Shown piece by piece: positions 1-64,000 of a stretch of 64,000 nt of DNA. This stretch comes from an uncultured Spirochaetota bacterium. GTDB lineage: Bacteria > Spirochaetota > UBA4802 > UBA5550. Numbering within the stretch: position 1 is the first letter of the stretch; the number at the start of each line of letters is the position of its first letter. The DNA is taken from positions 761,571 to 825,570 of the forward strand of contig CAVSZF010000007.1 of assembly GCA_963732395.1 (NCBI GenBank), read 5' to 3'. The position numbers and the translations under genes were made by a program. The notes under the pieces are model-generated. The model searched no databases, was not told the origin of the DNA, and saw only the letters and a program-made list of their open reading frames with translations.

Positions 1-31
1 CACAGTAAATTGGAAATAAAGGTGTCGTATA

Positions 32-1696
32 ATGGATAAGAGAAGTGTAATAGCGATCGTTCTTATTGCCGCGCTCTGGATGGTCTATTTTGTTGTATTC
101 AAACCGGACGAAACCGCCAGAAAGCAGGTCGTGAAGAAAGTTGAAGAACCCCGTAAGGATGCAGGGAAGCTCCGGAAGGAAGACCGCGCCCCGGTGGCAA
201 TAAGTGCGGTTACCAGGTCGGGTGATGAAAAGTTAATAAACATCCAAACGAAAAAGTTTGCCTTCAAGCTCTCGAACAGGGGTGCTGCCATTACGGCGTG
301 TAACTATATCGAGAGGAACATAGACCTGATCGTCGGTATGAACCCCTACGGTGCATCAGGGCCTCTGGATTTCGCACTACATTTCGATGATGAGGAGTTC
401 CTTTCGGGAAATGCTCTTCAAGAAACCCTGTGGAACTATCGCCAGGAAGGAAACCGTGTATTCTTCCAGACGGACTTCCGGATGAACGGCGTGCCGGTTC
501 GGCTGGAAAAAATTTACACATTCAAAGACGAAGGATACGGCTTTCATCTCGAGTATCGGATGAAGAATAACGGCAGGAACGCAGTCACCTTCGCCGATGG
601 TGCGGTCATTGTGTCGCCGGGTGAAATGATAGGGCCGGCGCTGAATTACAACAATACCTACAACCGACTGATGGGTGTGTATTCTATCGACGGAAAATTC
701 AAAAATGCCGACAAGGGCGGCGGGGGCTTTCTCTTCGGCTGCGGATCGTCATCAAACGGGGAGCCGCTTAAAAAGACGGCAGGCGCGGCGAACTGGGCCG
801 GAATAATGAGCCGCTACTTCCTTGCGATCATCATTCCGGAAGGAACGACCGGAAGCGGGGTGGTGCAGGATAGCAGGAAGCAACGAGGTTTCAGGACAGG
901 GATCCAGGTGGCGATGAAGGACCTCGCACCGGGTGGAAACGTGTCGAAGGGCTTCAAGGTCTACATCGGCGAGAAGGATAAGAAGATGCTCGCGTCCGTC
1001 GATGCGTCAATCGTGGACGCCGCGGACGTCAACAGGATCATCGAACCGATACGAAATTTCGTGCTGTGGTGCCTCATCACCATCAACAAGCTGGTGGGGA
1101 ACCTGGGCTGGGCCCTTGTACTATTTTCGATATTGACCAAGATCGTGTTCATGCCGCTCACCATAAAATCGACCGAATCAATGAAAAAGATGCAGCAGCT
1201 GACCCCCAAATTGAACGAGCTGAAGGCCAAATTCAAGGACAAGCCGGACCAGATGCAGAAGGAAATGATGAAGCTCTACCGGGAGAACAAGGTGAACCCG
1301 ATGGGCGGATGCTTTCCTCTCCTGCTCCAGATGCCTTTTTTCTTCGCACTCTACAGTGCCCTGATCAATTCCATCGATCTCTGGCAGGCTCCCTTCATTC
1401 TCTGGATGAAGGACCTTTCCATGCCTGATACGGTGTTCAGCTACTCCGGGTATGATCTCAACATACTGCCCATTCTCATGACCGCCTCGACGTTTATCCA
1501 GCAGAAATTGACGACCGTCGATACCGGAGGTCAGCAGAAGATGCTGATGATGATAATGCCCTTCATGTTCATTTTCATCTTCTGGAGTATGCCTTCCGGG
1601 CTGGTGCTCTACTGGGCTCTCCAGAATGTGTTCCAGATCCTGCAACAGTTGTTCATCAATTACAGGACGAAGAGAGCGAAAAACGTGAGTGCCTGA
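32..1696 (+). CDS. yidC: Membrane protein insertase YidC
   Basis: 554 aa. N-terminal TM segment and large periplasmic domain. C-terminal conserved YidC/Oxa1 core (KMQQLTPKLNELKAKFKDKPDQMQKEMMKLYRENKVNPMGGCFPLLLQMPFFFALY). Basic C-tail. RBS AAAGGTG upstream. Confidence 0.9.
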   Translation: MDKRSVIAIVLIAALWMVYFVVFKPDETARKQVVKKVEEPRKDAGKLRKEDRAPVAISAVTRSGDEKLINIQTKKFAFKLSNRGAAITACNYIERNIDLIVGMNPYGASGPLDFALHFDDEEFLSGNALQETLWNYRQEGNRVFFQTDFRMNGVPVRLEKIYTFKDEGYGFHLEYRMKNNGRNAVTFADGAVIVSPGEMIGPALNYNNTYNRLMGVYSIDGKFKNADKGGGGFLFGCGSSSNGEPLKKTAGAANWAGIMSRYFLAIIIPEGTTGSGVVQDSRKQRGFRTGIQVAMKDLAPGGNVSKGFKVYIGEKDKKMLASVDASIVDAADVNRIIEPIRNFVLWCLITINKLVGNLGWALVLFSILTKIVFMPLTIKSTESMKKMQQLTPKLNELKAKFKDKPDQMQKEMMKLYRENKVNPMGGCFPLLLQMPFFFALYSALINSIDLWQAPFILWMKDLSMPDTVFSYSGYDLNILPILMTASTFIQQKLTTVDTGGQQKMLMMIMPFMFIFIFWSMPSGLVLYWALQNVFQILQQLFINYRTKRAKNVSA

Positions 1697-1769
1697 GGGG
1701 TGTGATGTGCATGAAACCGCAGGTTTTCGGGATGAGAAATGATGCATGTAAATTATCAGGAGGCCAACC

Positions 1770-2408
1770 ATGAAGGTTATAGAGCTGGAGGGAAGGACCG
1801 TCGAGGACGCGACAAAGAAAGCGATGGCAGAGCTCGGTATCGCAGACGCCTCGAAAGTGAACATAGAGGTCATCGATGAGGGGAAGAGCGGCATCTTCGG
1901 TTTCGGTGTGTCCAGGCCCGCGAAAATCAGGCTCTTCTACAATGTCGATACTAAGGATATCGGGGACACCATAAAAGAGGTTATCGTTAACATATTCAAC
2001 AAGATGGAACTCGATTGTAAAATTGCCGATCTGAAGGAAGGGGAATCGAAGGTCTATGTGGAGTTGGAAAGCAAGAACAGTTCCGGCCTCGTTATCGGCA
2101 GAAAGGGGAAGACCCTGGAGTCCCTCCAGTTTATGGTGAACCTGATCGTGAATCACAAATGCGAAAGCGATAAAAAAATTATTCTGGATATCGAATCGTA
2201 CCGGGCCAAGCGAGAGCGGGCGCTCAGGAAGATGTCGAAGGACATTGCCTTCAAGGTGATCAAGTCGGGAAGGCCATGGACCCTTGAGCCGATGAACCCA
2301 TTCGAGCGGAGGCTGATACACCTCACACTCCAGAACGATTCGCGTGTGACGACCAAAAGCGAGGGGCAGGGAATTTACCGGAAAGTCACTATCATGCCAC
2401 GGCAGTGA
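1770..2408 (+). CDS. khpB: Jag/KhpB RNA-binding protein (KH + R3H domains)
   Basis: 212 aa. C-terminal R3H motif (RRLIHLTLQNDSRVTTKSEGQGIYRKVTI). Conserved position between yidC and mnmE. AGGAGG RBS 6 nt upstream of the ATG. Confidence 0.8.
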   Translation: MKVIELEGRTVEDATKKAMAELGIADASKVNIEVIDEGKSGIFGFGVSRPAKIRLFYNVDTKDIGDTIKEVIVNIFNKMELDCKIADLKEGESKVYVELESKNSSGLVIGRKGKTLESLQFMVNLIVNHKCESDKKIILDIESYRAKRERALRKMSKDIAFKVIKSGRPWTLEPMNPFERRLIHLTLQNDSRVTTKSEGQGIYRKVTIMPRQ

Positions 2409-2417
2409 CAGGGAACG

Positions 2418-3773
2418 GTGATGGACGACACCATCTGCGCTCCCTCAACCCCGCCTGTTCAATCCTCTATCGCAGTAATCCGCATCAGCGGCCCAGGTAC
2501 ACTAGGCGCCCTTGCTTCCATATTCAGCAGGGCGGAGGAACTGGAGCCGCGCCGCGCCGTATACGGAATTATTCACGACGGTGAAAAGCCGGTCGACGAT
2601 GTGGTGGTCGTATCCTACCGCACGCCGGCAAGTTATACAGGCGAGGATATGGCGGAACTGTCATGCCATGGCAATCCACTCATTGTGGGGGCCGTCATAC
2701 GGCTGTTGAACCGCCATGGCGTCAGGCTTGCGGAACCGGGAGAATTCACCCGGCGTGCCTTTCTGAACGGCAAGATCGACCTCACCGGCGCGGAAGCAAT
2801 CAATCATATCATTTCTGCGAAGAGCGAGTGGGAGATTGAGACCTCCCTCCGGCAGATGCACGGGTCACTGAGGGAAATCATTAACGGGATAAGGCGCCAG
2901 ATCACCGAATTGAAGGCGGACATCGAGGCCGCCATTGATTTTCCCGGGGAAGAGATCGACGGGATATTCACCGGAAAAGCCCTCCGCGAATCTGCGGGCA
3001 TCCTTACGGCTCTTGAGGATCTCCTGGGCAGGTGCCGATCGGGCGAGCGCCTTTGCCGCGGAATCGATATCACCATCACTGGCAGGCCGAACGTAGGAAA
3101 ATCGAGCATATTGAATCTACTCCTCAATCGGGAGCGGGCTATCGTAACCGGGATACCGGGGACCACCAGGGACGTGATTCGAGAAACCTTCCAGATCGCC
3201 GGCGTTCATGTCAACCTGATCGATACCGCCGGTATCGACACGCCGGGTGACGAGATCGAGAGGATCGGCATTGACCTGAGTAATCGCCATATCGAGTCCT
3301 CGCACTATATCATCCTCGTCCTCGATGTACAGGCGGGCCTGCTTGATGCCGACCGGGCGCTCCTTGAAAAGACGAAGAACAAGAGCAGGGTTATCCTCAT
3401 CAACAAGATCGACATCGCGGGGGCCGGCGACGTTGAACGCATTCGGGAAGCCCTGTCCGAGGATGCGATATCTTTCTCCGCAAAAAAAGGCCTGGGGCTG
3501 AGCGAATTGAAAGAAACGCTCGGGCGCAAAATACGGGAAGAGTTTTCCGCGGCGGAGGACAGCTTCATCGCCGATGTCCGTATCACCGGTCTTCTTGAAG
3601 AGGCGGTACAAGCGGCATCCCGGGCGGGTCGTCTTATCGGGGATGAAGGGCCTGCAGAGATCATCGCCTTTGAACTTCAATCGCTTATGGAAGCTTTATC
3701 GGAAATAACAGGGGAAATAACGCCTGATGACGTGTTGCATTCGATATTCAGCAGGTTCTGTATTGGCAAATAG
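2418..3773 (+). CDS. mnmE: tRNA modification GTPase MnmE (TrmE)
   Basis: 451 aa. G-domain motifs (GRPNVGKSSILN, DTAGI, NKID). C-terminal FCIGK tetrahydrofolate/Cys motif typical of MnmE. Confidence 0.9.
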   Translation: MMDDTICAPSTPPVQSSIAVIRISGPGTLGALASIFSRAEELEPRRAVYGIIHDGEKPVDDVVVVSYRTPASYTGEDMAELSCHGNPLIVGAVIRLLNRHGVRLAEPGEFTRRAFLNGKIDLTGAEAINHIISAKSEWEIETSLRQMHGSLREIINGIRRQITELKADIEAAIDFPGEEIDGIFTGKALRESAGILTALEDLLGRCRSGERLCRGIDITITGRPNVGKSSILNLLLNRERAIVTGIPGTTRDVIRETFQIAGVHVNLIDTAGIDTPGDEIERIGIDLSNRHIESSHYIILVLDVQAGLLDADRALLEKTKNKSRVILINKIDIAGAGDVERIREALSEDAISFSAKKGLGLSELKETLGRKIREEFSAAEDSFIADVRITGLLEEAVQAASRAGRLIGDEGPAEIIAFELQSLMEALSEITGEITPDDVLHSIFSRFCIGK

Positions 3774-3836
3774 GGATGGGGACAAACAATTCGTTGACGT
3801 ACTGGATAATTTTATTATCTTGTAAGTGCAATAAGA

Positions 3837-3865
3837 TTGACATTTCATCGGCGAATGATGATACT
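3837..3865 (+). promoter_or_regulatory. Sigma70-like promoter: TTGACA, 17 bp spacer, GATACT
   Basis: TTGACA at 3837-3842, 17-bp spacer, GATACT at 3860-3865, about 30 bp upstream of ATG 3897. The track's TTG start at 3837 coincides with the -35 hexamer, which argues for the 3897 start. Confidence 0.4.
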
Positions 3866-3896
3866 TATCTGCCTCCTGCAGGCATGGGTTATTCAT

Positions 3897-5690
3897 ATGG
3901 ATAAAGACAAACTCGACAAAACCAAGAAGAATATCGGTGTGACGAATATGGACGAGCAGACCAGAAAGAATCTGTTCGAAAAATTTGTGGACGGCGGGGG
4001 AAAAGTGATCGATGAAAAGGCCGCACGAAAGCGGCTTACAATCGATCGTGAAAAACAGAAACAGTTTCTCAAGAAAGCGGAGATCCATGCGAACAGGGGA
4101 AGAAGGGTAGAAAAACAGAGACAGGTCGATCAGAAGCAGGTCGTACAGCAGCGTCCCCCCGCGACTGGCGACATTGGCCCACTGGCCCTCTTCTTCAACA
4201 GGTTGAAACTCAGAATAAAGCTGAAGACTTCCGGTGTGGCAGGCTTCAACGGCTATTTTTTCGATGCACGGTTTTTCAAGAAATTCAATAACACTTACAA
4301 GCCCGCAATGATGGAGTTGCAGATACTTTTTCTCGAGATATTCAGAAAAAGTCCCGCCACAGGAAGGGAGATTACGTCCCGACTTGACAAGATCAAGCCG
4401 CTCTATTATGAGCTGATCGAGATGATCGGAAATCTTTTTGACAAAATCATGGCCGATCAGATCGTCGAGCAGTACATCAATTTCCCGGAAGTCCCGAAAA
4501 AAACAGGAGAGTTGAAGGGACAGATATTGCTTCTGTATAAAAAGCTGCATCTCCTGAGCCGGTATGAGCATTCAATTCTTTCTGCATTCGAAATGGCCAT
4601 CGATCTCTACCTGAAGAAAGGTGAAAAATCATCGGATTCGTTTTCATCCATGAGGAAAAGTGCCCGCAACGATCTATTCGTGGTGTTTCATAAATTATAT
4701 CCGCGTCTCCACCTGCTTTTTTGTCTATATCAGTGGAGACTATACCCTCAGTCTGATCCCGCTATAGACGGGATTCTCGGCGTATTGGACGAAGAAAAAC
4801 CGGGGAACAGGCAGCTGGAGCGGTATTTTGAGGAGAGTTCAGTAACGGTAACGGGACCGGAGAATACTGAGGCGGACGAGGAATTGGAAAAGCCTGATGA
4901 CGCAAGGGCGAAGGCCTTGCGAAAGGGATTGGAATTGATGTCCATGATTGATTTTGCCAGGCTTAGAAAGGAGTATGACCGGACGCGCCTTTTCGAAAAT
5001 GTGGGTGAAGGAGACAAGGTGTTTCTCACTTACCTTCTGTTCAACGAATTCGACAGAGAATACTCGTTCATACTGACCACGAGTAAAATTAAGTTCAGGA
5101 CTGATTTTATCGCACGCACAAAGATTGATTTCAGATCGAGGCTCAACGTCCTGTACGATAGAATGAAAAAGAGCAGTGACGGCCTCAAGGAATACGCGGA
5201 AGAGCTGGGGAGCTATGAAAAGGCCCGCCGGGAAAAACCCTCGAGCAACGCCCAGTACATCGAGTTTACGAAGAGGATGGAATCCTTCGAGAAAAAAAAG
5301 ACCGCGGCGGGGAAAAACGCCCTTGCAATGGTACGCCAATATATGACCGAGGTGGCTGAAGAGCTCGCGTTGCTAATGGATGACATGGACGGTAATCAGA
5401 TATATGTCGAGAATCCCCAGGAGGAGATCGTATTCGATACCCTTATCGAAGGGGAGAAAAAGCTGAACGGGAAGAAGGTATTTGAGGCCATCCATATCGC
5501 TTATTCGTATGCCTTCGCCTTCGCAAGCCGCTTGAGTCAGGGAGGAGACCTTTCCGGCGATCTTGAATTTAAGAAAGAGGAGCTGGATGAGCTCAGGAAG
5601 CGGATGGAAGAACAGGCCGCTATGGCGCGTGAGGAATCCGAGCGTGAAGAAAAAAAATCGGTACTGGAAGAACTTGACGATATGCTGTAA
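3897..5690 (+). CDS. Hypothetical protein, highly charged (K/E/R-rich), coiled-coil-like, no recognisable domain
   Basis: Long ORF with a consistent coding look and no motif I can name. Start moved from the track's TTG (3837) to ATG 3897 because of the promoter call. It occupies the slot after mnmE where mnmG/rsmG are often found. Confidence 0.6.
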   Translation: MDKDKLDKTKKNIGVTNMDEQTRKNLFEKFVDGGGKVIDEKAARKRLTIDREKQKQFLKKAEIHANRGRRVEKQRQVDQKQVVQQRPPATGDIGPLALFFNRLKLRIKLKTSGVAGFNGYFFDARFFKKFNNTYKPAMMELQILFLEIFRKSPATGREITSRLDKIKPLYYELIEMIGNLFDKIMADQIVEQYINFPEVPKKTGELKGQILLLYKKLHLLSRYEHSILSAFEMAIDLYLKKGEKSSDSFSSMRKSARNDLFVVFHKLYPRLHLLFCLYQWRLYPQSDPAIDGILGVLDEEKPGNRQLERYFEESSVTVTGPENTEADEELEKPDDARAKALRKGLELMSMIDFARLRKEYDRTRLFENVGEGDKVFLTYLLFNEFDREYSFILTTSKIKFRTDFIARTKIDFRSRLNVLYDRMKKSSDGLKEYAEELGSYEKARREKPSSNAQYIEFTKRMESFEKKKTAAGKNALAMVRQYMTEVAEELALLMDDMDGNQIYVENPQEEIVFDTLIEGEKKLNGKKVFEAIHIAYSYAFAFASRLSQGGDLSGDLEFKKEELDELRKRMEEQAAMAREESEREEKKSVLEELDDML

Positions 5691-5704
5691 ACGGGTCCCT
5701 GCTG

Positions 5705-6541
5705 TCACACCTGATTGATCTCATCAGACTTCCGAACGAGAATTGCATCCCTGCGATGTTTCAAAATAGATTCCCTGTCCGCTGAAAGGAGTTGGTCCCG
5801 ATAGGGTATTGACTTGCGATTGGCACGGAGAACGGCATGTTCGGAATCCGTAAAGGGAGTGATCGATCCTCCCTTTGATGCAACCGTTCCCTCACGTTTG
5901 CCACCCACCGACGGGCCCCTTCCGACCATGAGCCCCGCATCGAGCATGGCGGTGCGGACGTGATCCGCGCTTGAATAGGTGGTAAGGACCCCCTTCTCGT
6001 CCATTACCCGGGATATCTCCCTCAGGAAATCGGTTGACCACAGCTCGGGATTGCGGGCAGGAGAAAAGGGATCAAAAAAAACCGCCTGGAAAGAGCCTGC
6101 CTCGAGACCTTTCACCGATTTACGGGCATCTCCCCAATGCACACGTATTGAAATGTCGCCCCATCGGGCGTATCCATCTTCATAGGCATGGCGGACAAAG
6201 CGGTACGCGGTATCACGGCCGTCATTGAATGAAATGGCCCTGAGGGCGTGGTGAAGGGCCCGCTCCTTTTCAAGGGAAACGATGGAGAGGGTGGCATGCC
6301 GTTTCAGGCGGATAAATTCCACGATCATCGCGAGAATGTTGTACCCCAGGCCGAAACCGACATCAAGAACGGAAAGTGAGTTGTCTTCCCGTTCCAGGAT
6401 GCGAGAGGGTTGGATATGCTTTCGAAGGGCCTCTTCATAGGCGCCGGAGAGGGAGTGCATCCCTTCGCCGTATTCGGAGAGGACGATGGTTGATGATCCG
6501 TCTCCGGTTGAAACGAAGGAAAAATGAGGGCTGTCAATCAT
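5705..6541 (-). CDS. Stand-alone MnmC-type SAM-dependent methyltransferase domain protein (tRNA mnm5U34 methyltransferase-like, MnmC2/DUF752)
   Basis: 278 aa. DVGFGLGYN SAM-binding motif. FFDPFSPARNPELWSTDFL matches the MnmC N-terminal methyltransferase signature (DGFAPAKNPDMW in E. coli). No FAD-oxidase domain is fused. Confidence 0.7.
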   Translation of the reverse strand: MIDSPHFSFVSTGDGSSTIVLSEYGEGMHSLSGAYEEALRKHIQPSRILEREDNSLSVLDVGFGLGYNILAMIVEFIRLKRHATLSIVSLEKERALHHALRAISFNDGRDTAYRFVRHAYEDGYARWGDISIRVHWGDARKSVKGLEAGSFQAVFFDPFSPARNPELWSTDFLREISRVMDEKGVLTTYSSADHVRTAMLDAGLMVGRGPSVGGKREGTVASKGGSITPFTDSEHAVLRANRKSIPYRDQLLSADRESILKHRRDAILVRKSDEINQV

Positions 6542-6999
6542 TGCTCTTTCCCGTTTCTATAAACAGACTGGTCGTCATCATGGGAGGTCGACCCGCCGAT
6601 GCATATTCCAGGATCGTAATCTACATAGGCGGTGCAGTACAACTCGCCGCAGCGACGATGATGGAGGCTTCCGCCGCGGATGATGACTGGGAGAGATTCC
6701 CTGCATGCTGCGGCCAGGCCCGGATCGTCGATATTTATACGCACATTGGTAGTGAGAATAAGGGTGGCGCGAAGACCGGCCGCCGCTATAAGGGCCTCCT
6801 GCATTTCACCGGAGCTCCGGTTGAGGCCGTCCTCGCCGGGAATGTCGATCCTCACATAGACCCGGAGAATACGGCGGCTGATTCCCTCCCATGCGTACTC
6901 CCTGACAGTTGATCCTGTGCATGAGCATGCGATCATGAGCATTAATAGTAGCCCATTTGATGCATGGCGCGGATTGTGCAGAGGGGTGTAGAATGCCAT
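6538..6999 (-). CDS. Putative lipoprotein, unknown function
   Basis: Start chosen at MAFYTPLHNPRHASNGLLLMLMIACSCTGS (hydrophobic h-region plus Cys lipobox). Its stop overlaps the start of the downstream MnmC-like gene in an ATGA arrangement, suggesting translational coupling. Confidence 0.5.
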   Translation of the reverse strand: MAFYTPLHNPRHASNGLLLMLMIACSCTGSTVREYAWEGISRRILRVYVRIDIPGEDGLNRSSGEMQEALIAAAGLRATLILTTNVRINIDDPGLAAACRESLPVIIRGGSLHHRRCGELYCTAYVDYDPGICIGGSTSHDDDQSVYRNGKEQ

Positions 7000-7321
7000 G
7001 GGGCATTTCTCCCTACGAAGATTCACTCGCGGGGTGCTCATTGTACCCTTGTCCCGAGAGGGAAAAGGGTATACTAGTAGGAAAGCAGACTATTTTTGCA
7101 ACCATTTCATAAAATAATGGTCATTTCTTAATTGTGCGAATTGGGCCGGAGCATTTAGGTTCATATGGCGGTTTTCCTTTTTCACATGTTATAAGTCAGC
7201 TATTCATGCAATAAATTTTTTCAACACTCACCTATCTATGGACAGCGGATAGCTTCAGCCTGGGAGAATTGCGGCCTCATATACGGAAACATCACACGGT
7301 GTAGCTTTTCAGGAGTGCAAC

Positions 7322-8728
7322 ATGAAAAAAATAGTATTTATTGAGCCGAAGCCACCGGGGGGACACATTTTCAGCAAGTTCGGATTGCCACGGATTGGCA
7401 TTTTTATCCTCGCCACGATGATGAGAGACCGGGGATGGGATGCGGAAGTGATGGTAGAAGAGATGCAGAGGATTGATTATAAGGTCCTTTCTGGGGCGGA
7501 TATCGTCGGTATATCGACCATTACACCAACTGCGATCAATGCCTATGACATAGCGGACAGAGTAAGGAGTATGGGAGTAACGGTCGTCATGGGGGGGCCC
7601 CACGTGACGTTTTTACCGGAAGAAGCCCTCGGTCATGCAGACTACGTCATCAGGGGTGAGGGGGAAATTCCCCTGATGCGGTTTATCGATGAATGGGAGG
7701 GCGGTGGTTGCTATAAAGAAGTCCCGAACCTCTCGTTCATGTCGGATGGAACTCCTGTTCATAATACGATTAGGGAGTTCGAAAATGACCTTGATCGCTT
7801 TCCCGCGGCAGATTTTTCCCTTATGAAGATCGACAGGCCCCTCAAGGTGATACCGATGCAGACCTCCCGGGGCTGTCCCTATGACTGCTCGTTTTGCTCC
7901 GTCACGGGGATGTTCGGGAAAAAGTACCGCTACCGCTCGACTGAACACATCATGGAAGAGCTCAGAAAGTACCGGGACTCGGGGCGGATGATATTTTTCT
8001 ATGACGATCATTTCGCTGCGAATAAAAAACGGGCGAAGGAACTCCTCCTGGCCATGATTGACGAGGGGTTTCGTTTCAAGTGGTCGACCCAGGTCCGTGC
8101 CGATATTGTGAAGGACCTGGAATTGATGGACCTGATGAAGCGAAGCGGATGCCATACCCTCTTCATCGGCTTCGAATCGTTCAACCCGGAGAGCCTCAAA
8201 GAGATGAAGAAGAAGCAGACGGTCGATGATATCATACATGCAGTCAAGGTGATTCATTCCTACGGTATACATATTCACGGCATGTTCGTACACGGATTCG
8301 ACAGCGATACGATGGATTCGGTCGCCATGACCGTGCGCTATGCGAAAAAAATGAGAATAACTTCCGCACAGTTTCTTCTCCTGACCCCCTTCCCGGGCTC
8401 AGAATTCTATGATTGTGTCAATGACAGGATCCTTTTCAATGACTGGTCGATGTATGATGCCCACCATGTTGTGTACCAGCCCAGGAATTTCTCACCCCAT
8501 TCCCTCCAGCTGTCGCAGGTATACAGTCATGAAAAATTTTACTCGGTCCCGGAAATCTTCAGGAAGCTGATAGGCAGAAGGTGGATCGCATCCGGCATCG
8601 GAATCTATGCGCGCCTTATCAATAGAAAATGGAAGAAGGAGAACAAGGAGTATCTCCGTCTGCTTCAGGAGATCTCAGGCGGGGCAGGCCCGATTGGCTG
8701 GTTACTCAAAGAAGAGACAAGGGTCTGA
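7322..8728 (+). CDS. B12-binding domain radical SAM protein (class B rSAM)
   Basis: N-terminal cobalamin-binding Rossmann-like region. Radical SAM CxxxCxxC motif (SRGCPYDCSFCSV). 468 aa, typical for this family. AT-rich 280-bp leader upstream. Confidence 0.8.
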   Translation: MKKIVFIEPKPPGGHIFSKFGLPRIGIFILATMMRDRGWDAEVMVEEMQRIDYKVLSGADIVGISTITPTAINAYDIADRVRSMGVTVVMGGPHVTFLPEEALGHADYVIRGEGEIPLMRFIDEWEGGGCYKEVPNLSFMSDGTPVHNTIREFENDLDRFPAADFSLMKIDRPLKVIPMQTSRGCPYDCSFCSVTGMFGKKYRYRSTEHIMEELRKYRDSGRMIFFYDDHFAANKKRAKELLLAMIDEGFRFKWSTQVRADIVKDLELMDLMKRSGCHTLFIGFESFNPESLKEMKKKQTVDDIIHAVKVIHSYGIHIHGMFVHGFDSDTMDSVAMTVRYAKKMRITSAQFLLLTPFPGSEFYDCVNDRILFNDWSMYDAHHVVYQPRNFSPHSLQLSQVYSHEKFYSVPEIFRKLIGRRWIASGIGIYARLINRKWKKENKEYLRLLQEISGGAGPIGWLLKEETRV

Positions 8729-8821
8729 TGTGGCATAGGCAGGCCACATGAAAAATTCTTGCGGATTATCCCCTGCCGGATTATGATCTTCACCGACCAC
8801 TTTAATAGTTGAGGGGCGGGA

Positions 8822-9106
8822 GTGATGGGTATGGCAAAGAAGCTGATTCTCCATGGCAGGGTGCAGGGGGTCTTCTGCCGCGCCTTTTGTGCCCATTACG
8901 CAAGAAAACACCGGATACGCGGTACGGCCTCCAATCTTTCCGATGGAACCGTCAGGGTCCTTCTCGACACAAATGACCCGGACCTGACAGGCCGCTACGT
9001 ATGCGATATCCGAAGCAACCCCGAGGGGTACGCCTTTTACGGCAGGATCGATTCTGTTAATGTGGAAAATCATGACGGTCCCCTGACCGGTGAGTATTCC
9101 TTTTAG
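8822..9106 (+). CDS. acyP: Acylphosphatase
   Basis: 94 aa. Acylphosphatase signatures HGRVQGVFCRAF and GTASNLSDGTVRV. The start could instead be one of the following Met codons (8828 or 8834). Confidence 0.75.
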   Translation: MMGMAKKLILHGRVQGVFCRAFCAHYARKHRIRGTASNLSDGTVRVLLDTNDPDLTGRYVCDIRSNPEGYAFYGRIDSVNVENHDGPLTGEYSF

Positions 9107-10164
9107 TGTTCCCGTCGGTTGGCGCCGGGCCGAATCAATTCGCTCAGCCAGGATCCGGCTATTTCAGCCGCAACCATGCTTCCGTACAGGTTCCAGTGGG
9201 GATCGTTACGCTGATTGAAGATGCGACGATCGAAGCGCTGTCTTTTCTTGAACCCATCCAGAAGGTTGAGAAAGGGGATCCCCATGCCTGATAGTTCCTC
9301 ATGAAGCATTCCGTTCAAGGTATAAAAATCGTACTCGTCTGGATTCCCGCCACGTCGCGCAATCGCATTGTGCCGCGCTTCCGGATAAAGTTGCACATCC
9401 GCCGGGCACGCTACGACGACCAGTGCGACACCCCTGGCATTGCATATCTCCCTCATCCTCCGGACAATTGAAAGGGAGCTTTCAACGTCCCTCCTGAAAC
9501 CGTGGTTTCCTTTGTGGAATAGATTCAATTGAGTATCGACGAGAAAGTGAATGTAGGCGTCATTATTCCGGATGAGTGTGTCATCGCGATAGGTGCCGGT
9601 GCCAAAAACTTTTCCGTCTGGTTCGATGCGGTTGACGATGAAGGCGTGCAGGAATGTGGCGGCCGCCGAGCCGTAGTGAAGACGTTTGCGCGTCCCGCCC
9701 CTGTTGAAATCGTCGCCGAGGAATAGAGTCAGAAGCACCATGTCCGGATGTAAACGTAACCCTTCGTTGATCAGTATCGAGAGATAGTCGATGGGGGCCG
9801 CGGAGGGCACGCCGAGGTTATAGATCTCGACATCCGGAACTGACCGGCGGATTTCCTTCCCGAGAAGGAATACATAGGTGCGTTGATAGGGGACGGCTCC
9901 GTATGTCTGTGAATCGCCGATGGCGATGATCCTGAAAACATCCGGAGGTTTTATTTCATTGAACTCGACGTCCTTGAATCCGCGGGAGTTGAGCCTGAAG
10001 CCGTTGAATTCGAGCGAATTCGGTCTACCCCGGTATTTGAGGTAGGTGCCGTCAGGCATGATGGCGAATCCTGGATTGCAGCGTCCGTAGATGCGAAGTG
10101 ACAGTTCTAGCACGGCGAGGCAGATGATTGGGATGAGAAGGGCGATAACTACGTGTTTTTTCAT
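9103..10164 (-). CDS. SGNH/GDSL-family hydrolase (AlgX/AlgJ-like), secreted or membrane-anchored
   Basis: N-terminal TM/signal sequence. GDS-type catalytic block IIAIGDSQTYG. C-terminal DPHWN block. Start set at the second Met (MKKHVV), which has a GGAG RBS 6 nt upstream. Confidence 0.7.
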   Translation of the reverse strand: MKKHVVIALLIPIICLAVLELSLRIYGRCNPGFAIMPDGTYLKYRGRPNSLEFNGFRLNSRGFKDVEFNEIKPPDVFRIIAIGDSQTYGAVPYQRTYVFLLGKEIRRSVPDVEIYNLGVPSAAPIDYLSILINEGLRLHPDMVLLTLFLGDDFNRGGTRKRLHYGSAAATFLHAFIVNRIEPDGKVFGTGTYRDDTLIRNNDAYIHFLVDTQLNLFHKGNHGFRRDVESSLSIVRRMREICNARGVALVVVACPADVQLYPEARHNAIARRGGNPDEYDFYTLNGMLHEELSGMGIPFLNLLDGFKKRQRFDRRIFNQRNDPHWNLYGSMVAAEIAGSWLSELIRPGANRREH

Positions 10165-10629
10165 TTTTGGCTCCATGAAACGAGGTAAATGTCGAGTGAT
10201 TGATAGTGGAGCAACGTATAAACCGGTTTGCGGGAATACGGTTTTAAAAATTGTGACGCATGATCATCGTACAATCGCCATTAATCCGAATTTCTTCCCT
10301 CCGTTGCTTTCCTTGTCAGGTCTACAAGGGTGGAAAGCTTCGATGGCGGAGGGCTGCACATCGCGTGTCGTTCTTCAGCGTTGTAATTATCTGCGAGGTA
10401 TGCCTCGATATCAATGCGTTCATGCCAACAATCGGATATAGTGCGGCAGGGGAGCGGATCGTTGAGCATGCGGCAATAGCTGAAAGGGACATAGTGGCCG
10501 AGGGTTCTGCAGTAACCTTTTTCATTGTCATACCGATTCTTCATGCCGTGTGTCCCGTTACCTGAACGATAACGCGGACGGGATAACGAACAATAGTAGA
10601 CATTTTTTATTCCGCCCGCGTTTATGATC

Positions 10630-12018
10630 CTACCACTTGCCGGTCTTGGAAAGTGAGGGCTTCGGGAGGCCCTTCAACTCCTCAAGTGCGGTGTCGACTT
10701 CGTCCTGGTGAAGTTCATGGTCCATAAGCTTGTCATGGAGGAAGAGGTCGTAGCCGTAGAGGTCCATGAGGCCGTGGCCACTCAGGTTGAAGATGATGAC
10801 TTTCTCCTTGCCCTCTTCCCTGGCCTGGTTGGCCTTGCGGATGGTCGCGGCGATGGCGTGGCTTGTTTCCGGCGCCACGATCAGACCCTCTGTTTGTGCG
10901 AAAAGCATTGCGGCCTTATAACACTCGATCTGCGCGATCGCCATCGGGGTAAAGAGGCCCTCCACGACACCCTGGGAAACAAGAGGGGCCATACCGTGAT
11001 AACGCAGGCCCCCGGCATGGATTGCGTCAGGGACAAAGCTGTGCCCGAGTGAATACATGGGGAGAAGGGGGGTCATCTTCGCGATATCGCCGTGATCGTA
11101 GATAAACGGGCCCTTGGTAAGGGTGGGACAGGATGTGGGCTCCACCGGAATGATCTCGATTTGAGCGCCATTGATCTTGTCTGAAGCGTAGGGGAAGGCG
11201 AGGCCTGCGAAGTTGCTCCCACCACCCGCACATCCGATAACCACGTCGACTTTTTTCTCACCGAAGATTTCCATCTGTTTTTTTGTTTCAAGACCGATGA
11301 TCGTCTGGTGAAGAAGAACATGGTTCAGGACGCTTCCAAGGGAATATCGCGTCTGGCCGGTTTCGTCAGTGACCGCGGCCTCGATCGCCTCGCTTATCGC
11401 AATACCCAGGCTACCCGGGGTATCGGGGTGCTCTTTGAGGACCGCCCTTCCCGCGTTGGTTTCCGTACTAGGGCTCGGTATGCAGGTGCCTCCCCATGTC
11501 TGCATCATTGTTTTACGCATGGGCTTCTGATCGAAGCTGATCCTGACCATGAATACCTTGCACTCCATTCCTAGGAGGGAGCAGGCGAAGGAGAGGGCGC
11601 TTCCCCATTGCCCGGCACCTGTTTCCGTGGTCAGTTTTTTGATGCCGAATTCCCTGTTGTACCAGGCCTGTGCAACGGCAGTGTTTGGTTTGTGGCTACC
11701 CGCCGGCGAGACGCTTTCATTCTTGTAGTAAATCCTTGCGGGGGTGTTCAACGCCTTTTCGAGAAACCGGGCGCGATGTAGCGGAGAAGGCCGCCACCGG
11801 TAGAGAAGATCCAGGATGCCTTCGGGTATGTCGATCCAGCGATCCTGGGACATTTCCTGCTCAATGAGGTTCATCGGAAACACCGGTGCCAGCATATCGG
11901 GCGAGATCGGTTTTCCGTCAGGCCCGAGTGGCGGTTGAAGTGGAGTGGGAAGATCGGCCGCGATATTATACCACTGGCGAGGGATATCCTTTTCTGAAAG
12001 AAACACTTTGGTCTGCAT
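10630..12018 (-). CDS. trpB2: TrpB2-type tryptophan synthase beta-like PLP enzyme
   Basis: 462 aa long-form TrpB. PLP-lysine region [24 protein letters not shown] glycine loop. The N-terminal extension is typical of TrpB2. No trpA or other trp genes nearby. Confidence 0.85.
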
Positions 12019-12083
12019 AAAGTTCTCCTTGATTGTAAAATTGCCGGTTCGCGCCGGTGATTGGAACGCGCGCTGATCGGTTG

Positions 12084-12362
12084 TTAACTGTGAATCTCTT
12101 TGTGCCGTTCGATCATGGTTCTAAAAGGTGAACGGGTTTTTTTCAGTTCTTTAGAGCCCCTCGTTATTTTGCAGAGGCTCAAGCCGAGTTTTTCTGCTAT
12201 TTTGCGCTGGCTCATGCCGTCATAGAGAAGTTTTACCAGTTCCCACCGGGACGATATTTCGGCAATCTCGTTTCCGGTAAGGATGCTCCTCAAGAAGGAT
12301 TCGATTTTTTCCGCGTCGTCGGTATCTGCAAGAACCCGCGCGATTTCCTTTAACTTATTCAT
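12084..12362 (-). CDS. yerC: TrpR-related YerC/YecD family DNA-binding protein
   Basis: 92 aa. Helix-turn-helix [23 protein letters not shown] resembles the TrpR/YerC family. GAGG RBS upstream. Sits 65 bp upstream of trpB2 on the same strand. Confidence 0.75.
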
Positions 12363-12378
12363 AGCCTCATGTTAAATA

Positions 12379-12414
12379 GTTTCTATTGGTAGAAACGATT
12401 CTATTAATAGAAAC
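12379..12414 (-). promoter_or_regulatory. Two abutting 18-bp palindromic operator-like sites
   Basis: The two sites are GTTTCTAttggTAGAAAC and GATTCTATTAATAGAAAC, the second containing a perfect 14-bp palindrome TTCTATTAATAGAA. They lie 17-52 bp upstream of the yerC start codon. Confidence 0.45.
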
Positions 12415-12469
12415 ATATTTCGCATCGGCTTTCTGTGTCAAGGGTTTTTTCAGGCATGGGAGCGTTTTT

Positions 12470-13066
12470 TCAGACGGGCCCTACAGGCAAGGGTTTGGGA
12501 TTTTTCATCCGGATGCCTGTAACGGCCCGGTAGCGACGATAAAGGACATGTGTATTCATGCTCAGGAATTCGAAATGAGCCGAGGTGTGTGCATAGGGAA
12601 TAAATGCCCGCAGTTCGGGGGAAAAGAGGGTTTCAAAATGGCGTTTGGAATGGCCATGGGCGGCTTTAACCGCCCCCATTCGACGAATATCACCATCGAA
12701 ACGGGGACTGATATGAAAGAGCTCGTGGAAAAGGACGCCGAGCTTTCCCTCCCATGACAGATCGAAAAAACGAGGCATGTAGAAATAAAGCATGTAAAGA
12801 CAGGTTCTGCCGTTGTGGGATATTTCGGGTATGGCGTATGTCCGGCCGCGGTGGAGCAGGCGAGGGGAGCCGTTTTTAAACCGGAGGGGAATAAGCTTTC
12901 CGTAAAGGCCGCCCCTCCTCCCCTTCCGATTTGAGCCGACGCATACAAGAATCCGTTCGACATCAATGTGAGCAAGAGAGGGGGTGCGGGACACAATTTC
13001 GGAAATGATCGCGGTTAACGTGCTGGAAAGATCGATTTCATCCTGAGGGATTGATTCGTTCTGCAT
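12470..13066 (-). CDS. Putative zincin-like metallopeptidase (HExxH...HxxxF; DUF45/YgjP-like or SprT-like)
   Basis: HELFH followed by HGHSKRHFETL. Start set to the internal Met (MQNESIP). It still overlaps the recN 3' end by ~28 bp. Same strand as nadK-recN. Confidence 0.55.
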   Translation of the reverse strand: MQNESIPQDEIDLSSTLTAIISEIVSRTPSLAHIDVERILVCVGSNRKGRRGGLYGKLIPLRFKNGSPRLLHRGRTYAIPEISHNGRTCLYMLYFYMPRFFDLSWEGKLGVLFHELFHISPRFDGDIRRMGAVKAAHGHSKRHFETLFSPELRAFIPYAHTSAHFEFLSMNTHVLYRRYRAVTGIRMKNPKPLPVGPV

Positions 13067-14756
13067 TGCGTACCATTTCCTCGGCGTGTTTGACGGATAT
13101 GTCGGTGATAGTTTCACCTGCCAGCATACGGGCGATTTCCCGTATTTTTTCCTTTACCCCCAATTGTTTAACCAGGGTGGTGATTCGCTCCCCTGCCTTC
13201 GATTTCTGTACGGTGAAGTGACTGTCGGCCATGGCGGCTATCTGGGGCAGGTGGGTAACGACAAGGACCTGCCTGTCACCAGCAAGGGACTTGAGTTTCC
13301 GGCCGACGATTTCTGCGACCTTTCCTCCAATGCCCGCATCGACCTCATCGAAGACAAGGCTTTCCACGATGTCTGCGGAAAGTATGACATTTTTGATGGC
13401 GAGCATTATGCGCGACATTTCCCCACCGGAGGCCACTTTGCGGAGCTGGCGCAGGTCTTCCCCGGCGTTTGCCGAAAGAAGGAATTCGACCCGGTCGAGA
13501 CCGTGTGGGTAGAGCATGTACCGCTTGTTATCAGCCTCTATCTCTCCCTGGGGATCTACTTCCCGATTGATGGAAACCCGGAATTGGGTGCCCGACATGC
13601 CTAGGTCACCGAGCTCCTTCATGACCATGGTTTCGAGGCGCCGCGCCGTGGATTTGCGTTTCTCGGATAGGGAAAGGGCCACCTCTTTCGCTTCCCGGAC
13701 CGCCTGCCGGTATTCCGTCTTAATACGCTCAAGTTCCTCGGCGCCGGAGTTTATGGCATCGAGCTCACTCCGGGCCGTCTCCGCGTAGTCGAGGACGGTC
13801 CGGATGGTGTCTCCGTACTTTTTTTTCAGGTTCGATATAAGCGAGAGCCGTTCCTCAACCTGGTTGGTGCGCTCGGGGGAAAAGTCGATATGGCCCTCGT
13901 AATCGCGGAGGTACACCGCGGCGTCCTCGAGGGAATAGAGAGACTGTCGGATGGTGTCGAGAAGGCCGGCGATTTCCGGGTCATATTCCGATATTTTCGA
14001 AAGGCTTTGCTCGGCGCGTTTCAGGTTCTGGAGTGCGCCGCCTTCCCCGTTGATGAGGCGGGAGGAGGCGTTTATCTCTTTGAACAGTTTTTCCGAGTTA
14101 GCCAGGAGCAGCGACTCGTTTTTGAGTTCCTCGTCTTCACCCTCCTTGAGGGTTGCCGCCTCGATTTCCCTGACTGCGAAGGTGTTATATTCGATACGGC
14201 GGGCTTTTTCACGTTCATCGATTTCGAAGGAGCTGAGGCTGTTTTTCAGAGACTGTAGGCGGTCATGGATCCCGCGGATACGGGAGACGTCGTCTTCAAG
14301 ACCGCCGAAACTATCGAGAAGTTCACGATGGCGCGATACTTTGACGATGCTCTGGTGCTCGTGCTGGCCATGGATGTCGATTAGGTGATCTGATAGTTCC
14401 TTGAGCTTCGATGCGGGGACCTGGACCGCATTGACAAAGGAGCGGCCCTTGCCGCTGGAATAGAGTTCTCGTCTCAGGACCAGCGTGTCGTCATCCGAGT
14501 CGATTCCCGCCTTATCAAGGATTTTTTTGATCGCTGGGGCGGAAGAGATATCAAAACTGGCTTCAAGTGTCGATTTTTCGAACCCGGTCCGGATCATGTC
14601 CGTGGTCATTTTATCGCCCATGACGCCGGAGAGGGCGTCGATCAGGATCGACTTTCCTGCGCCCGTTTCACCGGTCAGGATGTTGAGACCCTTGCCGAAG
14701 GAGATTGCCAGGTCTTCAATTATGACGAAATTTTTTATTTTAAGTTCGTTCAGCAT
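13038..14756 (-). CDS. recN: DNA repair protein RecN
   Basis: 572 aa SMC-like protein. N-terminal Walker A NILTGETGAGKS. Coiled-coil middle. C-terminal signature/Walker B (LVFDEVDAGIGG). Confidence 0.9.
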   Translation of the reverse strand: MLNELKIKNFVIIEDLAISFGKGLNILTGETGAGKSILIDALSGVMGDKMTTDMIRTGFEKSTLEASFDISSAPAIKKILDKAGIDSDDDTLVLRRELYSSGKGRSFVNAVQVPASKLKELSDHLIDIHGQHEHQSIVKVSRHRELLDSFGGLEDDVSRIRGIHDRLQSLKNSLSSFEIDEREKARRIEYNTFAVREIEAATLKEGEDEELKNESLLLANSEKLFKEINASSRLINGEGGALQNLKRAEQSLSKISEYDPEIAGLLDTIRQSLYSLEDAAVYLRDYEGHIDFSPERTNQVEERLSLISNLKKKYGDTIRTVLDYAETARSELDAINSGAEELERIKTEYRQAVREAKEVALSLSEKRKSTARRLETMVMKELGDLGMSGTQFRVSINREVDPQGEIEADNKRYMLYPHGLDRVEFLLSANAGEDLRQLRKVASGGEMSRIMLAIKNVILSADIVESLVFDEVDAGIGGKVAEIVGRKLKSLAGDRQVLVVTHLPQIAAMADSHFTVQKSKAGERITTLVKQLGVKEKIREIARMLAGETITDISVKHAEEMVRNAERINPSG

Positions 14757-14774
14757 GGCGATGCATCGGTTCCA

Positions 14775-15635
14775 TCATCCCCACCCGAGCTTTTCGCGCA
14801 GGATGGAGTAGTAGTTTTTTTCCGGGTGTGTGATTGACTTTATGTTGCTTTCCGACCTGCGAATGAGGACCTCGTCGTTCCCGTTGATTTCAATCCCTTC
14901 TTGCCCGTCGATTGTCAATAATAAATTTTCATAATCCGACATCACCCTGGCGCAGAAGCGAGAGCTTGCCGGAATAATCACCGGACGCATGGCAAGGCTG
15001 TGGGGGCATATGGGGCTCAGGAGAAAAATGCTGGTTTCGACCGGGTTGATGATCGGACCTCCCGCCGAGAGGGAGTAGGCGGTGGAGCCGGTGGGTGTGG
15101 ACATGATAAGCCCATCGCCGGTGAAGGAGCTGAGAAAATTTCCATCGATTTCAAGGTCAAGTCTGATGGGACGCATAAGGGCTCCCTTGTGAATCACCGC
15201 ATCGTTCAGGAAACTCATGCTCTCGGTCTCTTTGCCGTTTCTGAAGATGGCTGCTTCAAGGACGAGGCGCTCAACGGCCGAGTATTCGCCTCTGAGAACT
15301 CCAGACAGATATGGCTCGTACTCGTCAGGGCTGAATTCCGTGAGGAACCCGAGGCGCCCACGGTTGATTCCGAAAAGTGGGCATCCGGTCTCCCGAAATA
15401 TACGGGCGGTGCGGAGAAAGGTACCGTCACCGCCTATTACAATGACAAGATCTGCGGAATTCACGAATCGGTCAAAGGGAACAGCAAGACGGTAACATTC
15501 ATCGTTTCTGATGATATCGTATTCCGGGAGCAGGACCGTTATGCCCTCACCCTCGAGAAACTGAACAAGGCGTGTGAGCATCAGGGCGCAGATGCCGTCG
15601 TCAGGGCGGAAATTTATCGACACGGTTCGAATCAT
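14775..15635 (-). CDS. nadK: NAD(+) kinase
   Basis: GGDGT motif (VIVIGGDGTFLRTAR). NE/D short motif. 286 aa. Immediately upstream of recN, a common arrangement. Confidence 0.9.
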   Translation of the reverse strand: MIRTVSINFRPDDGICALMLTRLVQFLEGEGITVLLPEYDIIRNDECYRLAVPFDRFVNSADLVIVIGGDGTFLRTARIFRETGCPLFGINRGRLGFLTEFSPDEYEPYLSGVLRGEYSAVERLVLEAAIFRNGKETESMSFLNDAVIHKGALMRPIRLDLEIDGNFLSSFTGDGLIMSTPTGSTAYSLSAGGPIINPVETSIFLLSPICPHSLAMRPVIIPASSRFCARVMSDYENLLLTIDGQEGIEINGNDEVLIRRSESNIKSITHPEKNYYSILREKLGWG

Positions 15636-15892
15636 GCACTACCCCCGTCTGGTTGCCCACTATATGAACAGGAGACAACCCGAGTCAATTAAAAAAGGGG
15701 GGTGTAAGTTAATCCCACACACCCGGAAGTACTACTACGAACGGGGACATAAAAAAGGAAAAACAATATCGCCCGGGGGGAAGCGGGAACGTCAATTATC
15801 CCTTGACAGGAGGGGGGTGCAGGCGATCATGCGGAGGGTGCTACAGTTTGCAGGATACCCGGCCTTTTATCGCAGCGCTGCAGGGAGGCGTG

Positions 15893-16249
15893 ATGGAAGC
15901 AGAAAAGCATATCAATAAACGGTCCCTCAAGGAAAGGCTTGATGGTAACTATGATCTTTTCCGTGAGCTTGCGGAGATGTTTATTGCCAACAGCGCGGAA
16001 CTACTTTCTTCACTTGAAAAGGCGATCAGGGAGCGGGACGCCGCCGCTATCGGCAAGGCGGCCCATACGATCAAGGGCGCGGTGGCGAATTTTTCGGCCG
16101 ATGGGGCCTTCGCCGCGGCCTATGAGATTGAAAAAATTGGAAAAAGCGGTGAACTCAACAGTGTCGATACAGCAATGGAAAGCCTTGTTAATGAATTGAA
16201 GGGCATGACGAGGGCCCTGAACCATCTACTTGAGAAAAAAGGTTTCTGA
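15893..16249 (+). CDS. Hpt (histidine phosphotransfer) domain protein
   Basis: Four-helix-bundle Hpt signature AAHTIKGAVANFSA with the phospho-accepting His. Start set to the ATG after a GGGAGG RBS. The 5' extension in the track lacks a sensible start context. Confidence 0.7.
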   Translation: MEAEKHINKRSLKERLDGNYDLFRELAEMFIANSAELLSSLEKAIRERDAAAIGKAAHTIKGAVANFSADGAFAAAYEIEKIGKSGELNSVDTAMESLVNELKGMTRALNHLLEKKGF

Positions 16250-16273
16250 ACCCCACTCATTCCCCGGACCGGA

Positions 16274-18466
16274 TCAGGACCGGCCCTTTCCCCGCAGAGA
16301 TAGGACATAGGCATAACCGCATCCTGCCGCAATGAGGATTGTGCCGAGCCATACGAGCCATATCAACCTTTTTCTTGTGACCGTGATGATGACCGTATCG
16401 GGGGGTGTGACGATATTTTTGCCTGGGGCCACGTAGAGAAGGATCTGTTTGCTGGTTGCGTTGATCTCTCGGACTGAAAGTGAGCGGTCCGTTCCCGGGA
16501 TGGGGCAATCGAGGTGTCGCATTCTCCCATCTGCAAACGCGATTCCCGGAGAGACACGCTGCCCGTTAACCTCCATATCGGCATAGGTAGTCGGCTCACC
16601 GGAGGTCATATGCTCGGTCCTGAACCCCATGAATTTCATCCGCATTCCCCCGAATTCTTTCACTTCGCCCCTTCCAATTACAAGGAGAGTTAATGATTCG
16701 GCTCCTGACACATAGTCATCCGGGGCGATATAGACATCATCAAGCAGGCCGGGAATGATATACGGTTCCTTGAAAATGGATTCGGTTTTCTGATCGAAAT
16801 AATAGGCGATATTCACAACGCGCGTATGTGAGTCCATTTTGACCGAAAATCGAAGGTACGGCTCTTTCCCTTCATGGTGGTCCAGGAATGTCATCTGAAC
16901 ACCGTTGATAGCATATCCCGCGCCCTGGACCATTTTCTGGCGACCAGAGGTGGTATGGAAGCCGGATGTGACTATGCCGAGGGCGAGAATCCCAATCCCG
17001 ATATGGGTGAGACGTGAGGGAAGGGTCAGGCGGGCACGCGTCTTTGCGAGATCGATAACGGCCCGGGCAATCAGGAAAATCGATATAATCGAAAACATGA
17101 TGGCCGCGGGGCTTTTGGTAAAACCGATGTTGATTACAACCCCGAGGGCCGAAGAAGCGGCCAGGGCGATGATGTTTTCCCTACTCGAGAGTGTCTTCGG
17201 TGTTTCCACGATGCGGGTCGTGGCGGCAATCATGAGGAGCAGGATAAGCATACCAAAGGGCCGTGTGAAGTTGTTATAAAACGACTCCGTTACGTTCGCA
17301 GGATGTTCCATGAACAGGCTGGTGATGATCGGCATTGCCGTACCCGTCAGGATGACCAAGGCATACACGAGAATCACTATGATGCCGTAGAGGGTGAGCA
17401 TGTCCCAATTGAACCCCTCCGCAACGATTTTTTCCCCACTGGAATCACTGAATCGGACAATGAAAAGGACCACCGAGGCAATTGAGATAATAATGATAAA
17501 TGCGAGAAGATAGTTGGCGATCCCCGAGGATGAGAATGAGTGAACAGAAAAATTTGCAAGGGCCCCGCCCCTCGTAAACCAGGTGCTGAGAAAGATCAGT
17601 ACAAAGTAGATAATCGCCATGAAGGCATTGATCCTCTTGAGGGCATTGCGACGCATTTGGAGAAAAAAGCCATGGACCAGGGCCACCGAAACCAACCAGG
17701 GTATGAGTGACGAATTTTCAACCGGGTCCCATCCCCAGTATCCGCCCCACCCGAGTACGGTATAGGCCCAGTAGCCACCAAGGAAGATGCCTATGCCGAG
17801 GGAGACGGTGCTGAAGAGGAGCCAGGGGCGGGCGTCCCGTATCCACCCCCCCAAATCCTTTTTTATAAGAGCTGAGATCGCGTATCCAAAGGGAATGGTT
17901 GCCGAGGCATATCCTAAAAAGAGCACCGGGGGATGGGTGATCATCCACGGGTCTCTCAGAAGAGGGTTCAGGCCGGCGCCGTCCCCGGGATAGAGTCCAG
18001 GGCTAAAATGTTCAGGGTACATTTCCCAGACACGGAGATAGGGGCTCTCGATGATGAGCAGGGCCAGGATGAATACCTGTGTCATGAGCACGACAGTGGT
18101 GACTATTCTGGCGTGCTCACTTTTCGAATGGAGGGGAAAAAACCCGATGATATTAATGAAGAAGAGCCATATGAGAAAACTTCCCTCCTTGCCGGCCCAC
18201 ATGGCGGCGATGCGGTAGGGAAGAGCCAGATCCCGGGATGAGTTGTTGTATACGTAGATGAAGCGAAAATCTGATGCGATGAAGTAATAAAGAAGAAGCA
18301 ATACAGAAAAGCCTATGCCAAGGGCCGCGATGAGATAAAGCCTTCTCGACTTATCCCAGAAGAAATCCCTACCGGCCGCAGCCGCCAGGCTCGATCCCAA
18401 GGCGGCCAGGGAGATCACAAGAGAGAAGATGAGTAAGAGGTTTCCCCAGTTCACTGCTGCGCTCAT
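16274..18466 (-). CDS. ccmF: Cytochrome c-type biogenesis protein CcmF (heme lyase component)
   Basis: WWD domain WGGYWGWDPVENSSL. Many TM helices. Start trimmed to MSAAVNW (ATG 18464-18466), which follows the ccmE stop by 1 nt. The long N-terminal extension in the track overlaps ccmE. Confidence 0.85.
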   Translation of the reverse strand: MSAAVNWGNLLLIFSLVISLAALGSSLAAAAGRDFFWDKSRRLYLIAALGIGFSVLLLLYYFIASDFRFIYVYNNSSRDLALPYRIAAMWAGKEGSFLIWLFFINIIGFFPLHSKSEHARIVTTVVLMTQVFILALLIIESPYLRVWEMYPEHFSPGLYPGDGAGLNPLLRDPWMITHPPVLFLGYASATIPFGYAISALIKKDLGGWIRDARPWLLFSTVSLGIGIFLGGYWAYTVLGWGGYWGWDPVENSSLIPWLVSVALVHGFFLQMRRNALKRINAFMAIIYFVLIFLSTWFTRGGALANFSVHSFSSSGIANYLLAFIIIISIASVVLFIVRFSDSSGEKIVAEGFNWDMLTLYGIIVILVYALVILTGTAMPIITSLFMEHPANVTESFYNNFTRPFGMLILLLMIAATTRIVETPKTLSSRENIIALAASSALGVVINIGFTKSPAAIMFSIISIFLIARAVIDLAKTRARLTLPSRLTHIGIGILALGIVTSGFHTTSGRQKMVQGAGYAINGVQMTFLDHHEGKEPYLRFSVKMDSHTRVVNIAYYFDQKTESIFKEPYIIPGLLDDVYIAPDDYVSGAESLTLLVIGRGEVKEFGGMRMKFMGFRTEHMTSGEPTTYADMEVNGQRVSPGIAFADGRMRHLDCPIPGTDRSLSVREINATSKQILLYVAPGKNIVTPPDTVIITVTRKRLIWLVWLGTILIAAGCGYAYVLSLRGKGRS

Positions 18467-18467
18467 G

Positions 18468-18842
18468 TCAGCGGGTGCTCCTGTATTTTGATGGGCACTT
18501 GACCAGCACCTTTTCTGCCTCAAAGATGCCCCGGTCGGAATTGAATGCGCCGAGAAGCACCACCTGTTCAGCGTGCTCGAAGTTCTGCGGTACGGGGCCA
18601 CCATGTTCGACATCCATTGTTGCGCCGTTTGCATCGACGAGTCGAAATGAAAATTTCCCGTCATCGTGAACGATCCGGACGGATCTGTCGAAGGTGCCTA
18701 TGATTTGCACATAGGAGCCTGCCCGGGCGCGGGCGGTATCTAAAGGGACATAAGGGGAAAGGATGTTTTTGCTCAACGAGAGGACGGCGATCACCAGGAA
18801 GACGAGTCCCAGAGCGGGAATCAGTATGACACGGTATTTCAT
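18468..18842 (-). CDS. ccmE: Cytochrome c-type biogenesis heme chaperone CcmE
   Basis: 124 aa. N-terminal TM anchor and OB-fold region. Size and position between ccmD/ccmC and ccmF. Confidence 0.85.
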   Translation of the reverse strand: MKYRVILIPALGLVFLVIAVLSLSKNILSPYVPLDTARARAGSYVQIIGTFDRSVRIVHDDGKFSFRLVDANGATMDVEHGGPVPQNFEHAEQVVLLGAFNSDRGIFEAEKVLVKCPSKYRSTR

Positions 18843-19144
18843 TGACCGCCCTCCCGGGACCGATCGATCGACTTTATCTCCCCTTCGAGCTTCGAGACCT
18901 TACGATCGAGCATGAAGAGAAAAAGGGCGATTCCGGACCATATAAACAGGATAACCCCCGCGACCAGGTAGAGCGAGGATGGATCGCATTCGCCGGGTAA
19001 CGGTCCGCGTTCCTTCGCGTGGGGTTTTTCCGCATTGAGTAATGTCTTGCGCAGGGGCGTCATGTCTGCCGTGAAAGAGGCCGTGCCCCAGGGGGCAACA
19101 AGGGCCAGGGAGAGAAGGATGGCTCTAATCGTACGCATGATCAT
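18839..19144 (-). CDS. ccmD: Small membrane protein, possible CcmD (heme exporter protein D)
   Basis: 101 aa with a signal/TM segment, a second TM (LYLVAGVILFIWSGIALFLFML) and a charged tail. Sits in the ccmC-ccmE slot. Longer than typical CcmD, hence low confidence. Confidence 0.4.
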   Translation of the reverse strand: MIMRTIRAILLSLALVAPWGTASFTADMTPLRKTLLNAEKPHAKERGPLPGECDPSSLYLVAGVILFIWSGIALFLFMLDRKVSKLEGEIKSIDRSREGGQ

Positions 19145-19871
19145 GTTCCTCGATTGATCTTTTCAATGCGGTAATTCTGTTCATAAGCTGAAGGAGAAAG
19201 GCATAGAGTGTGGTAAAGGCGACGAGAGCGGTGCTGAGGGCCGTTAGCATGAGCCCGTCCATTTGGATCTTGCGTTCGGTGTTGATTATTGTATCGGGAT
19301 GGAGCGAATCGGTAATGCGTGGCACGAGAAAAATAAAAAAAGGTACGGTCATCATCGCTACCACCAGGTATGATGAGCCAATGCTCGCCCTGCCGGGACC
19401 GTCGGGAAGGGCGCCCCGAAGGCAAAAATAGGCGATATAAATGAGAAGGATGAAGACAATTGAGGTCTGGCGCGGGTCCCAGTTCCAGAAGGAGCCCCAG
19501 CTCAGTCTGGCCCAAAGAGATCCGCTGATTACGCTAAAGATAGTGAAGGCCAGACCCACCGCAGCCGAGTTGGCGGCCCGGTCGGCGAGGTGCAGGCTTT
19601 CTTTTTTCCAGCCCGTGAGATGGACAATCGAGAGGAAGCCGGATACGGAAAAGGCAAGGACCGATACCCAGGCGAGGGGGACGTGGAAAAAGACAATACG
19701 ACTGTAGTCGCCAAGGATCTCGGCGGACGGAGCGAGAAAAAACGCCATGATAATCGTGACCGGCATCAGCAGGTACACGCTTCGTGTGATGACCCTTGTA
19801 ATTTTCATGTACGCAACAGTGTATGTAAAATATAAGCCGCCGTGATGCTCCTGCGGGACGGGCGGAGGCAT
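19125..19871 (-). CDS. ccmC: Heme exporter protein CcmC
   Basis: 248 aa polytopic membrane protein with WWD motif WGSFWNWDPRQTSIVFILL. Confidence 0.85.
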   Translation of the reverse strand: MPPPVPQEHHGGLYFTYTVAYMKITRVITRSVYLLMPVTIIMAFFLAPSAEILGDYSRIVFFHVPLAWVSVLAFSVSGFLSIVHLTGWKKESLHLADRAANSAAVGLAFTIFSVISGSLWARLSWGSFWNWDPRQTSIVFILLIYIAYFCLRGALPDGPGRASIGSSYLVVAMMTVPFFIFLVPRITDSLHPDTIINTERKIQMDGLMLTALSTALVAFTTLYAFLLQLMNRITALKRSIEEHDHAYD

Positions 19872-20636
19872 TTATTCATCGGTCCATACGAACCTGAACA
19901 GTAAGAAGGATATAACCGTAATAAAACCGGAAAAAGCAAGCAAAAAAACCGGCCCACTCCCTTGGGGGGGCATCGCTTCAAGCGTTGCGGATGTGAAAGA
20001 GATCGAGACCCAGAGCACGGGGAGGAGTACGGGAAACGATAGAATGGTAAATAGAGATCCCCTGCCTCCCGATTTAGCGACCATGGCTGCGAGAATGGTC
20101 GTGGTGGCGGCAATGGCTGCGCCACCGGAGAAGAGAACGGCGGCGAATTGACCGACATGGCGCGGGGCCATCCCGACAAAAAAGATAAAGAGGGGGGCGA
20201 CGATGATGAGGACCAGAGCCATGAAGGCCTGGTTGTAAATGAATTTTGAAATGAAAATCGAATCCACCGGTACGGTGACGCGTAAGAAGAGGGCTGTGCC
20301 CTGGTCAGTTTCCCTGACGAAAATATGGGAGAGGCCGTTCATGGCGCTAAAAAAAACAATTACCCAGAGAAGGATAGATTGCGCCAGCGGTGGGAAGGGA
20401 ATACCGCCCGCGGTCAGGCCTATGGCGGTGGTGACGATGATGGCGAAGGCGGCGGATACGTTCAGGGCGAATCGGCTTCTTAATTCGACCCGGGCGTCCT
20501 TTATGAGATTGCGGAGAACGTCATGAACCAAGACGAAGGCCTCCCGAGCAGAGTCCTTCTTCCGCGGGATCGTTTGTCGCAATGATGATGATCTTTCCCG
20601 ACCGCGAGGAATTGATATAGTCACCGAGGGCTTCAT
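19872..20636 (-). CDS. ccmB: Heme exporter permease CcmB
   Basis: Six-TM ABC-2-type permease in the ccmA-ccmC slot. The ATG at 20636 overlaps ccmA by 116 bp. An in-frame TTG at 20531 would reduce the overlap to 11 bp. The start is therefore uncertain. Confidence 0.75.
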   Translation of the reverse strand: MKPSVTISIPRGRERSSSLRQTIPRKKDSAREAFVLVHDVLRNLIKDARVELRSRFALNVSAAFAIIVTTAIGLTAGGIPFPPLAQSILLWVIVFFSAMNGLSHIFVRETDQGTALFLRVTVPVDSIFISKFIYNQAFMALVLIIVAPLFIFFVGMAPRHVGQFAAVLFSGGAAIAATTTILAAMVAKSGGRGSLFTILSFPVLLPVLWVSISFTSATLEAMPPQGSGPVFLLAFSGFITVISFLLFRFVWTDE

Positions 20637-21135
20637 TACCGGCCGCGTCGAGGCCGGTACTCGGTTCGTCGAAGATAAGGACAGGCGGATCGTTCAGGGC
20701 CGCCAGTACGATCTTCAGGCGCTGTTTCATGCCGGTTGAGTAGTTCCCGACCTTCGTATTTCCGTGGCGCTCAAGGCCGAAACGATCCAGAAGGGAATCC
20801 GCGGTCCCCATGTCCTGAATGTTCAGTGCAAATTGAATGTTTTCAATTGCCGTGAGTTCGTCATAGGGATTGACGAGGGGGCCGGTGTAGCCAGTGTGGA
20901 GGGACCACTCCGCGCGGGGGATATCCTCCCCGGCCCCGTGCGAAATAACGCCGCTGGAGGGCGCCTGGAGTCCGGCAAGAATTCGAAGCAACGTAGATTT
21001 TCCGGACCCGTTAGGACCCGTCACGCAGATCGAATCGCCGGTTGAAAGGGAGATGCTGATATTTTTGAAGAGAGGGGCCCGGGTGAATTTTTTCGAAATG
21101 GCCCTTGCCTCGATTCTGTATCGGATCGGTGTCAT
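20521..21135 (-). CDS. ccmA: Cytochrome c biogenesis ABC transporter ATP-binding protein CcmA
   Basis: Walker A GPNGSGKSTLLRILAG. ABC signature YSTGMKQRL. Walker B LIFDEP. 204 aa. Confidence 0.85.
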   Translation of the reverse strand: MTPIRYRIEARAISKKFTRAPLFKNISISLSTGDSICVTGPNGSGKSTLLRILAGLQAPSSGVISHGAGEDIPRAEWSLHTGYTGPLVNPYDELTAIENIQFALNIQDMGTADSLLDRFGLERHGNTKVGNYSTGMKQRLKIVLAALNDPPVLIFDEPSTGLDAAGNEALGDYINSSRSGKIIIIATNDPAEEGLCSGGLRLGS

Positions 21136-21193
21136 GCCTTCAGTGGACGGTAACGGGCAACCGGTGTTTTCAATAACGTCATGAAAACCAGGT

Positions 21194-22459
21194 TCAACGC
21201 CCGCCCTGGATACGGGCGTTGATGGTGACCCTGTTTGGAAAATTTTCCGGTATATCGATCGCGAAACCGAAGCGCTCGGATTTTGCCTTCAGTTCGTCGA
21301 TGAATTCATTGGTCGTTCCGGCGAAAAGAACCTCGATCCGGGCCGCCTTTCCGATCCTTCCCTTGTCCAGGACCTGCTGAACGCCCCGGACCCGGTTGGA
21401 CACCTGATCCCTGAATTTCTTCAACCCGTCATAATCGAGGCCGCTGATGAAAAGGGTAATCTGCCGATGCGTTGCTGACCTGACGAACTGCCTGACGATC
21501 TCGTTCATGAACGGGCCTGTTTTGAATTTTCCGGTCTGTTCATCCTGGACGCCCAGGATCATCCTGATTGCATTTTCTATAGCCTTCTTGGAGGCGGTGT
21601 CCGACTGGATATGCACGCCGGGTGCGTCTTTGCTGATGGCGGCCAGAGTTCTTCCGGAGTAGACATCCACGGCCTTGAGGCGCAGAATGGCAGATTTAGA
21701 TTTCATGTTCGCAGAGTAGGCGCGCATCGCACCGCTCTGGTCCTTGGTCTGGGCGGTGCCGATTATCAGCACCTCAGCGCCTACGTCGTTCAGGAGAAGG
21801 TTCTGCACGTCTTCCCCGATCTGCCCCGCCATGGCACGGCTCATCCGGGTGTACTGGCGTTTCATAAGGTTCTGTACGATCTGCGCATCGACGAAATCGA
21901 ATCCCGCGCTTATCATGCGCTCCTGCATTAGTATCTCGGTTTCCGTCAGGCCCGGGCGGTTCATGGTTCCTTCAAAGGTCTCGTTGATCAGGATCATAAA
22001 CTTCGGCCTGCCGTAACGATTGAGGGCGTCGGCAATCGCGTCCTCGATCACCGCGGGTTCCACCGTGCCTTCAATTTCGATACTATACATGCTTCCGTCG
22101 GAACCCTCCTCGATTATTTTCTCTTTTTTCACCAGACCGTAGGATCGTGCTTCGACCAGCATCGATACAAGCTCATAGTCCTTCATGATGCTCTGGCCGG
22201 ATATGGTGGAGCCGAGCATCTTTTCCACGAGTTTGTTTCTCGCGTCGTTAATGGCGCGATCGCGCGCGAGTGCAGTATCGTCATCGAAAATCGCGGCAAC
22301 TCCCTTTGCACTCCCCCTGAGGGGAGCGCCGGGATCCTGTTTTTCATCTAAGGAAAAGGTGTCACCCCTCTTTTCATCGGTCCTTGATCCCCCGGTTCCC
22401 GCGCAGGACAGAAAGGCAAATATAATCATGGAGAATAGCAGCGCCATAGACTTTTTCAT
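21194..22459 (-). CDS. Putative lipoprotein, unknown function, first gene of the ccm transcription unit
   Basis: Start set at MKKSMALLFSMIIFAFLSCAG (lipobox LSC) with a GGAGGGA RBS. The track's upstream extension lacks an RBS. 58 bp upstream of ccmA on the same strand. Confidence 0.6.
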   Translation of the reverse strand: MKKSMALLFSMIIFAFLSCAGTGGSRTDEKRGDTFSLDEKQDPGAPLRGSAKGVAAIFDDDTALARDRAINDARNKLVEKMLGSTISGQSIMKDYELVSMLVEARSYGLVKKEKIIEEGSDGSMYSIEIEGTVEPAVIEDAIADALNRYGRPKFMILINETFEGTMNRPGLTETEILMQERMISAGFDFVDAQIVQNLMKRQYTRMSRAMAGQIGEDVQNLLLNDVGAEVLIIGTAQTKDQSGAMRAYSANMKSKSAILRLKAVDVYSGRTLAAISKDAPGVHIQSDTASKKAIENAIRMILGVQDEQTGKFKTGPFMNEIVRQFVRSATHRQITLFISGLDYDGLKKFRDQVSNRVRGVQQVLDKGRIGKAARIEVLFAGTTNEFIDELKAKSERFGFAIDIPENFPNRVTINARIQGGR

Positions 22460-22855
22460 AATGGTCCCTCCTGATCCATATGCCGGTCGATGGGTTTGCC
22501 GCACGGCCGCGCACATACTGGTGTGAGAGCGCTCCCCTAGTCGAAAGCATCGACCTTTCTCCGGTAAGTATAGTTCCCGTCGGTAATTCGTCAATTGGTT
22601 TTTGGAGGGCCTGGCCATACGGATGCGGACCCTTGGTGTCACATATGGCCCAATGACCAGGCCTGGAGAGGAATGGCTAAAAAAAGCCGCAGGTAGTCAG
22701 GGTGCCGCATGAAAAGGAACCCGCACAAATGTTAATTTTTTATATGAAAGATCAAATTAATCGATATTTTTCATTGACAGGAAAAGACCCATATATATTT
22801 TTAATCTTCCGGTTTTTCAGGCAATTTTTCACATAATTTTAAAAAAGAGAAGATC

Positions 22856-23296
22856 ATGAAAGGGATTCAAAAAACATATTCGATGAAGGCGTCTGAAATC
22901 AGTAAAAAATGGTATGTCATCGATGCCGAAGGAAAGGTGCTGGGAAGGCTCGCGACTCAAATAGCCATGATTCTGAGGGGCAAGAACAAGCCGACTTTCA
23001 CACCCTATCTTGATATGGGCGATAATGTCATCGTAATCAACGCAGAAAAGATTGTGCTGACCGGAAGCAAGGCCGATGATAAAGAATATTTCAGGCACTC
23101 GCAGTATCCGGGCGGTATCAAGTTCGTGAATATCAAGAAAATGTGGAAGGAACGGCCCCAGTTCATCATCGAGCACGCCGTGAAGTCGATGCTTCCGAAA
23201 AACAGGCTGGGAAGAAAAATCTTCGGGAATCTCAAGGTTTACAAAGGAGCCGACCATCCTCACCAGGCCCAGACGCCGGAACCGCTTGAGATTTAA
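22856..23296 (+). CDS. rplM: 50S ribosomal protein L13
   Basis: 146 aa. The characteristic N-terminus (KWYVIDAEGKVLGRLATQIA) is L13. Confidence 0.95.
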   Translation: MKGIQKTYSMKASEISKKWYVIDAEGKVLGRLATQIAMILRGKNKPTFTPYLDMGDNVIVINAEKIVLTGSKADDKEYFRHSQYPGGIKFVNIKKMWKERPQFIIEHAVKSMLPKNRLGRKIFGNLKVYKGADHPHQAQTPEPLEI

Positions 23297-23321
23297 TTGA
23301 ATTTCGTATAGAGGAAACATT

Positions 23322-23711
23322 ATGTCCGATCGTTATTATGCAACCGGCAGAAGAAAGACTTCGGTCGCCCGAGTGTGGCTCACTCCCGGATCAGGTAAAA
23401 TCGTCATTAACAAGATGCCGATCAATGAATATTTCAGACGACAGACCCTGGAGCTGATTGTACGGCAGCCCCTCGAGCATGTGGGGATGATAGGGCGGTT
23501 TGACATCAATGCGAATGTCGATGGCGGCGGATGGTCCGGTCAGGCCGGCGCGGTCAAGATGGGCATAGCGCGTTGCCTTGTCGGTATGGACGAAAAGCTC
23601 CGGAAACAGCTGCGCGAGGGTGGATTTCTCACCAGGGACTCCAGAGAGGTAGAGAGGAAGAAGCCGGGGCAGAAAAAGGCGAGAAAGCGGTTCCAGTTCT
23701 CCAAACGCTAG
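23322..23711 (+). CDS. rpsI: 30S ribosomal protein S9
   Basis: 129 aa ending in [12 protein letters not shown], the invariant S9 C-terminus. Confidence 0.95.
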
Positions 23712-23734
23712 GAACCATTTATATCACTGGGATG

Positions 23735-23760
23735 AAAGGATGCAGGAATGCATCCTTTTT
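23735..23760 (+). terminator. Rho-independent terminator/attenuator hairpin after rpsI
   Basis: The 10-bp stem AAAGGATGCA / TGCATCCTTT with a GGAA loop is followed by a T-run. Confidence 0.5.
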
Positions 23761-23781
23761 CATTTGTGCCGGGTACGTACG

Positions 23782-24417
23782 ATGACTCTTATTGTAAAAA
23801 CGAAAAATTCAGGTGATTGTCTCCTCCTCGAGCTTGACAGCGGGGAATCGCTGAAAATTCCGCACAGGGTATCGGTACTCTACGCCCTGGAGGCGGGAAA
23901 GGTCCTCGGGTCCGAGGAATATGCTCAGCTTAAAATCGAGTCACAGCGCTACCGTTGTGCGAAGATGGCGCTCGATTACCTTGCAATATGCCCGCGTTCC
24001 GGGACAGAGATGGAACGCTATCTTGCCAGGAAGGGCTTCGACCATGATCTGCTCATGGAGGTTCTCATCAATCTACGGGAATCGGGATATCTCAACGATG
24101 CGGATTACGCCGCCCGTTACATCAGCAGCAGGCTGAGCAGAAAGCTGGTGGGAAAAAACCTGCTCGCGGGCGAGCTCCAGAGAAAAGGGGTTTCGCGGAG
24201 CGTCATCCGGCAGGCCCTGAAGGAATCAGAGGCCCTCCATGGCGACCCTGACGCCCTCTATGAGACCGCGGTGAAAAAATATGCATCAATAAAGCATAAA
24301 AGGAACCCGCTTCTCAAGCTTTCGATGTTTCTTCTCGGGAGGGGCTTTGACGGATCTGCAGTCACGGACGTCGTTGAGCGGATAAAGAGTGAAGAAAAGG
24401 ATCAGAGCGCTGAATGA
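23782..24417 (+). CDS. recX: Regulatory protein RecX
   Basis: Three-helix repeat protein. Motifs ALDYLA...RSEMERYL and RESGYLNDADYAARYI. Start set at MTLIVKT, downstream of the terminator hairpin. The track's upstream ATG lies inside the hairpin. Confidence 0.7.
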   Translation: MTLIVKTKNSGDCLLLELDSGESLKIPHRVSVLYALEAGKVLGSEEYAQLKIESQRYRCAKMALDYLAICPRSGTEMERYLARKGFDHDLLMEVLINLRESGYLNDADYAARYISSRLSRKLVGKNLLAGELQRKGVSRSVIRQALKESEALHGDPDALYETAVKKYASIKHKRNPLLKLSMFLLGRGFDGSAVTDVVERIKSEEKDQSAE

Positions 24418-24520
24418 CGGGACTTTTCCCGAATTATTTCCTTGAAAAATATATCATTGCTGTCTGGTATTGTTATCGCGGCCCCCTGAGGGCTATCATT
24501 CTGAGAGCCGGAGGCGGAAG

Positions 24521-27151
24521 ATGCTCACGGTAATGGATTTACGCACCTCCTTCATGGAATTCTTCAAGGAGCGGGGGCACCGGATCGTATCCTCGAGCTC
24601 GCTTTTGCCGAAGGACGACCCGACCCTTCTCTTCACCACGGCTGGCATGGTGCAGTTCAAGCCGATGTTTGCAGGGACCGTGGAGCTCGAATATACAAGG
24701 GCTGCCACAGTGCAGAAATGTCTTCGCACAAGCGACCTGGAGAACGTGGGCAAGACCAAGAGACACCTTACCTTTTTTGAAATGCTCGGGAACTTCTCCT
24801 TCGGGGATTACTTCAAGGCAGAGGCCATCGCTTTCGCCTGGGACTATTCGACCGGGGTGATCGGTTTTCCTGAAGAGCGCATATGGGTGTCGATCTACCA
24901 GGATGACGACGAGTCCTTCGACATCTGGAAAAACCGCATAGGAATGCCGGAGAAAAAAATAGTAAGGCTCGGGAGGGATGACAACTTCTGGGGTCCGGCG
25001 GGCGACACGGGGGCTTGTGGACCCTGTTCGGAACTCTATATCGACCGAGGGGACAGGTACGGATGCGGCAGGCCCGAGTGCAAGCCGGGGTGCGATTGTG
25101 AACGCTTCATGGAATACTGGAATCTTGTGTTCAATCAATTCAACCAGGACGCGGACGGCACGCTGGGCCCGCTTCCCCGCCCGGGGATCGATACCGGAAT
25201 GGGGCTCGAGCGCCTTGCGGCGTTAGTTCAGGACGTCGATTCAGTTTTCGATACCAACGAGTTCAGTCGCATTGGTGACTTCGTTCGTGAAGGGGCGAAG
25301 GCGGAGGTACGTGATGGGACGAGAATGCCGGTGAACATCATCGCCGAGCACGCGCGCGCCCTTACCTTTGCTATTGCAGACGGTGTTTATCCCTCCAACG
25401 AGGGAAGGGGATATGTCCTTCGCAGAATTCTCAGGCGTGCGATGCGCTTCAGTCGGCAGCTGGGGGTCACGGAGCCCTTCATATACAGAGTCGTCGATCC
25501 CATCGTTGACATTATGGGTGATTTTTATCCTGAACTGCGGGACTCGGCGGTGAACGTGAAAAAGGTTATCGAATCGGAAGAGAAGCGCTTTCTCGAAACG
25601 CTTGAAAACGGAATGGATCGGATCGAGGAGATCGTGAAAGGATGCCTGAAAAAGAAAAAGACGGTGATCTCCGGATCGGACGCCTTCCAGCTCCATGATA
25701 CGTTCGGCTTTCCCCTGGAAATGACGCGGGAAATTGCCCTGGAACATGGCATTGACGTTGACATTAAGGGCTATGAGGCGGAGATGGCGAAACAGCGCGA
25801 GCGTGGAAGGCAGAGCTGGAAGGCTGCCTCGGGGTGGCTGGAGGTTGCGAGCGAGGACATTGTCAAAAGGGCGGGCGACACGAATTTCCGGGGGTATGAG
25901 GAAGAAACGTTCCCTTCATCAGTGGAGTTTCTCCATGACGGCTCCGGGCCTGCGGAACGTCTTACCGAGGGACAGAGGGGACTTGTGATCCTGAAGGATA
26001 CCCCTTTTTACGGCGAGTCGGGCGGACAGGTGGGTGATATCGGCATTATTATCACCACCTCAGGGGCGGTGTTCAGGGTCGATGATACGAAAAAAATCAA
26101 CAGGACTATCATTCACGTCGGAGAGGTCACAGCGGGAGAGTTTTCCCTGACAGAGCCGGTGGTGGCTTCCATAGACGCGGTCAACAGGAACTTGATACGG
26201 GCAAACCATACTGTTACGCACCTCCTCCATACGGCGTTACGGAACGTGCTGGGGCCCCATGTGAGGCAATCCGGATCACTTGTATCCCCGGAACGCATGC
26301 GATTCGATTTCACCCATTTTGATGCCCTGAGAGAGGAAGAGATCGCTGAAGTCGAGGCAATCGTAAACGGGAAGATATGGGAGAACCGCTCCGTCACGAC
26401 CGAATCAATGAAATACGACGAGGCGGTCAAAACAGGCGCCATTGCGGTGTTCGATGAAAAATACGAGGACACGGTCAGAGTGGTGACGGTGAAGGATTTC
26501 AGCAGTGAGCTCTGCGGCGGCACCCATGTAATGAATACGGGCCAGATCGGTCTTTTCAAAATCATGCGCGAGGCTTCTCCCGGCGCGGGTATGCGGCGGA
26601 TAGAGGCGGTGACCCTGAAAGGGGTGCTCGACAGGTACAACAACATCGAAGAGACGCTTTCGGGTGTTATGAAGATCGTCAACGTGGCGGAGGCGGGGCT
26701 CCTCAGGCGGGTCGAGGAGATCGTGTGTCGCAGCCGGACCCTGGAAAAGGAACTCGAAAAATTGAGGAAGGACTCGCTATCGGGGGGCACGGACGACCTG
26801 ATCGCAAAGGCGCGGGAGGCCGGGGGAATCAAGATCATTTCCCATATGTTCAAGGACCGCGGGGTCGAGGATCTGCGTGAGCTTTCCGATGCGATTCGCT
26901 CCAGGGAGCAGAAATCGGTTGTCCTCTTCGGCGCTGAAAACGACGGTAGCGCCCTGCTCCTTTTCGCGGCGACGAACGCTGCGGTGATGGCCGGTATCGA
27001 TTGCGGGGCGGTAATACGGGACGCTGCAAAACTGGTTGGTGGAGGCGGTGGGGGCCGGAAGGATATGGCCCAGGCGGGAGGAAAAAAACCGGAGGGACTC
27101 TCTGAGGCGATCAGTCTGGCCGTCACCAGGGCCGAAGGAATGATCCATTAA
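24521..27151 (+). CDS. alaS: Alanine--tRNA ligase
   Basis: Class II aminoacyl-tRNA synthetase motifs. Editing-domain HxxxH...CGGTH (TVTHLLHTA, CGGTHV). C-terminal DHHA1-like region. Start at ATG 24521 after a GGAGG RBS. Confidence 0.95.
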   Translation: MLTVMDLRTSFMEFFKERGHRIVSSSSLLPKDDPTLLFTTAGMVQFKPMFAGTVELEYTRAATVQKCLRTSDLENVGKTKRHLTFFEMLGNFSFGDYFKAEAIAFAWDYSTGVIGFPEERIWVSIYQDDDESFDIWKNRIGMPEKKIVRLGRDDNFWGPAGDTGACGPCSELYIDRGDRYGCGRPECKPGCDCERFMEYWNLVFNQFNQDADGTLGPLPRPGIDTGMGLERLAALVQDVDSVFDTNEFSRIGDFVREGAKAEVRDGTRMPVNIIAEHARALTFAIADGVYPSNEGRGYVLRRILRRAMRFSRQLGVTEPFIYRVVDPIVDIMGDFYPELRDSAVNVKKVIESEEKRFLETLENGMDRIEEIVKGCLKKKKTVISGSDAFQLHDTFGFPLEMTREIALEHGIDVDIKGYEAEMAKQRERGRQSWKAASGWLEVASEDIVKRAGDTNFRGYEEETFPSSVEFLHDGSGPAERLTEGQRGLVILKDTPFYGESGGQVGDIGIIITTSGAVFRVDDTKKINRTIIHVGEVTAGEFSLTEPVVASIDAVNRNLIRANHTVTHLLHTALRNVLGPHVRQSGSLVSPERMRFDFTHFDALREEEIAEVEAIVNGKIWENRSVTTESMKYDEAVKTGAIAVFDEKYEDTVRVVTVKDFSSELCGGTHVMNTGQIGLFKIMREASPGAGMRRIEAVTLKGVLDRYNNIEETLSGVMKIVNVAEAGLLRRVEEIVCRSRTLEKELEKLRKDSLSGGTDDLIAKAREAGGIKIISHMFKDRGVEDLRELSDAIRSREQKSVVLFGAENDGSALLLFAATNAAVMAGIDCGAVIRDAAKLVGGGGGGRKDMAQAGGKKPEGLSEAISLAVTRAEGMIH

Positions 27152-27313
27152 GAAGAGGTCCGGCTAGAAACGATCCCGTTGCCCCGGTCATTTTATGCGA
27201 CATAACATGATAAAAATATTGACAGGTAGATTTTTCCGGTTTTATCTGTTCACGGACCATACGGTACACCTTCCTGGTCCGGCATGAGTTCCGTCAGCGG
27301 ATGAGGTGGTGGA

Positions 27314-27772
27314 ATGAGCAACTATGACCGATACTCGATATACCTGGTGAGGTCAGTTAGCCATATATTCAAGCATTTCCTTGATGATGTATCAGTGGAG
27401 GAAGTGTACGAATCCCAGTCGGAGGAAAAGGATCCGCTGGTGTCTGTAGAGATCGCCGGCACGATGGTCGGCGAGATCATCATCAATCTTCCGAAGAAAA
27501 CCCTCGACCAGATCACCATGAAATTCATAAACTCGAAGGACATCAGGGCGATCCGCAAGAGCCACGGAGACGTGGCCGGTGAACTGGCCAACCTGATCAC
27601 CGGAACCTTCGCGAATCAGATGCAGTACATGGCGCATGATATAAGGCTCAACGCCCCGGAATTCAATGACGATGCGATCGGGATGAAAACCCTTTATGAG
27701 AACATTAACCTTTCGTTCAACTCGAAATATGGTGGTTTCGACATTGATTTTTATTACAAAGAAAAGCACTGA
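27314..27772 (+). CDS. CheX/CheC-family chemotaxis phosphatase-like protein
   Basis: 152 aa. The GELANLITGTFAN block matches the conserved E..N...G active-site motif of CheX. No other che genes nearby. Confidence 0.6.
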   Translation: MSNYDRYSIYLVRSVSHIFKHFLDDVSVEEVYESQSEEKDPLVSVEIAGTMVGEIIINLPKKTLDQITMKFINSKDIRAIRKSHGDVAGELANLITGTFANQMQYMAHDIRLNAPEFNDDAIGMKTLYENINLSFNSKYGGFDIDFYYKEKH

Positions 27773-27792
27773 CACATAGGTGGAATGATCGC

Positions 27793-29619
27793 ATGTCGTC
27801 TGAAGCCTCCCTCGCACATATAGACATACTCCTCATCATCCTCTATTTCATTCTAAGCATAGTAATCGCCCTGGTGATGCGCAAACGAGCGGGTGGGAGC
27901 ACGGAGGAATTTTTCCTGTCGGGGAGGAAACTCCCCTGGTGGCTGGCCGGTACGGCGATGGTGGCCACCACCTTCGCTGCCGACACGCCCCTTGCGGTAA
28001 CCGAACTTGTTGCGAAAAACGGGATCGCGGGGAACTGGCTATGGTGGAACATGGTGGCAGGGAGCATGCTCACGGTCTTTTTTTTCGCGAAGCTGTGGCG
28101 ACGGGCCAACATACTCACTGACGTGGAATTTATTGAGCTCAGGTATTCGGGACGGTCGGCAGCTTTTCTGCGGGGTTTCAAGGCGATCTACCTCGGTGTG
28201 TTCATGAATGTCATCATTATGGGATGGGTCAATCTCGCACTGGCGTCGATATTAAAAGTGATATTCGGGATCGATGATGACCGGGTCATTCTGTATATCA
28301 TTGGCGCCATGGCCTTTGTCGGCGTCTATTCCGCGATTTCCGGACTCTGGGGCGTAGCCCTTACCGACGTGTTTCAGTTTGTTATCGCCATGGCGGGGTG
28401 TATCTTCCTCGCACACGCGGTGCTCGGCCTGCCTGAAATTGGTGGAATAAATGGCCTAATGGAAAAATTGCCGGAAGATCTTTTCCGGTTTTTCCCCACC
28501 GTCAGCGGGGTGCCCGCAGCGGCGACAGGCGTACTGACCATATCGGCCTCAGCATTTTTCGCACATATCGCCATTCAGTGGTGGTCGTCATGGTATCCGG
28601 GGAACGAGCCCGGGGGAGGTGGATACGTAGCACAGAGGATGATGTCCGCGAAAAACGAGCGGCACTCACTTCTGGCCACACTCTGGTTTGCCATAGCCCA
28701 TTACGCTCTACGTCCCTGGCCCTGGATCATCGTTGCCCTTGCGTCACTTGTTCTCTACCCGGGACTCGAACACCCGCGCGAGGGATACATTTACGCCATC
28801 AGGGATCATCTCCCCCCCGGGGCGCGCGGCTTCCTGATAGCCGCATTTCTTGCCGCCTATATGTCGACCATCGCAACGCACCTGAACTGGGGAAGCTCCT
28901 ACATAATCAACGACCTGTACCGCAGATTCGTCAGGAAGGACGCGACGGAAAGACATTATGTGCTGATTTCCCGCATCGCGACCATTGTACTTGTTGTTAT
29001 TTCGAGCCTGATGATAAAGGCAATGAGCAGCATAACCGGTGCCTGGGAATTCATTATTGAATGCGGCGCGGGCCTGGGGCTGGTGCTGATACTTCGCTGG
29101 TACTGGTGGCGACTCAATGCCTGGTCGGAGATAACGGCGATGATCGTTCCGATCATCGCGTACGGGAGTCCCCGGATCATCGCGGCGTTTATCAATCCCG
29201 GCGGGGAGTATGTCCCCTTCGTCCGTTTCCCCGAGAGTCTCTTTTTCATCGCCGGGATAACAACACTATCATGGATCATCATGACCTTTATAACCGCTCC
29301 GGTGGAGAGGGAGAAGCTGCTCCGTTTTTATGAGCACGTGAGACCCGGGGGCCCTGGATGGAAGGGGTTCACCGGGGCGGCAACGGGCGGTGCTGCGGAG
29401 GACACGGAGCCCCTCACCAGGCACCTTGTCGACTGGTTTCTCGGTATAGGCGTGGTGTACAGCGCCCTCTTTTCCATTGGGAAACTCCTTCTTCGGGACC
29501 TCGGTCATGGATTCACCCTTCTTGCGATTGCGGTAACCCTTTTTATCGTCCTCGCCTGGAGATTGAAGGAAACACCGGATCCCGCAAAAAGGATGCCGGG
29601 GGGCAAAAAAAAGGGTTGA
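27793..29619 (+). CDS. Sodium:solute symporter family (SSF) transporter
   Basis: 608 aa with about 13-14 TM helices. N-terminal SSF signature region (FFLSGRKLPWWLAGTAMVATTFAADTPL). Confidence 0.85.
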   Translation: MSSEASLAHIDILLIILYFILSIVIALVMRKRAGGSTEEFFLSGRKLPWWLAGTAMVATTFAADTPLAVTELVAKNGIAGNWLWWNMVAGSMLTVFFFAKLWRRANILTDVEFIELRYSGRSAAFLRGFKAIYLGVFMNVIIMGWVNLALASILKVIFGIDDDRVILYIIGAMAFVGVYSAISGLWGVALTDVFQFVIAMAGCIFLAHAVLGLPEIGGINGLMEKLPEDLFRFFPTVSGVPAAATGVLTISASAFFAHIAIQWWSSWYPGNEPGGGGYVAQRMMSAKNERHSLLATLWFAIAHYALRPWPWIIVALASLVLYPGLEHPREGYIYAIRDHLPPGARGFLIAAFLAAYMSTIATHLNWGSSYIINDLYRRFVRKDATERHYVLISRIATIVLVVISSLMIKAMSSITGAWEFIIECGAGLGLVLILRWYWWRLNAWSEITAMIVPIIAYGSPRIIAAFINPGGEYVPFVRFPESLFFIAGITTLSWIIMTFITAPVEREKLLRFYEHVRPGGPGWKGFTGAATGGAAEDTEPLTRHLVDWFLGIGVVYSALFSIGKLLLRDLGHGFTLLAIAVTLFIVLAWRLKETPDPAKRMPGGKKKG

Positions 29620-29816
29620 TGATGATTGCCGGATCACCGTTCGGGTTGTATTTTTAGGAAGAAAACCGCAAAAAATAAAACCAAGATGTTTTCGTGTTGG
29701 CAGAAAAGCGGAAAAAAAATGATTTTTCAATCTTTGGATTTCAGAAAGTTCATATTTTTCAAGGTGACAATAAACAGAACCTATGGGATTACTGGGGAGA
29801 GCCGAGGGATGAGGTG

Positions 29817-31163
29817 ATGGCCGGCACTGAACAGACAATGCGTGACCTTAAAGCGATCTACACCGCAGCCATACGGGCGGTGGACCCGGCGGTTGCCGTT
29901 GCTTCACATCTGAAGAGGCGCGGTGATACTCTCCACCTTATTTCTGAAAATACACGTGCCAGTGAATACGATCTCGCCAGGTATAACCGGGTCCTGTTGG
30001 TCGGCGCGGGTAAGGCCACCGCTCCGATGGCCCGGGCGGTGGAGACTCTGCTTGGCGGAAGACTCGACGCGGGCTGCATATGCGTGAAAGACGGATATTC
30101 CGACACACTGTCGAAAACGGAGATCATCGAGGCCTCCCATCCCGTACCGGATGAAAGGGGTGCAGGCGCTGCACGAAGAATGCTCGAAATGCTCGAGGGC
30201 GCAGGCGAAGGCGACCTGGTGATTTCCCTCATATCGGGCGGCGGTTCCGCTCTCCTGCCCCTTCCCCCCGATCCGATCACACTGGAAGAGAAACGGCACA
30301 CCACCGAACTTCTGCTTAAAAGCGGGGCCTCCATTCATGAAATGAATGCGGTCAGAAAGCACCTTTCCCTTGTAAAGGGCGGTAATATGGCAAAGGCTGC
30401 CCGGCGCGCGACAGTGATCAACCTGATGATTTCCGATGTGGTGGGTGATGACATCGATATCATCGCCTCGGGTCCCTTCGCTCCTGATGGTTCGACCTTC
30501 GATGACGCATTGCGCATCCTCAAGCAATATGGCATCGATGGGAGGGTTCCCTCCTCCGTTTCCGAAAGAATAGGGGCGGGAACCAGGGGAGAGATCGAGG
30601 AGAACCCGCATGAAGGGAGCCCCGTCTTCGACCGTGTCGCAAACCTCGTCGTGGCATCCAATATCATTGCCCTCAGAGCTGCGAAGGAAGAATCGTCGCG
30701 CTTGGGCTACAATGCCCTCATTCTCTCGTCGATGATCGAGGGCGATACCCGTGAGGCCGCCTTCTGGCATTCCCGCATTGCGAGGGAGGAGGCGTCGACA
30801 TCGAATCCGGTGGCAAAGCCTGCCTGTATAGTCAGTGGGGGAGAAACAACGGTAGCGGTCGCCGGCGACGGACTGGGAGGAAGAAACATGGAATTCGCCA
30901 TGCAGGCGGCGCGATTCATAGACGGGCTTGACGGGGTCACAATCGCGAGTGTAGGAACGGACGGCACGGACGGTCCCACGGACGCGGCAGGCGCCGTGGT
31001 CGATGGAACCACAATGAGTGTATCGAGGGACAGGGGAGTGAATATCGAGGACTACATGAATCGGAACGACTCATATCATTTTCATCAAAAAACAGGGGGT
31101 CTGATCATTACGGGACCGACAAAAACCAACGTCATGGATATACGGATCATGCTGATCGTCTGA
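29817..31163 (+). CDS. Glycerate 2-kinase, MOFRL family (GckA/TtuD-like)
   Basis: GAGKATAPMARAVE glycine-rich loop. MOFRL C-terminal block. Start set at ATG 29817 after a GAGG RBS. The upstream extension in the track is low-complexity. Confidence 0.8.
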   Translation: MAGTEQTMRDLKAIYTAAIRAVDPAVAVASHLKRRGDTLHLISENTRASEYDLARYNRVLLVGAGKATAPMARAVETLLGGRLDAGCICVKDGYSDTLSKTEIIEASHPVPDERGAGAARRMLEMLEGAGEGDLVISLISGGGSALLPLPPDPITLEEKRHTTELLLKSGASIHEMNAVRKHLSLVKGGNMAKAARRATVINLMISDVVGDDIDIIASGPFAPDGSTFDDALRILKQYGIDGRVPSSVSERIGAGTRGEIEENPHEGSPVFDRVANLVVASNIIALRAAKEESSRLGYNALILSSMIEGDTREAAFWHSRIAREEASTSNPVAKPACIVSGGETTVAVAGDGLGGRNMEFAMQAARFIDGLDGVTIASVGTDGTDGPTDAAGAVVDGTTMSVSRDRGVNIEDYMNRNDSYHFHQKTGGLIITGPTKTNVMDIRIMLIV

Positions 31164-31360
31164 TCAAACCCCGGAAGCAGTAGCGCTAGGACCGTGTGCC
31201 GTATCGAAGTCATCCGGAAATTAATGCACCATGTAAAAAAAAGGTTGATAATTATTATTTCTTTATCAGTATATGCAAACAGTATATGCAGGAATGTATC
31301 GGTTGTATATGATGCTTCGATGTGTGAAGCCATTACAGCATACCAGTGAGGAGCAATGAC

Positions 31361-32116
31361 ATGATGAAAAAGCATTTCAAGGTTATGTCGCTTGTTATAG
31401 CAGGCGTTTTCATGATCACCCTGGCAACGGCGCAGGAGCAGAAAAAGGACGACGGCATCACGAAAATGCCGGACGGTTCGTATCGCAGCAAGGACCATGA
31501 CGAATCCAGCAGACCCGATGACAGCTACCTCGCGAAGTTTCACGCGATGGACGCAGTCGACAGGTTGATAAAAAGAAACCTGGAAGATATATATCTGCTG
31601 AGGGTCCTGACTTCGAATAATCCCGGGAAAGCAGACTGGGAAGCGAAATACAAGGCTGTGTATGAAGGCTACAAGGACGGGCTTGAGCAGTATTACAAGA
31701 GGAACATCATTTACGCAAGGGACAGGCTGGAAAAGAACAAGACAGACATTAGTGAATTCTTTAAAATAGTCCTAGCGGATTACCAGAAGCAGTGCGAGGA
31801 TCTGCTCAATGAGTGCGCAGGCAAGGTGCTGATGCTTCACCTGGATGTCAGCGCCCGCATCGACCCGGACAGGTTTGATCAGGTCAGCCAAAATCATCTG
31901 AGGCTAAAAGTGGCATACGGCCGCCTTGATGAGGCACAGTCCGCAACCATCGCCCATTATTATTCCGGGGCCATCTATCACCTTCGCATGGCCAGGGCCT
32001 ACAGTATCGCGATACTCGAAGACCTGGCAAAAGACGAAAACGAGAGGAAGAGCCTTCAGGACAAGTATAGAGTCCAGAAAGCTGATAATCTCAACAGGGT
32101 TTTCAAAAAGGAGTAG
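31361..32116 (+). CDS. Secreted hypothetical protein
   Basis: Start at MMKKHFKVMSLVIAGVFMITLATAQEQ, a Sec signal peptide. GAGGAG RBS 7 nt upstream. The track used an upstream GTG. Confidence 0.6.
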   Translation: MMKKHFKVMSLVIAGVFMITLATAQEQKKDDGITKMPDGSYRSKDHDESSRPDDSYLAKFHAMDAVDRLIKRNLEDIYLLRVLTSNNPGKADWEAKYKAVYEGYKDGLEQYYKRNIIYARDRLEKNKTDISEFFKIVLADYQKQCEDLLNECAGKVLMLHLDVSARIDPDRFDQVSQNHLRLKVAYGRLDEAQSATIAHYYSGAIYHLRMARAYSIAILEDLAKDENERKSLQDKYRVQKADNLNRVFKKE

Positions 32117-32146
32117 CAGAAGCAGCAAGTGAAATGAAATCACCGG

Positions 32147-32174
32147 AAAAAGGGGAGGCCATCCCCTTTTTTTT
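32147..32174 (+). terminator. Rho-independent terminator (bidirectional-looking)
   Basis: The stem AAAAGGGGA / TCCCCTTTT with loop GGCCA is followed by TTTTTTTT. It lies 31 bp after the stop of the secreted-protein gene. Confidence 0.7.
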
Positions 32175-32236
32175 ATTTGCGTAATAATATTATTGCATTA
32201 AAGGCACGAAGCAACGAGTATTCGACACGATAAAAA

Positions 32237-33661
32237 ATGAAGGCAGCAATAACAAAAAAGGAAATCCTGACGTATCATGCCATCGAGTTTTATTATTTCA
32301 CACTGAATCTTCTCCTGGACCGGCGGATCCTCGTCCCCCTTGTCGTGGTGTTCGTCCTCCTGTTCCCGTCCATGATTGTAGAATACGAGGTTCCCACTTA
32401 CAGGGTGATGCTCGACCCGGGGCACGGTGGTATTGCCAAACACCCGATGTCAGTTCATGGCGATCGGTATGATACGCTTCGGGGCAGGTACCTCGAGACC
32501 TTCAAGGAAGGGGCGTCACGGGGGAGGCTTTACGAGCACCTGATCGTATATGATATTGCGAAAAAAGTGGAACGGCTGCTGAAACACCTCGCCCCAGGGG
32601 AGGATAGCGAAAGATTTTACCGGATACTGAAAAAATATACCGATCTTACGCCGCGCAGGATCTATATCGAAACGGGGATGAGCAGGGGCAGGTCGATCAC
32701 AGAAAGAGAGGCCGACATCGCCGAAGATCCGAACGCGTCGTTTCGTCTCTTCGATTATCCCGATTACTCCGGGGCGATGCTGAAGGGACGTATTTCACGC
32801 ATCAATGAAAGAAAACCGCATCTGGTCGTTTCCCTCCATATGGCCGCCGCGGGCCCGCGGGACTATGAGGGGATGAACCCTGTTATTACGCCTCCCTATG
32901 ATTTCCTGCATGGCGCCCTCGAGTATCTTCGTGATGATTCGATCGGCACCGGCTTTTTTCATAGAAGTCCTTACCGGGACTGGTTCGTGGAAAACACCTC
33001 ACGCACTGATTTCAGCTGGTTTCTCAATGACGCATCGATCTACTTTACCGGATTTCCCCTGCAGCAAAAAAGGAAAGTTGCCATGAACCGTTTCAGAGGG
33101 TACCGGTACAACATGGTGGATTGGGCCTACGCCGACGATCCCGGATGGGAGCACCCGGCCAGGCATCGCATACGATCGAGCCGGTATGCGCCCCGGCTCG
33201 AGCATTTTATACCTGAAGGAAGGTTCTGGGAGCGTGAACGCTCGAAATATGAAAAGTATCGACGGGGAGGCGGCGAGGAAGGATTCGGAGGTGACAACGC
33301 CTACGCAGCTTATGAAATCATCAGATATATCGGTTATTCCCTCAACTTACATGGCGATGATCATCCTTCCCAGAAACCAGGGAAGAGCTACGTATCGGTA
33401 TGGATCATGCCGCTCCATGTCAACGCGATCAACGCATTCATCGAACTGGGGTACTTCAACCGGAAGAGGGACCGACATATATTCACCAAGAAGCAGAACG
33501 AAATCGCCGAGGGAATAGCCGTGGGGATTTACTCACTTTGTGCGGGGATGGAGCTGAAAAAAAAGGAATACAAATATGCTCCGAGGGGGAAAAACATTGA
33601 TTTCAGCAAGTACCGGATGCCGGACGGGTCAAGCTATTTTGACGCGGTCACTTCTGATTAG
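32237..33661 (+). CDS. N-acetylmuramoyl-L-alanine amidase family protein (Amidase_3-like), divergent
   Basis: The block VMLDPGHGG is the zinc-binding N-terminal motif of MurNAc-LAA amidases. It follows a TM segment. There is a long insertion relative to AmiC-type enzymes. The start is uncertain. Confidence 0.6.
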   Translation: MKAAITKKEILTYHAIEFYYFTLNLLLDRRILVPLVVVFVLLFPSMIVEYEVPTYRVMLDPGHGGIAKHPMSVHGDRYDTLRGRYLETFKEGASRGRLYEHLIVYDIAKKVERLLKHLAPGEDSERFYRILKKYTDLTPRRIYIETGMSRGRSITEREADIAEDPNASFRLFDYPDYSGAMLKGRISRINERKPHLVVSLHMAAAGPRDYEGMNPVITPPYDFLHGALEYLRDDSIGTGFFHRSPYRDWFVENTSRTDFSWFLNDASIYFTGFPLQQKRKVAMNRFRGYRYNMVDWAYADDPGWEHPARHRIRSSRYAPRLEHFIPEGRFWERERSKYEKYRRGGGEEGFGGDNAYAAYEIIRYIGYSLNLHGDDHPSQKPGKSYVSVWIMPLHVNAINAFIELGYFNRKRDRHIFTKKQNEIAEGIAVGIYSLCAGMELKKKEYKYAPRGKNIDFSKYRMPDGSSYFDAVTSD

Positions 33662-34916
33662 TCTCGCAACTGCCGTTCTCCTCGTGACCTCCACGGCCGA
33701 AGCGGATGACTTCAACGAAAACTTCATTCGCGCCGCGGGAAAAGTGAAGAATTCCGTGGTGAGCATCTCCATCTATGAGCGCAGGGGCGGGGGAAAACCT
33801 GTCTACAGCAAGGTCTCATACGGCTCCGGGACCGTCATAGAGGGTGGATATATCGTAACGAATTATCATGTTGTCATGAAGGGTGAACTGTGTCAGGTAC
33901 ATTCGGGAGATGGCGTTTCGGTCGAGATTGAACGGTTCGAGAAAGGTGCCTATTATCTTGCGGATCCGAAGACCGACCTCGCGTTGTTGAAAATAAGGGA
34001 TCCGGGCCGTCACTCACTTGCGCCGGTCGCTTTTGACGATTCGAGCAATCTGTCGGAGGGCGAATGGGTTCTCGCGGTTGGAAACCCGTACGGACTCCGT
34101 CAGACGATCACAAGTGGAATAGTATCATCGAAGGGAAGGGATAACATAGGGTTCGCGGACATCGAGGATTTCATCCAGACCGATGTCTCCATAAATCCAG
34201 GCAACTCCGGGGGTCCTCTTATAAATCTCAGGGGCATGCTCGTGGGTATCAATACGGCCATACGGAGCGATTCCGGTACCTTCCAGGGGATCAGCTTTGC
34301 GATCCCCTCAAATCAGGTACGCCAGGTTTGCAAGGAACTCATCAGCTACGGAAGGGTACGTCGGGGCTGGATAGGTTTCATGGTGAAGGAAAAGCGGTCG
34401 GGAATCGGGGAGGAGAAACGGCGTCTTGAGGTCATTTCCGTGATAAAAAATTCTCCCGCGGAATCTGCGGGACTCAGGGCGGGGGACATCATTCGGAAGG
34501 TGAACGGGGAAACTGTCTCCTCTCTGGGAAAGCTCATCCGTTTGGTGGGCAACAAGTCCGTGGGCACGAAAATTGATATCATCGCGTCGCGGGAGGGGCG
34601 TCTTGTAAGGGCGAAATTGATCCTCAGGGAAAGAACGGTGTATAGAAAAATTCGCACAGCCATGAACAGGCTTTTCCTGTATTACGGTATAGAAATAGAT
34701 GAAAATTCTAAAAGCGGCGAGGTGGTGATATCCTACGTGTCGCCCAAGAGCATCATATACAACCTTGTCAAGGGAGACACCGTGCTCGCGATCAATGGAA
34801 GGGACATCGTTTCGCTCGATGACTTTGCGCGTGTATATGAGCGGAGCGGCTACCGCATTAACGGCATGACGGTCAATCGTGACCAGAGGGCCCTCAGGAT
34901 CGAAATATCAGATTAG
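33576..34916 (+). CDS. htrA: HtrA/DegP-family periplasmic serine protease with PDZ domains
   Basis: Catalytic triad context GTVIEGGYIVTNYHVV and GNSGGPLINLRGMLVGINTAI. Signal peptide present. Two PDZ-like regions. Overlaps the preceding gene by 86 bp. Confidence 0.85.
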   Translation: MLRGGKTLISASTGCRTGQAILTRSLLISLATAVLLVTSTAEADDFNENFIRAAGKVKNSVVSISIYERRGGGKPVYSKVSYGSGTVIEGGYIVTNYHVVMKGELCQVHSGDGVSVEIERFEKGAYYLADPKTDLALLKIRDPGRHSLAPVAFDDSSNLSEGEWVLAVGNPYGLRQTITSGIVSSKGRDNIGFADIEDFIQTDVSINPGNSGGPLINLRGMLVGINTAIRSDSGTFQGISFAIPSNQVRQVCKELISYGRVRRGWIGFMVKEKRSGIGEEKRRLEVISVIKNSPAESAGLRAGDIIRKVNGETVSSLGKLIRLVGNKSVGTKIDIIASREGRLVRAKLILRERTVYRKIRTAMNRLFLYYGIEIDENSKSGEVVISYVSPKSIIYNLVKGDTVLAINGRDIVSLDDFARVYERSGYRINGMTVNRDQRALRIEISD

Positions 34917-34925
34917 GGAGAAGTC

Positions 34926-35387
34926 ATGAAAACGAGTAGAGCCCGGGTATTCGCTGTGATTGCATTAATCGGGTTCGCGCTGATGTATCCCGGGAGGGGT
35001 GGTGCAGACGGGCGGGCAGGCAGGATCTTCCTTGACAAGCATTTCTTCACCCAGTTGCGACGCACGCCGCCGATTATGAGGGATGCCTTTATTGAGGAGA
35101 GGCTTAACGCCATCATTCAGGCGAGGGGCGTTGTCGTATCGATTAATACATGCCCGAAATACGAAAGGAATTACCGGATCGTCCTTGAGGACAGGGATGC
35201 CAAAGTGCAGAATATGAAGATAACCTATTACCTCTATGCGGAGAGCCGGGAATCAATCGCCATGATTGCAGAAAAGGGGCTGATCGATTTCAGCGGTCAA
35301 CTTGTCGCGTACACGCCTGTCACTGCGAAACGGTCCTCCTATATTTTTGATATCGTACTGGAAAAGGGGGCGATGTTGATTGAATAA
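34926..35387 (+). CDS. Secreted hypothetical protein (153 aa)
   Basis: N-terminal signal peptide MKTSRARVFAVIALIGFALM. Sits 9 bp after htrA and overlaps the next gene's start. Confidence 0.5.
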   Translation: MKTSRARVFAVIALIGFALMYPGRGGADGRAGRIFLDKHFFTQLRRTPPIMRDAFIEERLNAIIQARGVVVSINTCPKYERNYRIVLEDRDAKVQNMKITYYLYAESRESIAMIAEKGLIDFSGQLVAYTPVTAKRSSYIFDIVLEKGAMLIE

Positions 35388-35397
35388 GCGGGGCGAA

Positions 35398-38300
35398 ATG
35401 ATCGACCGTGGAAGGAGGAAAAAAGTGGCATGGAGAACCCTTCTCCTGATCGCCGCCCTTTTCGCATGCCTTGCCCATACCCTTCCGACTGCTGCGAAGA
35501 CCACGCCTGAAGGGTATGAGCTGAAGATGATCAGGGGTTTCACCGAAGGCGATTACCCGGCAGTATATGCCTCTTTTCGAATGATGCTCGCGACCTACCC
35601 CGACCATCCCCTGTCCCGCATCTACTATAGCAGGCTTCTTGAAATGGCTGACCTCTTCGGAACCACGGCCGTGGAGGAACTCGTGTTGAAAATGAAAAAA
35701 ACCATCAAAGCCCGTGGCGGTCGTAACGCCAATGCCTGCCTGATTGCCCTGGACTGCGTACATGAGGCCCTCCTCTACAGGTATGATGCTGAAAAGGCGA
35801 AAAGAATCACCGATGAATTGAAACCGGTCAGGGAATGGGCTCTTATAGGGCCCTTCCGCCGATACGGATCCGGTGATATGGAGTATCGATTCATGTCTGA
35901 ACTGGTATCTGATGGGGAAGGAAATGAGCGCGAAAAACGGATCAGTATCGAAGAATATGATGGAAGGTTGAGGCCAGGCAGGTTTGTCGGACCCGGGGAG
36001 GGCGTGGTCTACGCACGGGCCTCCTTTGTGACAGAGGACGAGGTGATGGTTCGCGTATATTGTCGCGGGGACTACCATGCCATGATCAACGGCCGATATG
36101 TAGGAGGAAACGTACCGGGACGGCGGAGGAACCTCAGGATATTCAGCGTCCGCGACACCCGCCGTGTTACGCTTCTACTCAAGCTTCATCTCGGGGACGG
36201 CGAGGAAGGTGTAAGGGTGCTGATTACCGACAAAAGGGATGCCGTACAAAGCCCCTCCATCGACAATGAAAGCTCCTTCACGGAGGAGTGCGCCGTGTCC
36301 GAGGAAGATGAGTTCCCCCATGCCCATTTCATTGAAATGGCCCGCCGTGATCCCGCATTCGCATACGCCAGGCTTGGTATCCGACTCGACGGCCTTCAAA
36401 GCGAAGAGGCCGTCGAGTATTACCGGAAATCTCTCAATGCGAAGCAGGATATATTGATCTCATATCTCCTCGCTGCTTCCTTACTCGCAGGAAAGGACAA
36501 AGACATTGAGCCAGCGGGACATAGCGAGGGGTGGCGTCTGATCGAGGAAATATATGACGAACGCCCGGGATTCGCACCCGCCGCCCTGAAAAGGCTGGAT
36601 CGGCTGATTGAAGGCAGAGAGAACAGAAGGGCCCTTCTCGAGGGAGAACTCCTTGTCCTGTCATCGCCCCGATTCCCCTATGCCCGGCTTGCGCTTCTTC
36701 AACTCTTGGACAAGACCGGCAGTGACCGGGAGTTTCTTGCGGCTACGATAAAATTAAGAAAAGATTTTCCGGACTCCCACCTGGTGACAGAGGCGGAGGC
36801 TGAATATTACCGGGACCGGAACAGCACCAGGTACCTCGAATCATGCATTGCCCTTGCCGGAAGAGCCTATACGCCGCGGCGTGGACGAATTGCGGCAGCG
36901 GAGCTTGTTTCGCGGGGGGAGTATGGCGCCGCTCGAGAATTGATACAGCGCCTCAATTTCAACAACGATCTGGTACGGGAGATGGTAGTAGCGGCCATCA
37001 GGACCGGGGATTTTCCGACTGCAAGGAACATTATATTCGGCGCGATACTTCGAAGGGAGGATCCGTGGTTCTATGAGGCCCTTGGACGAATGGATATGGT
37101 GCGCGGGGACGATCCATCGATGTATCTCTACAAACTTTTAAGTATGGACCCTTCCCGTTTTGAGGTGGCCGATTATCTTCGTTATCTCGATACCGGTGAT
37201 ATTACGGGCCCGCCGGGGATCTTTCTGGATCAGGACGCAGTCACGGGCAGGCTTCGGACCGCTCCTGCCGATGGCCGCCATTCATCAACGATCCTCTATC
37301 GGGGAAGGACGTTTCTGCTGCAGAATGATGGGAGCAGCAGGGCCTTCTGCGAGGATATCATTCACCTGTCGGATGCAAAGGGGGTATGGCGTTATGGAGA
37401 GATCAGGATCCCCTGCCGGGGGCGTTTCAACCCTGTCAGGGTAAGGGTATATAATAAACAGGGTATCGTCGCTAATTCCTATACCTTCCGGAAGGAAGGT
37501 GACGAGGTATGCGTGAATATCGCCTCCCTCGGGAGAAACTCAATCATTCATCTCGCGTATAGTATCGACAATGCGGTTTTCACACCCGGGGGCGGACGCC
37601 TCTTTTCATACCCCCCGGAGTATCTCCAGGGATATAATGAACCGGCAGTCGCCATTTTAATTAAGGTAATAACTCCTGAGGAAATGGAAGTCGATTTCCG
37701 TTTCAGGGATGAGATACCCGTAGAGTCGATCGCCTCTGACGGGTTTCGGTACCATACAATAAGAATGGGGGGGCTTTCGTCAGTTGAAAAAGAGCGATTA
37801 TCCGGTGACCGGGGCAATTCCCTCGCTTTTTATTCTTTTTCAACGATGAACGGGTTCGAGGATTTTTCGGCATTGCGCAAGGGTAGTATCGGGGTGGGGG
37901 AAAATGGTACGGCGGAAAAGGCGACATCATTGAAGAAAGAGGGGCTGGAGAAGACGGTTGCCGCTGTGTATGATTTCGTCTCAAGGGGCATCGATCTCGA
38001 TGAGCGTGAGTCAGGATTGACGAGATCCCCTGAAAACATCCTCAACGAGAGGCACGGCACCGCGGAGGAGAAGGCCATGCTCGCCCGGGCATTGCTCGAT
38101 CGCCTCGGAATCAGGTCGTATCTCGCCTTTGGGAGGGACCGTTTACAGCCGGTAATGACCGGCTATATGTTTCATGAATACTATACCGATTGTCTGCTCT
38201 TTGTGCCCCTTGACAGGGAGAACTCACTCTGGCTCGATTTTTCCAGCCGAAATTTCGCCTGCGGCACCGTTTCGGGCCGTATCGACGGAACGGAGGCCTC

Positions 38301-38985
38301 CGTCATGATAAACGGCTCGCATCATATGCGAAGCGTTCGGAGCAGTGTGGCTACCCTGGTCGGAGGAGAGTACCGCCTGCGGATCAAGGAGGACGGCGGG
38401 GTGCAATGCGCGATCAAGATTTCCTTCAACGGATCGAGCGCCGATGCGCGCTCCTCCTTCAGGGATACCCAGAGGGATTCACACCGTGCGGAGGAAACGG
38501 CGCACCTCTACGTGGAAAAGGCACTGCCGGGTTTCAGCATGGACGGTTATAGGGTGCGCAACCTGGATGATTGCGAAAAACCGCTGGTTCTCGAAGTGGA
38601 GGGGGCCGGGATTGGCGCGTTAATCGAAGCTGAGCGTCTAATCTTCAGACCGGTGCTGAGGGGGAGCGCGATTAATGGTTATGTCAGCTATCCACGACGA
38701 TCGAGCCCTCTGGTGATCGAGACAGGGGTGCATGAATCAGATCGTTACCGATGGACCCTTCCCGAATCGTTCAGGGGTGCTGAATTGAATAAAAGGAGGG
38801 CGGTGCGGGGAAGGTTCGGTAACGCTTCGATCATCATCAGGAAAAAAAAAGGGTCAGTGTCGCTGTATGCGAAAAAAACCGTACATATCGACGCCGCGGT
38901 GATAGGGCCCGATGAATATCCCGATTTCCTTGATTTCTGTCGTGAACTTCAGCGTCTCGAAGGAGAGACGATAATCTTGGAATGA
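35398..38985 (+). CDS. Large secreted DUF3857/DUF3858-type protein with transglutaminase-like core
   Basis: About 1195 aa. Signal peptide (RGRRKKVAWRTLLLIAALFAC). TPR-like helical N-terminal third. TGase-like block (NERHGTAEEKAMLARALLDRLGIRSYLAF) in which the expected Cys is not present. Start set to ATG 35398. The track used TTG 35380. Confidence 0.7.
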   Translation: MIDRGRRKKVAWRTLLLIAALFACLAHTLPTAAKTTPEGYELKMIRGFTEGDYPAVYASFRMMLATYPDHPLSRIYYSRLLEMADLFGTTAVEELVLKMKKTIKARGGRNANACLIALDCVHEALLYRYDAEKAKRITDELKPVREWALIGPFRRYGSGDMEYRFMSELVSDGEGNEREKRISIEEYDGRLRPGRFVGPGEGVVYARASFVTEDEVMVRVYCRGDYHAMINGRYVGGNVPGRRRNLRIFSVRDTRRVTLLLKLHLGDGEEGVRVLITDKRDAVQSPSIDNESSFTEECAVSEEDEFPHAHFIEMARRDPAFAYARLGIRLDGLQSEEAVEYYRKSLNAKQDILISYLLAASLLAGKDKDIEPAGHSEGWRLIEEIYDERPGFAPAALKRLDRLIEGRENRRALLEGELLVLSSPRFPYARLALLQLLDKTGSDREFLAATIKLRKDFPDSHLVTEAEAEYYRDRNSTRYLESCIALAGRAYTPRRGRIAAAELVSRGEYGAARELIQRLNFNNDLVREMVVAAIRTGDFPTARNIIFGAILRREDPWFYEALGRMDMVRGDDPSMYLYKLLSMDPSRFEVADYLRYLDTGDITGPPGIFLDQDAVTGRLRTAPADGRHSSTILYRGRTFLLQNDGSSRAFCEDIIHLSDAKGVWRYGEIRIPCRGRFNPVRVRVYNKQGIVANSYTFRKEGDEVCVNIASLGRNSIIHLAYSIDNAVFTPGGGRLFSYPPEYLQGYNEPAVAILIKVITPEEMEVDFRFRDEIPVESIASDGFRYHTIRMGGLSSVEKERLSGDRGNSLAFYSFSTMNGFEDFSALRKGSIGVGENGTAEKATSLKKEGLEKTVAAVYDFVSRGIDLDERESGLTRSPENILNERHGTAEEKAMLARALLDRLGIRSYLAFGRDRLQPVMTGYMFHEYYTDCLLFVPLDRENSLWLDFSSRNFACGTVSGRIDGTEASVMINGSHHMRSVRSSVATLVGGEYRLRIKEDGGVQCAIKISFNGSSADARSSFRDTQRDSHRAEETAHLYVEKALPGFSMDGYRVRNLDDCEKPLVLEVEGAGIGALIEAERLIFRPVLRGSAINGYVSYPRRSSPLVIETGVHESDRYRWTLPESFRGAELNKRRAVRGRFGNASIIIRKKKGSVSLYAKKTVHIDAAVIGPDEYPDFLDFCRELQRLEGETIILE

Positions 38986-39009
38986 TATAAGGCCGCGGGG
39001 CAGTGATAC

Positions 39010-39111
39010 TCAGTATTTCTTCAGTATTTTTTCCCTCAAAAGCTTCTTTTTTCTCTTCAGGCGCCGCTTTGCCCTCTGGCGTTTTTCTCTCGCATTGTAC
39101 TGTTTTGCCAT
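39010..39111 (-). CDS. Small highly basic protein (33 aa), not in the ORF track
   Basis: Sequence MAKQYNAREKRQRAKRRLKRKKKLLREKILKKY, confirmed by manual translation. Perfect AGGAGG Shine-Dalgarno (39118-39123) 6 nt from the ATG. Confidence 0.4.
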   Translation of the reverse strand: MAKQYNAREKRQRAKRRLKRKKKLLREKILKKY

Positions 39112-39433
39112 CAGGTTCCTCCTATGTGTTTTTTATATCAAAAAAATGCCTCTACTGCTTCCTGTCAACATAAAAAAACGAGGATAGCTTTCCATTTCCT
39201 TCCGGTTTGTTGCATTCGATGGCGGCTACTGGTCCAGTCGTGTATCACGGGTTATTCAATGCAGGAAGGGTCTTCCAACAAGGAGATATCGATACCCCCG
39301 CTGCTGAAATAATTATAGTTGCAAATTTTAGAGAAAAAAAAGTAGTATGGGTTATCCGATAAAGCCGTCGGTTTAATGGCAAGCCGGGCGCTTTTCAACA
39401 GGTTGAGACGTCTCTCGCCAATGGAGGTGCGAA

Positions 39434-40309
39434 ATGAAGTTGAACAACGAAGCCAAGGTGGGGCTGATGATCGCTATCTGCTTCACCCTGTTCATCGTCC
39501 TTGTGGCGCTGCTGGCGAAAATAAACGTATCACGCTCGGGTTACACCTTGCGGGTCTATTATGGGTTTTTAAACGATCTTCGCATAGGGGCGCCGGTCAA
39601 GATCGCGGGGGGCATCCGTATCGGACACGTCAAGTCGATCGCCCAGACAGGGGAAAAGACGGAGGTCACCGTCTGGATTGAAAAGAAATATTCATTGGTC
39701 AAGACGACGAAATTCGCCATTTTTACATCCGGTCTGATCGGGGAAAAGTATGTCAATGTCTTTGTGCCGCCATCAAGCGATGTTGAAGAATTCCTCATGG
39801 ACGGGGACAAGATTTACGGGCTCGACCCGGCCAGTTTCGACCAGATGATGATGACCTTCCAGTCCTTCATGCATGATGAAAGCGGGGGGCAGGTTCTTGC
39901 GGAGATTTTCCAGAATTCGAAGAAATTTGTGGGAAACCTGAACAAAATCACAGACGAAAACCGATATGATATCCGCCACTCCATAGTAATGGCGAAGCAG
40001 ATGATCGCGAGCCTCAATTTCCAGTCGAAAATCATGATGGATAACGTCAACCGTTTCTCGAAAAACATGGCGGACCTGTCCGAGAAAAACAAGGACGACA
40101 TCAACATCACCCTCCGGAACATGTCGGAAATATCGTCGAATATGAACAAAATCGTTTTCAGGATCGAGAAAGGACGAGGAACACTGGGAAGGCTCCTGCA
40201 GGAGGAGGAGATTTACAACAATCTTCGGGATGCATCGATATCCGCAAAGGATCTGTTTCGGCAGCTGAAGCAGGACCCGTCCAAGCTTTTCTTCCGAACG
40301 CAGAAGTGA
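39434..40309 (+). CDS. MlaD/MCE-family protein
   Basis: N-terminal TM anchor, MCE domain (GAPVKIAGGIRIGHVKSI) and extended helical C-terminus. GGAGG RBS. Confidence 0.8.
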   Translation: MKLNNEAKVGLMIAICFTLFIVLVALLAKINVSRSGYTLRVYYGFLNDLRIGAPVKIAGGIRIGHVKSIAQTGEKTEVTVWIEKKYSLVKTTKFAIFTSGLIGEKYVNVFVPPSSDVEEFLMDGDKIYGLDPASFDQMMMTFQSFMHDESGGQVLAEIFQNSKKFVGNLNKITDENRYDIRHSIVMAKQMIASLNFQSKIMMDNVNRFSKNMADLSEKNKDDINITLRNMSEISSNMNKIVFRIEKGRGTLGRLLQEEEIYNNLRDASISAKDLFRQLKQDPSKLFFRTQK

Positions 40310-40311
40310 CA

Positions 40312-41643
40312 ATGGCGCGTAACAGAAAATCATTCGTCTGTGGTGCCTGCGGGTCGGATTTTCCGAAATGGCAGGGAAGATGTTCCATTTGCGGCGAATG
40401 GAATACCATAGCAGAAGAGGCCACTCACGGAGGGACGAAACAGGCCCCTGGCGCAGAGATCATGCACCTCGCCGATGTTCCGACAGGCGGCTTCGATCGA
40501 ATACAGACCGGAATAGCCGAATTCAACCTGGTGTGCGGCGGCGGGGTGGTCCCCGGATCAGTTATACTGATTGGCGGCGAGCCCGGTATCGGGAAATCAA
40601 CCCTTGCCCTCCAGGTGGGGGGATTTTTTCAGACGCTCTATATTTCCGGGGAGGAGTCCCCTTCGCAGATACGCATGAGGGCGGAGCGTATCGGTTGCCG
40701 CCTGGAAGCCATTCAGCTCTCGACCGCCACATCGGTGGATCAGATAATTGGGCTTGCTGAATCCGTCGCACCCCAATGCATCATCATAGACTCCATTCAG
40801 ACCCTCTATACCCCGGAGATACCGGGCCTCAAGGGATCGGTAAGCCAGGTACGTGAGTCCGCGTCGCGTCTCGCCGAAGCTGCGAAGCGACTGCAGTTTG
40901 TACTTATTTTGATAGGACATATCACGAAGGAGGGCTCAATCGCGGGGCCGAAGCTCCTTGAACATCTGGTCGATACAGTTCTTTACTTCGAGGGGAATTT
41001 TTCCAGGGAGTACCGGGTCCTTCGTGCCTTCAAAAACCGTTATGGTTCGGTAAATGAAATCGGGCTCTTCCGTATGGAGGAGCGCGGCCTTGTTGAGGTT
41101 ACGGACAAGAACAGGATATTTCTTAATCCGTATCTCTCCGATGCGGCGGGCAATGCGGTCTCGGCGGCGGTGGAGGGGAGCCGGATACTACTCTTCGAAG
41201 TCCAGTCCCTTGTGACATTTTCTTCCTTTCCCAATCCCCGCCGCATGGCGGACGGTTTCGATCTGAATCGCCTCATCCTTATTACGGCTGTCCTGGAAAA
41301 ACATGCGGGACTCAAGCTCAATTCCTTCGACGTATTCATCAACGTATCGGGGGGGTTCCAGATAAATGACACTGCTGCGGACCTCGCGGTGGCGGTGTCG
41401 ATAGCTTCAAGCCTGAAAAACATGGCCGTGCCCAGGGGGTTCGGCTTCCTGGGTGAAATCTCCCTTTCGGGTGAGATCCGTCCGGTATCCCTCTGCGCGA
41501 GGAGGGTACAGGAATTCAAACACTCCGGTTACAGCACACTCGTGGTGCCGGAAGCAGAGGCCGGTGAGGCGAAGGCCGCGGGTTTCGAGGGTAGCATCGT
41601 GGGGATTCGCACCATTCAGGATGCAATGGACCGAATATTTTAA
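40312..41643 (+). CDS. radA: DNA repair protein RadA/Sms
   Basis: N-terminal C4 zinc finger (CGACGSDFPKWQGRCSICGEWNT). RecA-like Walker A GGEPGIGKSTLALQ. KNRYG motif. Lon-protease-like C-terminal domain. Start at ATG 40312, 2 nt after the MlaD-like stop. Confidence 0.9.
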   Translation: MARNRKSFVCGACGSDFPKWQGRCSICGEWNTIAEEATHGGTKQAPGAEIMHLADVPTGGFDRIQTGIAEFNLVCGGGVVPGSVILIGGEPGIGKSTLALQVGGFFQTLYISGEESPSQIRMRAERIGCRLEAIQLSTATSVDQIIGLAESVAPQCIIIDSIQTLYTPEIPGLKGSVSQVRESASRLAEAAKRLQFVLILIGHITKEGSIAGPKLLEHLVDTVLYFEGNFSREYRVLRAFKNRYGSVNEIGLFRMEERGLVEVTDKNRIFLNPYLSDAAGNAVSAAVEGSRILLFEVQSLVTFSSFPNPRRMADGFDLNRLILITAVLEKHAGLKLNSFDVFINVSGGFQINDTAADLAVAVSIASSLKNMAVPRGFGFLGEISLSGEIRPVSLCARRVQEFKHSGYSTLVVPEAEAGEAKAAGFEGSIVGIRTIQDAMDRIF

Positions 41644-41795
41644 TGTCACACAATGAGTGTTGTGTTTGAATCTGCGTTACACGTTTGTAACGAATAAATT
41701 TTACATCCAGTTAATATTCATGCGAGTAAAACAATTTACATATACGTCAGTTCAGGTGGAGTCGAGATAACCAACGAGAATAATGGAGGAAGAAA

Positions 41796-42797
41796 ATGAA
41801 AACAGCCATTTTTATCGCCTCGGCCATTATCCTGTTTGGAGTCTCATCGTGGGCTCAGGACGGGAAGATGGAAACAACCGGCGAAGAGCGCAAATCCGCG
41901 GGGGTGACTATCGGCGTTGATTATTACAGCAACTACCTCTGGCGGGGCACGAGGTTTTATGACAATGACGGGGCCTTCATTCCCGCCCTTTCATGGGATG
42001 TTGCGGGAAGCGGACTTATCCTTGGCGTCGCCATGGAACTTTCAACGAGCTATTTCTTCGAGGGCTTTCAGCGGAAGCCGAAAGAATTTTATTTTAGTAA
42101 AGAGGATTTCACGCCCTACCGGAAAAAGCTGAAAATGGTCAACAGCGGGTATGTGAACCATAGCCTTGATTTTGGCGTGGATTATTCCCATACCTTCGCT
42201 GAGGTGGTCACTTTCGGAATCAGCGTCTGGTACTGGTGGTATTTTAACCATCGAACGGCCAGGGATCTGGCGATTCCAATCATCAAGGAGTTGAATACCG
42301 GATATGTGCTTCGTGATAAGACGGTCGATCTGAGCTTCCTCTCCACGGTTCTCACGATAGGTTTTGATTTTGTGCCCTTTCTCATGCCGGAGATATCATT
42401 CAGCCACGATTGGTACACTATGGAGAAGAAAGCCGGGGATTTCTATGTGCAGCTCTCGCTCGGGCATGATTTCGAGCTGACAAAGGAGGTGACAATCGGC
42501 ATCGGCTCATCGGCGGGGTATTACTATTACCGGACCGGGGAAATGACTCGTTTCTATATCGACTTTGATCCGACGACAATCAGCTTTGTTAATCCGAGTA
42601 AACTGGATCAGCGGATGCGTATCCCGATAATCAAAGGCGTGAGCGACATTACGACAAAGATAGAACTCGCCTTCTCGAAGGGCCCCATCTCCCTCAACGG
42701 AGGGTTCTACTGGGTCGCTGTTCCCGCGAAGTCATGGTACAAGGGTGACACCGTGCATCGTTATTTCGCGAAGGTCGGTGTTTCCTGTTCCCTGTAG
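41796..42797 (+). CDS. Secreted/outer-membrane hypothetical protein
   Basis: Signal peptide MKTAIFIASAIILFGVSSWAQDG. Alternating aromatic/hydrophobic pattern compatible with a beta-barrel. GGAGG RBS. Confidence 0.6.
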   Translation: MKTAIFIASAIILFGVSSWAQDGKMETTGEERKSAGVTIGVDYYSNYLWRGTRFYDNDGAFIPALSWDVAGSGLILGVAMELSTSYFFEGFQRKPKEFYFSKEDFTPYRKKLKMVNSGYVNHSLDFGVDYSHTFAEVVTFGISVWYWWYFNHRTARDLAIPIIKELNTGYVLRDKTVDLSFLSTVLTIGFDFVPFLMPEISFSHDWYTMEKKAGDFYVQLSLGHDFELTKEVTIGIGSSAGYYYYRTGEMTRFYIDFDPTTISFVNPSKLDQRMRIPIIKGVSDITTKIELAFSKGPISLNGGFYWVAVPAKSWYKGDTVHRYFAKVGVSCSL

Positions 42798-42856
42798 GAT
42801 GGCCGCCGTTATATCAATTCACCGGCATCCCTTTGTATGCCCTGATCCGGGGCGGG

Positions 42857-42886
42857 CCGGGGGGGCCTCCCCCCGGCGGTGTTTTT
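42857..42886 (+). terminator. GC-rich hairpin plus T-run, likely intrinsic terminator
   Basis: The 8-bp stem CCGGGGGG / CCCCCCGG with loop GCCT is followed, after CGGTG, by TTTTT. It lies 60 bp after the stop of the OM-protein gene. Confidence 0.5.
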
Positions 42887-42902
42887 CGGAGTAACATGAC
42901 GG

Positions 42903-43643
42903 ATGAAGGAGAACATGGTGGTTAAACTCGTCTATATCATTTATGGCGAATTGTCAGAACCCGCGTCCTCTTTCAGCGATCGTGTTCTACGGGGGCTGGT
43001 GCCACGTCTTCTCGGGCAAGATCCGTCTCGCCTAAAAATCTCAATGACGGCGATGAATCCTCCCCTATTCTCCGTAATACCATACAGGCGTAAGCGGATT
43101 GCCCTTATCTCGCTATGGATCGGGGAAGGGGTTGGTCAGACCGTCGAGGGATGGTCACGACTCGTCGCCGGGGCGTGGGGGGGAGGGTGCTTTGGATATC
43201 GCGTAGAAGAATCAAGGCCCGTAGCCTATAAGCGGTCATGGCCGGATTTTACACGAACACCGGGCCTTGGATTGCTCACCCTTTTCAGGCCGCGGCGCGG
43301 CATCGCTCATGAAGAATTCATCAGAAGATGGCACCATGGCCATACCCCACTTGCCCTGAGGATTCATCCACTCTGGAATTATGTAAGGAACGTGGTGAGG
43401 GAGTGCATTATTCCGGGTTCACCGTCTTTTGCCGGGATCGTGGAGGAACAGTGCCGGGCCGTAGAGGAGATTTTAAAGCCGACACGCTTCTTCGGGGGGT
43501 TGCTTCCCATGCTACCCAACATGATCCGCATCGCCCTGGACATACGTAAATGGATGGATTTTCGAAGTATTGAGAACCACCTCGTGCACGAGTACTGGAT
43601 CCGCGACATCACCCATGCCCCGGAAAGCCCCTTTGATCTATGA
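42903..43643 (+). CDS. Hypothetical protein (246 aa)
   Basis: ORF with no recognisable motif. An alternative start at ATG 42915 has a better AAGGAG RBS. Confidence 0.55.
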   Translation: MKENMVVKLVYIIYGELSEPASSFSDRVLRGLVPRLLGQDPSRLKISMTAMNPPLFSVIPYRRKRIALISLWIGEGVGQTVEGWSRLVAGAWGGGCFGYRVEESRPVAYKRSWPDFTRTPGLGLLTLFRPRRGIAHEEFIRRWHHGHTPLALRIHPLWNYVRNVVRECIIPGSPSFAGIVEEQCRAVEEILKPTRFFGGLLPMLPNMIRIALDIRKWMDFRSIENHLVHEYWIRDITHAPESPFDL

Positions 43644-43908
43644 AAGGCCGGTAGGCAAATCCGCGTGGAATGATTTTTCGGCCACTTCTAGGAAAAGTTT
43701 AAAATTGCTTGTTTTTTTTCCGGTGATGGGATAATCATAATACTATTGCTTTTCCCCTGTGGTTCAGTGTGGGGCGATTTCGGGCCACTGAAGTGGAATA
43801 CCTCTGCTATCGAGCGTTTTTACCGGGGTAAAGATAGAAAAACCCCGGGTGTCGTGCATTGCATGAGGGATGTGTCGTGTTGAAACCAATGAAACGGGTG
43901 TGGTGCTT

Positions 43909-44232
43909 ATGGATATAAAATTGAGGACGCGGGGAGATCACCGGATCGTTGAAATTGACGGTGATATTGATTACTTCAGCATCAGCGAATTGAAGAACAA
44001 CATCTTCGCTCTGATCAACGATAAGGCACGGAGTATAATACTCGACCTTAAAGACGTGGAATACATGGATTCCTCGGGAATCGGGCTGATTGTAACCGCC
44101 TACAAGGTAATGAACGGTTATGGCGGAAAAATTGCCCTCCTGCACGTTCATGAGGATATCCTGGCGCTTCTCAGACTCGCCACAGTGGACACTATCATGA
44201 AAATTTTCGACAGTGAAAACGATATTAAATGA
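43909..44232 (+). CDS. STAS-domain anti-sigma factor antagonist (SpoIIAA/RsbV-like)
   Basis: About 107 aa. The YMDSSGIGLIV block contains the conserved phosphorylatable Ser context (DSSG). Start set at MDIKLRT. Confidence 0.75.
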   Translation: MDIKLRTRGDHRIVEIDGDIDYFSISELKNNIFALINDKARSIILDLKDVEYMDSSGIGLIVTAYKVMNGYGGKIALLHVHEDILALLRLATVDTIMKIFDSENDIK

Positions 44233-44446
44233 AAAAGGCCCCATGATCGATGAGCACAAATACAGAGCATGGCGCGTCTGTTGATTTGCTATTTCCGGTA
44301 CTCTTTCCGACCGGATGGCGTCGTGCGGTTTATTCACTGAATGCCTCACGCAGGAAAAAGCGCAGACCTTCCAGGCCGCGAAGAGTAATCGCGGAAAAAC
44401 AACTTCATGAAGCACCTGCGCGAAGATAAGCCTGCCGCAAGGGGAT

Positions 44447-47230
44447 ATGATGAAGCTCAAGTATAAACTGGCGATGATGTTTGTATTGATTATCCTCTTC
44501 GCGGCACTTCCGCTCTCCTTCTTCGTACTCAGAAAGCAGGAACAGGAAAAACTGAATTCGATCATGCAAAAGGGATCGGTTTTCACCACGATACTGGCCC
44601 AATCGGTCCTGAATATAATACTTGCAAACGGCGGAGATGTCAGGGCGACGCAGATAGATGCGAAGGAAATGATGTCAGTCCTTGAAACTCTGGAGGATGA
44701 GGGCCTGGTCTATGCGGATGCACTGCTTGTATCCTCAAAAGAAAGATATAACGGAATCGTGATGGCGTCGTTTCATACGGTGGATGTCGATTTTCCCGGT
44801 TTCGAGAGAGGGGGGCGCATTTCCCACGACGAGATTGCGCGCCTCATCGTACAGAAAACAAGCAGGGAAATCACAAAGCCCCGGACCGGAGAAATATTTT
44901 ATGAGTTTGTCGCGACGGGAAACCCGGCCGGCAGAAAGCCCCTGTGCGTGGCAAGGTTGGTTTTTTCGAAATCGGTCATCCTGGCGCCAATAAATAAATT
45001 GCATCGCATGATTTACGGAGCGACGGCAGGCGCGATCATACTCGCGGGGATACTGGGACTGCTTTTCAGCCGCATCATCTCGACGCCCATCGGCGAGCTT
45101 ACGGATGCGGCGATTAGAATCGAGGAAGGGGATCTCGGACAGCGTATAGCCGTACGGTCCCATGACGAAATCGGGCGTCTTTCCCAGACCTTCAACCATA
45201 TGCTGGTGATGATTAACCAGAAGATAGAAGAGCTCGAAGGAAGCAACCGCCGGCTCCTGCAGATGGACAGCCTCAAGGACGAGTTCATCGCGAATATATC
45301 ACATGAATTGCGAACCCCCCTCTCGGGCATCATCGGCATAACCGATTCTCTCATCCTGGGGGCCACTGGTGACCTCGGCAATGACACCATCCATGATCTC
45401 GGGCTCATATCCGCGAGCGGAAAACGTCTCGCCGCGCTCATAAACGACATAATTGATTTTTCAAAACTGAGGCATCATGATATTATCCTGAACATGGAAC
45501 CCGTCGATATGCATGATGCGGTTCAGCTCATCATTTCCATAACGCGGCCACTCTACAGCGGAAAGTCCGTTACGGTGGAAAATCGGATCACACCGGGGGC
45601 CGCTGTGGTGAAAGGAGACGAGGACAGGATACAGCAGGTCATGCTCAACCTCCTGAGCAACGCGATAAAGTTTACAGAACGGGGAAGCATCGTCATAACG
45701 GCCCGTGCTTACGAGGGGAAACGGGGCATGGTGGCGGTAACGGTCGCCGATACCGGTATCGGTATCGCAAAGGAAGACATGGAGCGCATATTCAAATCCT
45801 TTGAACAGGTCGACGGATCTGCGTCCCGATCAAGGGGTGGCACCGGTCTCGGGCTTGCGATAACCAGGAAGTTGGTCGAACTGCATGGCGGAAAGATCTG
45901 GGTGGAATCAAGCCCCGAAAGGGGATCACGTTTTACCTTTACGTGCTTCGCCTATACCGACCCGCTTCCGGTTGCGGGTATCGCAGGATGGAAAGAAGAC
46001 ACGCTGCCGAAGATGATCTATGCCGAGACCGGTGAAGTGCGAAGGGCCGAAACGGTCGGGAGCGTTCGGACAGGGCAAAAAAAAAGGATCATGGTGGTGG
46101 ACGACGAGCCTGTGAATCTCCAGGTCATCATCAACCATCTGACCCTCGAGGGGTATGAGGTCATGACCGCGGATAGCGGGGATGGACTTTTCGCGGCGCT
46201 GGAAAAGGGTGAAATGCCGGACCTGGTGCTTCTGGATGTCATGCTTCCCAGGATGTCTGGATACGATGTGTGTAAAAAGGTGAGGGAGCGCCACCCGCCC
46301 CACGAGCTTCCGATAATCATGATAACGGCAAGGAGCAACAGGGGGGATATCGTAAGCGGTATTTCAGCAGGGGCCAACGATTACATTACCAAGCCGGTGA
46401 ACATTGATGAAATGATGGCGCGCGTGGAAGGTCTGATTCTGATGAAGGAATCTGCCGCGGTGAAAAGTAAATACCTGGTTATGGAAAACGAGCTCGAAAT
46501 CGCCCGGGATATACAGAAAGCCCTCATCCCGAGGGTCCCTCCCGGCGCGAAAAATATCCTCTTTGCCGTGCGCTGTGAGACCTCGACGCACGTGGGGGGA
46601 GATTATTACGACTTTCACGTGATTCGCGACACCAAAATCGGCGTACTGGTGGCAGACGTAGCGGGCCATGGTGTTCCCGCAGCCATGGTCGCGGCGATGA
46701 TGCAGGTGGCCTATACCTTTTATAAAACGGAGTTTGATGACCAATCGATGCTTTTTGAAAAAATCAACACGATCATGGAGCAATATCCACACGGGCTGTT
46801 TCTCACGGCCTGCACCGTGTATATTGATACGGAAAGCAAAAAATTGTATCATTCAAACGCAGGCCATCGGCCCATTATGATATGGCGCGGGAGTGAGGGC
46901 CGGCTGATCTGGGACAAGGTTTACGACCGACCCATCGGGTTATTCCCGGATTCACGTTATTCCATCAACGAGATCGACATCGAATTCGGAGACCGTATCG
47001 TCATGTATACCGATGGAATCATTGAGGCGAGGAACCGTGAAAGAGAGCTTTTTGGAGAGGAGAGGCTTGGCGAACTCGCCCGGGAATTTCGGGATGTCGA
47101 TTGCGAGGCATTCGCCAGCAGGGTAGTCGAAACGGTCAGGAAATGGGCCGGCGTTCGGGAGGGTGAAACGATGGCTGATGACATAACCCTCCTTGTGATG
47201 GACATCGTTCCTGACCGTACCGGGGTCTGA
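44447..47230 (+). CDS. Hybrid sensor histidine kinase / response-regulator receiver / PP2C (SpoIIE-RsbU-type) phosphatase
   Basis: 927 aa. N-terminal TM plus periplasmic region. HAMP. HisKA (ISHELRTPLSGI). HATPase_c (GTGLGLAI). REC domain (MVVDDEPVNLQ...DLVLLDVMLP). C-terminal PP2C/SpoIIE block (GGDYYDF, VADVAGHG). Confidence 0.85.
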   Translation: MMKLKYKLAMMFVLIILFAALPLSFFVLRKQEQEKLNSIMQKGSVFTTILAQSVLNIILANGGDVRATQIDAKEMMSVLETLEDEGLVYADALLVSSKERYNGIVMASFHTVDVDFPGFERGGRISHDEIARLIVQKTSREITKPRTGEIFYEFVATGNPAGRKPLCVARLVFSKSVILAPINKLHRMIYGATAGAIILAGILGLLFSRIISTPIGELTDAAIRIEEGDLGQRIAVRSHDEIGRLSQTFNHMLVMINQKIEELEGSNRRLLQMDSLKDEFIANISHELRTPLSGIIGITDSLILGATGDLGNDTIHDLGLISASGKRLAALINDIIDFSKLRHHDIILNMEPVDMHDAVQLIISITRPLYSGKSVTVENRITPGAAVVKGDEDRIQQVMLNLLSNAIKFTERGSIVITARAYEGKRGMVAVTVADTGIGIAKEDMERIFKSFEQVDGSASRSRGGTGLGLAITRKLVELHGGKIWVESSPERGSRFTFTCFAYTDPLPVAGIAGWKEDTLPKMIYAETGEVRRAETVGSVRTGQKKRIMVVDDEPVNLQVIINHLTLEGYEVMTADSGDGLFAALEKGEMPDLVLLDVMLPRMSGYDVCKKVRERHPPHELPIIMITARSNRGDIVSGISAGANDYITKPVNIDEMMARVEGLILMKESAAVKSKYLVMENELEIARDIQKALIPRVPPGAKNILFAVRCETSTHVGGDYYDFHVIRDTKIGVLVADVAGHGVPAAMVAAMMQVAYTFYKTEFDDQSMLFEKINTIMEQYPHGLFLTACTVYIDTESKKLYHSNAGHRPIMIWRGSEGRLIWDKVYDRPIGLFPDSRYSINEIDIEFGDRIVMYTDGIIEARNRERELFGEERLGELAREFRDVDCEAFASRVVETVRKWAGVREGETMADDITLLVMDIVPDRTGV

Positions 47231-47241
47231 TCGGCCGCGGA

Positions 47242-48729
47242 TTATACGGGAACGGGAAATCGAATCGAGAACTGGGTCCCGTTTTTGTCGGACTGGATGT
47301 CGACGGAAGCGTTATGATCTTTCAATATTTTGCTGGATATCGAAAGTCCGATGCCGGTGCCATGATCGCGTTTCTTCGTGGTGAAAAAGGGAGACCATAT
47401 CTTGTGCATGATCGTGTCGGAAATACCGCTTCCGTTATCGGCTATGACCATCGACACGTTGTCATCTGATGAAAATGTAGAGATTCTGACCGTCCCGTTT
47501 TCCTCAATGGACTCGAAGCCCTTCTCCATTATCGCGTCTTTCGAGTTAAGTATGATATTCACGATCAATTGCTCGATGGATATCTTGTCGCCATATATCT
47601 TCGGTATGGCCTCGTCGAGAACGAACATGAGATCGATGCTGTTTTTCTTCAACTGCAGATTGATCAAATCTATCGCCTCAAGAATGACCTTGTTCAGGTC
47701 GATCAAATTTTTCCCCGTAGTTCTCTTTTTTGAGAAGTTTCTGATATGGTTGATGATGTTCGACGACTTGTCGACGAGGGCGCAGATTCGCATCAGTTCG
47801 GAAACGGCCTGAAGATTTTCGAATTCCTCCATGTTGATATCGTCGATCATGTTCTGTGCGATGCCCTTGATCCCCGTCAGTGGCTGGGATAGCTCATGGG
47901 CGATTCCGGTGGTAAGTTCGGCCAGGCTCGCGTGACGCGCCATCTGATAGAGTTCCAGGTCCTTCTCGAGAATTATTCGACGGCTTGATTCGATGCTTTT
48001 CTTCATACGGGAAATGCGCTGATTCAGGGTGTTGTTGAGCTCGTTGACCGCCTTGAAATGGACAAGCAGCCCCGATATCCTGTTGCGGAGACCGTAACCG
48101 AGGAGGAGCGAGAGTATGATGCTCATGGCACCTGCCGAGTAAAGATAATGCACGGGACCAAGAACGGTGAAGGCGACAATGACATAGAGCATTATGAGGA
48201 TGATAGCCGCCATGAGCAGTGTCGTGACGGGATCCCTCCAGGCGGGAGAGACAGTGTAAAGCATGGATGCGTAGAGGACGAGATGAAGGACGAGGAGAAT
48301 AGGGGCCTGAAGCCGGGGGAAAAGGGCCCAGAGCGGTAGGGAGAGTAGGGAAAGCACATAGACGGGTACTGATGCGTTTCTGCCGTAATGGGCGTAGTGG
48401 TGACGGACCATCAGCGACGAGGTGACGGGGTAGAGAGAGAGTCCGATGGCCGTCAGGGTCGGGAAACCGGATACATCGGCCGAAGAGAGGTGTGCGAAAA
48501 AATAGGGTGCGGTCGCGAGAAGGACGGAGCTTGAATTGAGAATGATTCGTTTGGAGAGGGCGATGAAAAAAAACATGGCGCCCAGCGCCGTAAGAATGAA
48601 CATCGTGTAAAAAAGGAAATGGATGGCGGCAGTATGTACGCTGTCCATAGCGGCCCCGGGGACGGCGATGTGTGCGAAGTAATGGGCCGGCATCAATAGT
48701 GCAGTCAGGTTATCCTCCCGTATATCCAC
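47242..48729 (-). CDS. Sensor histidine kinase with polytopic (7TM-like) N-terminal sensor
   Basis: About 7 predicted TM helices. HisKA (AHELSQPLTGIKGIAQNM). HATPase_c (DNGSGI...GTGIGLSI). Convergent with the hybrid kinase. The two stops are 11 bp apart. Confidence 0.85.
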   Translation of the reverse strand: MDIREDNLTALLMPAHYFAHIAVPGAAMDSVHTAAIHFLFYTMFILTALGAMFFFIALSKRIILNSSSVLLATAPYFFAHLSSADVSGFPTLTAIGLSLYPVTSSLMVRHHYAHYGRNASVPVYVLSLLSLPLWALFPRLQAPILLVLHLVLYASMLYTVSPAWRDPVTTLLMAAIILIMLYVIVAFTVLGPVHYLYSAGAMSIILSLLLGYGLRNRISGLLVHFKAVNELNNTLNQRISRMKKSIESSRRIILEKDLELYQMARHASLAELTTGIAHELSQPLTGIKGIAQNMIDDINMEEFENLQAVSELMRICALVDKSSNIINHIRNFSKKRTTGKNLIDLNKVILEAIDLINLQLKKNSIDLMFVLDEAIPKIYGDKISIEQLIVNIILNSKDAIMEKGFESIEENGTVRISTFSSDDNVSMVIADNGSGISDTIMHKIWSPFFTTKKRDHGTGIGLSISSKILKDHNASVDIQSDKNGTQFSIRFPVPV

Positions 48730-48796
48730 ATCGAAATACCCGCGGCGTACGCAGGGGTAGACCGTAGATTATTACTCATATCGCAGATAACTTCAA

Positions 48797-48825
48797 TTGA
48801 CATTAGAGCAAAAAAAAATTACCAT
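48797..48825 (+). promoter_or_regulatory. Candidate sigma70-like promoter for ychF
   Basis: TTGACA at 48797-48802, 17-bp spacer, TACCAT at 48820-48825. Confidence 0.35.
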
Positions 48826-48900
48826 GTCAACGTTAATTCATATTTCTGTTGACCCCTTTACGCGTACGGCGACTTGCGGGTCGGTCAGGAGGAGCCTGTC

Positions 48901-49986
48901 ATGGAATTCAGATGCGGGATAATAGGCCTGCCCAATGTGGGGAAATCCACGATTTTCAACGCCCTCTCCGGCGCGGGTGCCCAGATGGCGAATTATCCTT
49001 TCTGCACTATCGAGCCGAACAGGGGGATCGTACCTGTCCCGGACGACCGGCTTGCGAAAATAGGGGAATTTTTGCACAAGGAGCACCCGATACCCGCCAG
49101 GATCGAATTCATCGATGTCGCAGGCCTCGTGGCCGGGGCATCGAAGGGCGAAGGTCTGGGGAACAGATTTCTCGGTCACATACGCAACGTGGAGGCGTTG
49201 ATACATGTCGTTCGGTGCTTTTCTGATGAAAACGTGGTGCATGTCACTGGAGAGCCGGACCCGGTCCGTGATATCGGCATAATAAACACGGAACTGGCCC
49301 TGGCGGACATGGAGGTGCTGGACCGTGCCCGGGAGAAGGAGCTGAAGCTTGCAAAAAGCGGGGATAAAAGGGCGGGGATGAAGGCGGAGGCCATAGGCGG
49401 GATCATTGCCCATCTTGACCGGGGTGATGCGCTCAGGTCCCTTCCCCTTAATGATGAGGAGCGTGAATTTGTATCGGAATACGGGGTGATCACGAACAAG
49501 CCGGTTATCTATGTTGCGAACGCGGACGAGGGGGGCGGCTCCCGGGAGGCCCTTGACGCGGTTGCCGGGTACGCCGAGGCACAGGGGGCGGGGTATATGC
49601 GAATCGTTGGAACGATCGAGGAGGAGATTTCAAGGCTTCCGGCGGGTGAGAAGCAGGAGTACCTCGAGGCAATGGGCCTTTCCGAGTCGGGGCTCGACCG
49701 ACTCGTACGTTCGGCCTACCGGATCCTGGAACTGATCACCTACTATACCGCTGCGACAGAACTCCAGGCGTGGACCCTCAAAAGCGGCACGACTGCTGAG
49801 CGCGCTGCTGGAAAGATCCACACCGATTTCGAAAGGGGTTTTATTCGCGCCGAGGTCTACGGGTATGACGATCTTGTCGATCGAGGCTCGGAGAAGGCGG
49901 TGAGGGAACAGGGACTGTTGCGCTCCGAGGGGCGGGACTACGTGGTGAAGGAGGGGGACATCGTAAAGTATCTCTTTAACGTATGA
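48901..49986 (+). CDS. ychF: Ribosome-binding ATPase YchF (Obg-family)
   Basis: G1 GLPNVGKST. TGS domain at the C-terminus. Start at ATG 48901 after an AGGAGG RBS. The track used an upstream start. Confidence 0.9.
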   Translation: MEFRCGIIGLPNVGKSTIFNALSGAGAQMANYPFCTIEPNRGIVPVPDDRLAKIGEFLHKEHPIPARIEFIDVAGLVAGASKGEGLGNRFLGHIRNVEALIHVVRCFSDENVVHVTGEPDPVRDIGIINTELALADMEVLDRAREKELKLAKSGDKRAGMKAEAIGGIIAHLDRGDALRSLPLNDEEREFVSEYGVITNKPVIYVANADEGGGSREALDAVAGYAEAQGAGYMRIVGTIEEEISRLPAGEKQEYLEAMGLSESGLDRLVRSAYRILELITYYTAATELQAWTLKSGTTAERAAGKIHTDFERGFIRAEVYGYDDLVDRGSEKAVREQGLLRSEGRDYVVKEGDIVKYLFNV

Positions 49987-50162
49987 GGAAAAACTCAACG
50001 AGTCGAGCATGTGATGCACGGAGCCTCAAAAGGCTTGACTGATGAGAGACCCGGTGCGATTTTTATTCTGTGACGTTTATCGGCCGGGCGTAATCGCGGG
50101 GTATCTGCGATCAGGAGCATGCGCCGTTAGTGTGTTTTACAATCAAGGAAAGGTAAAGGGTC

Positions 50163-50927
50163 ATGACTGAATACCAGATATATCGTATCGTTCTCTTTTC
50201 GTTTTTCGGAGTGGCGGCGCTCACCTTCGGTTCCCTCCTTTTTATAACGGCCCCGTATGGCCGGCACGCAAAAAAAGGATGGGGGCCCCTCGTCCCGAAC
50301 AGGGCGGCCTGGGTCATCATGGAGGCCCCCGCGTCTCTCCTCTTTCTCCTCTATTTCTTCATCGGGGGACGGGAAATAACCGCGGCCCTTATTGTGCTCC
50401 AGATCATTTGGCAGATCCACTACTTTCACCGGTCATTCATATTTCCCTTCATGCTTAAGAGCAATGAAACCGTATCGCTGTCGATAATCATCTTCGGCAT
50501 GATATTCAATTCCATCAACACCTATATACAGGGGCGATGGGTCTATACATTCTCTCCGGAAACGCTCTACACCTCCGCGTGGCTCGCGGACCCGAGATTT
50601 ATCGCCGGGGTGCTCATCTTTGCTGCGGGGTTTTTCATAAACAAGCAATCGGATGCCATTACCAGGAGGCTCTGGGACCCGACGAACCCTGGATATAAAA
50701 TACCCCATGGCGGGTTGTTTCGCTATGTATCATGCCCCAATTATCTCGGTGAGATCGTTACCTGGATCGGCTGGGCGGTAATGACATGGTCAATTGCGGG
50801 GGTATTCTTCGTGGTCTGGACGGCTGCGAACCTGGTCCCGCGGGCTCTGACAAACCACCGGTGGTACCTCGACGGGTTTCCCGACTATCCGCAGGATCGG
50901 AAGGCGATTATACCGTTCCTGCTCTAG
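50163..50927 (+). CDS. 3-oxo-5-alpha-steroid 4-dehydrogenase / DUF1295-family membrane protein
   Basis: Multi-TM protein whose C-terminal block YVSCPNYLGEIVTWIGWAV matches the steroid 5-alpha-reductase/ICMT-like family. Confidence 0.75.
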   Translation: MTEYQIYRIVLFSFFGVAALTFGSLLFITAPYGRHAKKGWGPLVPNRAAWVIMEAPASLLFLLYFFIGGREITAALIVLQIIWQIHYFHRSFIFPFMLKSNETVSLSIIIFGMIFNSINTYIQGRWVYTFSPETLYTSAWLADPRFIAGVLIFAAGFFINKQSDAITRRLWDPTNPGYKIPHGGLFRYVSCPNYLGEIVTWIGWAVMTWSIAGVFFVVWTAANLVPRALTNHRWYLDGFPDYPQDRKAIIPFLL

Positions 50928-51503
50928 TCAGGGGGGCCACAGGCCACAAAGAGTCCCGGGGATCTTTCCCCGATCAGCGGTCTCCGGGACCGCCCTCCGG
51001 GGGGTAATAATCAGTGACTCAAGCTCCTTCCTGGAGCTTCGCGGGGATTCAGCCGGGCTCCCAAGGGCAATGAGCGCCATCAACTCGAAGTCCTGTTTCG
51101 CTCCCAGCAGAAGGCCGGCCTCCACCTTTCGGATCAGGATTTCCCCGAGCCATACCGTACCCACACCGAGTGAGTGAGCGGCAAGTAGCATGTTCTGAAT
51201 ACAGGCGCCGATGGCCATGACGTCCTTGTCCCGATCATATCCTTCCATGCGGTCGTAAAAGACGGCAATACAAAGGGTGCTTTCGCGAACGATGCGGTTA
51301 TACTTCGTGAGGTTCGAAAGTCCCTTCTTCGTTTCACTGTCAGCGATGATCATGAATCTCCACGGCTGGTTGTTCAGGCCCGAGGGGGCCCACCGGCCCG
51401 CATCAAGGATCAACCGGATCGTTTCATCGTCGATCTTGCGGGTTTCATATTTACGTATCGATCTCCTTGCCTTTATGGCCGTGATCACTTCATTCTCTTT
51501 CAT
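50928..51503 (-). CDS. Nitroreductase-family protein
   Basis: RRSIRKY and PSGLNNQPWRF flavin-nitroreductase motifs. Start at the internal Met, which has a GAGGGGGG RBS. The stop abuts the upstream convergent gene. Confidence 0.8.
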   Translation of the reverse strand: MKENEVITAIKARRSIRKYETRKIDDETIRLILDAGRWAPSGLNNQPWRFMIIADSETKKGLSNLTKYNRIVRESTLCIAVFYDRMEGYDRDKDVMAIGACIQNMLLAAHSLGVGTVWLGEILIRKVEAGLLLGAKQDFELMALIALGSPAESPRSSRKELESLIITPRRAVPETADRGKIPGTLCGLWPP

Positions 51504-51717
51504 GGCAATAACCCCCCTCTCAATTTGAAGGGACAGAGGACCAGAAATCAAGCGGAATTTCCGCCGGGCTGACCTGAAAGCAAAATGAAACCAACAATTA
51601 ATTAATGATTGATTCCCTCGTACGGACCGGTTACGATATGCGGAGCCGATCCGCGAGATCGGGCGGCGACGGCCCGAAGGAAAATCGATCGGTCACTCGA
51701 TATAAAAGGAGACACAG

Positions 51718-52941
51718 ATGAAGATAACCGCCATCGAACTCTATCATGTATCGGTTCCTCTCAGAAAGACCTTCTGGCCGACCTGGATACCGGGGTATCC
51801 GCAAACCCATAACAGGTTCACGCTCATAAAGATCGTCACGGACGAGGGGATAGAGGGATACTCCGCGGGATCTGCAATGGGTCGCGAGCGTCAGGGCCTC
51901 GGTGACCTCCTGGGTGGCTACCTTATCGGCGCGGACCCCACGGACATCGACCGTGTGCAATCGCTTTTAAAGCAGGCCGGGTACCTTGGATGGAGGAACT
52001 TCTGGATCGAGCCGGCCTGCTGGGACATTATCGGGAAAAAAGAGGGGAAGCCGGTCTACGAGCTTCTGGGCGGAAGTGCGAGGCCGGTCGAGGTATACTG
52101 CTCTACAGGGGAGATGCATGAACCGGAGCGTCGGGTAGACGAGCTTCTCGCCATGAGGGAGCGGGGCTTTCGGACGGCAAAACTAAGGGTCAAGAACGCG
52201 AGTCTCAAGGATGATATACGGCATGTCCGCATGGTGAGAAAGGGACTGGGCGCGAAGATGGCGCTCGGTGTCGACGCGAACCAGGGATGGCTCGTGTCCA
52301 TAGTCGATCGGCCCCCCGCATGGGATCTGAAGAGGGCGAAGGAGTTCGCCAGTGCATGTTATGATAACAGGATAGACTGGATCGAGGAGCCACTGGATTC
52401 CAGGGATTTCGACGGAAACGCGGCCTTGAGGCGCGCTTCCAAAGTAAAGATTTCCGGTGCGGAGCTGAATTACGGATGGGATGAAATCAAAATTATGCTG
52501 GAGAAGGACTGCTTCGACGTGTATCAGCCGGATGCGACCTTCGCAGGAGGGATTGCCCAGGTCGCGCAGGTGATGGAGGCGTGCAGAAAGAAGAAGCGCC
52601 TGTTTTCGCCTCATACCTGGACAAACGGTATAGGCTTTTATGTTAACTGGAACATGGTGCTGGCAGACCCGAAGAATACCCTGCCCCTCGAATATCCCCT
52701 CGAGGAGCCCTCGTGGGTACCTGAGCAGAGGGAGGGAATCATAGAACCGATACTTCACGTACAGGGAAGACTTGAGCCCTTTACCAGGCCGGGCCTCGGC
52801 TTCGAGATCGATCGGAGGCTTCTTCGGAAATATGGGACGCGCTTCTTCAGGCTGACCGAGACAGGGTTGAAGATAAAAGTCATAAGGGAAAAGGGGCTCA
52901 GGGAGGCGCTCGCACTGAAAAAGAAAAAAGAGGCGGGATAG
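51718..52941 (+). CDS. Enolase-superfamily enzyme (mandelate racemase / muconate lactonizing enzyme family)
   Basis: 407 aa. Metal-ligand context ALGVDANQGW and IDWIEEP. N-terminal capping domain. Substrate not inferable. Confidence 0.8.
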   Translation: MKITAIELYHVSVPLRKTFWPTWIPGYPQTHNRFTLIKIVTDEGIEGYSAGSAMGRERQGLGDLLGGYLIGADPTDIDRVQSLLKQAGYLGWRNFWIEPACWDIIGKKEGKPVYELLGGSARPVEVYCSTGEMHEPERRVDELLAMRERGFRTAKLRVKNASLKDDIRHVRMVRKGLGAKMALGVDANQGWLVSIVDRPPAWDLKRAKEFASACYDNRIDWIEEPLDSRDFDGNAALRRASKVKISGAELNYGWDEIKIMLEKDCFDVYQPDATFAGGIAQVAQVMEACRKKKRLFSPHTWTNGIGFYVNWNMVLADPKNTLPLEYPLEEPSWVPEQREGIIEPILHVQGRLEPFTRPGLGFEIDRRLLRKYGTRFFRLTETGLKIKVIREKGLREALALKKKKEAG

Positions 52942-52957
52942 TACAATTGACCGGGGG

Positions 52958-53653
52958 CTATTTGCCCCCGTAAGCCCCCTTCAGTTCGGCGAGCTTACGC
53001 TTTTTTGCCTGTATGCCCCCCAGATAACCGGAGATTATTTTACCAAAATCCGTTTCACCGGTTATGACCTTTTTCCTTTCTGTTTCGATATAGCCCAGAT
53101 CGGTGGTGACCCGTATGCTGCTGGCCTTTCTCGCATACTCCCTGACTCGATCCCAGTAGGGAAGGGCTTCGCGGTAATGGGTATCGGCGATATCGAGGCT
53201 TTCGGATAGTTCCTCAGCGTAGTCCCAGTGGTAGAAACGGATATCCCTTTTGTCGTAACGGGCCGCGATTTTCAGGTAGTTTCTCATGATCAGCATGTTG
53301 ATATGCATGAACATGAGATTGCGGTATTTCAGATATTCCTCCTCCGATTCTACTTTAACGAGCGCCATGGAGGGATGGCGAAACCTGCAGTTGAGGGAGG
53401 TTTTCAGACGCGCGATGTTCATCCGCAATGAGTTCTCATTGTAATACTGCTTCATTCCATAGAGCTGGTAGTAGTCTTCGAGATAATGGGGCACGGTCTG
53501 GTAGTGAAGGCGTACGCGAGGAATGTAATCGGAAAAGGGGACATGCTTCTCCTTTTCCTTTTTTTTACTGAAATAATCATATTCATAATCCTCCCCGTTC
53601 AGGGGCAGGATTATCGCGAGGAGCAGTGTGATTATCGTTGCGATTTTTTTCAT
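52958..53653 (-). CDS. Secreted hypothetical protein
   Basis: Start at MKKIATIITLLLAIILPLNG, a signal peptide. Tyr/Glu-rich mature part with no motif. Confidence 0.55.
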   Translation of the reverse strand: MKKIATIITLLLAIILPLNGEDYEYDYFSKKKEKEKHVPFSDYIPRVRLHYQTVPHYLEDYYQLYGMKQYYNENSLRMNIARLKTSLNCRFRHPSMALVKVESEEEYLKYRNLMFMHINMLIMRNYLKIAARYDKRDIRFYHWDYAEELSESLDIADTHYREALPYWDRVREYARKASSIRVTTDLGYIETERKKVITGETDFGKIISGYLGGIQAKKRKLAELKGAYGGK

Positions 53654-53806
53654 CGGGATCGGCTCTTTGTACGGTGCGGTGTCATGCGAAACCGCTATAG
53701 AATGATTATCGGCAGGAGGCACCGGTTTTTTGACGGTTTAACCCAGTGAATCGGCAGCATGCTCATTTTTTACGGTCCGGCGCAGGGAATAATGGTGAAA
53801 CTATTC

Positions 53807-54652
53807 TCACGGTCGGGTATAATCCGAGAAAAATAGCTCGATGTACTTGCGAAGGGATTGGACAAACTCGAGCTTGATGCCTGTCTCGACGGCCCAGGAG
53901 GATTTCGGGAATACCTTTAGATTCGCGGAAAATGTTTTTTCAGCCCGGATAAGATGTTCGTACGCCATGTCAAGCTTGAAGTATCCGCGATTGTGCCGAT
54001 CGTAAAAGATTTCCTTACCTGCGATCGTGAGGTCTTCATCGCCCTGCTTGTATATGCGGTATGCCTCAACGTCGTACTGATTGGCATATGAATCGATGAT
54101 GTTGAGGCATTCCGATGCCCTGTAAAAATTGATGAGCATGACGGTAAAGACCTCAAAATGCTCGATAAGCTCCGGGTCGTCGGTCAATCTGGCGAGACGA
54201 TGTATTGCGTGATATGATTTTCTGAGAGCGAACACGATTTTGTTGAAGATGGCTCGGTTCGCCACCTTTTCCCGAATCGTCAAGCGATAGAGGGAGTACT
54301 GATAATAACGGTAAAGGGAGTCCTTGGCGCCCTCGCGATGATTGATGAATTGTCCGGTAAGGACTTCAGAATCTACAACCGTTTTCCCGGCTTGGGGCGT
54401 GGTCTTCTTTTCCTCTGGCGGGGGCGGGCCCTCAGACGGGCGAATCGACTCGGTCCTGAAACGATGGCTCATTACCGCAGAGTAAGCGAGGTTGATCTGT
54501 GTCATCGCCTCAGTCGCCCATTCAACGCGGTGCGGGTTTTTATCAGGATGGTATCTGAGGGCAAGCTTTTTATACGCGGCGACGATTTCATCGTCGGTGG
54601 CTCCGCCGCCTATGCCAAGAAGGTTATAATGGCGCTCGATGTCAGTGATCAT
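53807..54652 (-). CDS. J-domain (DnaJ N-terminal domain) protein with unique C-terminal region
   Basis: N-terminal J domain with HPD motif (DDEIVAAYKKLALRYHPDKNPH), a Pro-rich linker, and no DnaJ zinc-finger or C-terminal domains. Confidence 0.7.
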   Translation of the reverse strand: MITDIERHYNLLGIGGGATDDEIVAAYKKLALRYHPDKNPHRVEWATEAMTQINLAYSAVMSHRFRTESIRPSEGPPPPEEKKTTPQAGKTVVDSEVLTGQFINHREGAKDSLYRYYQYSLYRLTIREKVANRAIFNKIVFALRKSYHAIHRLARLTDDPELIEHFEVFTVMLINFYRASECLNIIDSYANQYDVEAYRIYKQGDEDLTIAGKEIFYDRHNRGYFKLDMAYEHLIRAEKTFSANLKVFPKSSWAVETGIKLEFVQSLRKYIELFFSDYTRP

Positions 54653-54987
54653 TTCCGTACATTCCGATGCAGGTATAAAATAATGGGAAGCATGGGGGGG
54701 GTGTCAAGGAGGAAATTGCGTCTGGGATGAATGCGCGGACGTGCATGGCGTCAATCACTATGGGTTCGAACCTTTCATGATCATCCAGATGTCTGTGAGG
54801 TGAAATAAATTTGGATGAATCTCTTTTTAAGACATTAATTGATTGAAATTAATCCCCATGGATGGGTGTAATTGATCCCCGGATCGTACCGTCCTGGTCG
54901 AATTCTATTGATTGTGCCCTTATATCCGGGGCGGGTATTCAGTCTACCGCCCACTTTTTGCCAGCGGGATAAAATAATAAATTATTC

Positions 54988-55017
54988 TTGACATATATAC
55001 TAATGTATGCTTATTGT
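54988..55017 (+). promoter_or_regulatory. Candidate sigma70-like promoter of lexA
   Basis: TTGACA at 54988-54993, 18-bp spacer, TATTGT at 55012-55017. The spacer contains the ATACtaatGTAT short palindrome. I could not confidently identify a LexA box. Confidence 0.35.
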
Positions 55018-55052
55018 ATGTTTATATTGAGATAAGATTGGGGGTTGGTGAA

Positions 55053-55673
55053 ATGGCGCGGAAACAGACGGTAAGACAACTGACCACCAAGCAGGAAAAT
55101 ATTCTTGAGTTTATAAAGAAATCGATAAAAGGCGACGGGTTTCCCCCAACGGTCAGGGAAATCGGTGACAGATTCAACATTACGGTCAAGGGCGCCTATG
55201 ATCATGTCAAGGCCATCGAGAAAAAAGGCTTTATAAAAATGGAGCAGAATAAATCACGCGCCATTGTGATCTTGCATGAGGAAAATGAAACCCCGACGGA
55301 CGCAATCAATATTCCTCTCCTTGGAAGAATCGCAGCCGGATCTCCCATTCTCGCGGCTGAAAATGTCGAAGAGTATCTGAGTTTTCCGCGTACGATGTTT
55401 AAAAGCGGGGACTTTTTCGCCCTTCATGTAAAGGGCGATTCCATGATCGAAGGCGGAATCAATGACGGCGACATCGCCGTGATAAAAAAACAGAATACCG
55501 CTCAAAACGGCGACATAGTCGCCGCGCTTATCGAAGAGGAGGCCACTCTGAAACGGTTTAAAGCCGCGGGGGGAAAGGTCCACCTTATACCGGAGAACCC
55601 AGCGTATAAACCGATTATCACTACCGATGTGGCCATTCTGGGGAAGTTGACCGCCATATTCCGACGGTACTGA
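55053..55673 (+). CDS. lexA: LexA repressor
   Basis: N-terminal winged HTH. Ala-Gly autocleavage site (RIAAGSPILA). S24 peptidase Ser/Lys dyad (GDSM ... K). About 206 aa from ATG 55053. Confidence 0.9.
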   Translation: MARKQTVRQLTTKQENILEFIKKSIKGDGFPPTVREIGDRFNITVKGAYDHVKAIEKKGFIKMEQNKSRAIVILHEENETPTDAINIPLLGRIAAGSPILAAENVEEYLSFPRTMFKSGDFFALHVKGDSMIEGGINDGDIAVIKKQNTAQNGDIVAALIEEEATLKRFKAAGGKVHLIPENPAYKPIITTDVAILGKLTAIFRRY

Positions 55674-55724
55674 AACAATTCCTTCCGAAAATAAAAACTT
55701 ATCATACCAGTACTCATTTTATCA

Positions 55725-55753
55725 TTGTATCCTGGCGGCCCGTGCCGTATAAT
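55725..55753 (+). promoter_or_regulatory. Sigma70-like promoter upstream of the TPR-CHAT gene
   Basis: TTGTAT at 55725-55730, exact 17-bp spacer, perfect TATAAT at 55748-55753. About 130 bp upstream of ATG 55888. Confidence 0.45.
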
Positions 55754-55887
55754 TCAATAAGGGTGTGCGGTCATAATGGACCGACCCTTTACGGGCGCGC
55801 AAGGGGATACTGGACGGCGGCTGCGGGATAATCATGACGGATTGTCCGCACATCCCGCCCGTGGATGGCAAAAGGGGGGACAGGATA

Positions 55888-58782
55888 ATGGCAAAGAGAA
55901 TTCTCATGCCGGGCATATTGCTCCTTGCCTGTACGGTCGGTTTTTCCAATCAGTGGCATGATGAAGCCGATCGATTCTGGAACGAGGGCCAGAAGCTGAA
56001 GAAGGATTTGAAATACAGGGAGGCGATACAATTCCTGCGAAGGGCCGTGGCTGCGGAGATGAAAAACGAGAATCCCCGCGCTGATGAATTAATCGCTCAG
56101 TTCAACGAGCTCGGCATTCTATATGGCATGACAGGTTCCTTCGAGAGCTCTCTGCACTACCACCAGATGACCCTTAAGGCGGCCGAAAAATACGGGAGGG
56201 AAGATGATGAGGTGATGGCGCTCATCAATATCGGAAGGGTCAGCACCAACCTCGGGCGGCACCGGGAAGCCATTGACATCTATGGCCGGGCGCTGGAGAG
56301 GTCCAGGAAGTACGGCTTTGGGGACAAGGAGGTGCGTGTCCTGAACGATATGGCGGGAGCCCTGAGGGCAATGAATGATTTCGAAGGAGCCCTTGCGCGC
56401 TATACCGAAGCCCTCGATGCCGCGAAGAAGGCGGGGGGTGCGGTGCTGGAGGCGGCGATCATCAGCAATATCGGTACGCTCTATTTTTTCAGGGGGGATT
56501 TCGAGACCGCCCTGAAGGAATACGGTAGAGCTCTCGACATCGACAAGTCAAGGGGGGACGACATGGCCCTTTCCATAGGCATGAACAATATGGGAAGCGT
56601 GTATACAGCCATCGGAAAGTATGGGGAGGCCCTCAACTATTTTGAGAAATCGCTGGAAATCGACACCAGGCTGAAGAATGGCATCAACATCGCATCGCGT
56701 TTAAACAGGATAGGGGATATCTACTTCCGTGTCGGAGACGGCGCAAGCGCGATTGCGCATTTTAACCGATCTCTCGAAATCAACAACAGGATCAACAACA
56801 GGATCAACGTGGCGGTGCTGAACGCCAGCATCGGGCGTGTGTACGAGTCGATGGGCAGGTTCGAGGAATCCATTGATTATTACATAAAGGCACTCGCCCT
56901 AAACCGGGAGTTGGAAAAGGAAACCTATGTGGCCGAGCGATTGTCAGATATCGGTCTCCTTTACGAAATGCGTGGAAGGCACGGAGAGGCTGCCGATTAC
57001 TTTGCAAGGGCGCTGGAACGGGGAATCGGCACCGGAGGGAAGGAAAAGACAGCGGCGAACCTGAGCAACCTGGGACGTGTGATGACGGCGTTGAAGCGCT
57101 ATGATGTCGCGCTCGATTATTTTCGGCAGTCCCTGGAAATCTATCGAGAGACGAAGGATTCCATCTCGATTGCCGACGACCTGAAGAATTGCGGGATTGT
57201 CCACTACCATCGGAAGGAGTGGGACCTGGCGATCGACAGCCTTCTACGGGCGAGGGGCTCGATTGAGGGGACGCCCCGGACGATCTATCCGGTCAGGGAC
57301 GAGGTCGAAGGCGAGATGTACCGCTGGCTGGTCGCCGCGTATGTAATGTCTCAGAGACACGAGATGGCATTCGAGGCGAACGAACGGTTCTGCATTAACC
57401 GAATGTACTCGCCAGTTCATACCTGGAAACCGGCAGGGCCGGACCCTGCGGCCGGCTATGACAGGCTCAAGGACCGACTAGGGGCCAGCGGGGCGGCGGT
57501 GGTTTATTCGAATGTCTCCTGGGACGACCCACAGGTTGTCTGTATCAGGCGTGAAGGATCATCGGGCCATGTGCTGGACAAAGCCGCAACGGTGAAAACG
57601 ATATACAACCATTTTGGCCGCGAGATTGAACGCTTCATGGGGGAAAAAAAGACCGATATTATTTTCACAGTAGGACAGAGGTCGCGAAGCGATCATTATT
57701 ACATAGAGTTTGAAAAAATAATCAATTACTACCGGTATCTGGCCTCGAAAAAATATATCGGGAGCGATGAAAAGGATGCTTTGCGTCGCATCGGGAAGGC
57801 CCTCTACGACCTTCTTTTGGGAACAATCGGCCCGGCAATAAAAGGAAAGACGGAACTGATCATTCAGCCGGATGGCGTCCTTTCCACCCTGCCATTTGAA
57901 ACCCTGATCATGCCGGATGGAAGATTTCTCGTCGAGAAGTACATTATAACCTACGTGCACTCCCACACCATAAGCGCAGCCGCGGCGAAAAGAAAATACA
58001 ATGCCGGGAGGAAAGAACTGATGCTGATCGGCGGTGTCACCCATCCGTCAAAATCACTTCCCGGAGTCCTCGAATCGGTCCGGCACTATGAGCTCGTTAA
58101 ACAGAGAGCCGTCGATGCCATCATGAAAGGGAGGGACACCATCGGGCTGTACGGATTTTTCGGTATAGATGACATCGGTGGTCCCGGCGGCGACATAAAG
58201 GAAATCGAGTTACTGGATGGCGCCTGGAAGAACCATGACATACTCAGGGACGAGGACGTCACCGAGGGCGGGATACTGGGCGCCTCTCTCGCGGGGGCCT
58301 TTTCCGGGTACAGGATTCTGCATGTCGCCACGAGATCCGTCGTGGTTCCGGAGGCGCCGATTCTGAGCGCGCTGGTGCTCTCCAGCGAAAAGGGTGTTTC
58401 AGGTGGGAATGGCCTGCTGAATATCAGAAAAATCGCCTCTCTTAAGATAGCGGCCGATCTTGTGACCCTGTCGAACGTATTCCTGCCGCCTGCGCGTTAC
58501 AGCAAGGGGGAGGGAATATGGAGCCTCTGCGGTTCTTTCATGGATGCGGGAGCTCGGAACGTGGCGATATCGATCTGGCCTGTCGAGGGAGCGGTAAAGA
58601 TGGCACTCATAAAGCGGGCGTACCGCCTTGCACTGGAGGAGAAACTGCCCTACTGCAGTGCCTTTGCACGAGCGAAACGCGAGTTCATTACTCAAAAAGC
58701 CGATGACAGTTCCCCGGGTGGGAGTCCGGGGAACTATTCTTCCCCCTATTTCTGGGGATCTTTCATGCTGTATGGATACTAG
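55888..58782 (+). CDS. TPR-repeat / CHAT-domain (caspase-like) lipoprotein
   Basis: Start at MAKRILMPGILLLACT (lipobox). About 12 TPR-like repeats. C-terminal CHAT-like fold (LHVATRS...DLVTLSNVF...SLCGSFMDAGARNVAISIWPV) with the expected His-Gly and Cys positions apparently occupied by Arg-Ser and Asn. Confidence 0.8.
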   Translation: MAKRILMPGILLLACTVGFSNQWHDEADRFWNEGQKLKKDLKYREAIQFLRRAVAAEMKNENPRADELIAQFNELGILYGMTGSFESSLHYHQMTLKAAEKYGREDDEVMALINIGRVSTNLGRHREAIDIYGRALERSRKYGFGDKEVRVLNDMAGALRAMNDFEGALARYTEALDAAKKAGGAVLEAAIISNIGTLYFFRGDFETALKEYGRALDIDKSRGDDMALSIGMNNMGSVYTAIGKYGEALNYFEKSLEIDTRLKNGINIASRLNRIGDIYFRVGDGASAIAHFNRSLEINNRINNRINVAVLNASIGRVYESMGRFEESIDYYIKALALNRELEKETYVAERLSDIGLLYEMRGRHGEAADYFARALERGIGTGGKEKTAANLSNLGRVMTALKRYDVALDYFRQSLEIYRETKDSISIADDLKNCGIVHYHRKEWDLAIDSLLRARGSIEGTPRTIYPVRDEVEGEMYRWLVAAYVMSQRHEMAFEANERFCINRMYSPVHTWKPAGPDPAAGYDRLKDRLGASGAAVVYSNVSWDDPQVVCIRREGSSGHVLDKAATVKTIYNHFGREIERFMGEKKTDIIFTVGQRSRSDHYYIEFEKIINYYRYLASKKYIGSDEKDALRRIGKALYDLLLGTIGPAIKGKTELIIQPDGVLSTLPFETLIMPDGRFLVEKYIITYVHSHTISAAAAKRKYNAGRKELMLIGGVTHPSKSLPGVLESVRHYELVKQRAVDAIMKGRDTIGLYGFFGIDDIGGPGGDIKEIELLDGAWKNHDILRDEDVTEGGILGASLAGAFSGYRILHVATRSVVVPEAPILSALVLSSEKGVSGGNGLLNIRKIASLKIAADLVTLSNVFLPPARYSKGEGIWSLCGSFMDAGARNVAISIWPVEGAVKMALIKRAYRLALEEKLPYCSAFARAKREFITQKADDSSPGGSPGNYSSPYFWGSFMLYGY

Positions 58783-58784
58783 AA

Positions 58785-59306
58785 ATGGACAGGGCAATGA
58801 GAAGGACCGCCCTTGTCGATTCATCATCCGCCATAATTCTTTTCAAAGCGGGTCTCTTCGAATATACGGCGGAGTATTTCCGCATCGTAATCCCCGCCTC
58901 GGTTTTCGAAGAGCTGACAGTCGGGGGGCGCTCGGGGTCGGAGGAATTCGCGCGATACCGTGCGGACGGGAGCATCCAGGTCAGGGATACGGACCCGTTA
59001 TTGACGGTCGAAGGGGATATGGGCGGTCTTGACACAGGGGAGCGGGATACCATCCTCCTTTACGAAGCGGGATCGGGGGAAGTGATACTTCTCGACGACG
59101 GGAAGGGGGCCGCCATCTGCAGGCGCCGCCGCATACCCCATATCAACGCCCTGCTTGTTCCCAGGATATTTCGCCGGGCCGGCACTATCAACGTAGAGGA
59201 ATGCGAGCGACAGATGGCCACCATTATGATCCATGGCAGGTATTCCGATTGGGTGGTCGACTACGCCCGATCATGCCCGGATGACGACCTCGCGGATTTT
59301 GCGTGA
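58785..59306 (+). CDS. PIN-like nuclease-fold protein, DUF3368/COG2405 family
   Basis: N-terminal ALVDSSSAIILFKAG and central GERDTILLYEAGSGEVILLDDGKGAAICRRRRIPHINAL match the DUF3368 pattern (D...GE...LLDD). Starts 2 nt after the CHAT stop. Confidence 0.65.
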   Translation: MDRAMRRTALVDSSSAIILFKAGLFEYTAEYFRIVIPASVFEELTVGGRSGSEEFARYRADGSIQVRDTDPLLTVEGDMGGLDTGERDTILLYEAGSGEVILLDDGKGAAICRRRRIPHINALLVPRIFRRAGTINVEECERQMATIMIHGRYSDWVVDYARSCPDDDLADFA

Positions 59307-59327
59307 GGGAATGATCGGGGAAGGGTG

Positions 59328-61625
59328 TTATACGGCCTGAATGATCTCCGGGTGGATCTCACCAATCGACGCGCAGCCTGTCAGGATCATGGCCGTCTCA
59401 ATCTCTTTTTTTAAGTGATTCAGGTAGAAGGAAACACCCTCGGCGCCCATGCCGACCGCGGCGATGGCAATGGGCCTACCGATCAATACGGCGTGCGCTC
59501 CGAAGGCCAACGCTTTCAGAATGTCCACACCCTCACGAAATCCGCCATCGACAAGAATTATCAGGTCGTCCTTCACTTCTCTCGCGATCTCTCCGAGTAC
59601 GTCCATTGATCCCATCATTTCATCGAGGACCCGACCGCCGTGGTTTGAAACGATGATGCCCCTTGCCCCGAGACGTGCGGCTGCCTCTGCATCATGGACG
59701 TTCATGATACCTTTTAGAAAGAAGGGGAGGGAAGTCGATGAAATGATGTCCCTGAGATCGGAAAAGCTCTTCGGTCCTACCGATTGATTCTTCATCGCCA
59801 TGGTCTTGAATACCACGGCGTCGATGTCCATGCCGACGGCGAGAGCACCCGCTTCCTCGGCCGCCCTGACGCGGGTGATTATTTCATCATTGTCACTGCG
59901 GGGCTTGAAGATGGGAATGCCCCTGCCCCCGAATTCAGAGATCGCACGAAGGCCGATCCTGTACTTGTCGGGAGTAGCCCCGTCCCCCACAAGGGCCAGG
60001 GTCCCGGCCCGGGAGCAGCCGCCGACAACCGCACGGTTGTAATCGAGTTCGTCGATGGCGCCGCCCATGTTTGTTACGGTTCCCGTGATAGGCGCGGCCA
60101 GAACCGGGAGGGCCAGATTGATATCGAGGAGCGTCGAGGATGTATCGGGTCTGGTGACTTCATGGATGAGGCGTGTCCGAATTTTATATTGCTTGAGGGA
60201 TGCAATATTGCGGCGGAATGACTCGCCGGTACCGGCACCACCCATGCCGGGCACTCCCGTGGGGCAGTCACGACCGTCGCAGTTCTTGCACACATAACAG
60301 ATTTTTTTGAATTTCTCCTTGGCAGAGAAATTGATGGTTTCCAGGGATATCTCCGATTCCTCGATCATGTCGAATTCAAGAATACGACGGCATTCCTCAA
60401 CATGTGCCACCGCCTCATCGAGGGTTTGACCCACGGCAATGATATGACCGGCTTTCTCGACGTTGGAGCGGGGGAGGGAAACTCTGTCTCCCTGCCTGAC
60501 GTTGAGAAAAATTTCCTCTATGCCGGGGACCTTCAGCGCCTCCTCGAGACCGGTGATTTTTCTCACGATGCCGGGTCTTGTGATGATCGCGCGCTCGATG
60601 GCGACACGTTTCATGACCGGCTCAAGATTTCCGGGTTCCTGTCCGAGTGCGACCTCAATGGCCGCCTTCATCAGGTCAACCCCTGTGGAAAGCGGGTACG
60701 TGTAGGCCGACATGAAACCGCCGGAAAGTCGGGCCGCTATTTCGCCTACCATGGGGCCCTTTTCGGTTATCTTGATGTCCCCCTTCGCGGCTCCGATATC
60801 AATTCCGAGGGCCCGAATGCCCTGTTTCATCACCTCGCATGCCGCGGCCTGCACCTCGCGCGGCAGTGCGGAGGGCATGTCGTGCCCCGTTTCAATGAAG
60901 TAGGGGGGATATTCGATAATCCGGTCCGCGATTCCTGTGATGGTAATTTCATTCTGGTATATGATGGCATCGATGGACAGCTCCGCGCCCTCCATGTATT
61001 CTTCCATGATCAGCTCGCCGCTGGGAGAGGCATTTTTGGCGAACTTGAATGCGTCAGGGAGCTGGTTCAGATTATCGACACGCATGACGCCCCGAGCCCC
61101 CATGTTGTCCGATGGCTTGATGACTATGGGAAACTTTAAAATTTTTCCCGCTTTTTTTGCATCGGAAAGCGACCAAACGGGAAGAAAAAGGGGCGATGGT
61201 ACGCCATGCTCTTTCATACGCATTCTCATCTTGATCTTGTTGGTGGCGGCCTCGGCGTCGTCGAACTTTATGCCCGGGAGGTCGAGGGTGTTGGCCACGG
61301 CGGCGACCGCCATGGAGGCGTCGGTCCCGACGGTGAGAACTGCGCTAATGGGTGTAATCTCGTTCTGTTGCCGGGCAGCGCGTACGGAACCCTCAATGTC
61401 GCGGGTACTCATGATGATGGGAATATCGGCGTCCCTGATGCCTAGCACATCCGGGTTATAGTCGCTCACTATGACCTGGTACCCCATCTTTTTCGCAGTG
61501 AGGATCGCGGGAAGCTGGAGAAGCCCGCCGCCGATTATCATGATTGTCTTTTTCAATTCCGGCTCCTCGTCAGGGCGGCCCGACGGCGCGGTGCCTGGGG
61601 GTTGGTGTGCTGCCGTAAAGATCAT
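59328..61625 (-). CDS. Fusion protein: ATP-grasp ligase domain + Cx2Cx2Cx4C linker + FMN-dependent alpha-hydroxy-acid dehydrogenase/oxidase-like TIM barrel
   Basis: N-terminal ATP-grasp (KKMGYQVIVSDYNPD, FPIVIKPSDNMGARG, EEYMEGAELSIDAI). Cys cluster CYVCKNCDGRDC at 60264-60299. C-terminal FMN_dh motifs (IVSNHGGRVLD, ILVDGGFREGVDILKALAFGAHAVLIGRP). An alternative start at 61541 (MIIGGG) is possible. Confidence 0.8.
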   Translation of the reverse strand: MIFTAAHQPPGTAPSGRPDEEPELKKTIMIIGGGLLQLPAILTAKKMGYQVIVSDYNPDVLGIRDADIPIIMSTRDIEGSVRAARQQNEITPISAVLTVGTDASMAVAAVANTLDLPGIKFDDAEAATNKIKMRMRMKEHGVPSPLFLPVWSLSDAKKAGKILKFPIVIKPSDNMGARGVMRVDNLNQLPDAFKFAKNASPSGELIMEEYMEGAELSIDAIIYQNEITITGIADRIIEYPPYFIETGHDMPSALPREVQAAACEVMKQGIRALGIDIGAAKGDIKITEKGPMVGEIAARLSGGFMSAYTYPLSTGVDLMKAAIEVALGQEPGNLEPVMKRVAIERAIITRPGIVRKITGLEEALKVPGIEEIFLNVRQGDRVSLPRSNVEKAGHIIAVGQTLDEAVAHVEECRRILEFDMIEESEISLETINFSAKEKFKKICYVCKNCDGRDCPTGVPGMGGAGTGESFRRNIASLKQYKIRTRLIHEVTRPDTSSTLLDINLALPVLAAPITGTVTNMGGAIDELDYNRAVVGGCSRAGTLALVGDGATPDKYRIGLRAISEFGGRGIPIFKPRSDNDEIITRVRAAEEAGALAVGMDIDAVVFKTMAMKNQSVGPKSFSDLRDIISSTSLPFFLKGIMNVHDAEAAARLGARGIIVSNHGGRVLDEMMGSMDVLGEIAREVKDDLIILVDGGFREGVDILKALAFGAHAVLIGRPIAIAAVGMGAEGVSFYLNHLKKEIETAMILTGCASIGEIHPEIIQAV

Positions 61626-61787
61626 ATGATCTTTTTTTATGTCGCATTCTATACCCCTGGTTTGATCACGTCAATAATTAATTATGGACGGACATGAAGC
61701 GAATGAAAATGTCTTGAAAAACCTGATCGGCACCACTACTGTGCCAGAGGGCGGGCGCATCACGTCGCGACGCTTCTCGGAGGAAGA

Positions 61788-62738
61788 ATGGACCGATCCC
61801 TTACTATCGAAGCAGTCCGTCTGACAGAGGCCGCGGCCCTCTATGCAAGCCGGCATATGGGAAAAGGCGATGAAGAGATATCGTACCTTTCTGCGGCGGA
61901 GGCGATGGACAGGGTCCTTTCGGCGATGGATGTGGATGTGGAAGTTGTGATCGGGGCCGAGAGCAGGGACATGCCGCTCCACGACGGGGTGAGAATCGGA
62001 AACAGGAGCGGAGGGGCGGTCGATCTTGCGGTGAAACCCCTGGACGGGAAAATGACCTGCGCACGTGGCGGTCACAATGCGGTCTCCGCAATCGCGGTGG
62101 GAAGCAGGGGAACCTTCCTGGTGACCCCGTCGCTCCATATGGAAAAAATCGCGGTGGGTCCCGAGGTGAAGGGGGTGGTTGACATCAACCAGACGCCCGG
62201 GATCAATATAAAACGGGTGGCGCGGGCGAAGGGTAAATATATCGAGGATATCACTGTCTGTGTCCTCGACCGGGCGCGCAACGAGGGGCTCGTAAAGGAA
62301 ATAAGGAAAACCGGGGCCAAGATACAGTTTATCCAGGACGGGGATATAACAGGGGCCATCTCCACGGCTTTTCAGGAAAGTTCCATCGATATCCTGATGG
62401 GGATCGGAGGCGCCAAGGAGGCCGTTATTGCGGCAGCGGCGCTCAAGTGCATGGACGGGGATATGCAGGCCCGCTTCGTGGATATAAGCGGGAGGGAAAA
62501 GGAGCGGGTCCGGGACCTGGCGGCCGGGGACCCGGGAAAAATATTCACCATAGGCGATATGGTGCGGGGCGATGACGTGATCGTATCCCTCACGGGCGTC
62601 ACTGACGGCGTGCTCCTCCCCGGCGTGCAGTATGTGCCGGGCGGGGCCAAGACCAGTTCGCTGCTTTTAAGGCAGAAGACGCATACGGTCAGGCATATCA
62701 CTGCGGTACACCGGTTTGATTTCAAACCGATATTCTAA
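61788..62738 (+). CDS. glpX: Fructose-1,6-bisphosphatase class II (GlpX)
   Basis: 316 aa. N-terminal VRLTEAAALYASRHMGKGD block, metal-binding D/E residues and DGD...LKC C-terminal block typical of GlpX. Confidence 0.85.
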   Translation: MDRSLTIEAVRLTEAAALYASRHMGKGDEEISYLSAAEAMDRVLSAMDVDVEVVIGAESRDMPLHDGVRIGNRSGGAVDLAVKPLDGKMTCARGGHNAVSAIAVGSRGTFLVTPSLHMEKIAVGPEVKGVVDINQTPGINIKRVARAKGKYIEDITVCVLDRARNEGLVKEIRKTGAKIQFIQDGDITGAISTAFQESSIDILMGIGGAKEAVIAAAALKCMDGDMQARFVDISGREKERVRDLAAGDPGKIFTIGDMVRGDDVIVSLTGVTDGVLLPGVQYVPGGAKTSSLLLRQKTHTVRHITAVHRFDFKPIF

Positions 62739-62915
62739 CCAATCGAGCGTAATTACCCGCCGTCTTTCGGCCGCCTTCCGGGTACGGAAACGGCATGAGA
62801 CCTGCGACGATCCTGGAGGGTACCCATCTCACACGAAGTAGACATATCGGTTCTCAGGGCCATCAATGAAAAAATAAATTCCCGGCTGCCCCTGGCGGAC
62901 CTGCTGAAGGCAATC

Positions 62916-64000
62916 ATGGACACGGCAAGGGATCTCCTCGAGTCTGAGGGGTGCTCCCTTCTTCTGCATGATTCTCCCACGGGAGATCTTGTTTTTGACG
63001 TGGTAATCGGAGAGAAGGGAGACATCATCAGGGGCGAACGGGTTCCGCGCGGCAGGGGGATCGCGGGCATGGTGGCCGAGACGTGCGAACACGCCGTTAT
63101 AGACGACGCGCAACAGGACCGGCGTTGGTACGGGAACATCGACAAAAAATATGAGTTTCATACAAGGAATATCCTCTGCGTCCCCATGATAGTACAGGAC
63201 GAACTGGTAGGGGTTCTCGAGATCGTAAACTCGATCGGGAGAGAGCGATACGGCGACGGGGACATCGAGCAGGCGAAATACCTTGCGGGCCAGGCCGCCG
63301 TGGCTATCAACACAAGGAGGCTTCATGATGATCTCACGAACCGGATAGTTGAGATCACCGCGCTCTATGAAGTGGCGCAGTCGATATCCCTGGCGAATCC
63401 CGACGAAAACGTCATCGATGCAATATGCAGGTCCCTGGCAGGTTCGATCAGGGTGCGGAAGGCGTCCATACTCCTCTTCGACGAGGAAAAAAATCGGCTT
63501 CGCATTGAATCCACATGCGGGCTTCCCGAGACGATCCAGGAGGGAGGCGAAGTATCCATAACGGGAAGCATCGCAGGGCACGTTTTCAGGACTGGCGACC
63601 CCCTCATCGTGACCGATATCCGGAAGGAAATACCGGTTGAGCTCAGAGACGGTTATCGGCACTACCTTACCGATTCCTTTCTTTCGGTGCCGATCAGACT
63701 CAAGAACAAAACGGTGGGAGTGATATGCTGTGCTGATAAAATATCCGGCAGAGGATTCGATTCGTACGACCTGAGGATCGTTACGACCGTGAGCAGCCAG
63801 GTTTCGCAGGCGTATGGCAATATGATGGAACAGCGCGAGCAGGAACAGCGCCGGAGGCTCTCACACGAGATCGACGTGGCGGCCGAGATTCAGAGAAAAA
63901 TACTCCACGGCGTCCCGCACGCCGTAGGGCGTCACAGGCTGGCGACATTTAACAAGCCCGCGAAGGTCGTGGGGGGGGATTTTTACGATTATTACCGGAT
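62916..64000 (+). CDS. GAF-domain(s) + PP2C/SpoIIE-type phosphatase (partial, runs off 3' end)
   Basis: Found by manual translation. It is absent from the track because it has no in-window stop. Two GAF-like regions. Then EIDVAAEIQRKILHGVPH...GGDFYDYY matches the PP2C/SpoIIE N-terminal block. The frame is open from 62799, so the start may lie upstream of ATG 62916 at a non-ATG codon. Confidence 0.75.
   Translation, partial: MDTARDLLESEGCSLLLHDSPTGDLVFDVVIGEKGDIIRGERVPRGRGIAGMVAETCEHAVIDDAQQDRRWYGNIDKKYEFHTRNILCVPMIVQDELVGVLEIVNSIGRERYGDGDIEQAKYLAGQAAVAINTRRLHDDLTNRIVEITALYEVAQSISLANPDENVIDAICRSLAGSIRVRKASILLFDEEKNRLRIESTCGLPETIQEGGEVSITGSIAGHVFRTGDPLIVTDIRKEIPVELRDGYRHYLTDSFLSVPIRLKNKTVGVICCADKISGRGFDSYDLRIVTTVSSQVSQAYGNMMEQREQEQRRRLSHEIDVAAEIQRKILHGVPHAVGRHRLATFNKPAKVVGGDFYDYYR

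Follow-up and report, generated by a model that had tools for sequence, protein, structure and literature searches.

The window (the whole 64-kb stretch of DNA that was analysed) carries on its minus strand a small gene of the TrpR family, here called trpR, which is preceded by a promoter-like sequence and two abutting palindromes and is followed by trpB2 and by a short ORF with four cysteines. The features of this locus, in the order in which they are read on the minus strand, are:

12445..12450, minus strand: A-tract (AAAAAA), directly upstream of the −35 box (sequence)
12436..12441, minus strand: −35 hexamer TTGACA of the predicted trpR-trpB2 promoter (invariant in 10 aligned upstream regions)
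12412..12417, minus strand: −10 hexamer TATGTT, after an 18-nt spacer; its final 3 bases are the first 3 of operator 1
12397..12414, minus strand: candidate operator 1 (promoter-proximal), GTTTCTATTAATAGAATC on this strand, spanning the predicted transcription start and the last bases of the −10 box
12379..12396, minus strand: candidate operator 2 (distal), GTTTCTACCAATAGAAAC on this strand, in the 5′ UTR (14/14 versus the family consensus)
12084..12362, minus strand: TrpR-family repressor gene, 92 aa, presumed to encode the operator binder (PF01371, fold, conserved recognition helix)
12019..12083, minus strand: trpR-trpB2 spacer, 65 bp, with no operator and no significant RNA structure
10630..12018, minus strand: trpB2, encoding a TrpB-like PLP enzyme of 462 aa (NF009057, 694.9 bits; TIGR01415, 629.9 bits)
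10281..10544, minus strand: four-cysteine ORF, 87 aa, probable third gene of the operon (conserved after trpB2 in relatives)

Read on the plus strand, positions 12379-12396 are GTTTCTATTGGTAGAAAC and positions 12397-12414 are GATTCTATTAATAGAAAC. An earlier note, made from this DNA alone, had described two nearly identical, abutting 18-bp inverted repeats, the second containing a perfect 14-bp palindrome, and we confirmed both observations. The two 18-mers abut exactly, have 15 of 18 bases in common and are each 7-4-7 inverted repeats. The arms of the one at 12379-12396 pair at all 7 positions around the non-palindromic centre TTGG, and those of the one at 12397-12414 pair at 6 of 7, with the perfect 14-bp palindrome TTCTATTAATAGAA inside it (12399-12412).

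No other 7-4-7 palindromes (6/7 or more pairs in each) abut one another in the 64-kb window, and composition-preserving shuffles yielded 0.115 abutting 7-4-7 pairs per window, a figure for which mutual resemblance of the two was not yet demanded. No second exact copy of TTCTATTNNTAGAA was found anywhere in the window. When up to 2 mismatches were allowed, there were 7 matches versus 4.0 expected in 64 kb, which is the level of chance and indicates that TTCTATTNNTAGAA is not a dispersed repeat. A scan of the window for further operator sites gave, as the best other match, one of just 11/14, at position 7609.

The hexamers TTGACA (12441-12436) and TATGTT (12417-12412), separated by 18 nt, constitute a promoter-like match (10/12 in the promoter scan). 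The palindromes had previously been placed between the promoter and a GAGG ribosome binding site. They do lie between the promoter-like hexamers and the ATG (12362), from which operator 2 is separated by 16 nt, but they are not wholly downstream of the promoter, as 3 bp are shared by the promoter-proximal site and the −10 hexamer. As for the GAGG, it is present (12368-12365), but just 2 nt separate it from the ATG, and relatives show no conservation of it. Operator 1 thus starts inside the predicted −10 box and covers the likely transcription start, and this geometry is that of promoter occlusion and not that of a site between promoter and ribosome binding site.

The A-tract at 12445-12450 may be an UP-like element, and an A-rich run before TTGACA is kept in the 10 aligned relatives. 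Two direct repeats 20 bp apart, AGGGTTTTTTCAG and AGCGTTTTTTCAG, occur at 12441-12473 of the window, and a weaker, third copy occurs at 12497. Read on the minus strand, the repeats are A-tracts, situated just before the −35 box and across the stop codon of a 215-aa ORF.

This ORF (12470-13117, minus strand, stop at 12470) gave a borderline match to the Pfam family PhageMetallopep (24.8 bits; cut-off 23.7). In its listed form, the ORF shares 80 bp with the 3′ end of recN (13038-14756, minus strand), and its true start may be located further downstream. The gene order recN, 215-aa ORF, trpR, trpB2 is kept in L002-L004, L018 and L087, which are among the loci described below.

The position of trpB2, co-oriented with the TrpR-family gene and 65 bp past it, was as the earlier note had given it. 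No second promoter was detected in the spacer between these genes, which also contained no motif match at 11/14 or above and whose fold had a z-score of +0.15 versus shuffles. No terminator was found on the minus strand around the promoter or in the spacer. Being on the same strand, only 65 bp apart and with no terminator found between them, trpR and trpB2 are probably co-transcribed. The gap between trpB2 and the 87-aa ORF is 85 bp. Rfam (E-value mode) identified no RNA family in the part of the window from 9000 to 15000, and neither the 5′ UTR nor the spacer folded better than shuffled sequences; we therefore discarded an RNA element or an attenuator as interpretations for the window. A tblastn search with TrpE and TrpG detected no other trp gene in the window.

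The TrpR-family protein

The 92-aa protein matched the Pfam family Trp_repressor (PF01371) with 67.5 bits (cut-off 27), the match covering residues 3-87 of 92. Its scores were below the cut-offs of the TrpR equivalog TIGR01321 (53.5 bits; cut-off 67.25) and of the YerC/YecD model TIGR02531 (28.6 bits; cut-off 42.2). The protein is a TrpR-family member that matches neither the TrpR nor the YerC/YecD equivalog of NCBIfam. The gene had been named yerC in the earlier note, and this name had to be given up, since the protein fails the YerC/YecD model and scores higher on the TrpR model. YerC of Bacillus subtilis is HisR, a histidine repressor with the motif cacTTTAnnnnnnTAAAgtg (PMC9413887), and the label would therefore now predict the wrong effector, an annotation trap that is corrected here.

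The AlphaFold model of the protein (monomer, pLDDT 92.9) consists of six helices. The top 42 matches obtained with Foldseek against the PDB were all chains of the TrpR family (probability 0.99-1.00). The predicted monomer superposed on the HisR-type structures 3G1C, 3FRW and 3KOR with TM values of 0.77-0.83, versus 0.59-0.65 for E. coli TrpR, and phmmer rated the protein as slightly more similar to HisR-type chains than to E. coli TrpR.

All 31 aligned family members share an unchanged recognition helix, SLCKITRGS. Comparison of six DNA-contact residues, taken from a published list (PMC9413887), revealed that R69, T83 and R84 of E. coli TrpR are retained, that I79 is replaced by L, and that A80 and T81 are replaced by C and K; all six positions are invariant in the family. 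The substitutions of A80 and T81 in the recognition helix appear to fit the changed inner half-site of the operator (see below) and could explain a new specificity, and the two-fold symmetry of the site would fit binding by a dimer. At the positions that we take, from the E. coli TrpR structures, to form the tryptophan pocket, T44, R54, V58, R84 and G85 are retained, including the two arginines, R54 and R84, which presumably sandwich the indole ring. Two pocket positions differ, S88 being replaced by E (E72) and T81 by K (K65), and both replacements are invariant in the family.

Conservation of the sites across related loci

The alignment of 31 homologues led to 80 genome loci (594 kb), mostly from Spirochaetota MAGs; the other labels among them were SAR324, Acidobacteriota, Calditrichaceae (Calditrichota), Aminicenantes and Clostridia. 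The nearest relatives of the locus by TrpR, TrpB2, RecN synteny and TrpE are labelled Spirochaetes, Spirochaetota or Leptospirales, and the sole database protein 100% identical to the one in the window is labelled as belonging to a 'Chrysiogenales bacterium' MAG, a label that may be unreliable.

The 594 kb were scanned for GTTTCTA-N4-TAGAAAC at 12/14 or better. All 49 matches fell at trpR-family loci, 47 of them within approx. 215 bp upstream of trpR, and the remaining two (both in L047) before a canonical trpB1 that is then followed by trpR. The gene trpB2 directly follows trpR in 31 of the 80 loci. At 30 of these 31, a site was present no more than 200 bp upstream of trpR (in the remaining one it lies at −213), and at the 49 loci without trpB2 only a single case of a site upstream of trpR was found. 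Taken with the chance-level occurrence in the window, this contradicts a reading of the motif as a widespread repeat with no connection to trp genes, since in relatives it was confined to trpR-family loci.

Across the 10 closest upstream regions, invariance is limited to TTGACA and the operator arms; the spacer between the −35 and −10 boxes, the 4-bp centres of the palindromes and the 5′ UTR all vary. The closest relatives retain even the imperfect base of operator 1 in the window, AATC for AAAC at the junction. It is the sequence of the arms that is kept and not merely their ability to pair, which identifies the pattern as the phylogenetic footprint of a protein-binding site.

A position matrix built from 73 sites gave the 20-bp palindrome tGTTTCTAT-nn-ATAGAAACa. 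There are 1 to 3 sites per promoter, and two positions relative to the promoter were distinguished: (i) at trpR promoters the first site starts, in nearly all cases, 21-22 nt past the −35 box, where the −10 box ends, and covers the start site, and (ii) at trpE promoters (see the next section) it starts approx. 10 nt past the −35 box, between the two hexamers, and extends across the spacer and the −10 box. In either position, a bound repressor would occlude RNA polymerase. The spacing of neighbouring sites is 18 bp in the clade of the window and in L079 and L080, and 20-22 bp in L047, in L018 and at trpE promoters. An 18-bp spacing would place the dimers on different faces of the helix, which makes cooperativity uncertain.

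A spacing of 65-80 bp was observed in SAR324 loci with two promoters. Four SAR324 loci (L007, L008, L012 and L015) carry three operator-like sites, approx. 215 bp upstream of trpR, with spacings of 65-66 and 80-82 bp; two TTGAC promoter-like boxes approx. 135-150 bp apart are present in L007, L008 and L012, and only one in L015. This layout, unlike the abutting tandem of the window, could reflect looping or a second transcript.

The constant partner of the sites is trpR, which was found in four arrangements: (i) trpR-trpB2, (ii) trpB1-trpR, in L047, where two sites (2657-2694) precede a canonical trpB1 and trpR, (iii) trpR-trpB1, in L189, where one site (397-414) precedes trpR and a canonical trpB1, and (iv) trpR alone, in L063. 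The regulator is tied to the tryptophan synthase beta subunit of either type. These loci appear to define a TrpR-family clade with its own 20-bp operator, spread over MAGs labelled Spirochaetota, SAR324, Acidobacteriota, Calditrichota and Clostridia.

Sites at trpE operons

The regulon search that the earlier note had suggested was run on the window, the related loci and metagenomes, and recovered promoters of trpR, trpB and trpE. In the metagenomes, the exact 18-mer was present at 120 loci, five of which adjoin trpR homologues and four of which have the site just upstream of trpE. Most of the 120 are chance matches (approx. 39 lie inside long ORFs), and no recurring downstream protein family other than TrpR was found among them, so only the nine beside trpR or trpE are informative.

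One of these metagenome loci, L162, encodes a TrpE protein with 100% identity to the TrpE of Spirochaetes bacterium RBG_13_51_14, and this MAG also encodes a member of the TrpR-like family (P0012). Homologues of this TrpE were used to fetch eight further trpE loci, seven of which (L201-L206 and L208) came from relatives; the eighth, of Denitrovibrio acetiphilus, served as a control. All seven have the same organization, with TTGAC followed after approx. 10 nt by one site or by two sites 21 bp apart, then a leader peptide, a terminator and trpEGDCF(B). The leader peptides carry WW, WWW or WWWW, as in the examples MDPDMGRITSINKTIWWWRARTFR, MRNTATTTWWWTIHTFR and MNDRYNWWWWNVFP. The control locus encodes a WWW leader and has no site. 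Altogether, sites were present at the trpE operons of eight related loci (L162, L201-L206 and L208) and of three further metagenome loci. The leader/attenuator regions are located as follows:

L162, 7750-7980
L201, 2770-3000
L202, 2570-2700
L203-L206 and L208, approx. 1250-1500
also in L092 and L116

Three of the trpE loci share a genome with members of the regulator family: one contig carries both L201 and the TrpR homologue P0038, one MAG contains L203 together with the trpR-trpB2 locus L005, and another contains L162 and P0012. In these related Spirochaetota, a repressor and a Trp-codon attenuator probably control trpE jointly, as they do in E. coli. By extrapolation from the relatives, trpE may be controlled in this way in the genome of the window as well.

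The sites, with their promoter geometry and their conservation, are associated exclusively with promoters of trpR, trpB and trpE. The presence of the motif at all three marks a tryptophan regulon and points to the palindromes as the operators of its repressor.

Two other groups of motif matches in the metagenomes were set apart from this regulon. In L113 (1893-1910), an exact GTTTCTATTAATAGAAAC is located 19 bp upstream of the gene for quinolinate synthase (nadA); as a single case it was treated as possibly fortuitous, and it could be either a chance match or a link between tryptophan and NAD metabolism. In L187 (167-233), three GTTTCTA-N4-TAGAAAC-like sites occur within 70 bp upstream of a small Cys-rich ORF, on a contig of 45% GC with DNA-methyltransferase-like genes nearby, and these are probably a similar operator of an unrelated system.

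Proposed regulation and comparison with known systems

We propose that the sequence at 12379-12414 represents tandem operators for adjacent dimers of the TrpR-family protein, through which this protein would regulate its own gene and trpB2, with tryptophan as the likeliest corepressor, and we assign to this reading a probability of about 0.8. Operators for the adjacent TrpR-family repressor, which autoregulates and controls trpB2, had already been suggested in the earlier note, and both the phylogenetic footprint and the reconstructed regulon strongly support this suggestion. That the TrpR-like protein is the binder, that it represses, that it responds to tryptophan and that the genes are co-transcribed is what we infer from sequence comparison.

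With plentiful tryptophan, dimers of the holorepressor would occupy operators 1 and 2 and block the promoter, and this would lower the production of the repressor itself, of TrpB2 and of the 87-aa protein (Orf87), in a combination of negative autoregulation and target control. When tryptophan is scarce, the sites would clear and TrpB2 would convert scavenged indole to tryptophan, the reaction known from work on Thermotoga and Sulfolobus; the trpE operon would be derepressed in parallel. At the trpEGDCF(B) promoter of the related genomes, the repressor would act alongside the attenuator with its Trp-codon leader peptide.

The regulon is composed of trp genes including trpE, which makes L-tryptophan the most likely corepressor, as it is for E. 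coli TrpR. Against the proposed reading stand the score below the TrpR equivalog cut-off, the better superposition on HisR-type structures and the pocket substitutions S88 to E and T81 to K. In view of these substitutions, the effector could be a compound other than L-tryptophan.

The palindromes might, for example, be true operators whose effector is indole, an indole derivative or a pathway intermediate matched to the reaction of TrpB2. E72 and K65, invariant in the family, are compatible with this, the operon encodes an indole-using enzyme, and E. coli TrpR engineered at T44, T81 and S88 binds indole-3-acetic acid (according to PDB entry titles), which indicates that these positions tune the choice of ligand. 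We nevertheless consider such an effector improbable, because the regulon has the whole trpE operon together with a tRNA-Trp-sensing attenuator, the classical pairing with a sensor of free tryptophan. Moreover, R54 and R84, the arginines presumed to hold the indole ring, are invariant.

It is very unlikely that the motif is bound by another, unlinked transcription factor and that the TrpR-like protein has other targets. The absence of a site upstream of their own gene in 48 of the 49 family members not followed by trpB2 would agree with such a factor, but trpR is the only constant neighbour of the motif, in four arrangements and under at least five phylum-level labels. A palindrome of 20 bp that ends in TGT...ACA is, furthermore, the architecture of the TrpR and HisR motifs (PMC9413887), and the Deferribacterota trpE locus (as far as this locus goes) is without a site.

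The superposition of the predicted monomer on 3G1C, 3FRW and 3KOR and its phmmer similarity, slightly above that to E. coli TrpR, would suit a histidine repressor of the YerC/HisR type, whose sites would tie trpB2 to histidine status. We give this extremely little weight, since the TIGR02531 score is below both its own cut-off and the score on the TrpR model, and since HisR has the motif given above and a regulon of his genes and histidine transporters (PMC9413887), whereas all targets identified here are trp genes and those at trpE bear Trp-codon leader peptides. The pocket residues T44, R54, R84 and G85 are also kept, in contrast to HisR, which replaces tryptophan-contacting residues outside the HTH helix (PMC9413887).

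It is scarcely credible that the palindromes act as RNA, be it as 5′ UTR hairpins for stability or translation or as a terminator of the upstream 215-aa ORF: the transcript probably takes in operator 2 and some of operator 1, and a 7-bp hairpin is possible, but folding is weak (z = −1.7, −7.4 kcal/mol; 13 of 200 shuffles as good) and no T-run comes after it, Rfam was negative over 9000-15000, the arms keep their sequence across phyla without covarying while the loop varies, and the trpE sites lie between the −35 and −10 boxes, upstream of any transcript.

Regulation by tandem TrpR-family operators, as proposed here, has one of its closest counterparts in E. coli TrpR, which belongs to the same family, has the same fold as the 92-aa protein and acts at operators of trpEDCBA, aroH, trpR, mtr and aroL. 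Shared with that system are palindromic operators of 18-20 bp that overlap the core promoter, the presence of the regulator gene among the targets and, in the relatives, the combination of repressor and Trp-codon leader attenuator at trpE. The tandem sites of E. coli TrpR overlap at 8-bp offsets, whereas complete palindromes 18 bp (trpR) or 21 bp (trpE) apart are found here. More than one dimer of E. coli TrpR per promoter is possible (tandem-binding crystal 1TRR), and the window has tandem sites as well. The consensus tGTTTCTAT-nn-ATAGAAACa differs from that of E. coli TrpR, TGTAcTnGTnnACnAgTACA (PMC9413887), in that only the outer TGT/ACA and an inner T/A are common to the two and the CTAG core is absent. 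The hosts are also different: published reconstructions of TrpR regulons cover gamma-proteobacteria (PMC5343134), and the present regulon, which unlike that of E. coli TrpR includes trpB2, occurs in Spirochaetota and other lineages outside the gamma-proteobacteria.

The trpRBA operon of Chlamydia trachomatis, whose main promoter, located upstream of trpR, is under tryptophan-responsive repression by TrpR (PMC7755916, PMC6504234), resembles the locus in having trpR first and then a tryptophan synthase beta subunit for indole salvage. Unlike trpRBA, the window has a stand-alone TrpB2 with no adjacent trpA, and the operator sequence differs. The intergenic region of trpRBA contains an alternative promoter and a YtgR operator, whereas the 65-bp spacer of the window was devoid of any detected second promoter, attenuator or structure. 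With HisR, which is often autoregulated and often encoded by the first gene of its target operon (PMC9413887), the locus has in common a small TrpR-family protein of similar structure and a 20-bp palindromic operator; it is set apart by the operator motif, by the histidine effector of HisR and by the targets, which are his genes or histidine transporters in the one case and trp genes in the other.

The mechanism is classical, and what is new is the lineage, the operator sequence, the abutting tandem of full sites and the targets trpB2 and orf87. In the open-access full text we found nothing that links TrpR to trpB2, to spirochaetes or to the operator motif, and no description of the clade. The proposed regulation would extend control by a tryptophan repressor beyond gamma-proteobacteria and chlamydiae, with a different operator sequence, and the motif is directly usable for the annotation of trp regulons in uncultured genomes. 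The physiological role of TrpB2 has long been debated, and its placement in the same regulon as trpE would be regulatory evidence for a role of stand-alone TrpB2 in tryptophan supply.

Of the 80 genome loci, 17 have the 87-aa ORF after trpB2, as do two metagenome loci (L115 and L173), and these loci bear several phylum-level labels. The ORF has the pattern YCRxLGH..F.YC...PC...DCW, with four conserved cysteines, and gave no match in Pfam or NCBIfam; 311 cluster representatives were found in a library of 1.84 billion proteins. One speculative possibility, which we consider rather doubtful, is a role of the protein as the dedicated TrpB2 partner, whether as a subunit that binds metal or FeS or as a factor in regulation or substrate delivery, in the tryptophan-controlled module of this TrpR-family clade. 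If so, the two proteins would form a two-component module for tryptophan salvage and offer a direct handle on the role of TrpB2 in vivo.

Follow-up and report, generated by a model that had tools for sequence, protein, structure and literature searches.

A histidine kinase–receiver–PP2C phosphatase fusion encoded next to a STAS antagonist in an uncultured Spirochaetota bacterium

Two-component control of a PP2C phosphatase that resets a STAS protein is known only from split systems, namely RsbK/RsbY, RsfS/RsfR and HptB feeding HsbR. For RsbK/RsbY, the control of a STAS-acting PP2C by a two-component system has experimental precedent (PMC4574943, PMC9912610), and for the RsfS/RsfR/RsfB system of Mycobacterium smegmatis it has been demonstrated biochemically that a histidine kinase phosphorylates a REC-PP2C protein that dephosphorylates the phosphorylated STAS protein (PMC10950880). 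Chlamydia trachomatis RsbU acts on RsbV-type STAS proteins (PMC11619594). The original prediction for the locus analyzed here set out from the view that partner-switching systems normally consist of separate proteins. As a norm this holds only in part: fused components are already known in SypE, HsbR/CrsR and Rv1364c, and receiver and phosphatase are joined in RsbY, RsfR and RssB.

The window, i.e., the whole 64-kb stretch of DNA that was analyzed, contains a gene for a STAS-domain-only protein followed by a gene for a 927-aa fusion protein, behind which a histidine kinase gene ends in convergent orientation (Table 1). The open reading frames and their layout are as originally predicted, including the 11-bp gap to the convergent gene; only the spacer between STAS and phosphatase genes, given as 215 bp, is actually 214 bp long. 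Neither a plus-strand terminator-like site nor a strong promoter match nor a match in Rfam was found in this spacer, the length of which ranges from 122 to 214 bp across six orthologous loci and the sequence of which is not conserved. A Shine-Dalgarno-like motif, AAGGGGA, is located immediately 5' of the ATG of the fusion gene.

Table 1. Features of the STAS–fusion locus, with positions in the window
Feature	Position	Strand	Evidence
STAS-domain-only protein, RsbV/SpoIIAA type, 107 aa	43909..44232	+	Pfam STAS, TIGR00377
Spacer, STAS gene to phosphatase gene, 214 bp	44233..44446		
Sensor HK-REC-PP2C fusion gene, 927 aa	44447..47230	+	five Pfam domains
TM1 aa 10-28, sensor aa 29-188, TM2 aa 189-207	44474..45067	+	hydropathy, AF2, Foldseek
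HAMP aa 206-256	45062..45214	+	Pfam PF00672, 8e-16
HK core: HisKA/DHp aa 277-342, HATPase_c aa 390-499	45275..45943	+	Pfam
Flexible kinase-receiver tether aa 503-546	45953..46084	+	AF2 pLDDT <50
REC aa 548-661	46088..46429	+	Pfam Response_reg 4e-29
41-residue continuous helix aa 653-693	46403..46525	+	AF2 secondary structure
PP2C/PPM domain, RsbU/SpoIIE type, aa 706-920	46562..47206	+	Pfam SpoIIE
Gap of 11 bp, fusion gene to convergent HK stop codon	47231-47241		
Convergent orphan HK, ~7 TM segments + HisKA + HATPase_c	47242..48729	-	Pfam, hydropathy

The STAS reading frame is open over 43870-44232, and a start at 43909 is backed by six orthologues, which have the resulting length of 107 aa in common. 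The protein matches Pfam STAS far above the gathering score (75.5 bits, 3.3e-21) and the NCBIfam profile for anti-sigma factor antagonists, TIGR00377, with 80.4 bits at a cut-off of 53.45. The DSSG serine named in the original prediction is present both on alignment and by codon check: Ser55 (codon 44071-44073, within YMDSSGIG) lines up with the DS[SA]G serine that SpoIIAA (1th8) and TM1442 (1sbo) carry, which is known to be the residue phosphorylated in these proteins, and it is invariant across nine fusion-linked STAS proteins. A profile score above cut-off combined with the DS[ST]G serine places the protein among the RsbV/SpoIIAA antagonists. Its assignment as a SpoIIAA orthologue proper was rejected (66.8 versus an equivalog cut-off of 114.75).

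The 927-aa protein consists, in this order, of a transmembrane segment, a PDC/Cache-like periplasmic sensor, a second transmembrane segment, HAMP, HisKA, HATPase_c, a disordered tether, REC, a 41-residue helix and PP2C, and 59 full-length homologues share the identical architecture. All Pfam matches lie far above the gathering scores, and the AF2 model of the full-length protein has a mean pLDDT of 78. The sensor domain, for which Pfam gave no match, Cache included, was modelled confidently (pLDDT 87.6) as a long helix with a five-strand alpha/beta pattern. Foldseek retrieved the extracellular domain of WalK/YycG, KinD, CqsR, LuxQ and DctB as best matches (probability 0.99-1.00, TM-score up to 0.66), with the periplasmic domain of Chlamydia RsbU (6mab) also among the fold matches; the modelled sensor is accordingly assigned a predicted PDC/single-Cache-like fold, at fold level only. 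The kinase core scores 55 bits for HisKA and 116 bits for HATPase_c. In an alignment of 60 sequences (the 59 homologues and the window protein), the ATP-site residues N405, D435, G437, G439 and G469 are invariant, and the phospho-acceptor histidine (His286, codon 45302-45304, verified by codon check) is kept in 56. With an H-box histidine, N, G1 and G2 boxes and a tethered receiver of the DD...D...T...K type, the protein classifies as a HisKA-class hybrid-type sensor histidine kinase with predicted autophosphorylation and His-to-Asp transfer. The best NCBIfam matches of the kinase-receiver part are HrmK, BarA, TorS and LuxQ, and generic hybrid kinases are 41-47% identical over the aligned part of the query, which comprises about half of it. 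As a unit, this part shows homology to ordinary hybrid kinases, which makes phosphotransfer in cis the ancestral design. As in hybrid kinases, the tether between CA and REC domains is disordered; its mean identity within the family is only 11-19%.

All 60 sequences have the receiver residues D552, D553, D597, T627 and K649, with the phospho-acceptor Asp597 encoded by codon 46235-46237. In the AF2 model, alpha-5 of the receiver runs as one helix into the phosphatase domain, and receiver, linker and PP2C are collinear over 316 residues with Pseudomonas aeruginosa RssB (3eq2), the protein on which a crossing-helix linker model for the control of PPM phosphatases is based (PMC12143880). The SpoIIE profile matches aa 728-919 with 151 bits (5.1e-44, cut-off 25) and is covered from position 2 to 190 of 192. 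Four aspartate motifs, GGDYYD (D719), ADVAGHG (D737), YTDG (D856) and DDIT (D911, D912), align with the phosphatase domain of RssB (3es2) and with Rv1364c and do not vary in any of the 60 sequences; from the established SpoIIE/RsbX structures we take these aspartates to be metal ligands. The codon check also bore out G740-H741-G742 together with N405, D435, G437, G439 and the receiver and PP2C aspartates, T627 and K649; no catalytic residue is missing from the window protein. The C-terminal domain is classified as an RsbU/SpoIIE-type PPM phosphatase (PF07228), predicted to act on phosphoserine in dependence on Mn2+/Mg2+. The domains originally proposed were thus all recovered: HAMP, the complete HisKA/HATPase kinase, the receiver and the SpoIIE/RsbU phosphatase by Pfam, the membrane sensor as a confidently modelled domain between two hydrophobic segments, and the receiver and metal-binding aspartates singled out for checking as D597, D719, D737, D856, D911 and D912.

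Fusions of this kind recur among uncultured spirochaete-like bacteria as a large family, and their architecture is by no means rare. Of the 120 best clusters at 90% identity, no fewer than 74 carry a kinase-receiver-PP2C fusion, and of the 150 best representatives at 50% identity, no fewer than 103 carry a collinear one. The family combines three different sensor types, extends over several phyla and carries public labels such as 'SpoIIE family protein phosphatase' and 'histidine kinase/serine phosphatase RsbU'. Of 23 distinct family loci, 18 have one to three STAS genes adjoining the fusion, in at least four arrangements, which supports the functional link between phosphatase and STAS protein that had been proposed from the window alone; the flank examined holds no STAS gene in the other five. 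Within the window's clade, the gene for a 107-aa STAS protein is found in all ten distinct loci with an upstream flank, and the pair persists where an rRNA operon replaces the window's upstream genes. Other clades have adjoining STAS genes in 8 of 13 distinct loci, either two or three downstream, two upstream, or one in divergent orientation, and the DS[SA]G motif is kept in most of the linked proteins. The STAS-linked clades share just 38-48% identity.

That the window lacks an RsbW-like kinase and a sigma factor gene, as originally stated, was confirmed by Pfam: no HATPase_c_2 and no Sigma70 match at E <= 0.001 was obtained in any of the 53 ORFs that a greedy choice without overlaps gave at a minimum length of 90 aa. 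Gene-call Pfam lists and a pooled scan revealed no recurrent RsbW-type kinase near about 20-23 family loci either. Since neither a HATPase_c_2 kinase gene nor a sigma factor gene accompanies the STAS gene, we file the locus only as the phosphatase-plus-antagonist half of a partner-switching module, and because a serine kinase was found neither in the window nor recurrently, that the STAS protein becomes phosphorylated is an assumption.

Five orthologues from two sub-clades lack the phospho-acceptor histidine (four of the 59 aligned homologues and L095). The position of His286 is occupied by Arg in P0001/L082 and P0002, by Gln in P0016/L087 and L095 and by Leu in P0011/L081; the replacements are in frame and occur in independent assemblies. 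N405, D435, G437, G439, E287, the receiver D597 and all PP2C residues are invariant in these proteins. For L087 versus L095, both of which are His-less (dS about 0.55-0.68), dN/dS is 0.066 for DHp and 0.084 for CA and resembles that of REC and PP2C, i.e., purifying selection acts strongly on the kinase core of the His-less sub-clades (dN/dS about 0.07). Therefore, His-to-Asp transfer in cis is not the only job of the kinase core. Autophosphorylation in cis is dispensable in close relatives; the window protein itself keeps His286. The intramolecular phosphorelay of the original prediction is plausible for the latter protein but is not the whole story for the family.

We consider it probable that the 927-aa protein combines a two-component system in one polypeptide with a PP2C output directed at the adjoining STAS protein, and we infer the phosphotransfers, the substrate and the sign of regulation. 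Mechanistically, the control that RsbK/RsbY or RsfS/RsfR exert over a STAS phosphatase, here condensed into a single polypeptide, is the most likely model. The periplasmic PDC/Cache-like domain would sense a ligand or a partner protein, and its signal would reach the dimeric HisKA/HATPase_c core by way of TM2 and HAMP. This core would set the state of Asp597, by transfer from His286 in cis and/or by REC~P phosphatase activity of the HisKA type, and the receiver may control the C-terminal phosphatase through the continuous alpha-5/linker helix, the route proposed for PPM dimers controlled by REC, GAF, PAS or RsbT. The phosphatase would then dephosphorylate Ser55 of the STAS protein encoded upstream, which in its unphosphorylated form could engage a kinase/anti-sigma factor of the RsbW type, or a different target, whose gene lies elsewhere in the genome. 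The sign of regulation may be either way: RsbY is reported to be activated by phosphotransfer from RsbK, whereas the activity of RsfR is lowered by phosphorylation.

It is less likely that Asp597 is phosphorylated mainly or additionally in trans, by the convergent histidine kinase, another kinase or acetyl phosphate, so that the fusion's own core would serve chiefly as a REC~P phosphatase or scaffold. The loss of His286 in orthologues that keep everything else intact and under selection speaks for this, and HisKA kinases can retain phosphatase activity without the histidine, as EnvZ H243 variants do; the kinase DivL, which has no such histidine, serves to read out a phospho-receiver. The convergent kinase is present in all nine distinct loci of the window's clade with a downstream flank, the His-less ones included, and has an intact His278 (codon 47896-47898) and DHp and CA domains that are nearly invariant across six orthologues. 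Its true start is probably M28 at 48648, as in the orthologues, and the seven transmembrane segments ascribed to it earlier are matched, on hydropathy alone, by seven hydrophobic stretches within residues 44-210. A response regulator of its own is missing from the window, in which Pfam detected no REC among the ORFs other than that of the fusion. Its conservation may, however, reflect vertical inheritance, as the entire downstream block (ychF, steroid dehydrogenase, nitroreductase, DnaJ, LexA) is syntenic in the clade, and other clades of the fusion family have no such neighbour. Furthermore, its H-box, HELSQPL, is NtrB/AtoS-like (best NCBIfam match AtoS), whereas the fused receiver groups with those of hybrid kinases, and the conservation of its DHp far exceeds that of the fused receiver, a better fit to a highly conserved partner encoded elsewhere. 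The retention of His286 in the window protein also argues against input in trans.

Two further readings concern the STAS protein. It is improbable that the phosphatase acts on a different phosphoprotein and that adjacency merely reflects inherited gene order. RsbU/SpoIIE-type phosphatases with non-STAS substrates exist, the five family loci without a STAS gene would fit, and the unconserved spacer might hold a separate promoter; yet STAS linkage has arisen in several independent arrangements across clades as divergent as stated above, the pair outlasts the change to an rRNA operon upstream, and the PP2C belongs to the RsbU/SpoIIE sub-family, characterized members of which dephosphorylate STAS proteins (PMC9239204). 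Very improbable is a bifunctional toggle resembling SypE and HsbR, in which the fusion's own HATPase_c would be the missing Ser55 kinase and the receiver would switch between kinase and PP2C modes without any need for RsbW. Such a toggle would explain both the absence of a recurrent RsbW-type gene near about 23 loci despite their STAS genes and the selected ATP site in His-less orthologues; the order kinase-REC-PP2C is that of SypE (PMC12826045, PMC8256260), and HsbR likewise joins REC, PP2C and a GHKL kinase (PMC6482189). The ATPase domain is, however, a canonical HisKA-associated HATPase_c, with no HATPase_c_2 match at E <= 0.01, and histidine and complete H-box are kept in 56 of 60 family members. 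We know of no HisKA-type kinase that phosphorylates a STAS serine, and spirochaete genomes, e.g., those of Leptospira, commonly hold unlinked RsbW-like genes.

The natural fusion fixes the stoichiometry of sensor, kinase, receiver and phosphatase in a single chain and thereby offers a compact model in which to study how phosphorylation of the receiver acts through a helical linker on a PPM phosphatase; it would also let signal input be mapped onto STAS output in little-studied uncultured Spirochaetota-like bacteria. The His-less orthologues provide a natural experiment on a histidine kinase core unable to autophosphorylate. The practical importance is modest because the family is common in metagenomes and already annotated automatically, and its logic is familiar.

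Among the described systems, RsbK/RsbY/RsbV in the control of sigma-B in Bacillus cereus follows the same logic, from sensor via His-Asp transfer and PP2C to STAS. There, the hybrid kinase RsbK and the REC-PP2C protein RsbY are separate, rsbV, rsbW and sigB lie in the same cluster, and the sensor is of the CHASE3/GAF type, whereas the window has a single polypeptide, no RsbW or sigma factor gene nearby and a periplasmic PDC/Cache-like sensor. RsfS/RsfR also consists of two proteins, and as receiver phosphorylation there lowers phosphatase activity, the sign in the fusion is not to be assumed. Vibrio fischeri SypE is a single kinase-REC-PP2C polypeptide, encoded together with its STAS target SypA and acting without a sigma factor (PMC12826045, PMC8256260); SypE is cytoplasmic and obtains phosphate from outside, and its kinase is an RsbW-like serine kinase without DHp, unlike the canonical HisKA/HATPase_c behind a membrane sensor seen here. 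With HisKA and HATPase_c present and HATPase_c_2 unmatched, the fusion was not assigned to the SypE-like bifunctional regulators. P. aeruginosa HsbR/HsbA and Shewanella CrsR/CrsA pair a REC-controlled PP2C with an adjoining STAS protein and have outputs beyond a single sigma factor (PMC6482189), but HsbR has the order REC-PP2C-GHKL serine kinase, obtains phosphate from hybrid kinases via HptB and contains no HisKA. RssB (3eq2, 3f7a, 3es2), the best match of solved structure to REC, linker and PP2C, is a stand-alone response regulator without kinase or sensor, and C. trachomatis RsbU, a transmembrane PP2C whose periplasmic sensor is Cache-like, as in the window protein, couples this sensor straight to the phosphatase with no kinase-receiver module in between. 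Compared with these systems, the fusion is a joined-up version of a known signalling scheme.

The original prediction had placed a gene for a STAS protein upstream of a gene for a large fused kinase-receiver-phosphatase, followed by a convergent histidine kinase gene, and this arrangement was reproduced by the ORF list and by direct codon checks (see table). The STAS protein, which has the same length as its six orthologues, scores far above the Pfam gathering threshold for STAS and matches NCBIfam TIGR00377 (anti-sigma factor antagonist) with 80.4 bits against a cut-off of 53.45. Its Ser55 (YMDSSGIG) aligns with the DS[SA]G serine of SpoIIAA (1th8) and TM1442 (1sbo), which we take to be the phosphorylated residue, as is established for proteins of this type, and the phosphorylatable serine claimed for the STAS protein is thus present. 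The spacer of 214 bp between the STAS and the fusion gene is not conserved in sequence and matched no Rfam family; therefore, we do not propose an RNA element there. Scanning positions 43500-49000 for promoters and terminators yielded 11 promoter-like sites versus 5.2 expected, none of them in the spacer. The convergent kinase probably starts at M28, in agreement with its orthologues.

Coordinates of the features discussed (nucleotides in the window or in the named metagenome locus; aa, residues of the fusion protein)
Feature	Location	Coordinates	Strand	Remark
STAS ORF	window	43870-44232	+	ORF list, codon check; conserved start 43909 gives 107 aa
Fusion gene, 927 aa	window	44447-47230	+	preceded by AAGGGGA; ORF list, direct codon check
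HAMP	fusion protein	aa 206-256		Pfam, far above gathering threshold
HisKA	fusion protein	aa 277-342		Pfam, far above gathering threshold
HATPase_c	fusion protein	aa 390-499		Pfam, far above gathering threshold
Response_reg	fusion protein	aa 548-661		Pfam, far above gathering threshold
SpoIIE/PP2C	fusion protein	aa 728-919		Pfam, far above gathering threshold
His286 codon	window	45302-45304	+	phospho-acceptor
Convergent histidine kinase, 495 aa	window	47242-48729	-	stop codon 11 bp from fusion gene end
Upstream gene, ~355-376 aa	L083	8869-9996		other clades
Upstream gene, ~355-376 aa	L084	8908-9990		other clades
Upstream gene, ~355-376 aa	L085	8933-9997		other clades
Upstream gene, ~355-376 aa	L090	4918-5991		other clades
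Upstream gene, ~355-376 aa	L091	4863-5993		other clades
Upstream gene, ~355-376 aa	L104, L106-L111, L114			other clades
rRNA operon	L081	4277-9342		16S, two tRNAs, 23S
HATPase_c/DUF4325 pair	L085	2644-4210	-	296 and 180 aa, weak matches
ORFs similar to this pair	L107	2791-4248	-	
Pkinase-AAA_16-GAF-SpoIIE protein	L084	2608-7734	-	1708 aa
Hpt protein	window	15803-16249	+	148 aa; Pfam Hpt 1.9e-12
Cytochrome c maturation cluster	window	16274-20636	-	CcmF, CcmD_alt, CcmC-like, CcmB
CheX-like phosphatase ORF	window	27314-27772	+	Pfam CheX 2.6e-8
TPR-CHAT protease-like protein	window	55834-58782	+	982 aa
ORF after TPR-CHAT gene	window	58785-59306	+	173 aa; no Pfam match
ATP-grasp/FMN_dh fusion	window	59328-61625	-	765 aa; ATP-grasp_4, LAL_C2, FMN_dh
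ORF with two GAF domains	window	62916-63998	+	cut by window end

The domain reading of the fusion protein was borne out by Pfam, as were the residues on which it depends. The family alignment comprises the fusion protein and 59 full-length homologues (n=60), and the ATP-site residues N405, D435, G437 and G439, the receiver residues D552, D553, D597, T627 and K649, including the phospho-acceptor aspartate Asp597, and the phosphatase residues D719, D737, G740-H741-G742, D856, D911 and D912 do not vary among the 60 sequences. All PP2C motifs (GGDYYD, ADVAGHG, YTDG and DDIT) align with the phosphatase domain of Pseudomonas aeruginosa RssB and with Rv1364c, so that the conserved aspartates claimed for the C-terminal domain are indeed there. 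Hydrophobic segments at aa 10-28 and 189-207 bracket a domain of 160 residues for which Pfam gives no match. An AlphaFold2 model of this sensor domain, built with 27 homologues, is confident (pLDDT 87.6), with a long helix that precedes an alpha/beta core of five strands; Foldseek matched it to extracytoplasmic sensors of the PDC/Cache type, among them the extracellular domain of WalK/YycG, KinD, CqsR, LuxQ, DctB and the periplasmic domain of Chlamydia RsbU. In the full-length model (pLDDT 78), the tether between kinase and receiver (aa 503-546) is disordered, and it shares 11-19% identity across the family. A single unbroken helix of 41 residues (aa 653-693) leads from receiver alpha-5 into the phosphatase, and receiver, linker and PP2C domain are collinear with the RssB structure 3eq2. 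A crossing-helix design has been proposed as the signal route to PPM phosphatases (PMC12143880), and the modelled linker of the fusion protein corresponds to this design.

Gene-called loci, 23 metagenome loci collected by a pattern scan from nine sensor-domain sequences and HMMs of our own served as sources for the genetic environment. In the window's clade (family members with at least 53% identity), the gene order is STAS, fusion gene, convergent orphan kinase and ychF, with the STAS gene present in all ten distinct loci with upstream flank and the convergent kinase in all nine with downstream flank. Further upstream the context differs: in L081, the STAS gene is immediately preceded by an rRNA operon, L087 and L089 show an equally large stretch without genes, and the equivalent position in the window is occupied by genes for a porin-like protein of 333 aa and a protein of 246 aa. 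Thus, the STAS gene accompanies the fusion gene irrespective of what lies further upstream. We do not count the genes for 333 and 246 aa as parts of the system, as the nearest relative (L082) is the only one in which they are conserved and they are unrelated to the ~355-aa gene found elsewhere. In other clades (38-48% identity), the neighbouring convergent kinase is absent. Of 13 distinct loci there, 8 have between one and three STAS genes in the flank, arranged as a downstream group of two or three, an upstream pair or a single divergent gene. The DS[SA]G motif is retained by most of the STAS proteins linked to fusion genes. Most loci of the other clades also contain a conserved gene for ~355-376 aa located 4-40 bp 5' of the fusion gene, which is absent from the window and its clade. 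The Pfam matches of its product are limited to weak ones with OMP_b-brl and faint ones with TPR, and the product may be a periplasmic or outer-membrane co-sensor; in the fusion locus of a Thioploca MAG (L001), a periplasmic solute-binding protein (SBP_bac_11) takes its place.

Several other genes in the window deserve mention. A stand-alone Hpt protein, whose gene lies 28 kb upstream of the fusion locus, could connect hybrid kinases with other receivers, and a CheX-like phosphatase is also encoded; the cytochrome c maturation cluster represents ordinary housekeeping context. The ORF with two GAF domains matches the family HMM weakly (22 bits) and might encode either a kinase linked to GAF or a second phosphatase of the RsbU type. 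The CHAT region (55834-59306) may constitute a conflict module or one built around a regulatory protease; the corresponding region of L081 and L088 encodes a DUF3368 protein, adjoining the CHAT gene in L081. The unusual ATP-grasp ligase/FMN-dependent dehydrogenase fusion is also found in L089.

The window had been described as devoid of an RsbW-like kinase or sigma factor gene, and none was found among its 53 ORFs. As a partner-switching system, the locus is consequently incomplete within the window, where serine kinase and target are not present. Neither was an RsbW-type kinase or sigma factor recurrent in any family flank, as judged from the Pfam lists of the gene calls and a pooled Pfam scan of 77 flanking ORFs, which, with its 25 most frequent families, excludes a recurrent RsbW-like neighbour rather than a single occurrence. 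The only small GHKL-type neighbour noticed was the HATPase_c/DUF4325 pair of L085, to which ORFs in L107 are similar; it lies some 6 kb away from the fusion gene in one distant clade and is not recurrent.

The original prediction of an intramolecular phosphorelay is plausible for the window protein, as it has the phospho-acceptor His286, which is kept in 56 of the 60 aligned proteins, but its nearest relatives lack the histidine and nevertheless keep the core under selection. Position 286 is Arg in the homologues P0001 and P0002, the nearest relatives, Leu in P0011, and Gln in P0016 and in the further metagenome member L095; replacements occur in two sub-clades of nearest orthologues (loci L082, L081, L087, L094 and L095). 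Assembly errors were rejected as an explanation, because the codons (CAT, CGT, CAG/CAA, CTG) preserve the reading frame, are separated by single-nucleotide steps and were seen in independent samples. The histidine-less proteins keep every other catalytic residue. In P0001, the position of the Thr at H+4 is taken by Met. When L087 and L095, both without the histidine and with unsaturated dS, were compared, dN/dS was 0.066 for DHp and 0.084 for CA, comparable to 0.028 for the receiver and 0.054 for PP2C, which points to purifying selection on the histidine-less core.

A core conserved without its histidine must have a role beyond autophosphorylation. On a conservative view, it could dephosphorylate the receiver under signal control or transmit signals as a dimer, with phosphate coming from another donor. 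The conserved orphan kinase next door is a candidate for this donor; however, its NtrB/AtoS-like H-box and near-invariant DHp suggest a different, highly conserved partner, and as the entire downstream block is syntenic in the window's clade, the linkage may be historical only. The most unusual point is the combination of histidine-independent core conservation with the consistent absence of RsbW, and it is this combination that leaves some chance for the core itself phosphorylating the STAS protein, which we regard as very improbable.

We favour, as reasonably probable, a single-chain two-component system with PP2C output onto the adjacent STAS protein; its anatomy and the STAS linkage are observed, all of its chemistry is inferred. 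A periplasmic signal would, via HAMP, set the kinase/phosphatase balance of the core and thereby the phosphorylation of Asp597, the state of which would, through the linker helix, set PP2C activity on phospho-Ser55 of the STAS protein. The STAS protein would in turn act on a target encoded elsewhere, be it a kinase/anti-sigma factor or something else. The sign of control is not predictable, because RsbY has been described as activated through phosphotransfer from RsbK (PMC9912610) and phosphorylated RsfR is less active (PMC10950880). Overall, the initial observation is confirmed and its interpretation partly supported.

Among the top 120 clusters (90% identity), 60 show the HAMP-HisKA-HATPase_c-REC-SpoIIE architecture, and of those to which the sources give a name, most are Spirochaetes or Spirochaetota MAGs; 14 more clusters carry HisKA-HATPase_c-REC-SpoIIE after 7TMR-DISM or Y_Y_Y/propeller sensors. 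An exhaustive HMMER search of 50%-identity representatives gave, as lower bounds from the best 150, whole-length matches in at least 33 and at least 70 more that are collinear from DHp to the PP2C end with differing N-termini. The whole-protein contig scan, driven by generic kinase motifs (HGGKIWVE), mostly returned ordinary hybrid kinases, alongside the true five-domain fusion of the Thioploca MAG and split versions (L020 and L070). In a Poribacteria MAG, the split form comprises a hybrid kinase, a REC protein and a REC-PP2C protein. The 1708-aa protein encoded near a distant family member in L084 is a further kinase-PP2C phosphatase fusion in these genomes. Public labels for proteins such as the one studied here read 'SpoIIE family protein phosphatase' or 'histidine kinase/serine phosphatase RsbU', and a full-text literature search of partial coverage retrieved no paper in which a fused HK-REC-PP2C protein is described or tested. 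The locus itself, a new and uncharacterised variant, belongs to a large metagenomic family and is not categorically new.

Among known systems, RsbK/RsbY/RsbV and RsfS/RsfR/RsfB work according to the same scheme, which in the window is fused. SypE shares the domain order kinase-REC-PP2C next to a STAS gene, but the window protein does not belong with it, since its kinase is a HisKA/HATPase_c core whereas that of SypE is an RsbW-like domain. Chlamydia RsbU likewise couples a Cache-like periplasmic sensor to a transmembrane PP2C phosphatase, whereas in the window protein a kinase-receiver module is inserted between the two.

Follow-up and report, generated by a model that had tools for sequence, protein, structure and literature searches.

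Three co-oriented genes, for the SOS repressor LexA, a TPR-CHAT protein and a PIN-like protein, follow one another closely in the genome of an uncultured Spirochaetota bacterium, and we asked whether this order reflects a common function. A sequence-only reading of the same stretch (GCA_963732395.1 CAVSZF010000007.1:761571-825570; 64,000 nt, hereafter the window) had proposed a stress- or defence-linked cassette of a protease and a nuclease. Our analyses favour, with a probability of roughly 0.7, three functionally separate genes, the juxtaposition of CHAT and PIN being a matter of lineage-specific synteny and not the mark of an effector pair.

The lexA promoter and the lexA–CHAT spacer

The three ORFs previously read from the sequence were all found on the plus strand: lexA at 55053–55673, the TPR-CHAT gene at 55888–58782 and the PIN gene at 58785–59306. 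The domain calls made for them (LexA, an exported TPR-CHAT fold and a PIN-like nuclease) were right, and the spacing of 2 nt between the CHAT stop codon and the PIN ORF is present as described; the N-termini of PIN homologues line up with a second ATG, at 58797; a start there would make the protein 169 aa long and the gap to the CHAT gene 14 nt. The CHAT gene has lexA, the PIN gene, a J-domain protein gene and an ATP-grasp/FMN-dehydrogenase fusion as neighbours, with housekeeping flanks, and no defence neighbourhood was seen around the three genes. GC content is uniform (0.49–0.58 over the CHAT and PIN genes versus 0.42–0.59 over the 14 kb profiled), with no compositional island at either gene in this profile. 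The claim that no CRISPR, cyclase or antitoxin is present was borne out: the 64-kb window gave 0 Rfam matches of any kind, no repeat array and no tRNA, and no conserved small ORF was found upstream of the PIN gene.

The lexA product (206 aa) is a canonical SOS repressor by its sequence, with winged-HTH and S24 peptidase domains. It matches TIGR00498 at 220 bits (cutoff 111; 2.1e-65) as well as PF01726 and PF00717, and carries the Ala-Gly cleavage site (AAGSP from residue 94) and the Ser/Lys dyad motifs, GDSM from residue 128 and LKRF from residue 166. The promoter (54988–55017, plus strand; −35 TTGACA, 18-nt spacer, −10 TATTGT; 10/12 in the promoter scan) contains a candidate LexA operator with an AC-N4-GT core, ATATACTAATGTATGC (54995–55010), and all 13 lexA promoters of the lineage have such a block in this position. 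LexA probably represses its own gene via this putative palindrome between the −35 and −10 elements. A PWM derived from the 13 lexA operators had its sole match in the 64-kb window at 54994; the pattern AWACN4GTWT occurs three times in the window (2.0 expected), the other two matches lying inside ORFs, and no second SOS gene with a candidate box was found there. In locus L070 the operator block, CTATACCAATGTATAG, equals the LexA1 SOS box of Leptospira interrogans, CTnnACnnnnGTnnAG (PMC4756842). The two systems share a canonical LexA and a lexA-promoter palindrome with the same AC-N4-GT core, although in most loci here the outer positions of the candidate site (ATA[AT]AC..GTATGC) deviate from the Leptospira box.

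The TPR-CHAT gene had been credited with a good promoter of its own. Its elements are present on the plus strand (55725–55753, read in the sequence), with TTGTAT at 55725–55730 and TATAAT at 55748–55753 separated by 17 nt, but ‘good’ is an overstatement: the −35 element agrees with TTGACA at 3/6 positions and the consensus promoter scan did not list the site. A LexA box was looked for in the spacer between lexA and the CHAT gene (55674–55887) and none was found, though every lexA promoter has one; nor is an AC-N4-GT box conserved in the orthologous spacers. Neither box nor PWM searches placed a LexA operator at the CHAT promoter, which speaks against SOS control of the CHAT and PIN genes from that site. 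There is also no terminator-like hairpin in 55674–55887, so that SOS-dependent read-through from lexA into both downstream genes is possible.

The TPR-CHAT protein and the loss of its catalytic dyad

Earlier described as a 965-aa TPR-CHAT lipoprotein, the product does have TPRs, a CHAT domain and an export signal, but its length is 964 aa (TAG stop) and its lipidation is uncertain. TPR_12 matches in six stretches (4.7e-70), the TPRs spanning residues ~25–470 (Pfam), and the CHAT profile PF12770 covers residues 634–963 (1.2e-34). Foldseek searches with the AlphaFold model (pTM 0.85) matched Csx29, DdvA and separase (E 4e-13 to 1e-8), and the matches of the CHAT fold include gingipain as well. 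The TPR region matched only function-unknown families in PHROG, and against PADLOC the protein matched generic TPR models only.

We compared the window protein with nine lexA-linked TPR-CHAT orthologues and with an outgroup of nine TPR-CHAT relatives. Its signal peptide comprises residues 1 to ~20, with Cys15 in LLLAC, and the mature part starts from NQWHDEADR; a hydrophobic N-terminus followed by conserved NQWHDEADR was found in all nine orthologues. Export of the protein is supported by these predicted signals. The window N-terminus, MAKRILMPGILLLAC, is compatible with a lipobox and the protein may be lipidated at Cys15, the motif being LLLAC in the window and LLIAC in L006; in the other orthologues position −1 is V, L or C, with a conserved A/S-NQW that is a possible signal peptidase I site. 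Outgroup proteins P0041 and P0044 have signal peptides too, and adjoin ECF sigma/FecR/PEGA or DUF4384 genes.

Both catalytic residues of the CHAT domain are replaced. In the MAFFT alignment the column of the catalytic His holds Arg816 in the window (codon 58333–58335, plus strand; HVATRS compared with HFATHG in active relatives), and that of the catalytic Cys holds Val864 (codon 58477–58479, plus strand; LSNVFLP compared with LSACETG). The His is present in 9/9 outgroup proteins and in none of the 10 lexA-linked proteins, which have R, K or A instead; the Cys is likewise found in 9/9 and 0/10 respectively, with V, T, I, L or a gap in its place. The outgroup proteins keep HFATHG and LSACETG at 21–36% identity, and the nine orthologues are intact ORFs of 963–985 aa with 27–57% identity over the C-terminal half. 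Among the orthologues the CHAT half is still 26–55% identical (32–65% for the TPR half), indicating that it is retained and is not decaying. The profile and the caspase-like fold would both suit an active CHAT cysteine protease, but as both catalytic residues are lost the 964-aa protein is not expected to act as one; most likely it would have a non-catalytic binding or scaffold role in the cell envelope. The clade has a conserved Cys of its own, C881 in IWSLCGS, 17 residues past the lost catalytic Cys, and given this residue an unconventional active site may exist. The new element here, of modest novelty, is an exported TPR-CHAT clade without the dyad.

Two known proteins share this architecture. 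Csx29 of the type III-E craspase has a TPR solenoid joined to a CHAT domain, and among the Foldseek matches to the C-terminal half its structures 8d9f, 7zoq and 8eey rank highest (E 4e-13 to 3e-11). The window protein differs from it in having no His-Cys dyad, in being predicted to be exported and not cytoplasmic, and in its sequence (identity ~10–12%). A type III-E craspase can be set aside, as Cas7-11/gRAMP and Csx30/31 are absent among the CHAT gene's neighbours and there is no CRISPR array in the 64 kb. DdvA is an extracytoplasmic TPR-CHAT protein with a structural match at E 3e-10, but in DdvA H862 and C907 are retained, and a transmembrane helix and a cytoplasmic zinc anti-sigma domain are present; the window protein, by contrast, lacks the dyad and carries nothing more than a cleavable or lipobox signal. 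A DdvA-type anti-sigma factor was rejected, since the mature TPR part begins after just ~20 residues and no sigma-70 r2/r4 (ECF sigma) gene is adjacent.

The PIN-like protein and its neighbours

The 173-aa product of the third gene was assigned to the COG2405/DUF3368 type of solitary PIN-like nucleases. The window protein itself matched nothing in Pfam and NCBIfam (hmmscan) even at E ≤ 10; the earlier DUF3368 PIN-like call is nonetheless supported by PF11848 in its homologues, the PIN fold and the conserved acidic residues. A precomputed PF11848 match is held by 33/36 homologue clusters, one of them 99% identical to the window protein, and the model (pLDDT 92) has PIN domains as its best Foldseek matches (1o4w, 3h87, 2hww and 5h4g). 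D12, E43, D104 and D105 do not vary across 36 sequences and E86 is kept in at least 90% of them, which together with the fold provides the acidic residues of the PIN-like superfamily (strand 1 Asp, helix 2 Glu, strand 4 Asp/Asp). From the model and these residues the protein is probably a metal-dependent nuclease. No signal peptide was found in the PIN protein, in contrast to the CHAT protein with its export signal, and the two are therefore predicted to occupy different compartments, with the nuclease in the cytoplasm.

The subfamily consists of standalone proteins of ~170 aa (238 clusters at E ≤ 1e-30). In size, PIN fold, acidic site and PF11848 matches of homologues it resembles COG2405/DUF3368 (PF11848) and the VapC group, and in PADLOC the window protein matches PDC-S70, with PDLC05071 at 3.6e-11 and three further PDC-S70 models down to 1.6e-5. 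Typical COG2405 members are predicted toxins encoded beside a transcription-factor-like antitoxin (PMC5499597), whereas the subfamily described here has no conserved upstream partner and sits among housekeeping genes. A search for same-strand ORFs of 35–130 aa ending ≤45 nt from the PIN start revealed no conserved small antitoxin-like ORF upstream of PIN in 80 loci; the sole cluster of upstream ORFs (four members) is apparently the upstream PALP (CysK-like) gene read out of frame. A VapBC-like type II toxin–antitoxin system was rejected on the lack of a cognate small antitoxin gene next to PIN in these loci.

These 80 PIN loci, fetched from other genomes, also served as a survey of gene neighbourhoods. 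The lexA–CHAT–PIN order recurs in eight other genomes, but this conservation does not extend beyond a single syntenic spirochaete lineage, CHAT lying directly upstream of PIN in 8/80 loci. lexA lies ≤10 kb from PIN in 12/80 loci, all of them in Spirochaetota with a wider shared synteny (J-domain protein, c2, ATP-grasp/FMN-dehydrogenase fusion and glpX); it is upstream of PIN in 12/12 of these related loci and, with the window, on the same strand in 13/13 lineage genomes. The 68 PIN loci outside the lineage showed no pairing with CHAT and no lexA within 10 kb. In L004, which is nested among CHAT-bearing genomes, the CHAT gene is deleted to an 88-aa remnant and PIN is intact, and in L070, L051 and L067 CHAT is absent and PIN kept. 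lexA and PIN have been neighbours for longer, and more persistently, than CHAT and PIN. Where both CHAT and PIN are present their spacing ranges from a 20-nt overlap to a 12-nt gap in every genome, and co-transcription is therefore probable, which would be compatible with a functional link; the PIN gene is probably co-transcribed with whichever gene lies upstream. Elsewhere its neighbours include genes for a CysK-like PALP enzyme, a hexapeptide transferase, UbiA, Prs, TetR, a nitroreductase, RadC, a signal peptidase and NUDIX.

Relations among the three genes

Some observations sit uneasily with three separate genes: the tight CHAT–PIN spacing, C881, the lack of a terminator after lexA and the listing of the PIN protein among PADLOC defence candidates.

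Given the persistence of lexA upstream of PIN, these two genes may be the true pair, with PIN as the damage-induced end of the lexA transcription unit and the TPR-pseudoCHAT gene as a passenger inserted or lost; in a less likely version LexA itself would be the transcription-factor partner of a toxin-like PIN protein. We consider this pairing unlikely. Same-strand order throughout the lineage favours it, as do the lack of a terminator-like site after lexA in the window and the reported location of COG2405 members beside transcription-factor genes (PMC5499597). In L051 and L067 the lexA–PIN gap is 9–28 nt despite a different downstream gene, which encodes an HDOD protein and not the ATP-grasp fusion, and in L028 the PIN gene follows RadC. 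From the persistent adjacency and these short gaps, putative SOS read-through into the PIN gene from the lexA promoter is possible. However, lexA–PIN adjacency is no better kept than the synteny with the J-domain protein and c2, and may be inertia; the two tolerate between them a gene of ~3 kb that has a promoter of its own; in L070 they are separated by an opposite-strand tRNA-like gene; and none of the 68 loci outside the lineage has lexA near PIN.

The PIN gene could instead be a single-gene anti-phage system unrelated to either neighbour, as its PDC-S70 matches and its standalone, antitoxin-free occurrence might suggest. PDC-S70 is a single-gene PIN candidate that emerged from guilt-by-embedding and is described as unvalidated (PMC12988326). 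The neighbours in the 80 loci are metabolic or housekeeping genes and not defence islands, the position of PIN is syntenic across the spirochaete lineage, its composition is native and the protein matched no PHROG family, all of which make this an improbable explanation.

The cassette proposed from the sequence, in which a TPR-CHAT protease and a PIN RNase act as a Csx29-like pair under SOS control, has in its favour the Csx29-like fold, the 2-nt gap, the co-occurrence of both genes in nine genomes and the PDC-S70 matches, but is very hard to reconcile with a dyad missing in 10/10 clade members, an export signal on one partner only, generic PADLOC matches of the CHAT protein, a CHAT promoter lacking a LexA box, housekeeping flanks, and a pairing that is limited to one lineage and broken within it by CHAT loss (L004) or absence (L070, L051 and L067). 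Separate genes with lineage-specific synteny also agree with the relatives of either partner, which are unpaired elsewhere: three loci of catalytically intact CHAT relatives have neither PIN nor lexA as a neighbour, and ECF sigma/FecR genes are found beside intact relatives of the window protein.

Domain content of the lexA, TPR-CHAT and PIN-like genes

The first of the three genes, lexA (55053–55673, + strand), encodes a canonical LexA; the protein scores 220 bits against TIGR00498 (cutoff 111), matches PF01726 and PF00717, and has all of the expected motifs (the AAG cleavage site, GDSM and LKRF). The second (initiating at the ATG of 55888 and terminated by a TAG whose last base is 58782, + strand; a longer ORF opens at 55834) encodes a protein of 964 amino acids with six stretches matching TPR_12 (4.7e-70) and a CHAT domain (PF12770, residues 634–963, 1.2e-34). 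For this protein PADLOC returned generic TPR models only, and searches of the TPR region against PHROG matched only families of unknown function. A perfect 12-nt tandem repeat, ATCAACAACAGG, is present in 2.5 copies in the TPR region (56779–56808) and codes for a repeated NNRINNRIN.

The third gene (58785–59306, + strand) begins 2 nt past the CHAT stop and encodes a protein of 173 amino acids that matched nothing in Pfam or NCBIfam, even at E ≤ 10, and no PHROG family. PDB sequence searches with this protein and with the CHAT half yielded nothing meaningful, although fold searches did succeed. Its designation as PIN-like is based on precomputed PF11848 (DUF3368) matches in 33 of 36 homologue clusters; a match to the PADLOC PDC-S70 models at 3.6e-11; conservation of acidic residues in an alignment of 36 sequences (D12, E43, D104 and D105 invariant, E86 nearly so); and an AlphaFold model (pLDDT 92, pTM 0.87) whose best fold matches in the PDB are the PIN domains of AF0591, VapC toxins, SMG6 and Nob1. 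Profile matches, alignment and fold evidence together confirm the presence and domain typing of all three genes as given in the sequence-only reading.

The PIN-like family consists of standalone proteins of approximately 170 amino acids (238 clusters at E ≤ 1e-30). COG2405/DUF3368 is a VapC-group cluster described as potential toxins of toxin–antitoxin systems (PMC5499597); the 173-amino-acid protein appears to belong to this cluster but lacks the antitoxin that defines such a module, as a conserved small ORF upstream of the PIN-like gene was looked for and not found. It also matches PDC-S70, an unvalidated single-gene defence candidate (PMC12988326). Given that this solitary family sits stably among housekeeping genes and, in one lineage, invariably comes after lexA, caution is needed in counting PDC-S70 matches as immunity genes.

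Loss of the CHAT catalytic dyad and predicted export of the TPR-CHAT protein

Outside the lexA-linked clade, the closest relatives (public proteins P0040–P0049, 21–36% identity) have the motifs typical of CHAT, HFATHG and LSACETG, at which the window protein has HVATRS and LSNVFLP. Ten clade members (the window protein, eight orthologues from loci fetched from other genomes and public protein P0039) were aligned with nine outgroup sequences using MAFFT. The catalytic His column holds H in 9/9 outgroup sequences and R, K or A in 10/10 clade members; the catalytic Cys column holds C in 9/9 of the outgroup, and none of the 10 clade members has it (V, T, I, L or a gap). In the window these positions are R816 (nt 58333–58335, +) and V864 (nt 58477–58479, +). 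The protein therefore fails the catalytic features that define CHAT proteases and, by this alignment, appears to be a member of a conserved pseudo-protease clade. A caveat on this assignment is a conserved, clade-specific cysteine, Cys881 (58528–58530), 17 residues past the lost catalytic Cys; it lies in a (S/N)LCGS/A motif (IWSLCGS in the window) found in all 10 dyad-less members, the catalytically intact relatives having GLTQS at this position.

The C-terminal 510 residues were modelled with a pTM of 0.85, and the model matches Csx29/craspase, the periplasmic anti-sigma factor DdvA and separase; the CHAT fold is thus predicted to be kept despite loss of the dyad. The nine genes that represent the clade in the window and the fetched loci all have intact reading frames, 963–985 amino acids long, with orthologue identities of 26–55% over the CHAT half versus 32–65% over the TPR half, and the CHAT domain is still under constraint. 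The large protein is alike in architecture and fold to both Csx29 and DdvA, but the defining partners of craspase, Cas7-11 and a CRISPR array, are absent from the locus. What defines DdvA is an ECF sigma factor partner together with an anti-sigma domain and a transmembrane helix (PMC11506125); the window protein has neither the domain nor the helix, and its gene has no ECF sigma neighbour, on which grounds a DdvA-like anti-sigma role was rejected.

At the N-terminus of every orthologue a short charged segment precedes a hydrophobic stretch, after which comes a conserved NQWHDEADR. The protein had been described as a lipoprotein: export is well supported by the conserved hydrophobic N-terminus, but lipidation is not, as the LLLAC of the window protein fits a lipobox whereas position −1 is V, L or C in several orthologues. 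Signal peptides were also found in outgroup proteins P0041 and P0044, the genes of which lie in envelope-type contexts (ECF sigma/FecR/PEGA genes, or DUF4384 and further TPR genes). Because the CHAT orthologues carry an export signal and a signal sequence is absent from the PIN-like protein, different compartments are predicted for the two products. This exported clade in uncultured Spirochaetota would be an example of a caspase fold kept as a non-catalytic envelope component.

Conservation of gene order around the PIN-like gene

Relatives of the PIN-like protein were scanned in one genome per GTDB species, giving 80 loci distributed over Spirochaetota, Desulfobacterota and SAR324, and locus content was determined by tblastn and ORF clustering. 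The order lexA–CHAT–PIN was found in eight loci (L001, L002, L003, L005, L006, L010, L013 and L034), and lexA followed by PIN without CHAT in four (L004, L070, L051 and L067); neither lexA nor CHAT was found near PIN in the other 68. L004 has a CHAT remnant of 88 amino acids in which the signal peptide and, at the C-terminus, YFWGS are preserved, and in L051 and L067 the gap from lexA to PIN is just 9–28 nt. In L070 an unusually long tRNA-like gene of 89 nt (9817–9905, −; ARAGORN Cys, anticodon GCA) lies between lexA and PIN on the opposite strand, at the place occupied by CHAT in other genomes.

Wider synteny is common to 13 lexA-linked genomes, including the window, and comprises glpX and three further genes. 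A J-domain protein of 281 amino acids (53807–54652, −; only an N-terminal PF00226), divergent from lexA, is present in 12/13; the c2 protein of 254 amino acids (52958–53722, −), with an N-terminal hydrophobic segment and no Pfam or NCBIfam match, is present in 13/13. The third is a 765-amino-acid fusion of an ATP-grasp/L-amino-acid-ligase module (PF13535, PF18603) with an FMN-dependent dehydrogenase (PF01070); its gene (59328–61625, −) is convergent with PIN, syntenic in approximately 13 spirochaete loci, and adjoins PIN also in L028. L028, a spirochaete MAG locus without lexA, has in addition a RadC/JAB-domain gene (3630–4298, +; PF04002, 2.6e-41) 29 nt upstream of PIN. The public proteins at 99% identity, P0001 and P0037, come from a 3.6-kb contig of entry E4G96 ('Chrysiogenales bacterium'), a label that is probably wrong since every relative with this synteny is a MAG of Spirochaetota or Leptospirales.

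A neighbour-joining tree of the 170-amino-acid PIN protein gave no resolution at depth and was replaced by a tree of concatenated LexA, J-domain and c2 proteins. This placed L004 within the CHAT-bearing core clade, indicating secondary loss of CHAT, and L070 beside the CHAT-bearing L034; CHAT may have been gained once in the lineage, or may have been ancestral with three subsequent losses, as the tree fits either history. Elsewhere PIN neighbours a CysK-like PALP enzyme, a hexapeptide transferase, UbiA, PRPP synthetase, TetR, a nitroreductase, RadC, a signal peptidase or a NUDIX protein. Given its distribution (8/80 loci, in a single lineage), the loss or absence of CHAT where PIN is kept, and the varied neighbours of PIN elsewhere, CHAT–PIN is a lineage-restricted and dispensable juxtaposition; lexA–PIN is the persistent relation in the spirochaete lineage. 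A horizontally acquired island was rejected on conserved synteny and uniform GC content (0.49–0.58 over CHAT and PIN versus 0.42–0.59 in the 14-kb profile, which shows no island signature), and no Rfam family, tRNA or repeat array was found in the 64-kb window.

A candidate LexA operator and possible control of the locus

The block TTGACATAtAaACtaATGTATGCTTAT is common to 13/13 lexA promoters; a single AC-N4-GT palindrome in it lies between −35 and −10 and corresponds, in the window, to the candidate operator ATATACTAATGTATGC (54995–55010). Its core is that of the Leptospira LexA1 box CTnnACnnnnGTnnAG, derived by ChIP-seq (PMC4756842), the consensus of which is matched perfectly by the L070 site CTATACCAATGTATAG. 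The search for further sites used a PWM of 20 nt, a degenerate palindrome of 12 nt and AC-N4-GT by itself. The PWM, built from the 13 candidate lexA operators, had its sole match in the 64 kb at position 54994; the 12-mer AWACN4GTWT occurred three times versus 2.0 expected by chance, and the two occurrences besides the candidate operator fall inside ORFs. AC-N4-GT does not occur in the lexA–CHAT spacer (55674–55887), nor is any such site conserved in the orthologous spacers, and by this criterion the CHAT promoter appears to be no direct LexA target. The promoter proposed for CHAT, TTGTAT-17-TATAAT (55725–55753), is present in the sequence, but its −35 agrees with consensus at only 3/6 positions and it was not listed by the promoter scan.

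We consider it likely (probability roughly 0.7) that these are three independent genes: lexA would be autoregulated, the TPR-CHAT protein would be an exported scaffold without catalysis, and the PIN-like nuclease would be solitary, cytoplasmic and co-transcribed with whatever gene lies upstream. The main surviving alternative, which we regard as unlikely, is that lexA and PIN form an SOS-controlled unit, with PIN (COG2405/PDC-S70) last in the lexA transcription unit, induced for DNA-damage or prophage-linked cleavage of RNA or DNA, and a dead, exported TPR-CHAT inserted into or lost from the operon. No terminator-like hairpin was found 3′ of lexA, so read-through from the lexA promoter could occur, and because PIN comes after lexA throughout one lineage, SOS control is simple to test. 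The protease–nuclease stress or defence cassette of the sequence-only reading is unsupported, as the dyad is lost, the compartments are predicted to differ and the pairing is lineage-restricted. A 'CHAT + PIN' neighbourhood can thus resemble a conflict system without being one; here it was the checks on catalytic dyad, cellular compartment and neighbourhood phylogeny that removed the defence reading.

Two other conserved elements flank lexA. The block AAACTTC(T/A)CTTTAC(A/T)TTCT lies in the lexA–CHAT spacer, approximately 25–45 nt past the lexA stop in L001–L006, L010 and L013; the window (~55697–55715) keeps AAACTT alone, and L004 keeps the block though its CHAT gene is deleted. Within the CHAT promoter, the block probably serves as the −35 region or as a site for a regulator; an ECF-type −35 was considered, but the spacing to any −10 is unconvincing by eye. 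The second element, TGT(A/T)TAGAT (55018–55031), comes directly after the lexA −10 in 12/13 loci and may mark the region where transcription starts or be a second half-site of the operator.

Follow-up and report, generated by a model that had tools for sequence, protein, structure and literature searches.

What does a CHAT-domain protein do when its active site appears to have been lost, and does the nuclease gene that directly follows it have any part in that role? The question arises from a stretch of 64,000 nucleotides from an uncultured Spirochaetota bacterium, referred to here in its entirety as the window, in which a preliminary description made by eye had pointed to a CHAT domain with a substituted catalytic dyad. 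CHAT domains are usually annotated, and by now frequently discussed, as caspase-like proteases of bacterial signalling and defence, and the orthologous clade to which this protein belongs carries the bare annotation "CHAT domain-containing protein". We propose that the gene encodes an exported protein composed of TPR repeats and a dead CHAT domain, that it is a selected orthologue at a lexA locus, and that its role is, in all probability, one of binding rather than catalysis. The features on which this proposal is based are listed in Table 1.

Table 1. Features of the TPR-pseudoCHAT locus in the window. Residue numbers (R834, V882 and so on) count along the 982-residue open reading frame 55834-58782.
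Feature	Position	Strand	Remarks
lexA	55053-55673	+	Pfam LexA_DNA_bind and Peptidase_S24; conserved upstream neighbour
Longest open reading frame of the TPR-pseudoCHAT gene	55834-58782	+	982 aa; start 18 codons upstream of 55888
TPR-pseudoCHAT gene	55888-58782	+	Most likely start; 964-codon frame intact
Predicted signal peptide, MAKRILMPGILLLACTVGFS	55888-55947	+	The conserved mature N-terminus, NQWHDEADRFWNE, comes next, from N39
TPR repeat region	55987-57228	+	About aa 52-465; about nine TPR repeats
CHAT domain	57787-58776	+	aa 652-981; Pfam PF12770; caspase-like fold retained
Motif E747-S748-V-R750-H751	58072-58086	+	Clade-specific; begins helix one of a three-helix insert in the CHAT domain (predicted model)
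R834-S835, replacing the catalytic His-Gly	58333-58338	+	R834 at 58333-58335; column aligns to DdvA H862 (alignment usable only at E ≤ 10)
N881-V882, replacing Ala-Cys	58474-58479	+	V882 at 58477-58479; column aligns to DdvA C907 (alignment usable only at E ≤ 10)
Remodelled segment behind the former Cys (loop and beginning of a helix), FLPPARYSKGEGIWSLC	58480-58530	+	Contains R/K891, W896 and C899
PIN-like (DUF3368) gene	58785-59306	+	Directly downstream of the pseudo-CHAT gene; not part of its function

The start codon at 55888 (M19 of the longest frame) occupies the position equivalent to the start of the orthologues, and a G-rich, Shine-Dalgarno-like stretch, aaaaggggggacaggata, lies immediately 5' of its ATG. 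The TPR region of the product matches Pfam TPR_12 in seven stretches (E = 6e-70) as well as TPR_1, TPR_2 and others, and an NCBIfam scan of the protein gave partial matches to TPR models only. The assignment of a CHAT domain in the preliminary description was borne out by a Pfam profile run, in which PF12770 matched with 120.5 bits (cutoff 24; E = 1.3e-34) and the match extended over profile positions 2-288 of 289. Membership of the family is thus indicated both by the profile and by the caspase/separase-like fold. No second CHAT gene was found across the window.

An active clan CD cysteine protease has the His of an H-G motif and the Cys of a SAC motif, and the window protein has neither. The two columns were assigned via close homologues and an alignment of 157 canonical relatives, in each of which both residues are conserved (157/157). 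The motifs LHVATRS and DLVTLSNVF, which had first drawn attention to the loss, are present in the protein, but their positions had been misread: they lie at aa 829-835 (nt 58318-58338, not 58321-58341) and aa 875-883 (nt 58456-58482, not 58465-58485), respectively. That His-Gly is replaced by Arg-Ser holds, as R834-S835 stands at that column in the alignment with the 157 relatives. The supposed replacement of Cys by Asn was one residue off, an error within the residue or two that had been allowed for, and it is V882 that occupies the Cys column and N881 that of the preceding Ala. The fold signature AGARNVAISIWPV is retained as described, with G906, S913 and W915 common to the window protein and its canonical relatives. 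The comparison with caspase and separase active sites was made by fold match and column equivalence: a single-domain sequence search of the PDB gave no relevant match, a 22-sequence profile gave none at E ≤ 1, and the equivalence to the DdvA columns in Table 1 comes from the alignment to this profile.

The loss is shared by a whole clade. Beside the window protein there are 14 further orthologues, in MAGs labelled Spirochaetota or Leptospirales (every clade member derives from a metagenome-assembled genome), with identities of 33-63% and with the same architecture and dyad loss, such that all 14 are without the Cys and 13 are without the His. Across the 15 proteins the His column reads R in seven, G in two, S in two, and K, T, C and H in one each, and the Cys column reads L in six, T in three, V in two, I in two, and M and S in one each, so that the replacement residues differ between orthologues, with the His kept in one and the Cys in none. 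In a neighbour-joining tree the proteins without the dyad fall into a single group, and wherever their flanks are readable they share the same locus (12 syntenic loci in at least 12 species-level genomes), in the order dnaJ-like, lexA, TPR-pseudoCHAT, ATP-grasp/FMN-dehydrogenase and glpX; the conserved neighbours also include DUF3368 and GAF-SpoIIE genes. The loss of both catalytic residues predates the diversification of this uncultured Spirochaetota lineage, and the CHAT domain remains under purifying selection. Its dN/dS is about 0.13-0.24, compared with about 0.1-0.24 over all three parts of the gene, and in the unsaturated pair L008/L009 the CHAT value is 0.24 at a dS of 0.26 and that of the TPR part is 0.18. 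With the dyad absent, the fold kept and selection acting, the earlier suggestion of a pseudo-protease stands: the CHAT domain has the fold of the enzyme without its catalytic residues, in a gene that is maintained by selection.

The protein is probably exported, to the periplasm or the surface. In 15/15 orthologues the N-terminus consists of a variable segment of 19-26 residues that is basic and then hydrophobic, as judged by hydrophobicity and a -3/-1 heuristic, with a best 12-residue Kyte-Doolittle mean of 2.2-3.1. These segments stop just before the invariant N/D-Q/E-W-H-D-E-A-D motif (NQWHDEAD), and the residue at -1 is mostly small. The LLAC of the window protein could double as a lipobox, and it is not conserved in the orthologues.

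While the fold is retained, the former active-site region is extensively changed. Nineteen positions show conservation of at least 85% in the canonical relatives, with a mean pairwise identity of 0.92; in the dead clade their identity falls to 0.24, which is lower than the domain-wide value of 0.41. The remodelled loop of the window protein stands in place of the canonical motif ETGLGxxYGGEGVVGLTQ, and new residues have become common there: W896 is found in 15/15 members of the clade, R/K891 in 14/15 and C899 in 13/15, at columns where the canonical relatives have V (92%), G (52%) and T (74%), respectively. A second set is provided by the E747-H751 motif, whose helix position is taken from the secondary structure of the predicted model, with E747 in 14/15 orthologues, S748 in 15/15, R750 in 13/15 and H751 in 12/15, at columns that are variable in the canonical relatives. 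The most likely role of the protein is that of a scaffold for binding, not that of a protease, because both catalytic residues have been lost yet the gene is under selection. It combines a TPR superhelix with a CHAT domain in which the caspase-like fold is kept and the dyad and most of the surrounding conserved residues are gone, and it would function without catalysis. The TPR repeats, together with the former active-site region and its new clade-specific residues, may hold a partner, either a protein or a peptide, outside the cytoplasm, and the protein may serve as a scaffold, as a trap or as a regulator, by analogy with other pseudo-proteases.

The same residues might instead indicate that proteolysis, or some other hydrolytic activity of the domain, persists with a nucleophile and a base at new positions (C899 paired with H751 or S748, for instance), although we consider this improbable. 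These three residues are rare or less common at the equivalent columns of the canonical relatives (1%, 1% and 31%, respectively). In the model C899 lies in the first turn of the helix after the old Cys loop and H751 begins a helix of the three-helix insert, and a motif of three helices lines the pocket for the substrate in other proteases of the TPR-CHAT type (PMC11506125). However, C899 and H751 co-occur in only 11/15 orthologues, the exceptions being L012 and L015 (both Q/C), L018 (Q/S) and P0028 (H/A), where the residues at H751 and C899 are given in that order. His751 is also a mild change, as the canonical residue there is often Gln, and the 19 most conserved positions around the canonical site are relaxed rather than re-fixed. 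The Cys of SLCGSF, which had been singled out as a possible catalytic Cys, is this C899, which is equivalent to a canonical Thr and is lacking from 2/15 orthologues, and a search for an alternative Cys or His conserved across the whole clade found none, H751 being missing in 3/15. It is similarly doubtful, and we would put little weight on it, that the remodelled cleft as a whole (W896, R/K891, C899 and the ExxR-like E747-H751 motif) represents a new site for sensing a ligand or peptide, or else a Cys/His active site that has moved, in an exported, lexA-adjacent protein.

Slightly less probable still is a view that follows the preliminary description, in which a sensor or adaptor coupled to a PIN nuclease was suggested. 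On this view a cytoplasmic dead CHAT scaffold would perceive a signal and thereby control the PIN nuclease next to it, the two genes forming a sensor-effector or defence-like module. The genes are certainly close, being 2 nt apart in the window and having an 11-nt overlap in L004 and L006, and a PIN-like gene lies 3' of the pseudo-CHAT gene in 8/12 syntenic loci. While our own Pfam and NCBIfam scans of ORF 58785-59306 gave no match even at E ≤ 10, its identity as a PIN protein comes from precomputed PF11848 matches of its homologues, from residue conservation and from the predicted fold; the acidic residues of a PIN nuclease are kept, and the protein matches the PADLOC defence-candidate family PDC-S70. 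However, the gene is missing from the other four loci (L012, L014, L016 and L018), all of which have an intact pseudo-CHAT gene, and L012 keeps an 18-codon remnant of it followed by a stop. Furthermore, the two products are predicted to be in different compartments, since signal peptides are predicted in 15/15 pseudo-CHAT proteins and there is none in the PIN protein. Adjacency is itself weak evidence here because the whole neighbourhood, including glpX and lexA, is syntenic, and a more distant DUF3368 homologue from Desulfobacterales sits among unrelated genes. The PADLOC models that match the CHAT protein are generic TPR models only. Hence, as a neighbour of the pseudo-CHAT gene, the PIN nuclease gene is optional, and it is not a partner. 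The likeness to PIN nucleases of the VapC/Nob1 type, DUF3368 subfamily, concerns ORF 58785-59306 alone, and in contrast to VapC it is the pseudo-CHAT gene, and no VapB-like antitoxin gene, that stands directly upstream.

Decay of a pseudogene, or substitutions introduced by sequencing or assembly, would fit the loss of both catalytic residues but can be dismissed almost entirely, given the intact frame, orthologues in which no frameshifts or stop codons were seen and which repeat the same loss and architecture at 33-63% identity, dN/dS values in the three gene parts that are nowhere near 1, and a protein from an independent NCBI MAG (P0001) that is 99% identical to that of the window.

The exported dead CHAT protein that we favour can be compared with several known systems. 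Among the matches listed, the best 150 of about 40,000 to CHAT, the closest relatives in sequence are canonical TPR-CHAT proteins from Bacteroidota and further phyla (P0003-P0170), whose CHAT domains have 31-39% identity to that of the window protein. These proteins are like the window protein in their domain order and, in those inspected, in having an N-terminal signal peptide, which is predicted for the window protein, but 157/157 keep HG, SACETGLG, WxNLPG and other cleft residues that the window clade has lost. DdvA of Myxococcus xanthus, which sets a precedent for such a location, contains a periplasmic TPR-CHAT domain as part of an anti-sigma factor (PDB 8ROT; PMC11506125). It retains the dyad H862/C907, which the window protein is without, and it is membrane-anchored, has a zinc-binding domain in the cytoplasm and is paired with an ECF sigma factor, whereas the window protein has a predicted signal peptide only. 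An anti-sigma factor of this kind was rejected, as only about 20 residues precede the conserved mature N-terminus and an ECF sigma gene is absent among the conserved neighbours. Csx29/TPR-CHAT of type III-E CRISPR (Craspase; PDB 7Y9X and 8EEY) is an active protease that works in the cytoplasm in complex with Cas7-11, and it has only 13% sequence identity to the window protein. Craspase was also rejected, with no CRISPR-Cas genes (Cas7-11/gRAMP, Csx30/Csx31) among the conserved neighbours of the locus and no match to a PADLOC CHAT or Csx29 model. The pseudo-orthocaspases of cyanobacteria and other bacteria, with Tyr/Ser replacements (PMC6426788), and the pseudo-caspase c-FLIP(L) (PMC7586951) belong to the C14 p20 family and not to CHAT, and, unlike the window protein, are not TPR-fused exported proteins. 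A limited literature search found no prior description of an inactive bacterial CHAT domain, which is not proof that none exists.

The lexA gene lies upstream of the pseudo-CHAT gene in 12/12 syntenic loci. The gap between the two genes is 95-875 nt long and shows no sequence conservation from one species to another; no terminator-like site was found in it on the + strand, and its promoter count equals the shuffled expectation. If the doubtful reading of the remodelled cleft as a site of new function were true, it would tie an envelope-located sensor with a caspase fold to the DNA-damage regulon.

This is otherwise an ordinary case of pseudoenzyme evolution, in which a whole orthologous clade has kept the protein long after its protease chemistry was gone. 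The pseudo-CHAT clade should not be counted among proteases or defence effectors, nor should the adjacency of a PIN nuclease be read as a CHAT-PIN system. With 157 active and 15 dead relatives, and with 19 relaxed and few newly fixed positions, the family offers a clean natural comparison from which to ask what roles CHAT domains may have without cleavage.

We propose that this gene encodes a conserved TPR-pseudoCHAT protein that is predicted to be exported, a conclusion that the evidence supports. Both motifs that had drawn attention to the CHAT domain, LHVATRS and DLVTLSNVF, are present in one long reading frame, slightly displaced from the coordinates first quoted for them. Pfam places the CHAT domain (PF12770) at residues 652-981 (E 1.3e-34, 120.5 bits; profile positions 2-288 of 289) and several TPR families at residues ~50-465, and NCBIfam returns partial TPR matches only. 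The longest ORF carries 18 extra codons (MTDCPHIPPVDGKRGDRI) upstream of the start common to all orthologues, which are probably not translated, and the likely start codon, judged from sequence, is the ATG at M19, just before which lies a G-rich, ribosome-binding-like stretch.

Features of the TPR-CHAT region and other ORFs (window coordinates)
Feature	Coordinates	Strand	Remarks
1201-aa ORF	35380-38985	+	no Pfam family at E<=1e-5
lexA promoter region	54988-55035		upstream of lexA; same place in L001, L008-L016, L018
lexA	55053-55673	+	
TPR-CHAT ORF	55834-58782	+	982 aa; single long frame containing both motifs
18-codon extension	55834-55887	+	probably not translated
Likely start codon (M19)	55888	+	ATG
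LHVATRS	58318-58338	+	aa 829-835
R834	58333-58335	+	His column
DLVTLSNVF	58456-58482	+	aa 875-883
V882	58477-58479	+	Cys column
C899	58528-58530	+	Cys of SLCGSF
PIN-like DUF3368 gene	58785-59306	+	start 2 nt past CHAT stop codon
ATP-grasp/FMN-dehydrogenase fusion	59328-61625	-	765 aa; L-amino-acid-ligase-like ATP-grasp module + FMN-dependent dehydrogenase domain

The closest homologues, drawn from a collection of 5.8 billion proteins, align without gaps over both motifs, and the canonical members show LHFA(V/T)HG and DFVNLSACETGLG where the window protein has LHVATRS and DLVTLSNVFLPPA. Exhaustive searching of 1.84 billion representatives with phmmer yielded 40,594 matches, and when the best 150 were aligned with the earlier homologues the His and Cys columns were each 100% conserved in 157 canonical relatives. 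The window protein has R834 and S835 in the His-Gly columns, and N881 and V882 at the Ala and the Cys that follows it. The replacement of His-Gly by Arg-Ser proposed in the preliminary description is therefore correct, and the Cys is indeed lost, but its substitute is V882 rather than the Asn first named, an error of one residue that had been allowed for beforehand.

In the caspase-hemoglobinase fold the dyad is expected near the ends of two consecutive strands. An AlphaFold2 model of residues 623-982 (22 sequences in the alignment; mean pLDDT 87.5, pTM 0.90) has R834 and V882 (model residues 212 and 260) near the ends of consecutive long strands (204-214 and 254-261), and this modelled placement is the topology expected of the dyad. 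A Foldseek search of the PDB with the model gave Csx29, the TPR-CHAT protein of type III-E CRISPR, as the top match (E 6e-11), followed by DdvA of Myxococcus xanthus, separases, gingipain and SAVED-CHAT.

The nearest relatives (P0002, P0026, P0027, P0028, P0035 and P0092) likewise lack the dyad, and a neighbour-joining tree built from 167 CHAT domains unites the dyad-less proteins in one group. Looking up genomic contexts and scanning the GTDB species genomes once recovered the same gene in Spirochaetota/Leptospirales-labelled MAGs, with an identical gene order in 12 loci: dnaJ-like (-), lexA (+), TPR-CHAT (+), ATP-grasp/FMN-dehydrogenase fusion (-), glpX (+) and GAF-SpoIIE (+). Across these loci the neighbouring housekeeping genes share 64-87% identity with those of the window, whereas identity reaches only 33-60% for the TPR-CHAT protein. 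Among 15 distinct orthologues the Cys column holds L (6), T (3), V (2), I (2), M and S (1 each), with Cys in none, and the His column R (7), G (2), S (2), K, T, C and H (1 each). Both dyad residues are present in a SAR324 relative (L017, 27% identity), the locus of which is not syntenic. A CHAT relative outside this clade (P0145, 936 aa) keeps the His, with Ile taking the place of the Cys (LSAIQTG), which suggests that the nucleophile was lost independently more than once among CHAT domains.

The clade might instead have relocated its dyad, an escape that the preliminary description had foreseen through the Cys of SLCGSF. That residue, C899, stands where the canonical residue is Thr, and together with H751 it is the sole Cys and His pair conserved specifically in the clade. 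The alignments nevertheless make a relocated dyad unlikely, because the two occur together in only 11 of 15 orthologues (Gln at 751 in loci L012 and L015, Gln and Ser in L018, Ala at 899 in P0028), Gln is the commonest residue at column 751 in canonical proteins, and H830, the leading His of LHVATRS, is likewise conserved among canonical proteins and does not share the column of the catalytic His aligned to DdvA H862. A decaying gene is ruled out by the intact reading frames of all orthologues (950-986 codons) and by Nei-Gojobori dN/dS values of 0.13-0.24 for the CHAT part (0.24 at dS 0.26 in the best-behaved pair, L008/L009) and 0.05-0.18 for the TPR part.

The distribution of constraint over the domain has changed. 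Nineteen positions, including the GGAxY, WxNLPG, TH and ACETGLGxxY motifs, G897, Q900 and T922, reach 85% conservation or more in canonical relatives but not in the clade. Their mean pairwise identity is 0.92 in canonical proteins (0.52 domain-wide) and 0.24 in the dyad-less clade (0.41 domain-wide), where the region once under the strongest constraint now falls below the average site in this respect. Clade-specific residues newly fixed are W896 and S748 (15/15 each), E747 and R/K891 (14/15 each), R750 and C899 (13/15 each), H751 (12/15), G774 and G966, and a clade-specific E-S-x-R-H motif opens a three-helix insert.

Every orthologue begins with 19-26 variable residues, basic and then strongly hydrophobic (best 12-residue Kyte-Doolittle mean 2.2-3.1), which stop right before a near-invariant N-Q-W-H-D-E-A-D-R-x-W-N-E motif, the residue at -1 being small in most cases. 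This is the signature of a signal peptide and places the start at M19; by this heuristic, rather than SignalP, the N-termini would be cleaved signal peptides. A published precedent for a periplasmic TPR-CHAT protein is DdvA (PMC11506125), a case with the dyad kept and a membrane-anchored anti-sigma factor, whereas the window protein is dyad-less. Similar signal-peptide-like N-termini occur in the canonical relatives inspected.

The suggested coupling to a PIN nuclease does not hold. The neighbouring gene is present in eight of the 12 syntenic loci and missing from four (L012, L014, L016 and L018), in which the ATP-grasp gene directly follows the CHAT gene, and thus the pseudo-CHAT protein is retained with or without it. 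An 18-codon remnant in L012 (7921-7974; RKRALSDSSSAIILF, then stop), lying past the stop codon of the CHAT gene and ahead of the ATP-grasp gene, shows that the PIN gene was lost there recently. A Desulfobacterales DUF3368 homologue adjoins an upstream PALP-family gene with no CHAT nearby. By the same N-terminal heuristic the PIN protein lacks a signal peptide, so the two products are predicted to reside in different compartments. Pfam scans of the PIN-like ORF gave no match; 33 of 36 homologues carry PF11848 (DUF3368), and D12, E43, E86, D104 and D105 show no variation across 23 sequences. In PADLOC the protein matches PDC-S70, a defence-candidate family (E 3.6e-11), no VapB-type antitoxin gene lies directly upstream, and the gene may be a solitary, toxin-like orphan.

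The TPR-CHAT gene persistently adjoins lexA, with no terminator-like site on the + strand between them; the spacer itself is not conserved. The lexA promoter region is near-identical in 12 otherwise diverged species (TTGACATATA(T/A)ACTAATGTATGCTTAT..TGT(T/A)TAGAT) and combines a -35 TTGACA with an ATAC-N4-GTAT inverted repeat, a candidate LexA operator of the lineage. The ATP-grasp/FMN-dehydrogenase fusion, unusual in architecture, shows 75-87% identity within the lineage and is conserved far better than its neighbours.

Dead members of caspase-fold families are already known; a limited literature search found no published account of a bacterial CHAT clade that lacks the dyad, and a near-identical public protein is annotated merely as 'CHAT domain-containing protein'. 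The evidence supports a loss of protease chemistry before the Spirochaetota lineage diversified, with the caspase-like fold and TPR array kept under selection. By analogy with other pseudo-proteases, namely pseudo-orthocaspases (PMC6426788) and c-FLIP (PMC7586951), the pseudo-CHAT domain may act by non-catalytic binding as a scaffold, trap or regulator. The dead CHAT clade is useful as a warning to annotators and to those who predict defence systems of the 'CHAT plus nuclease' type.
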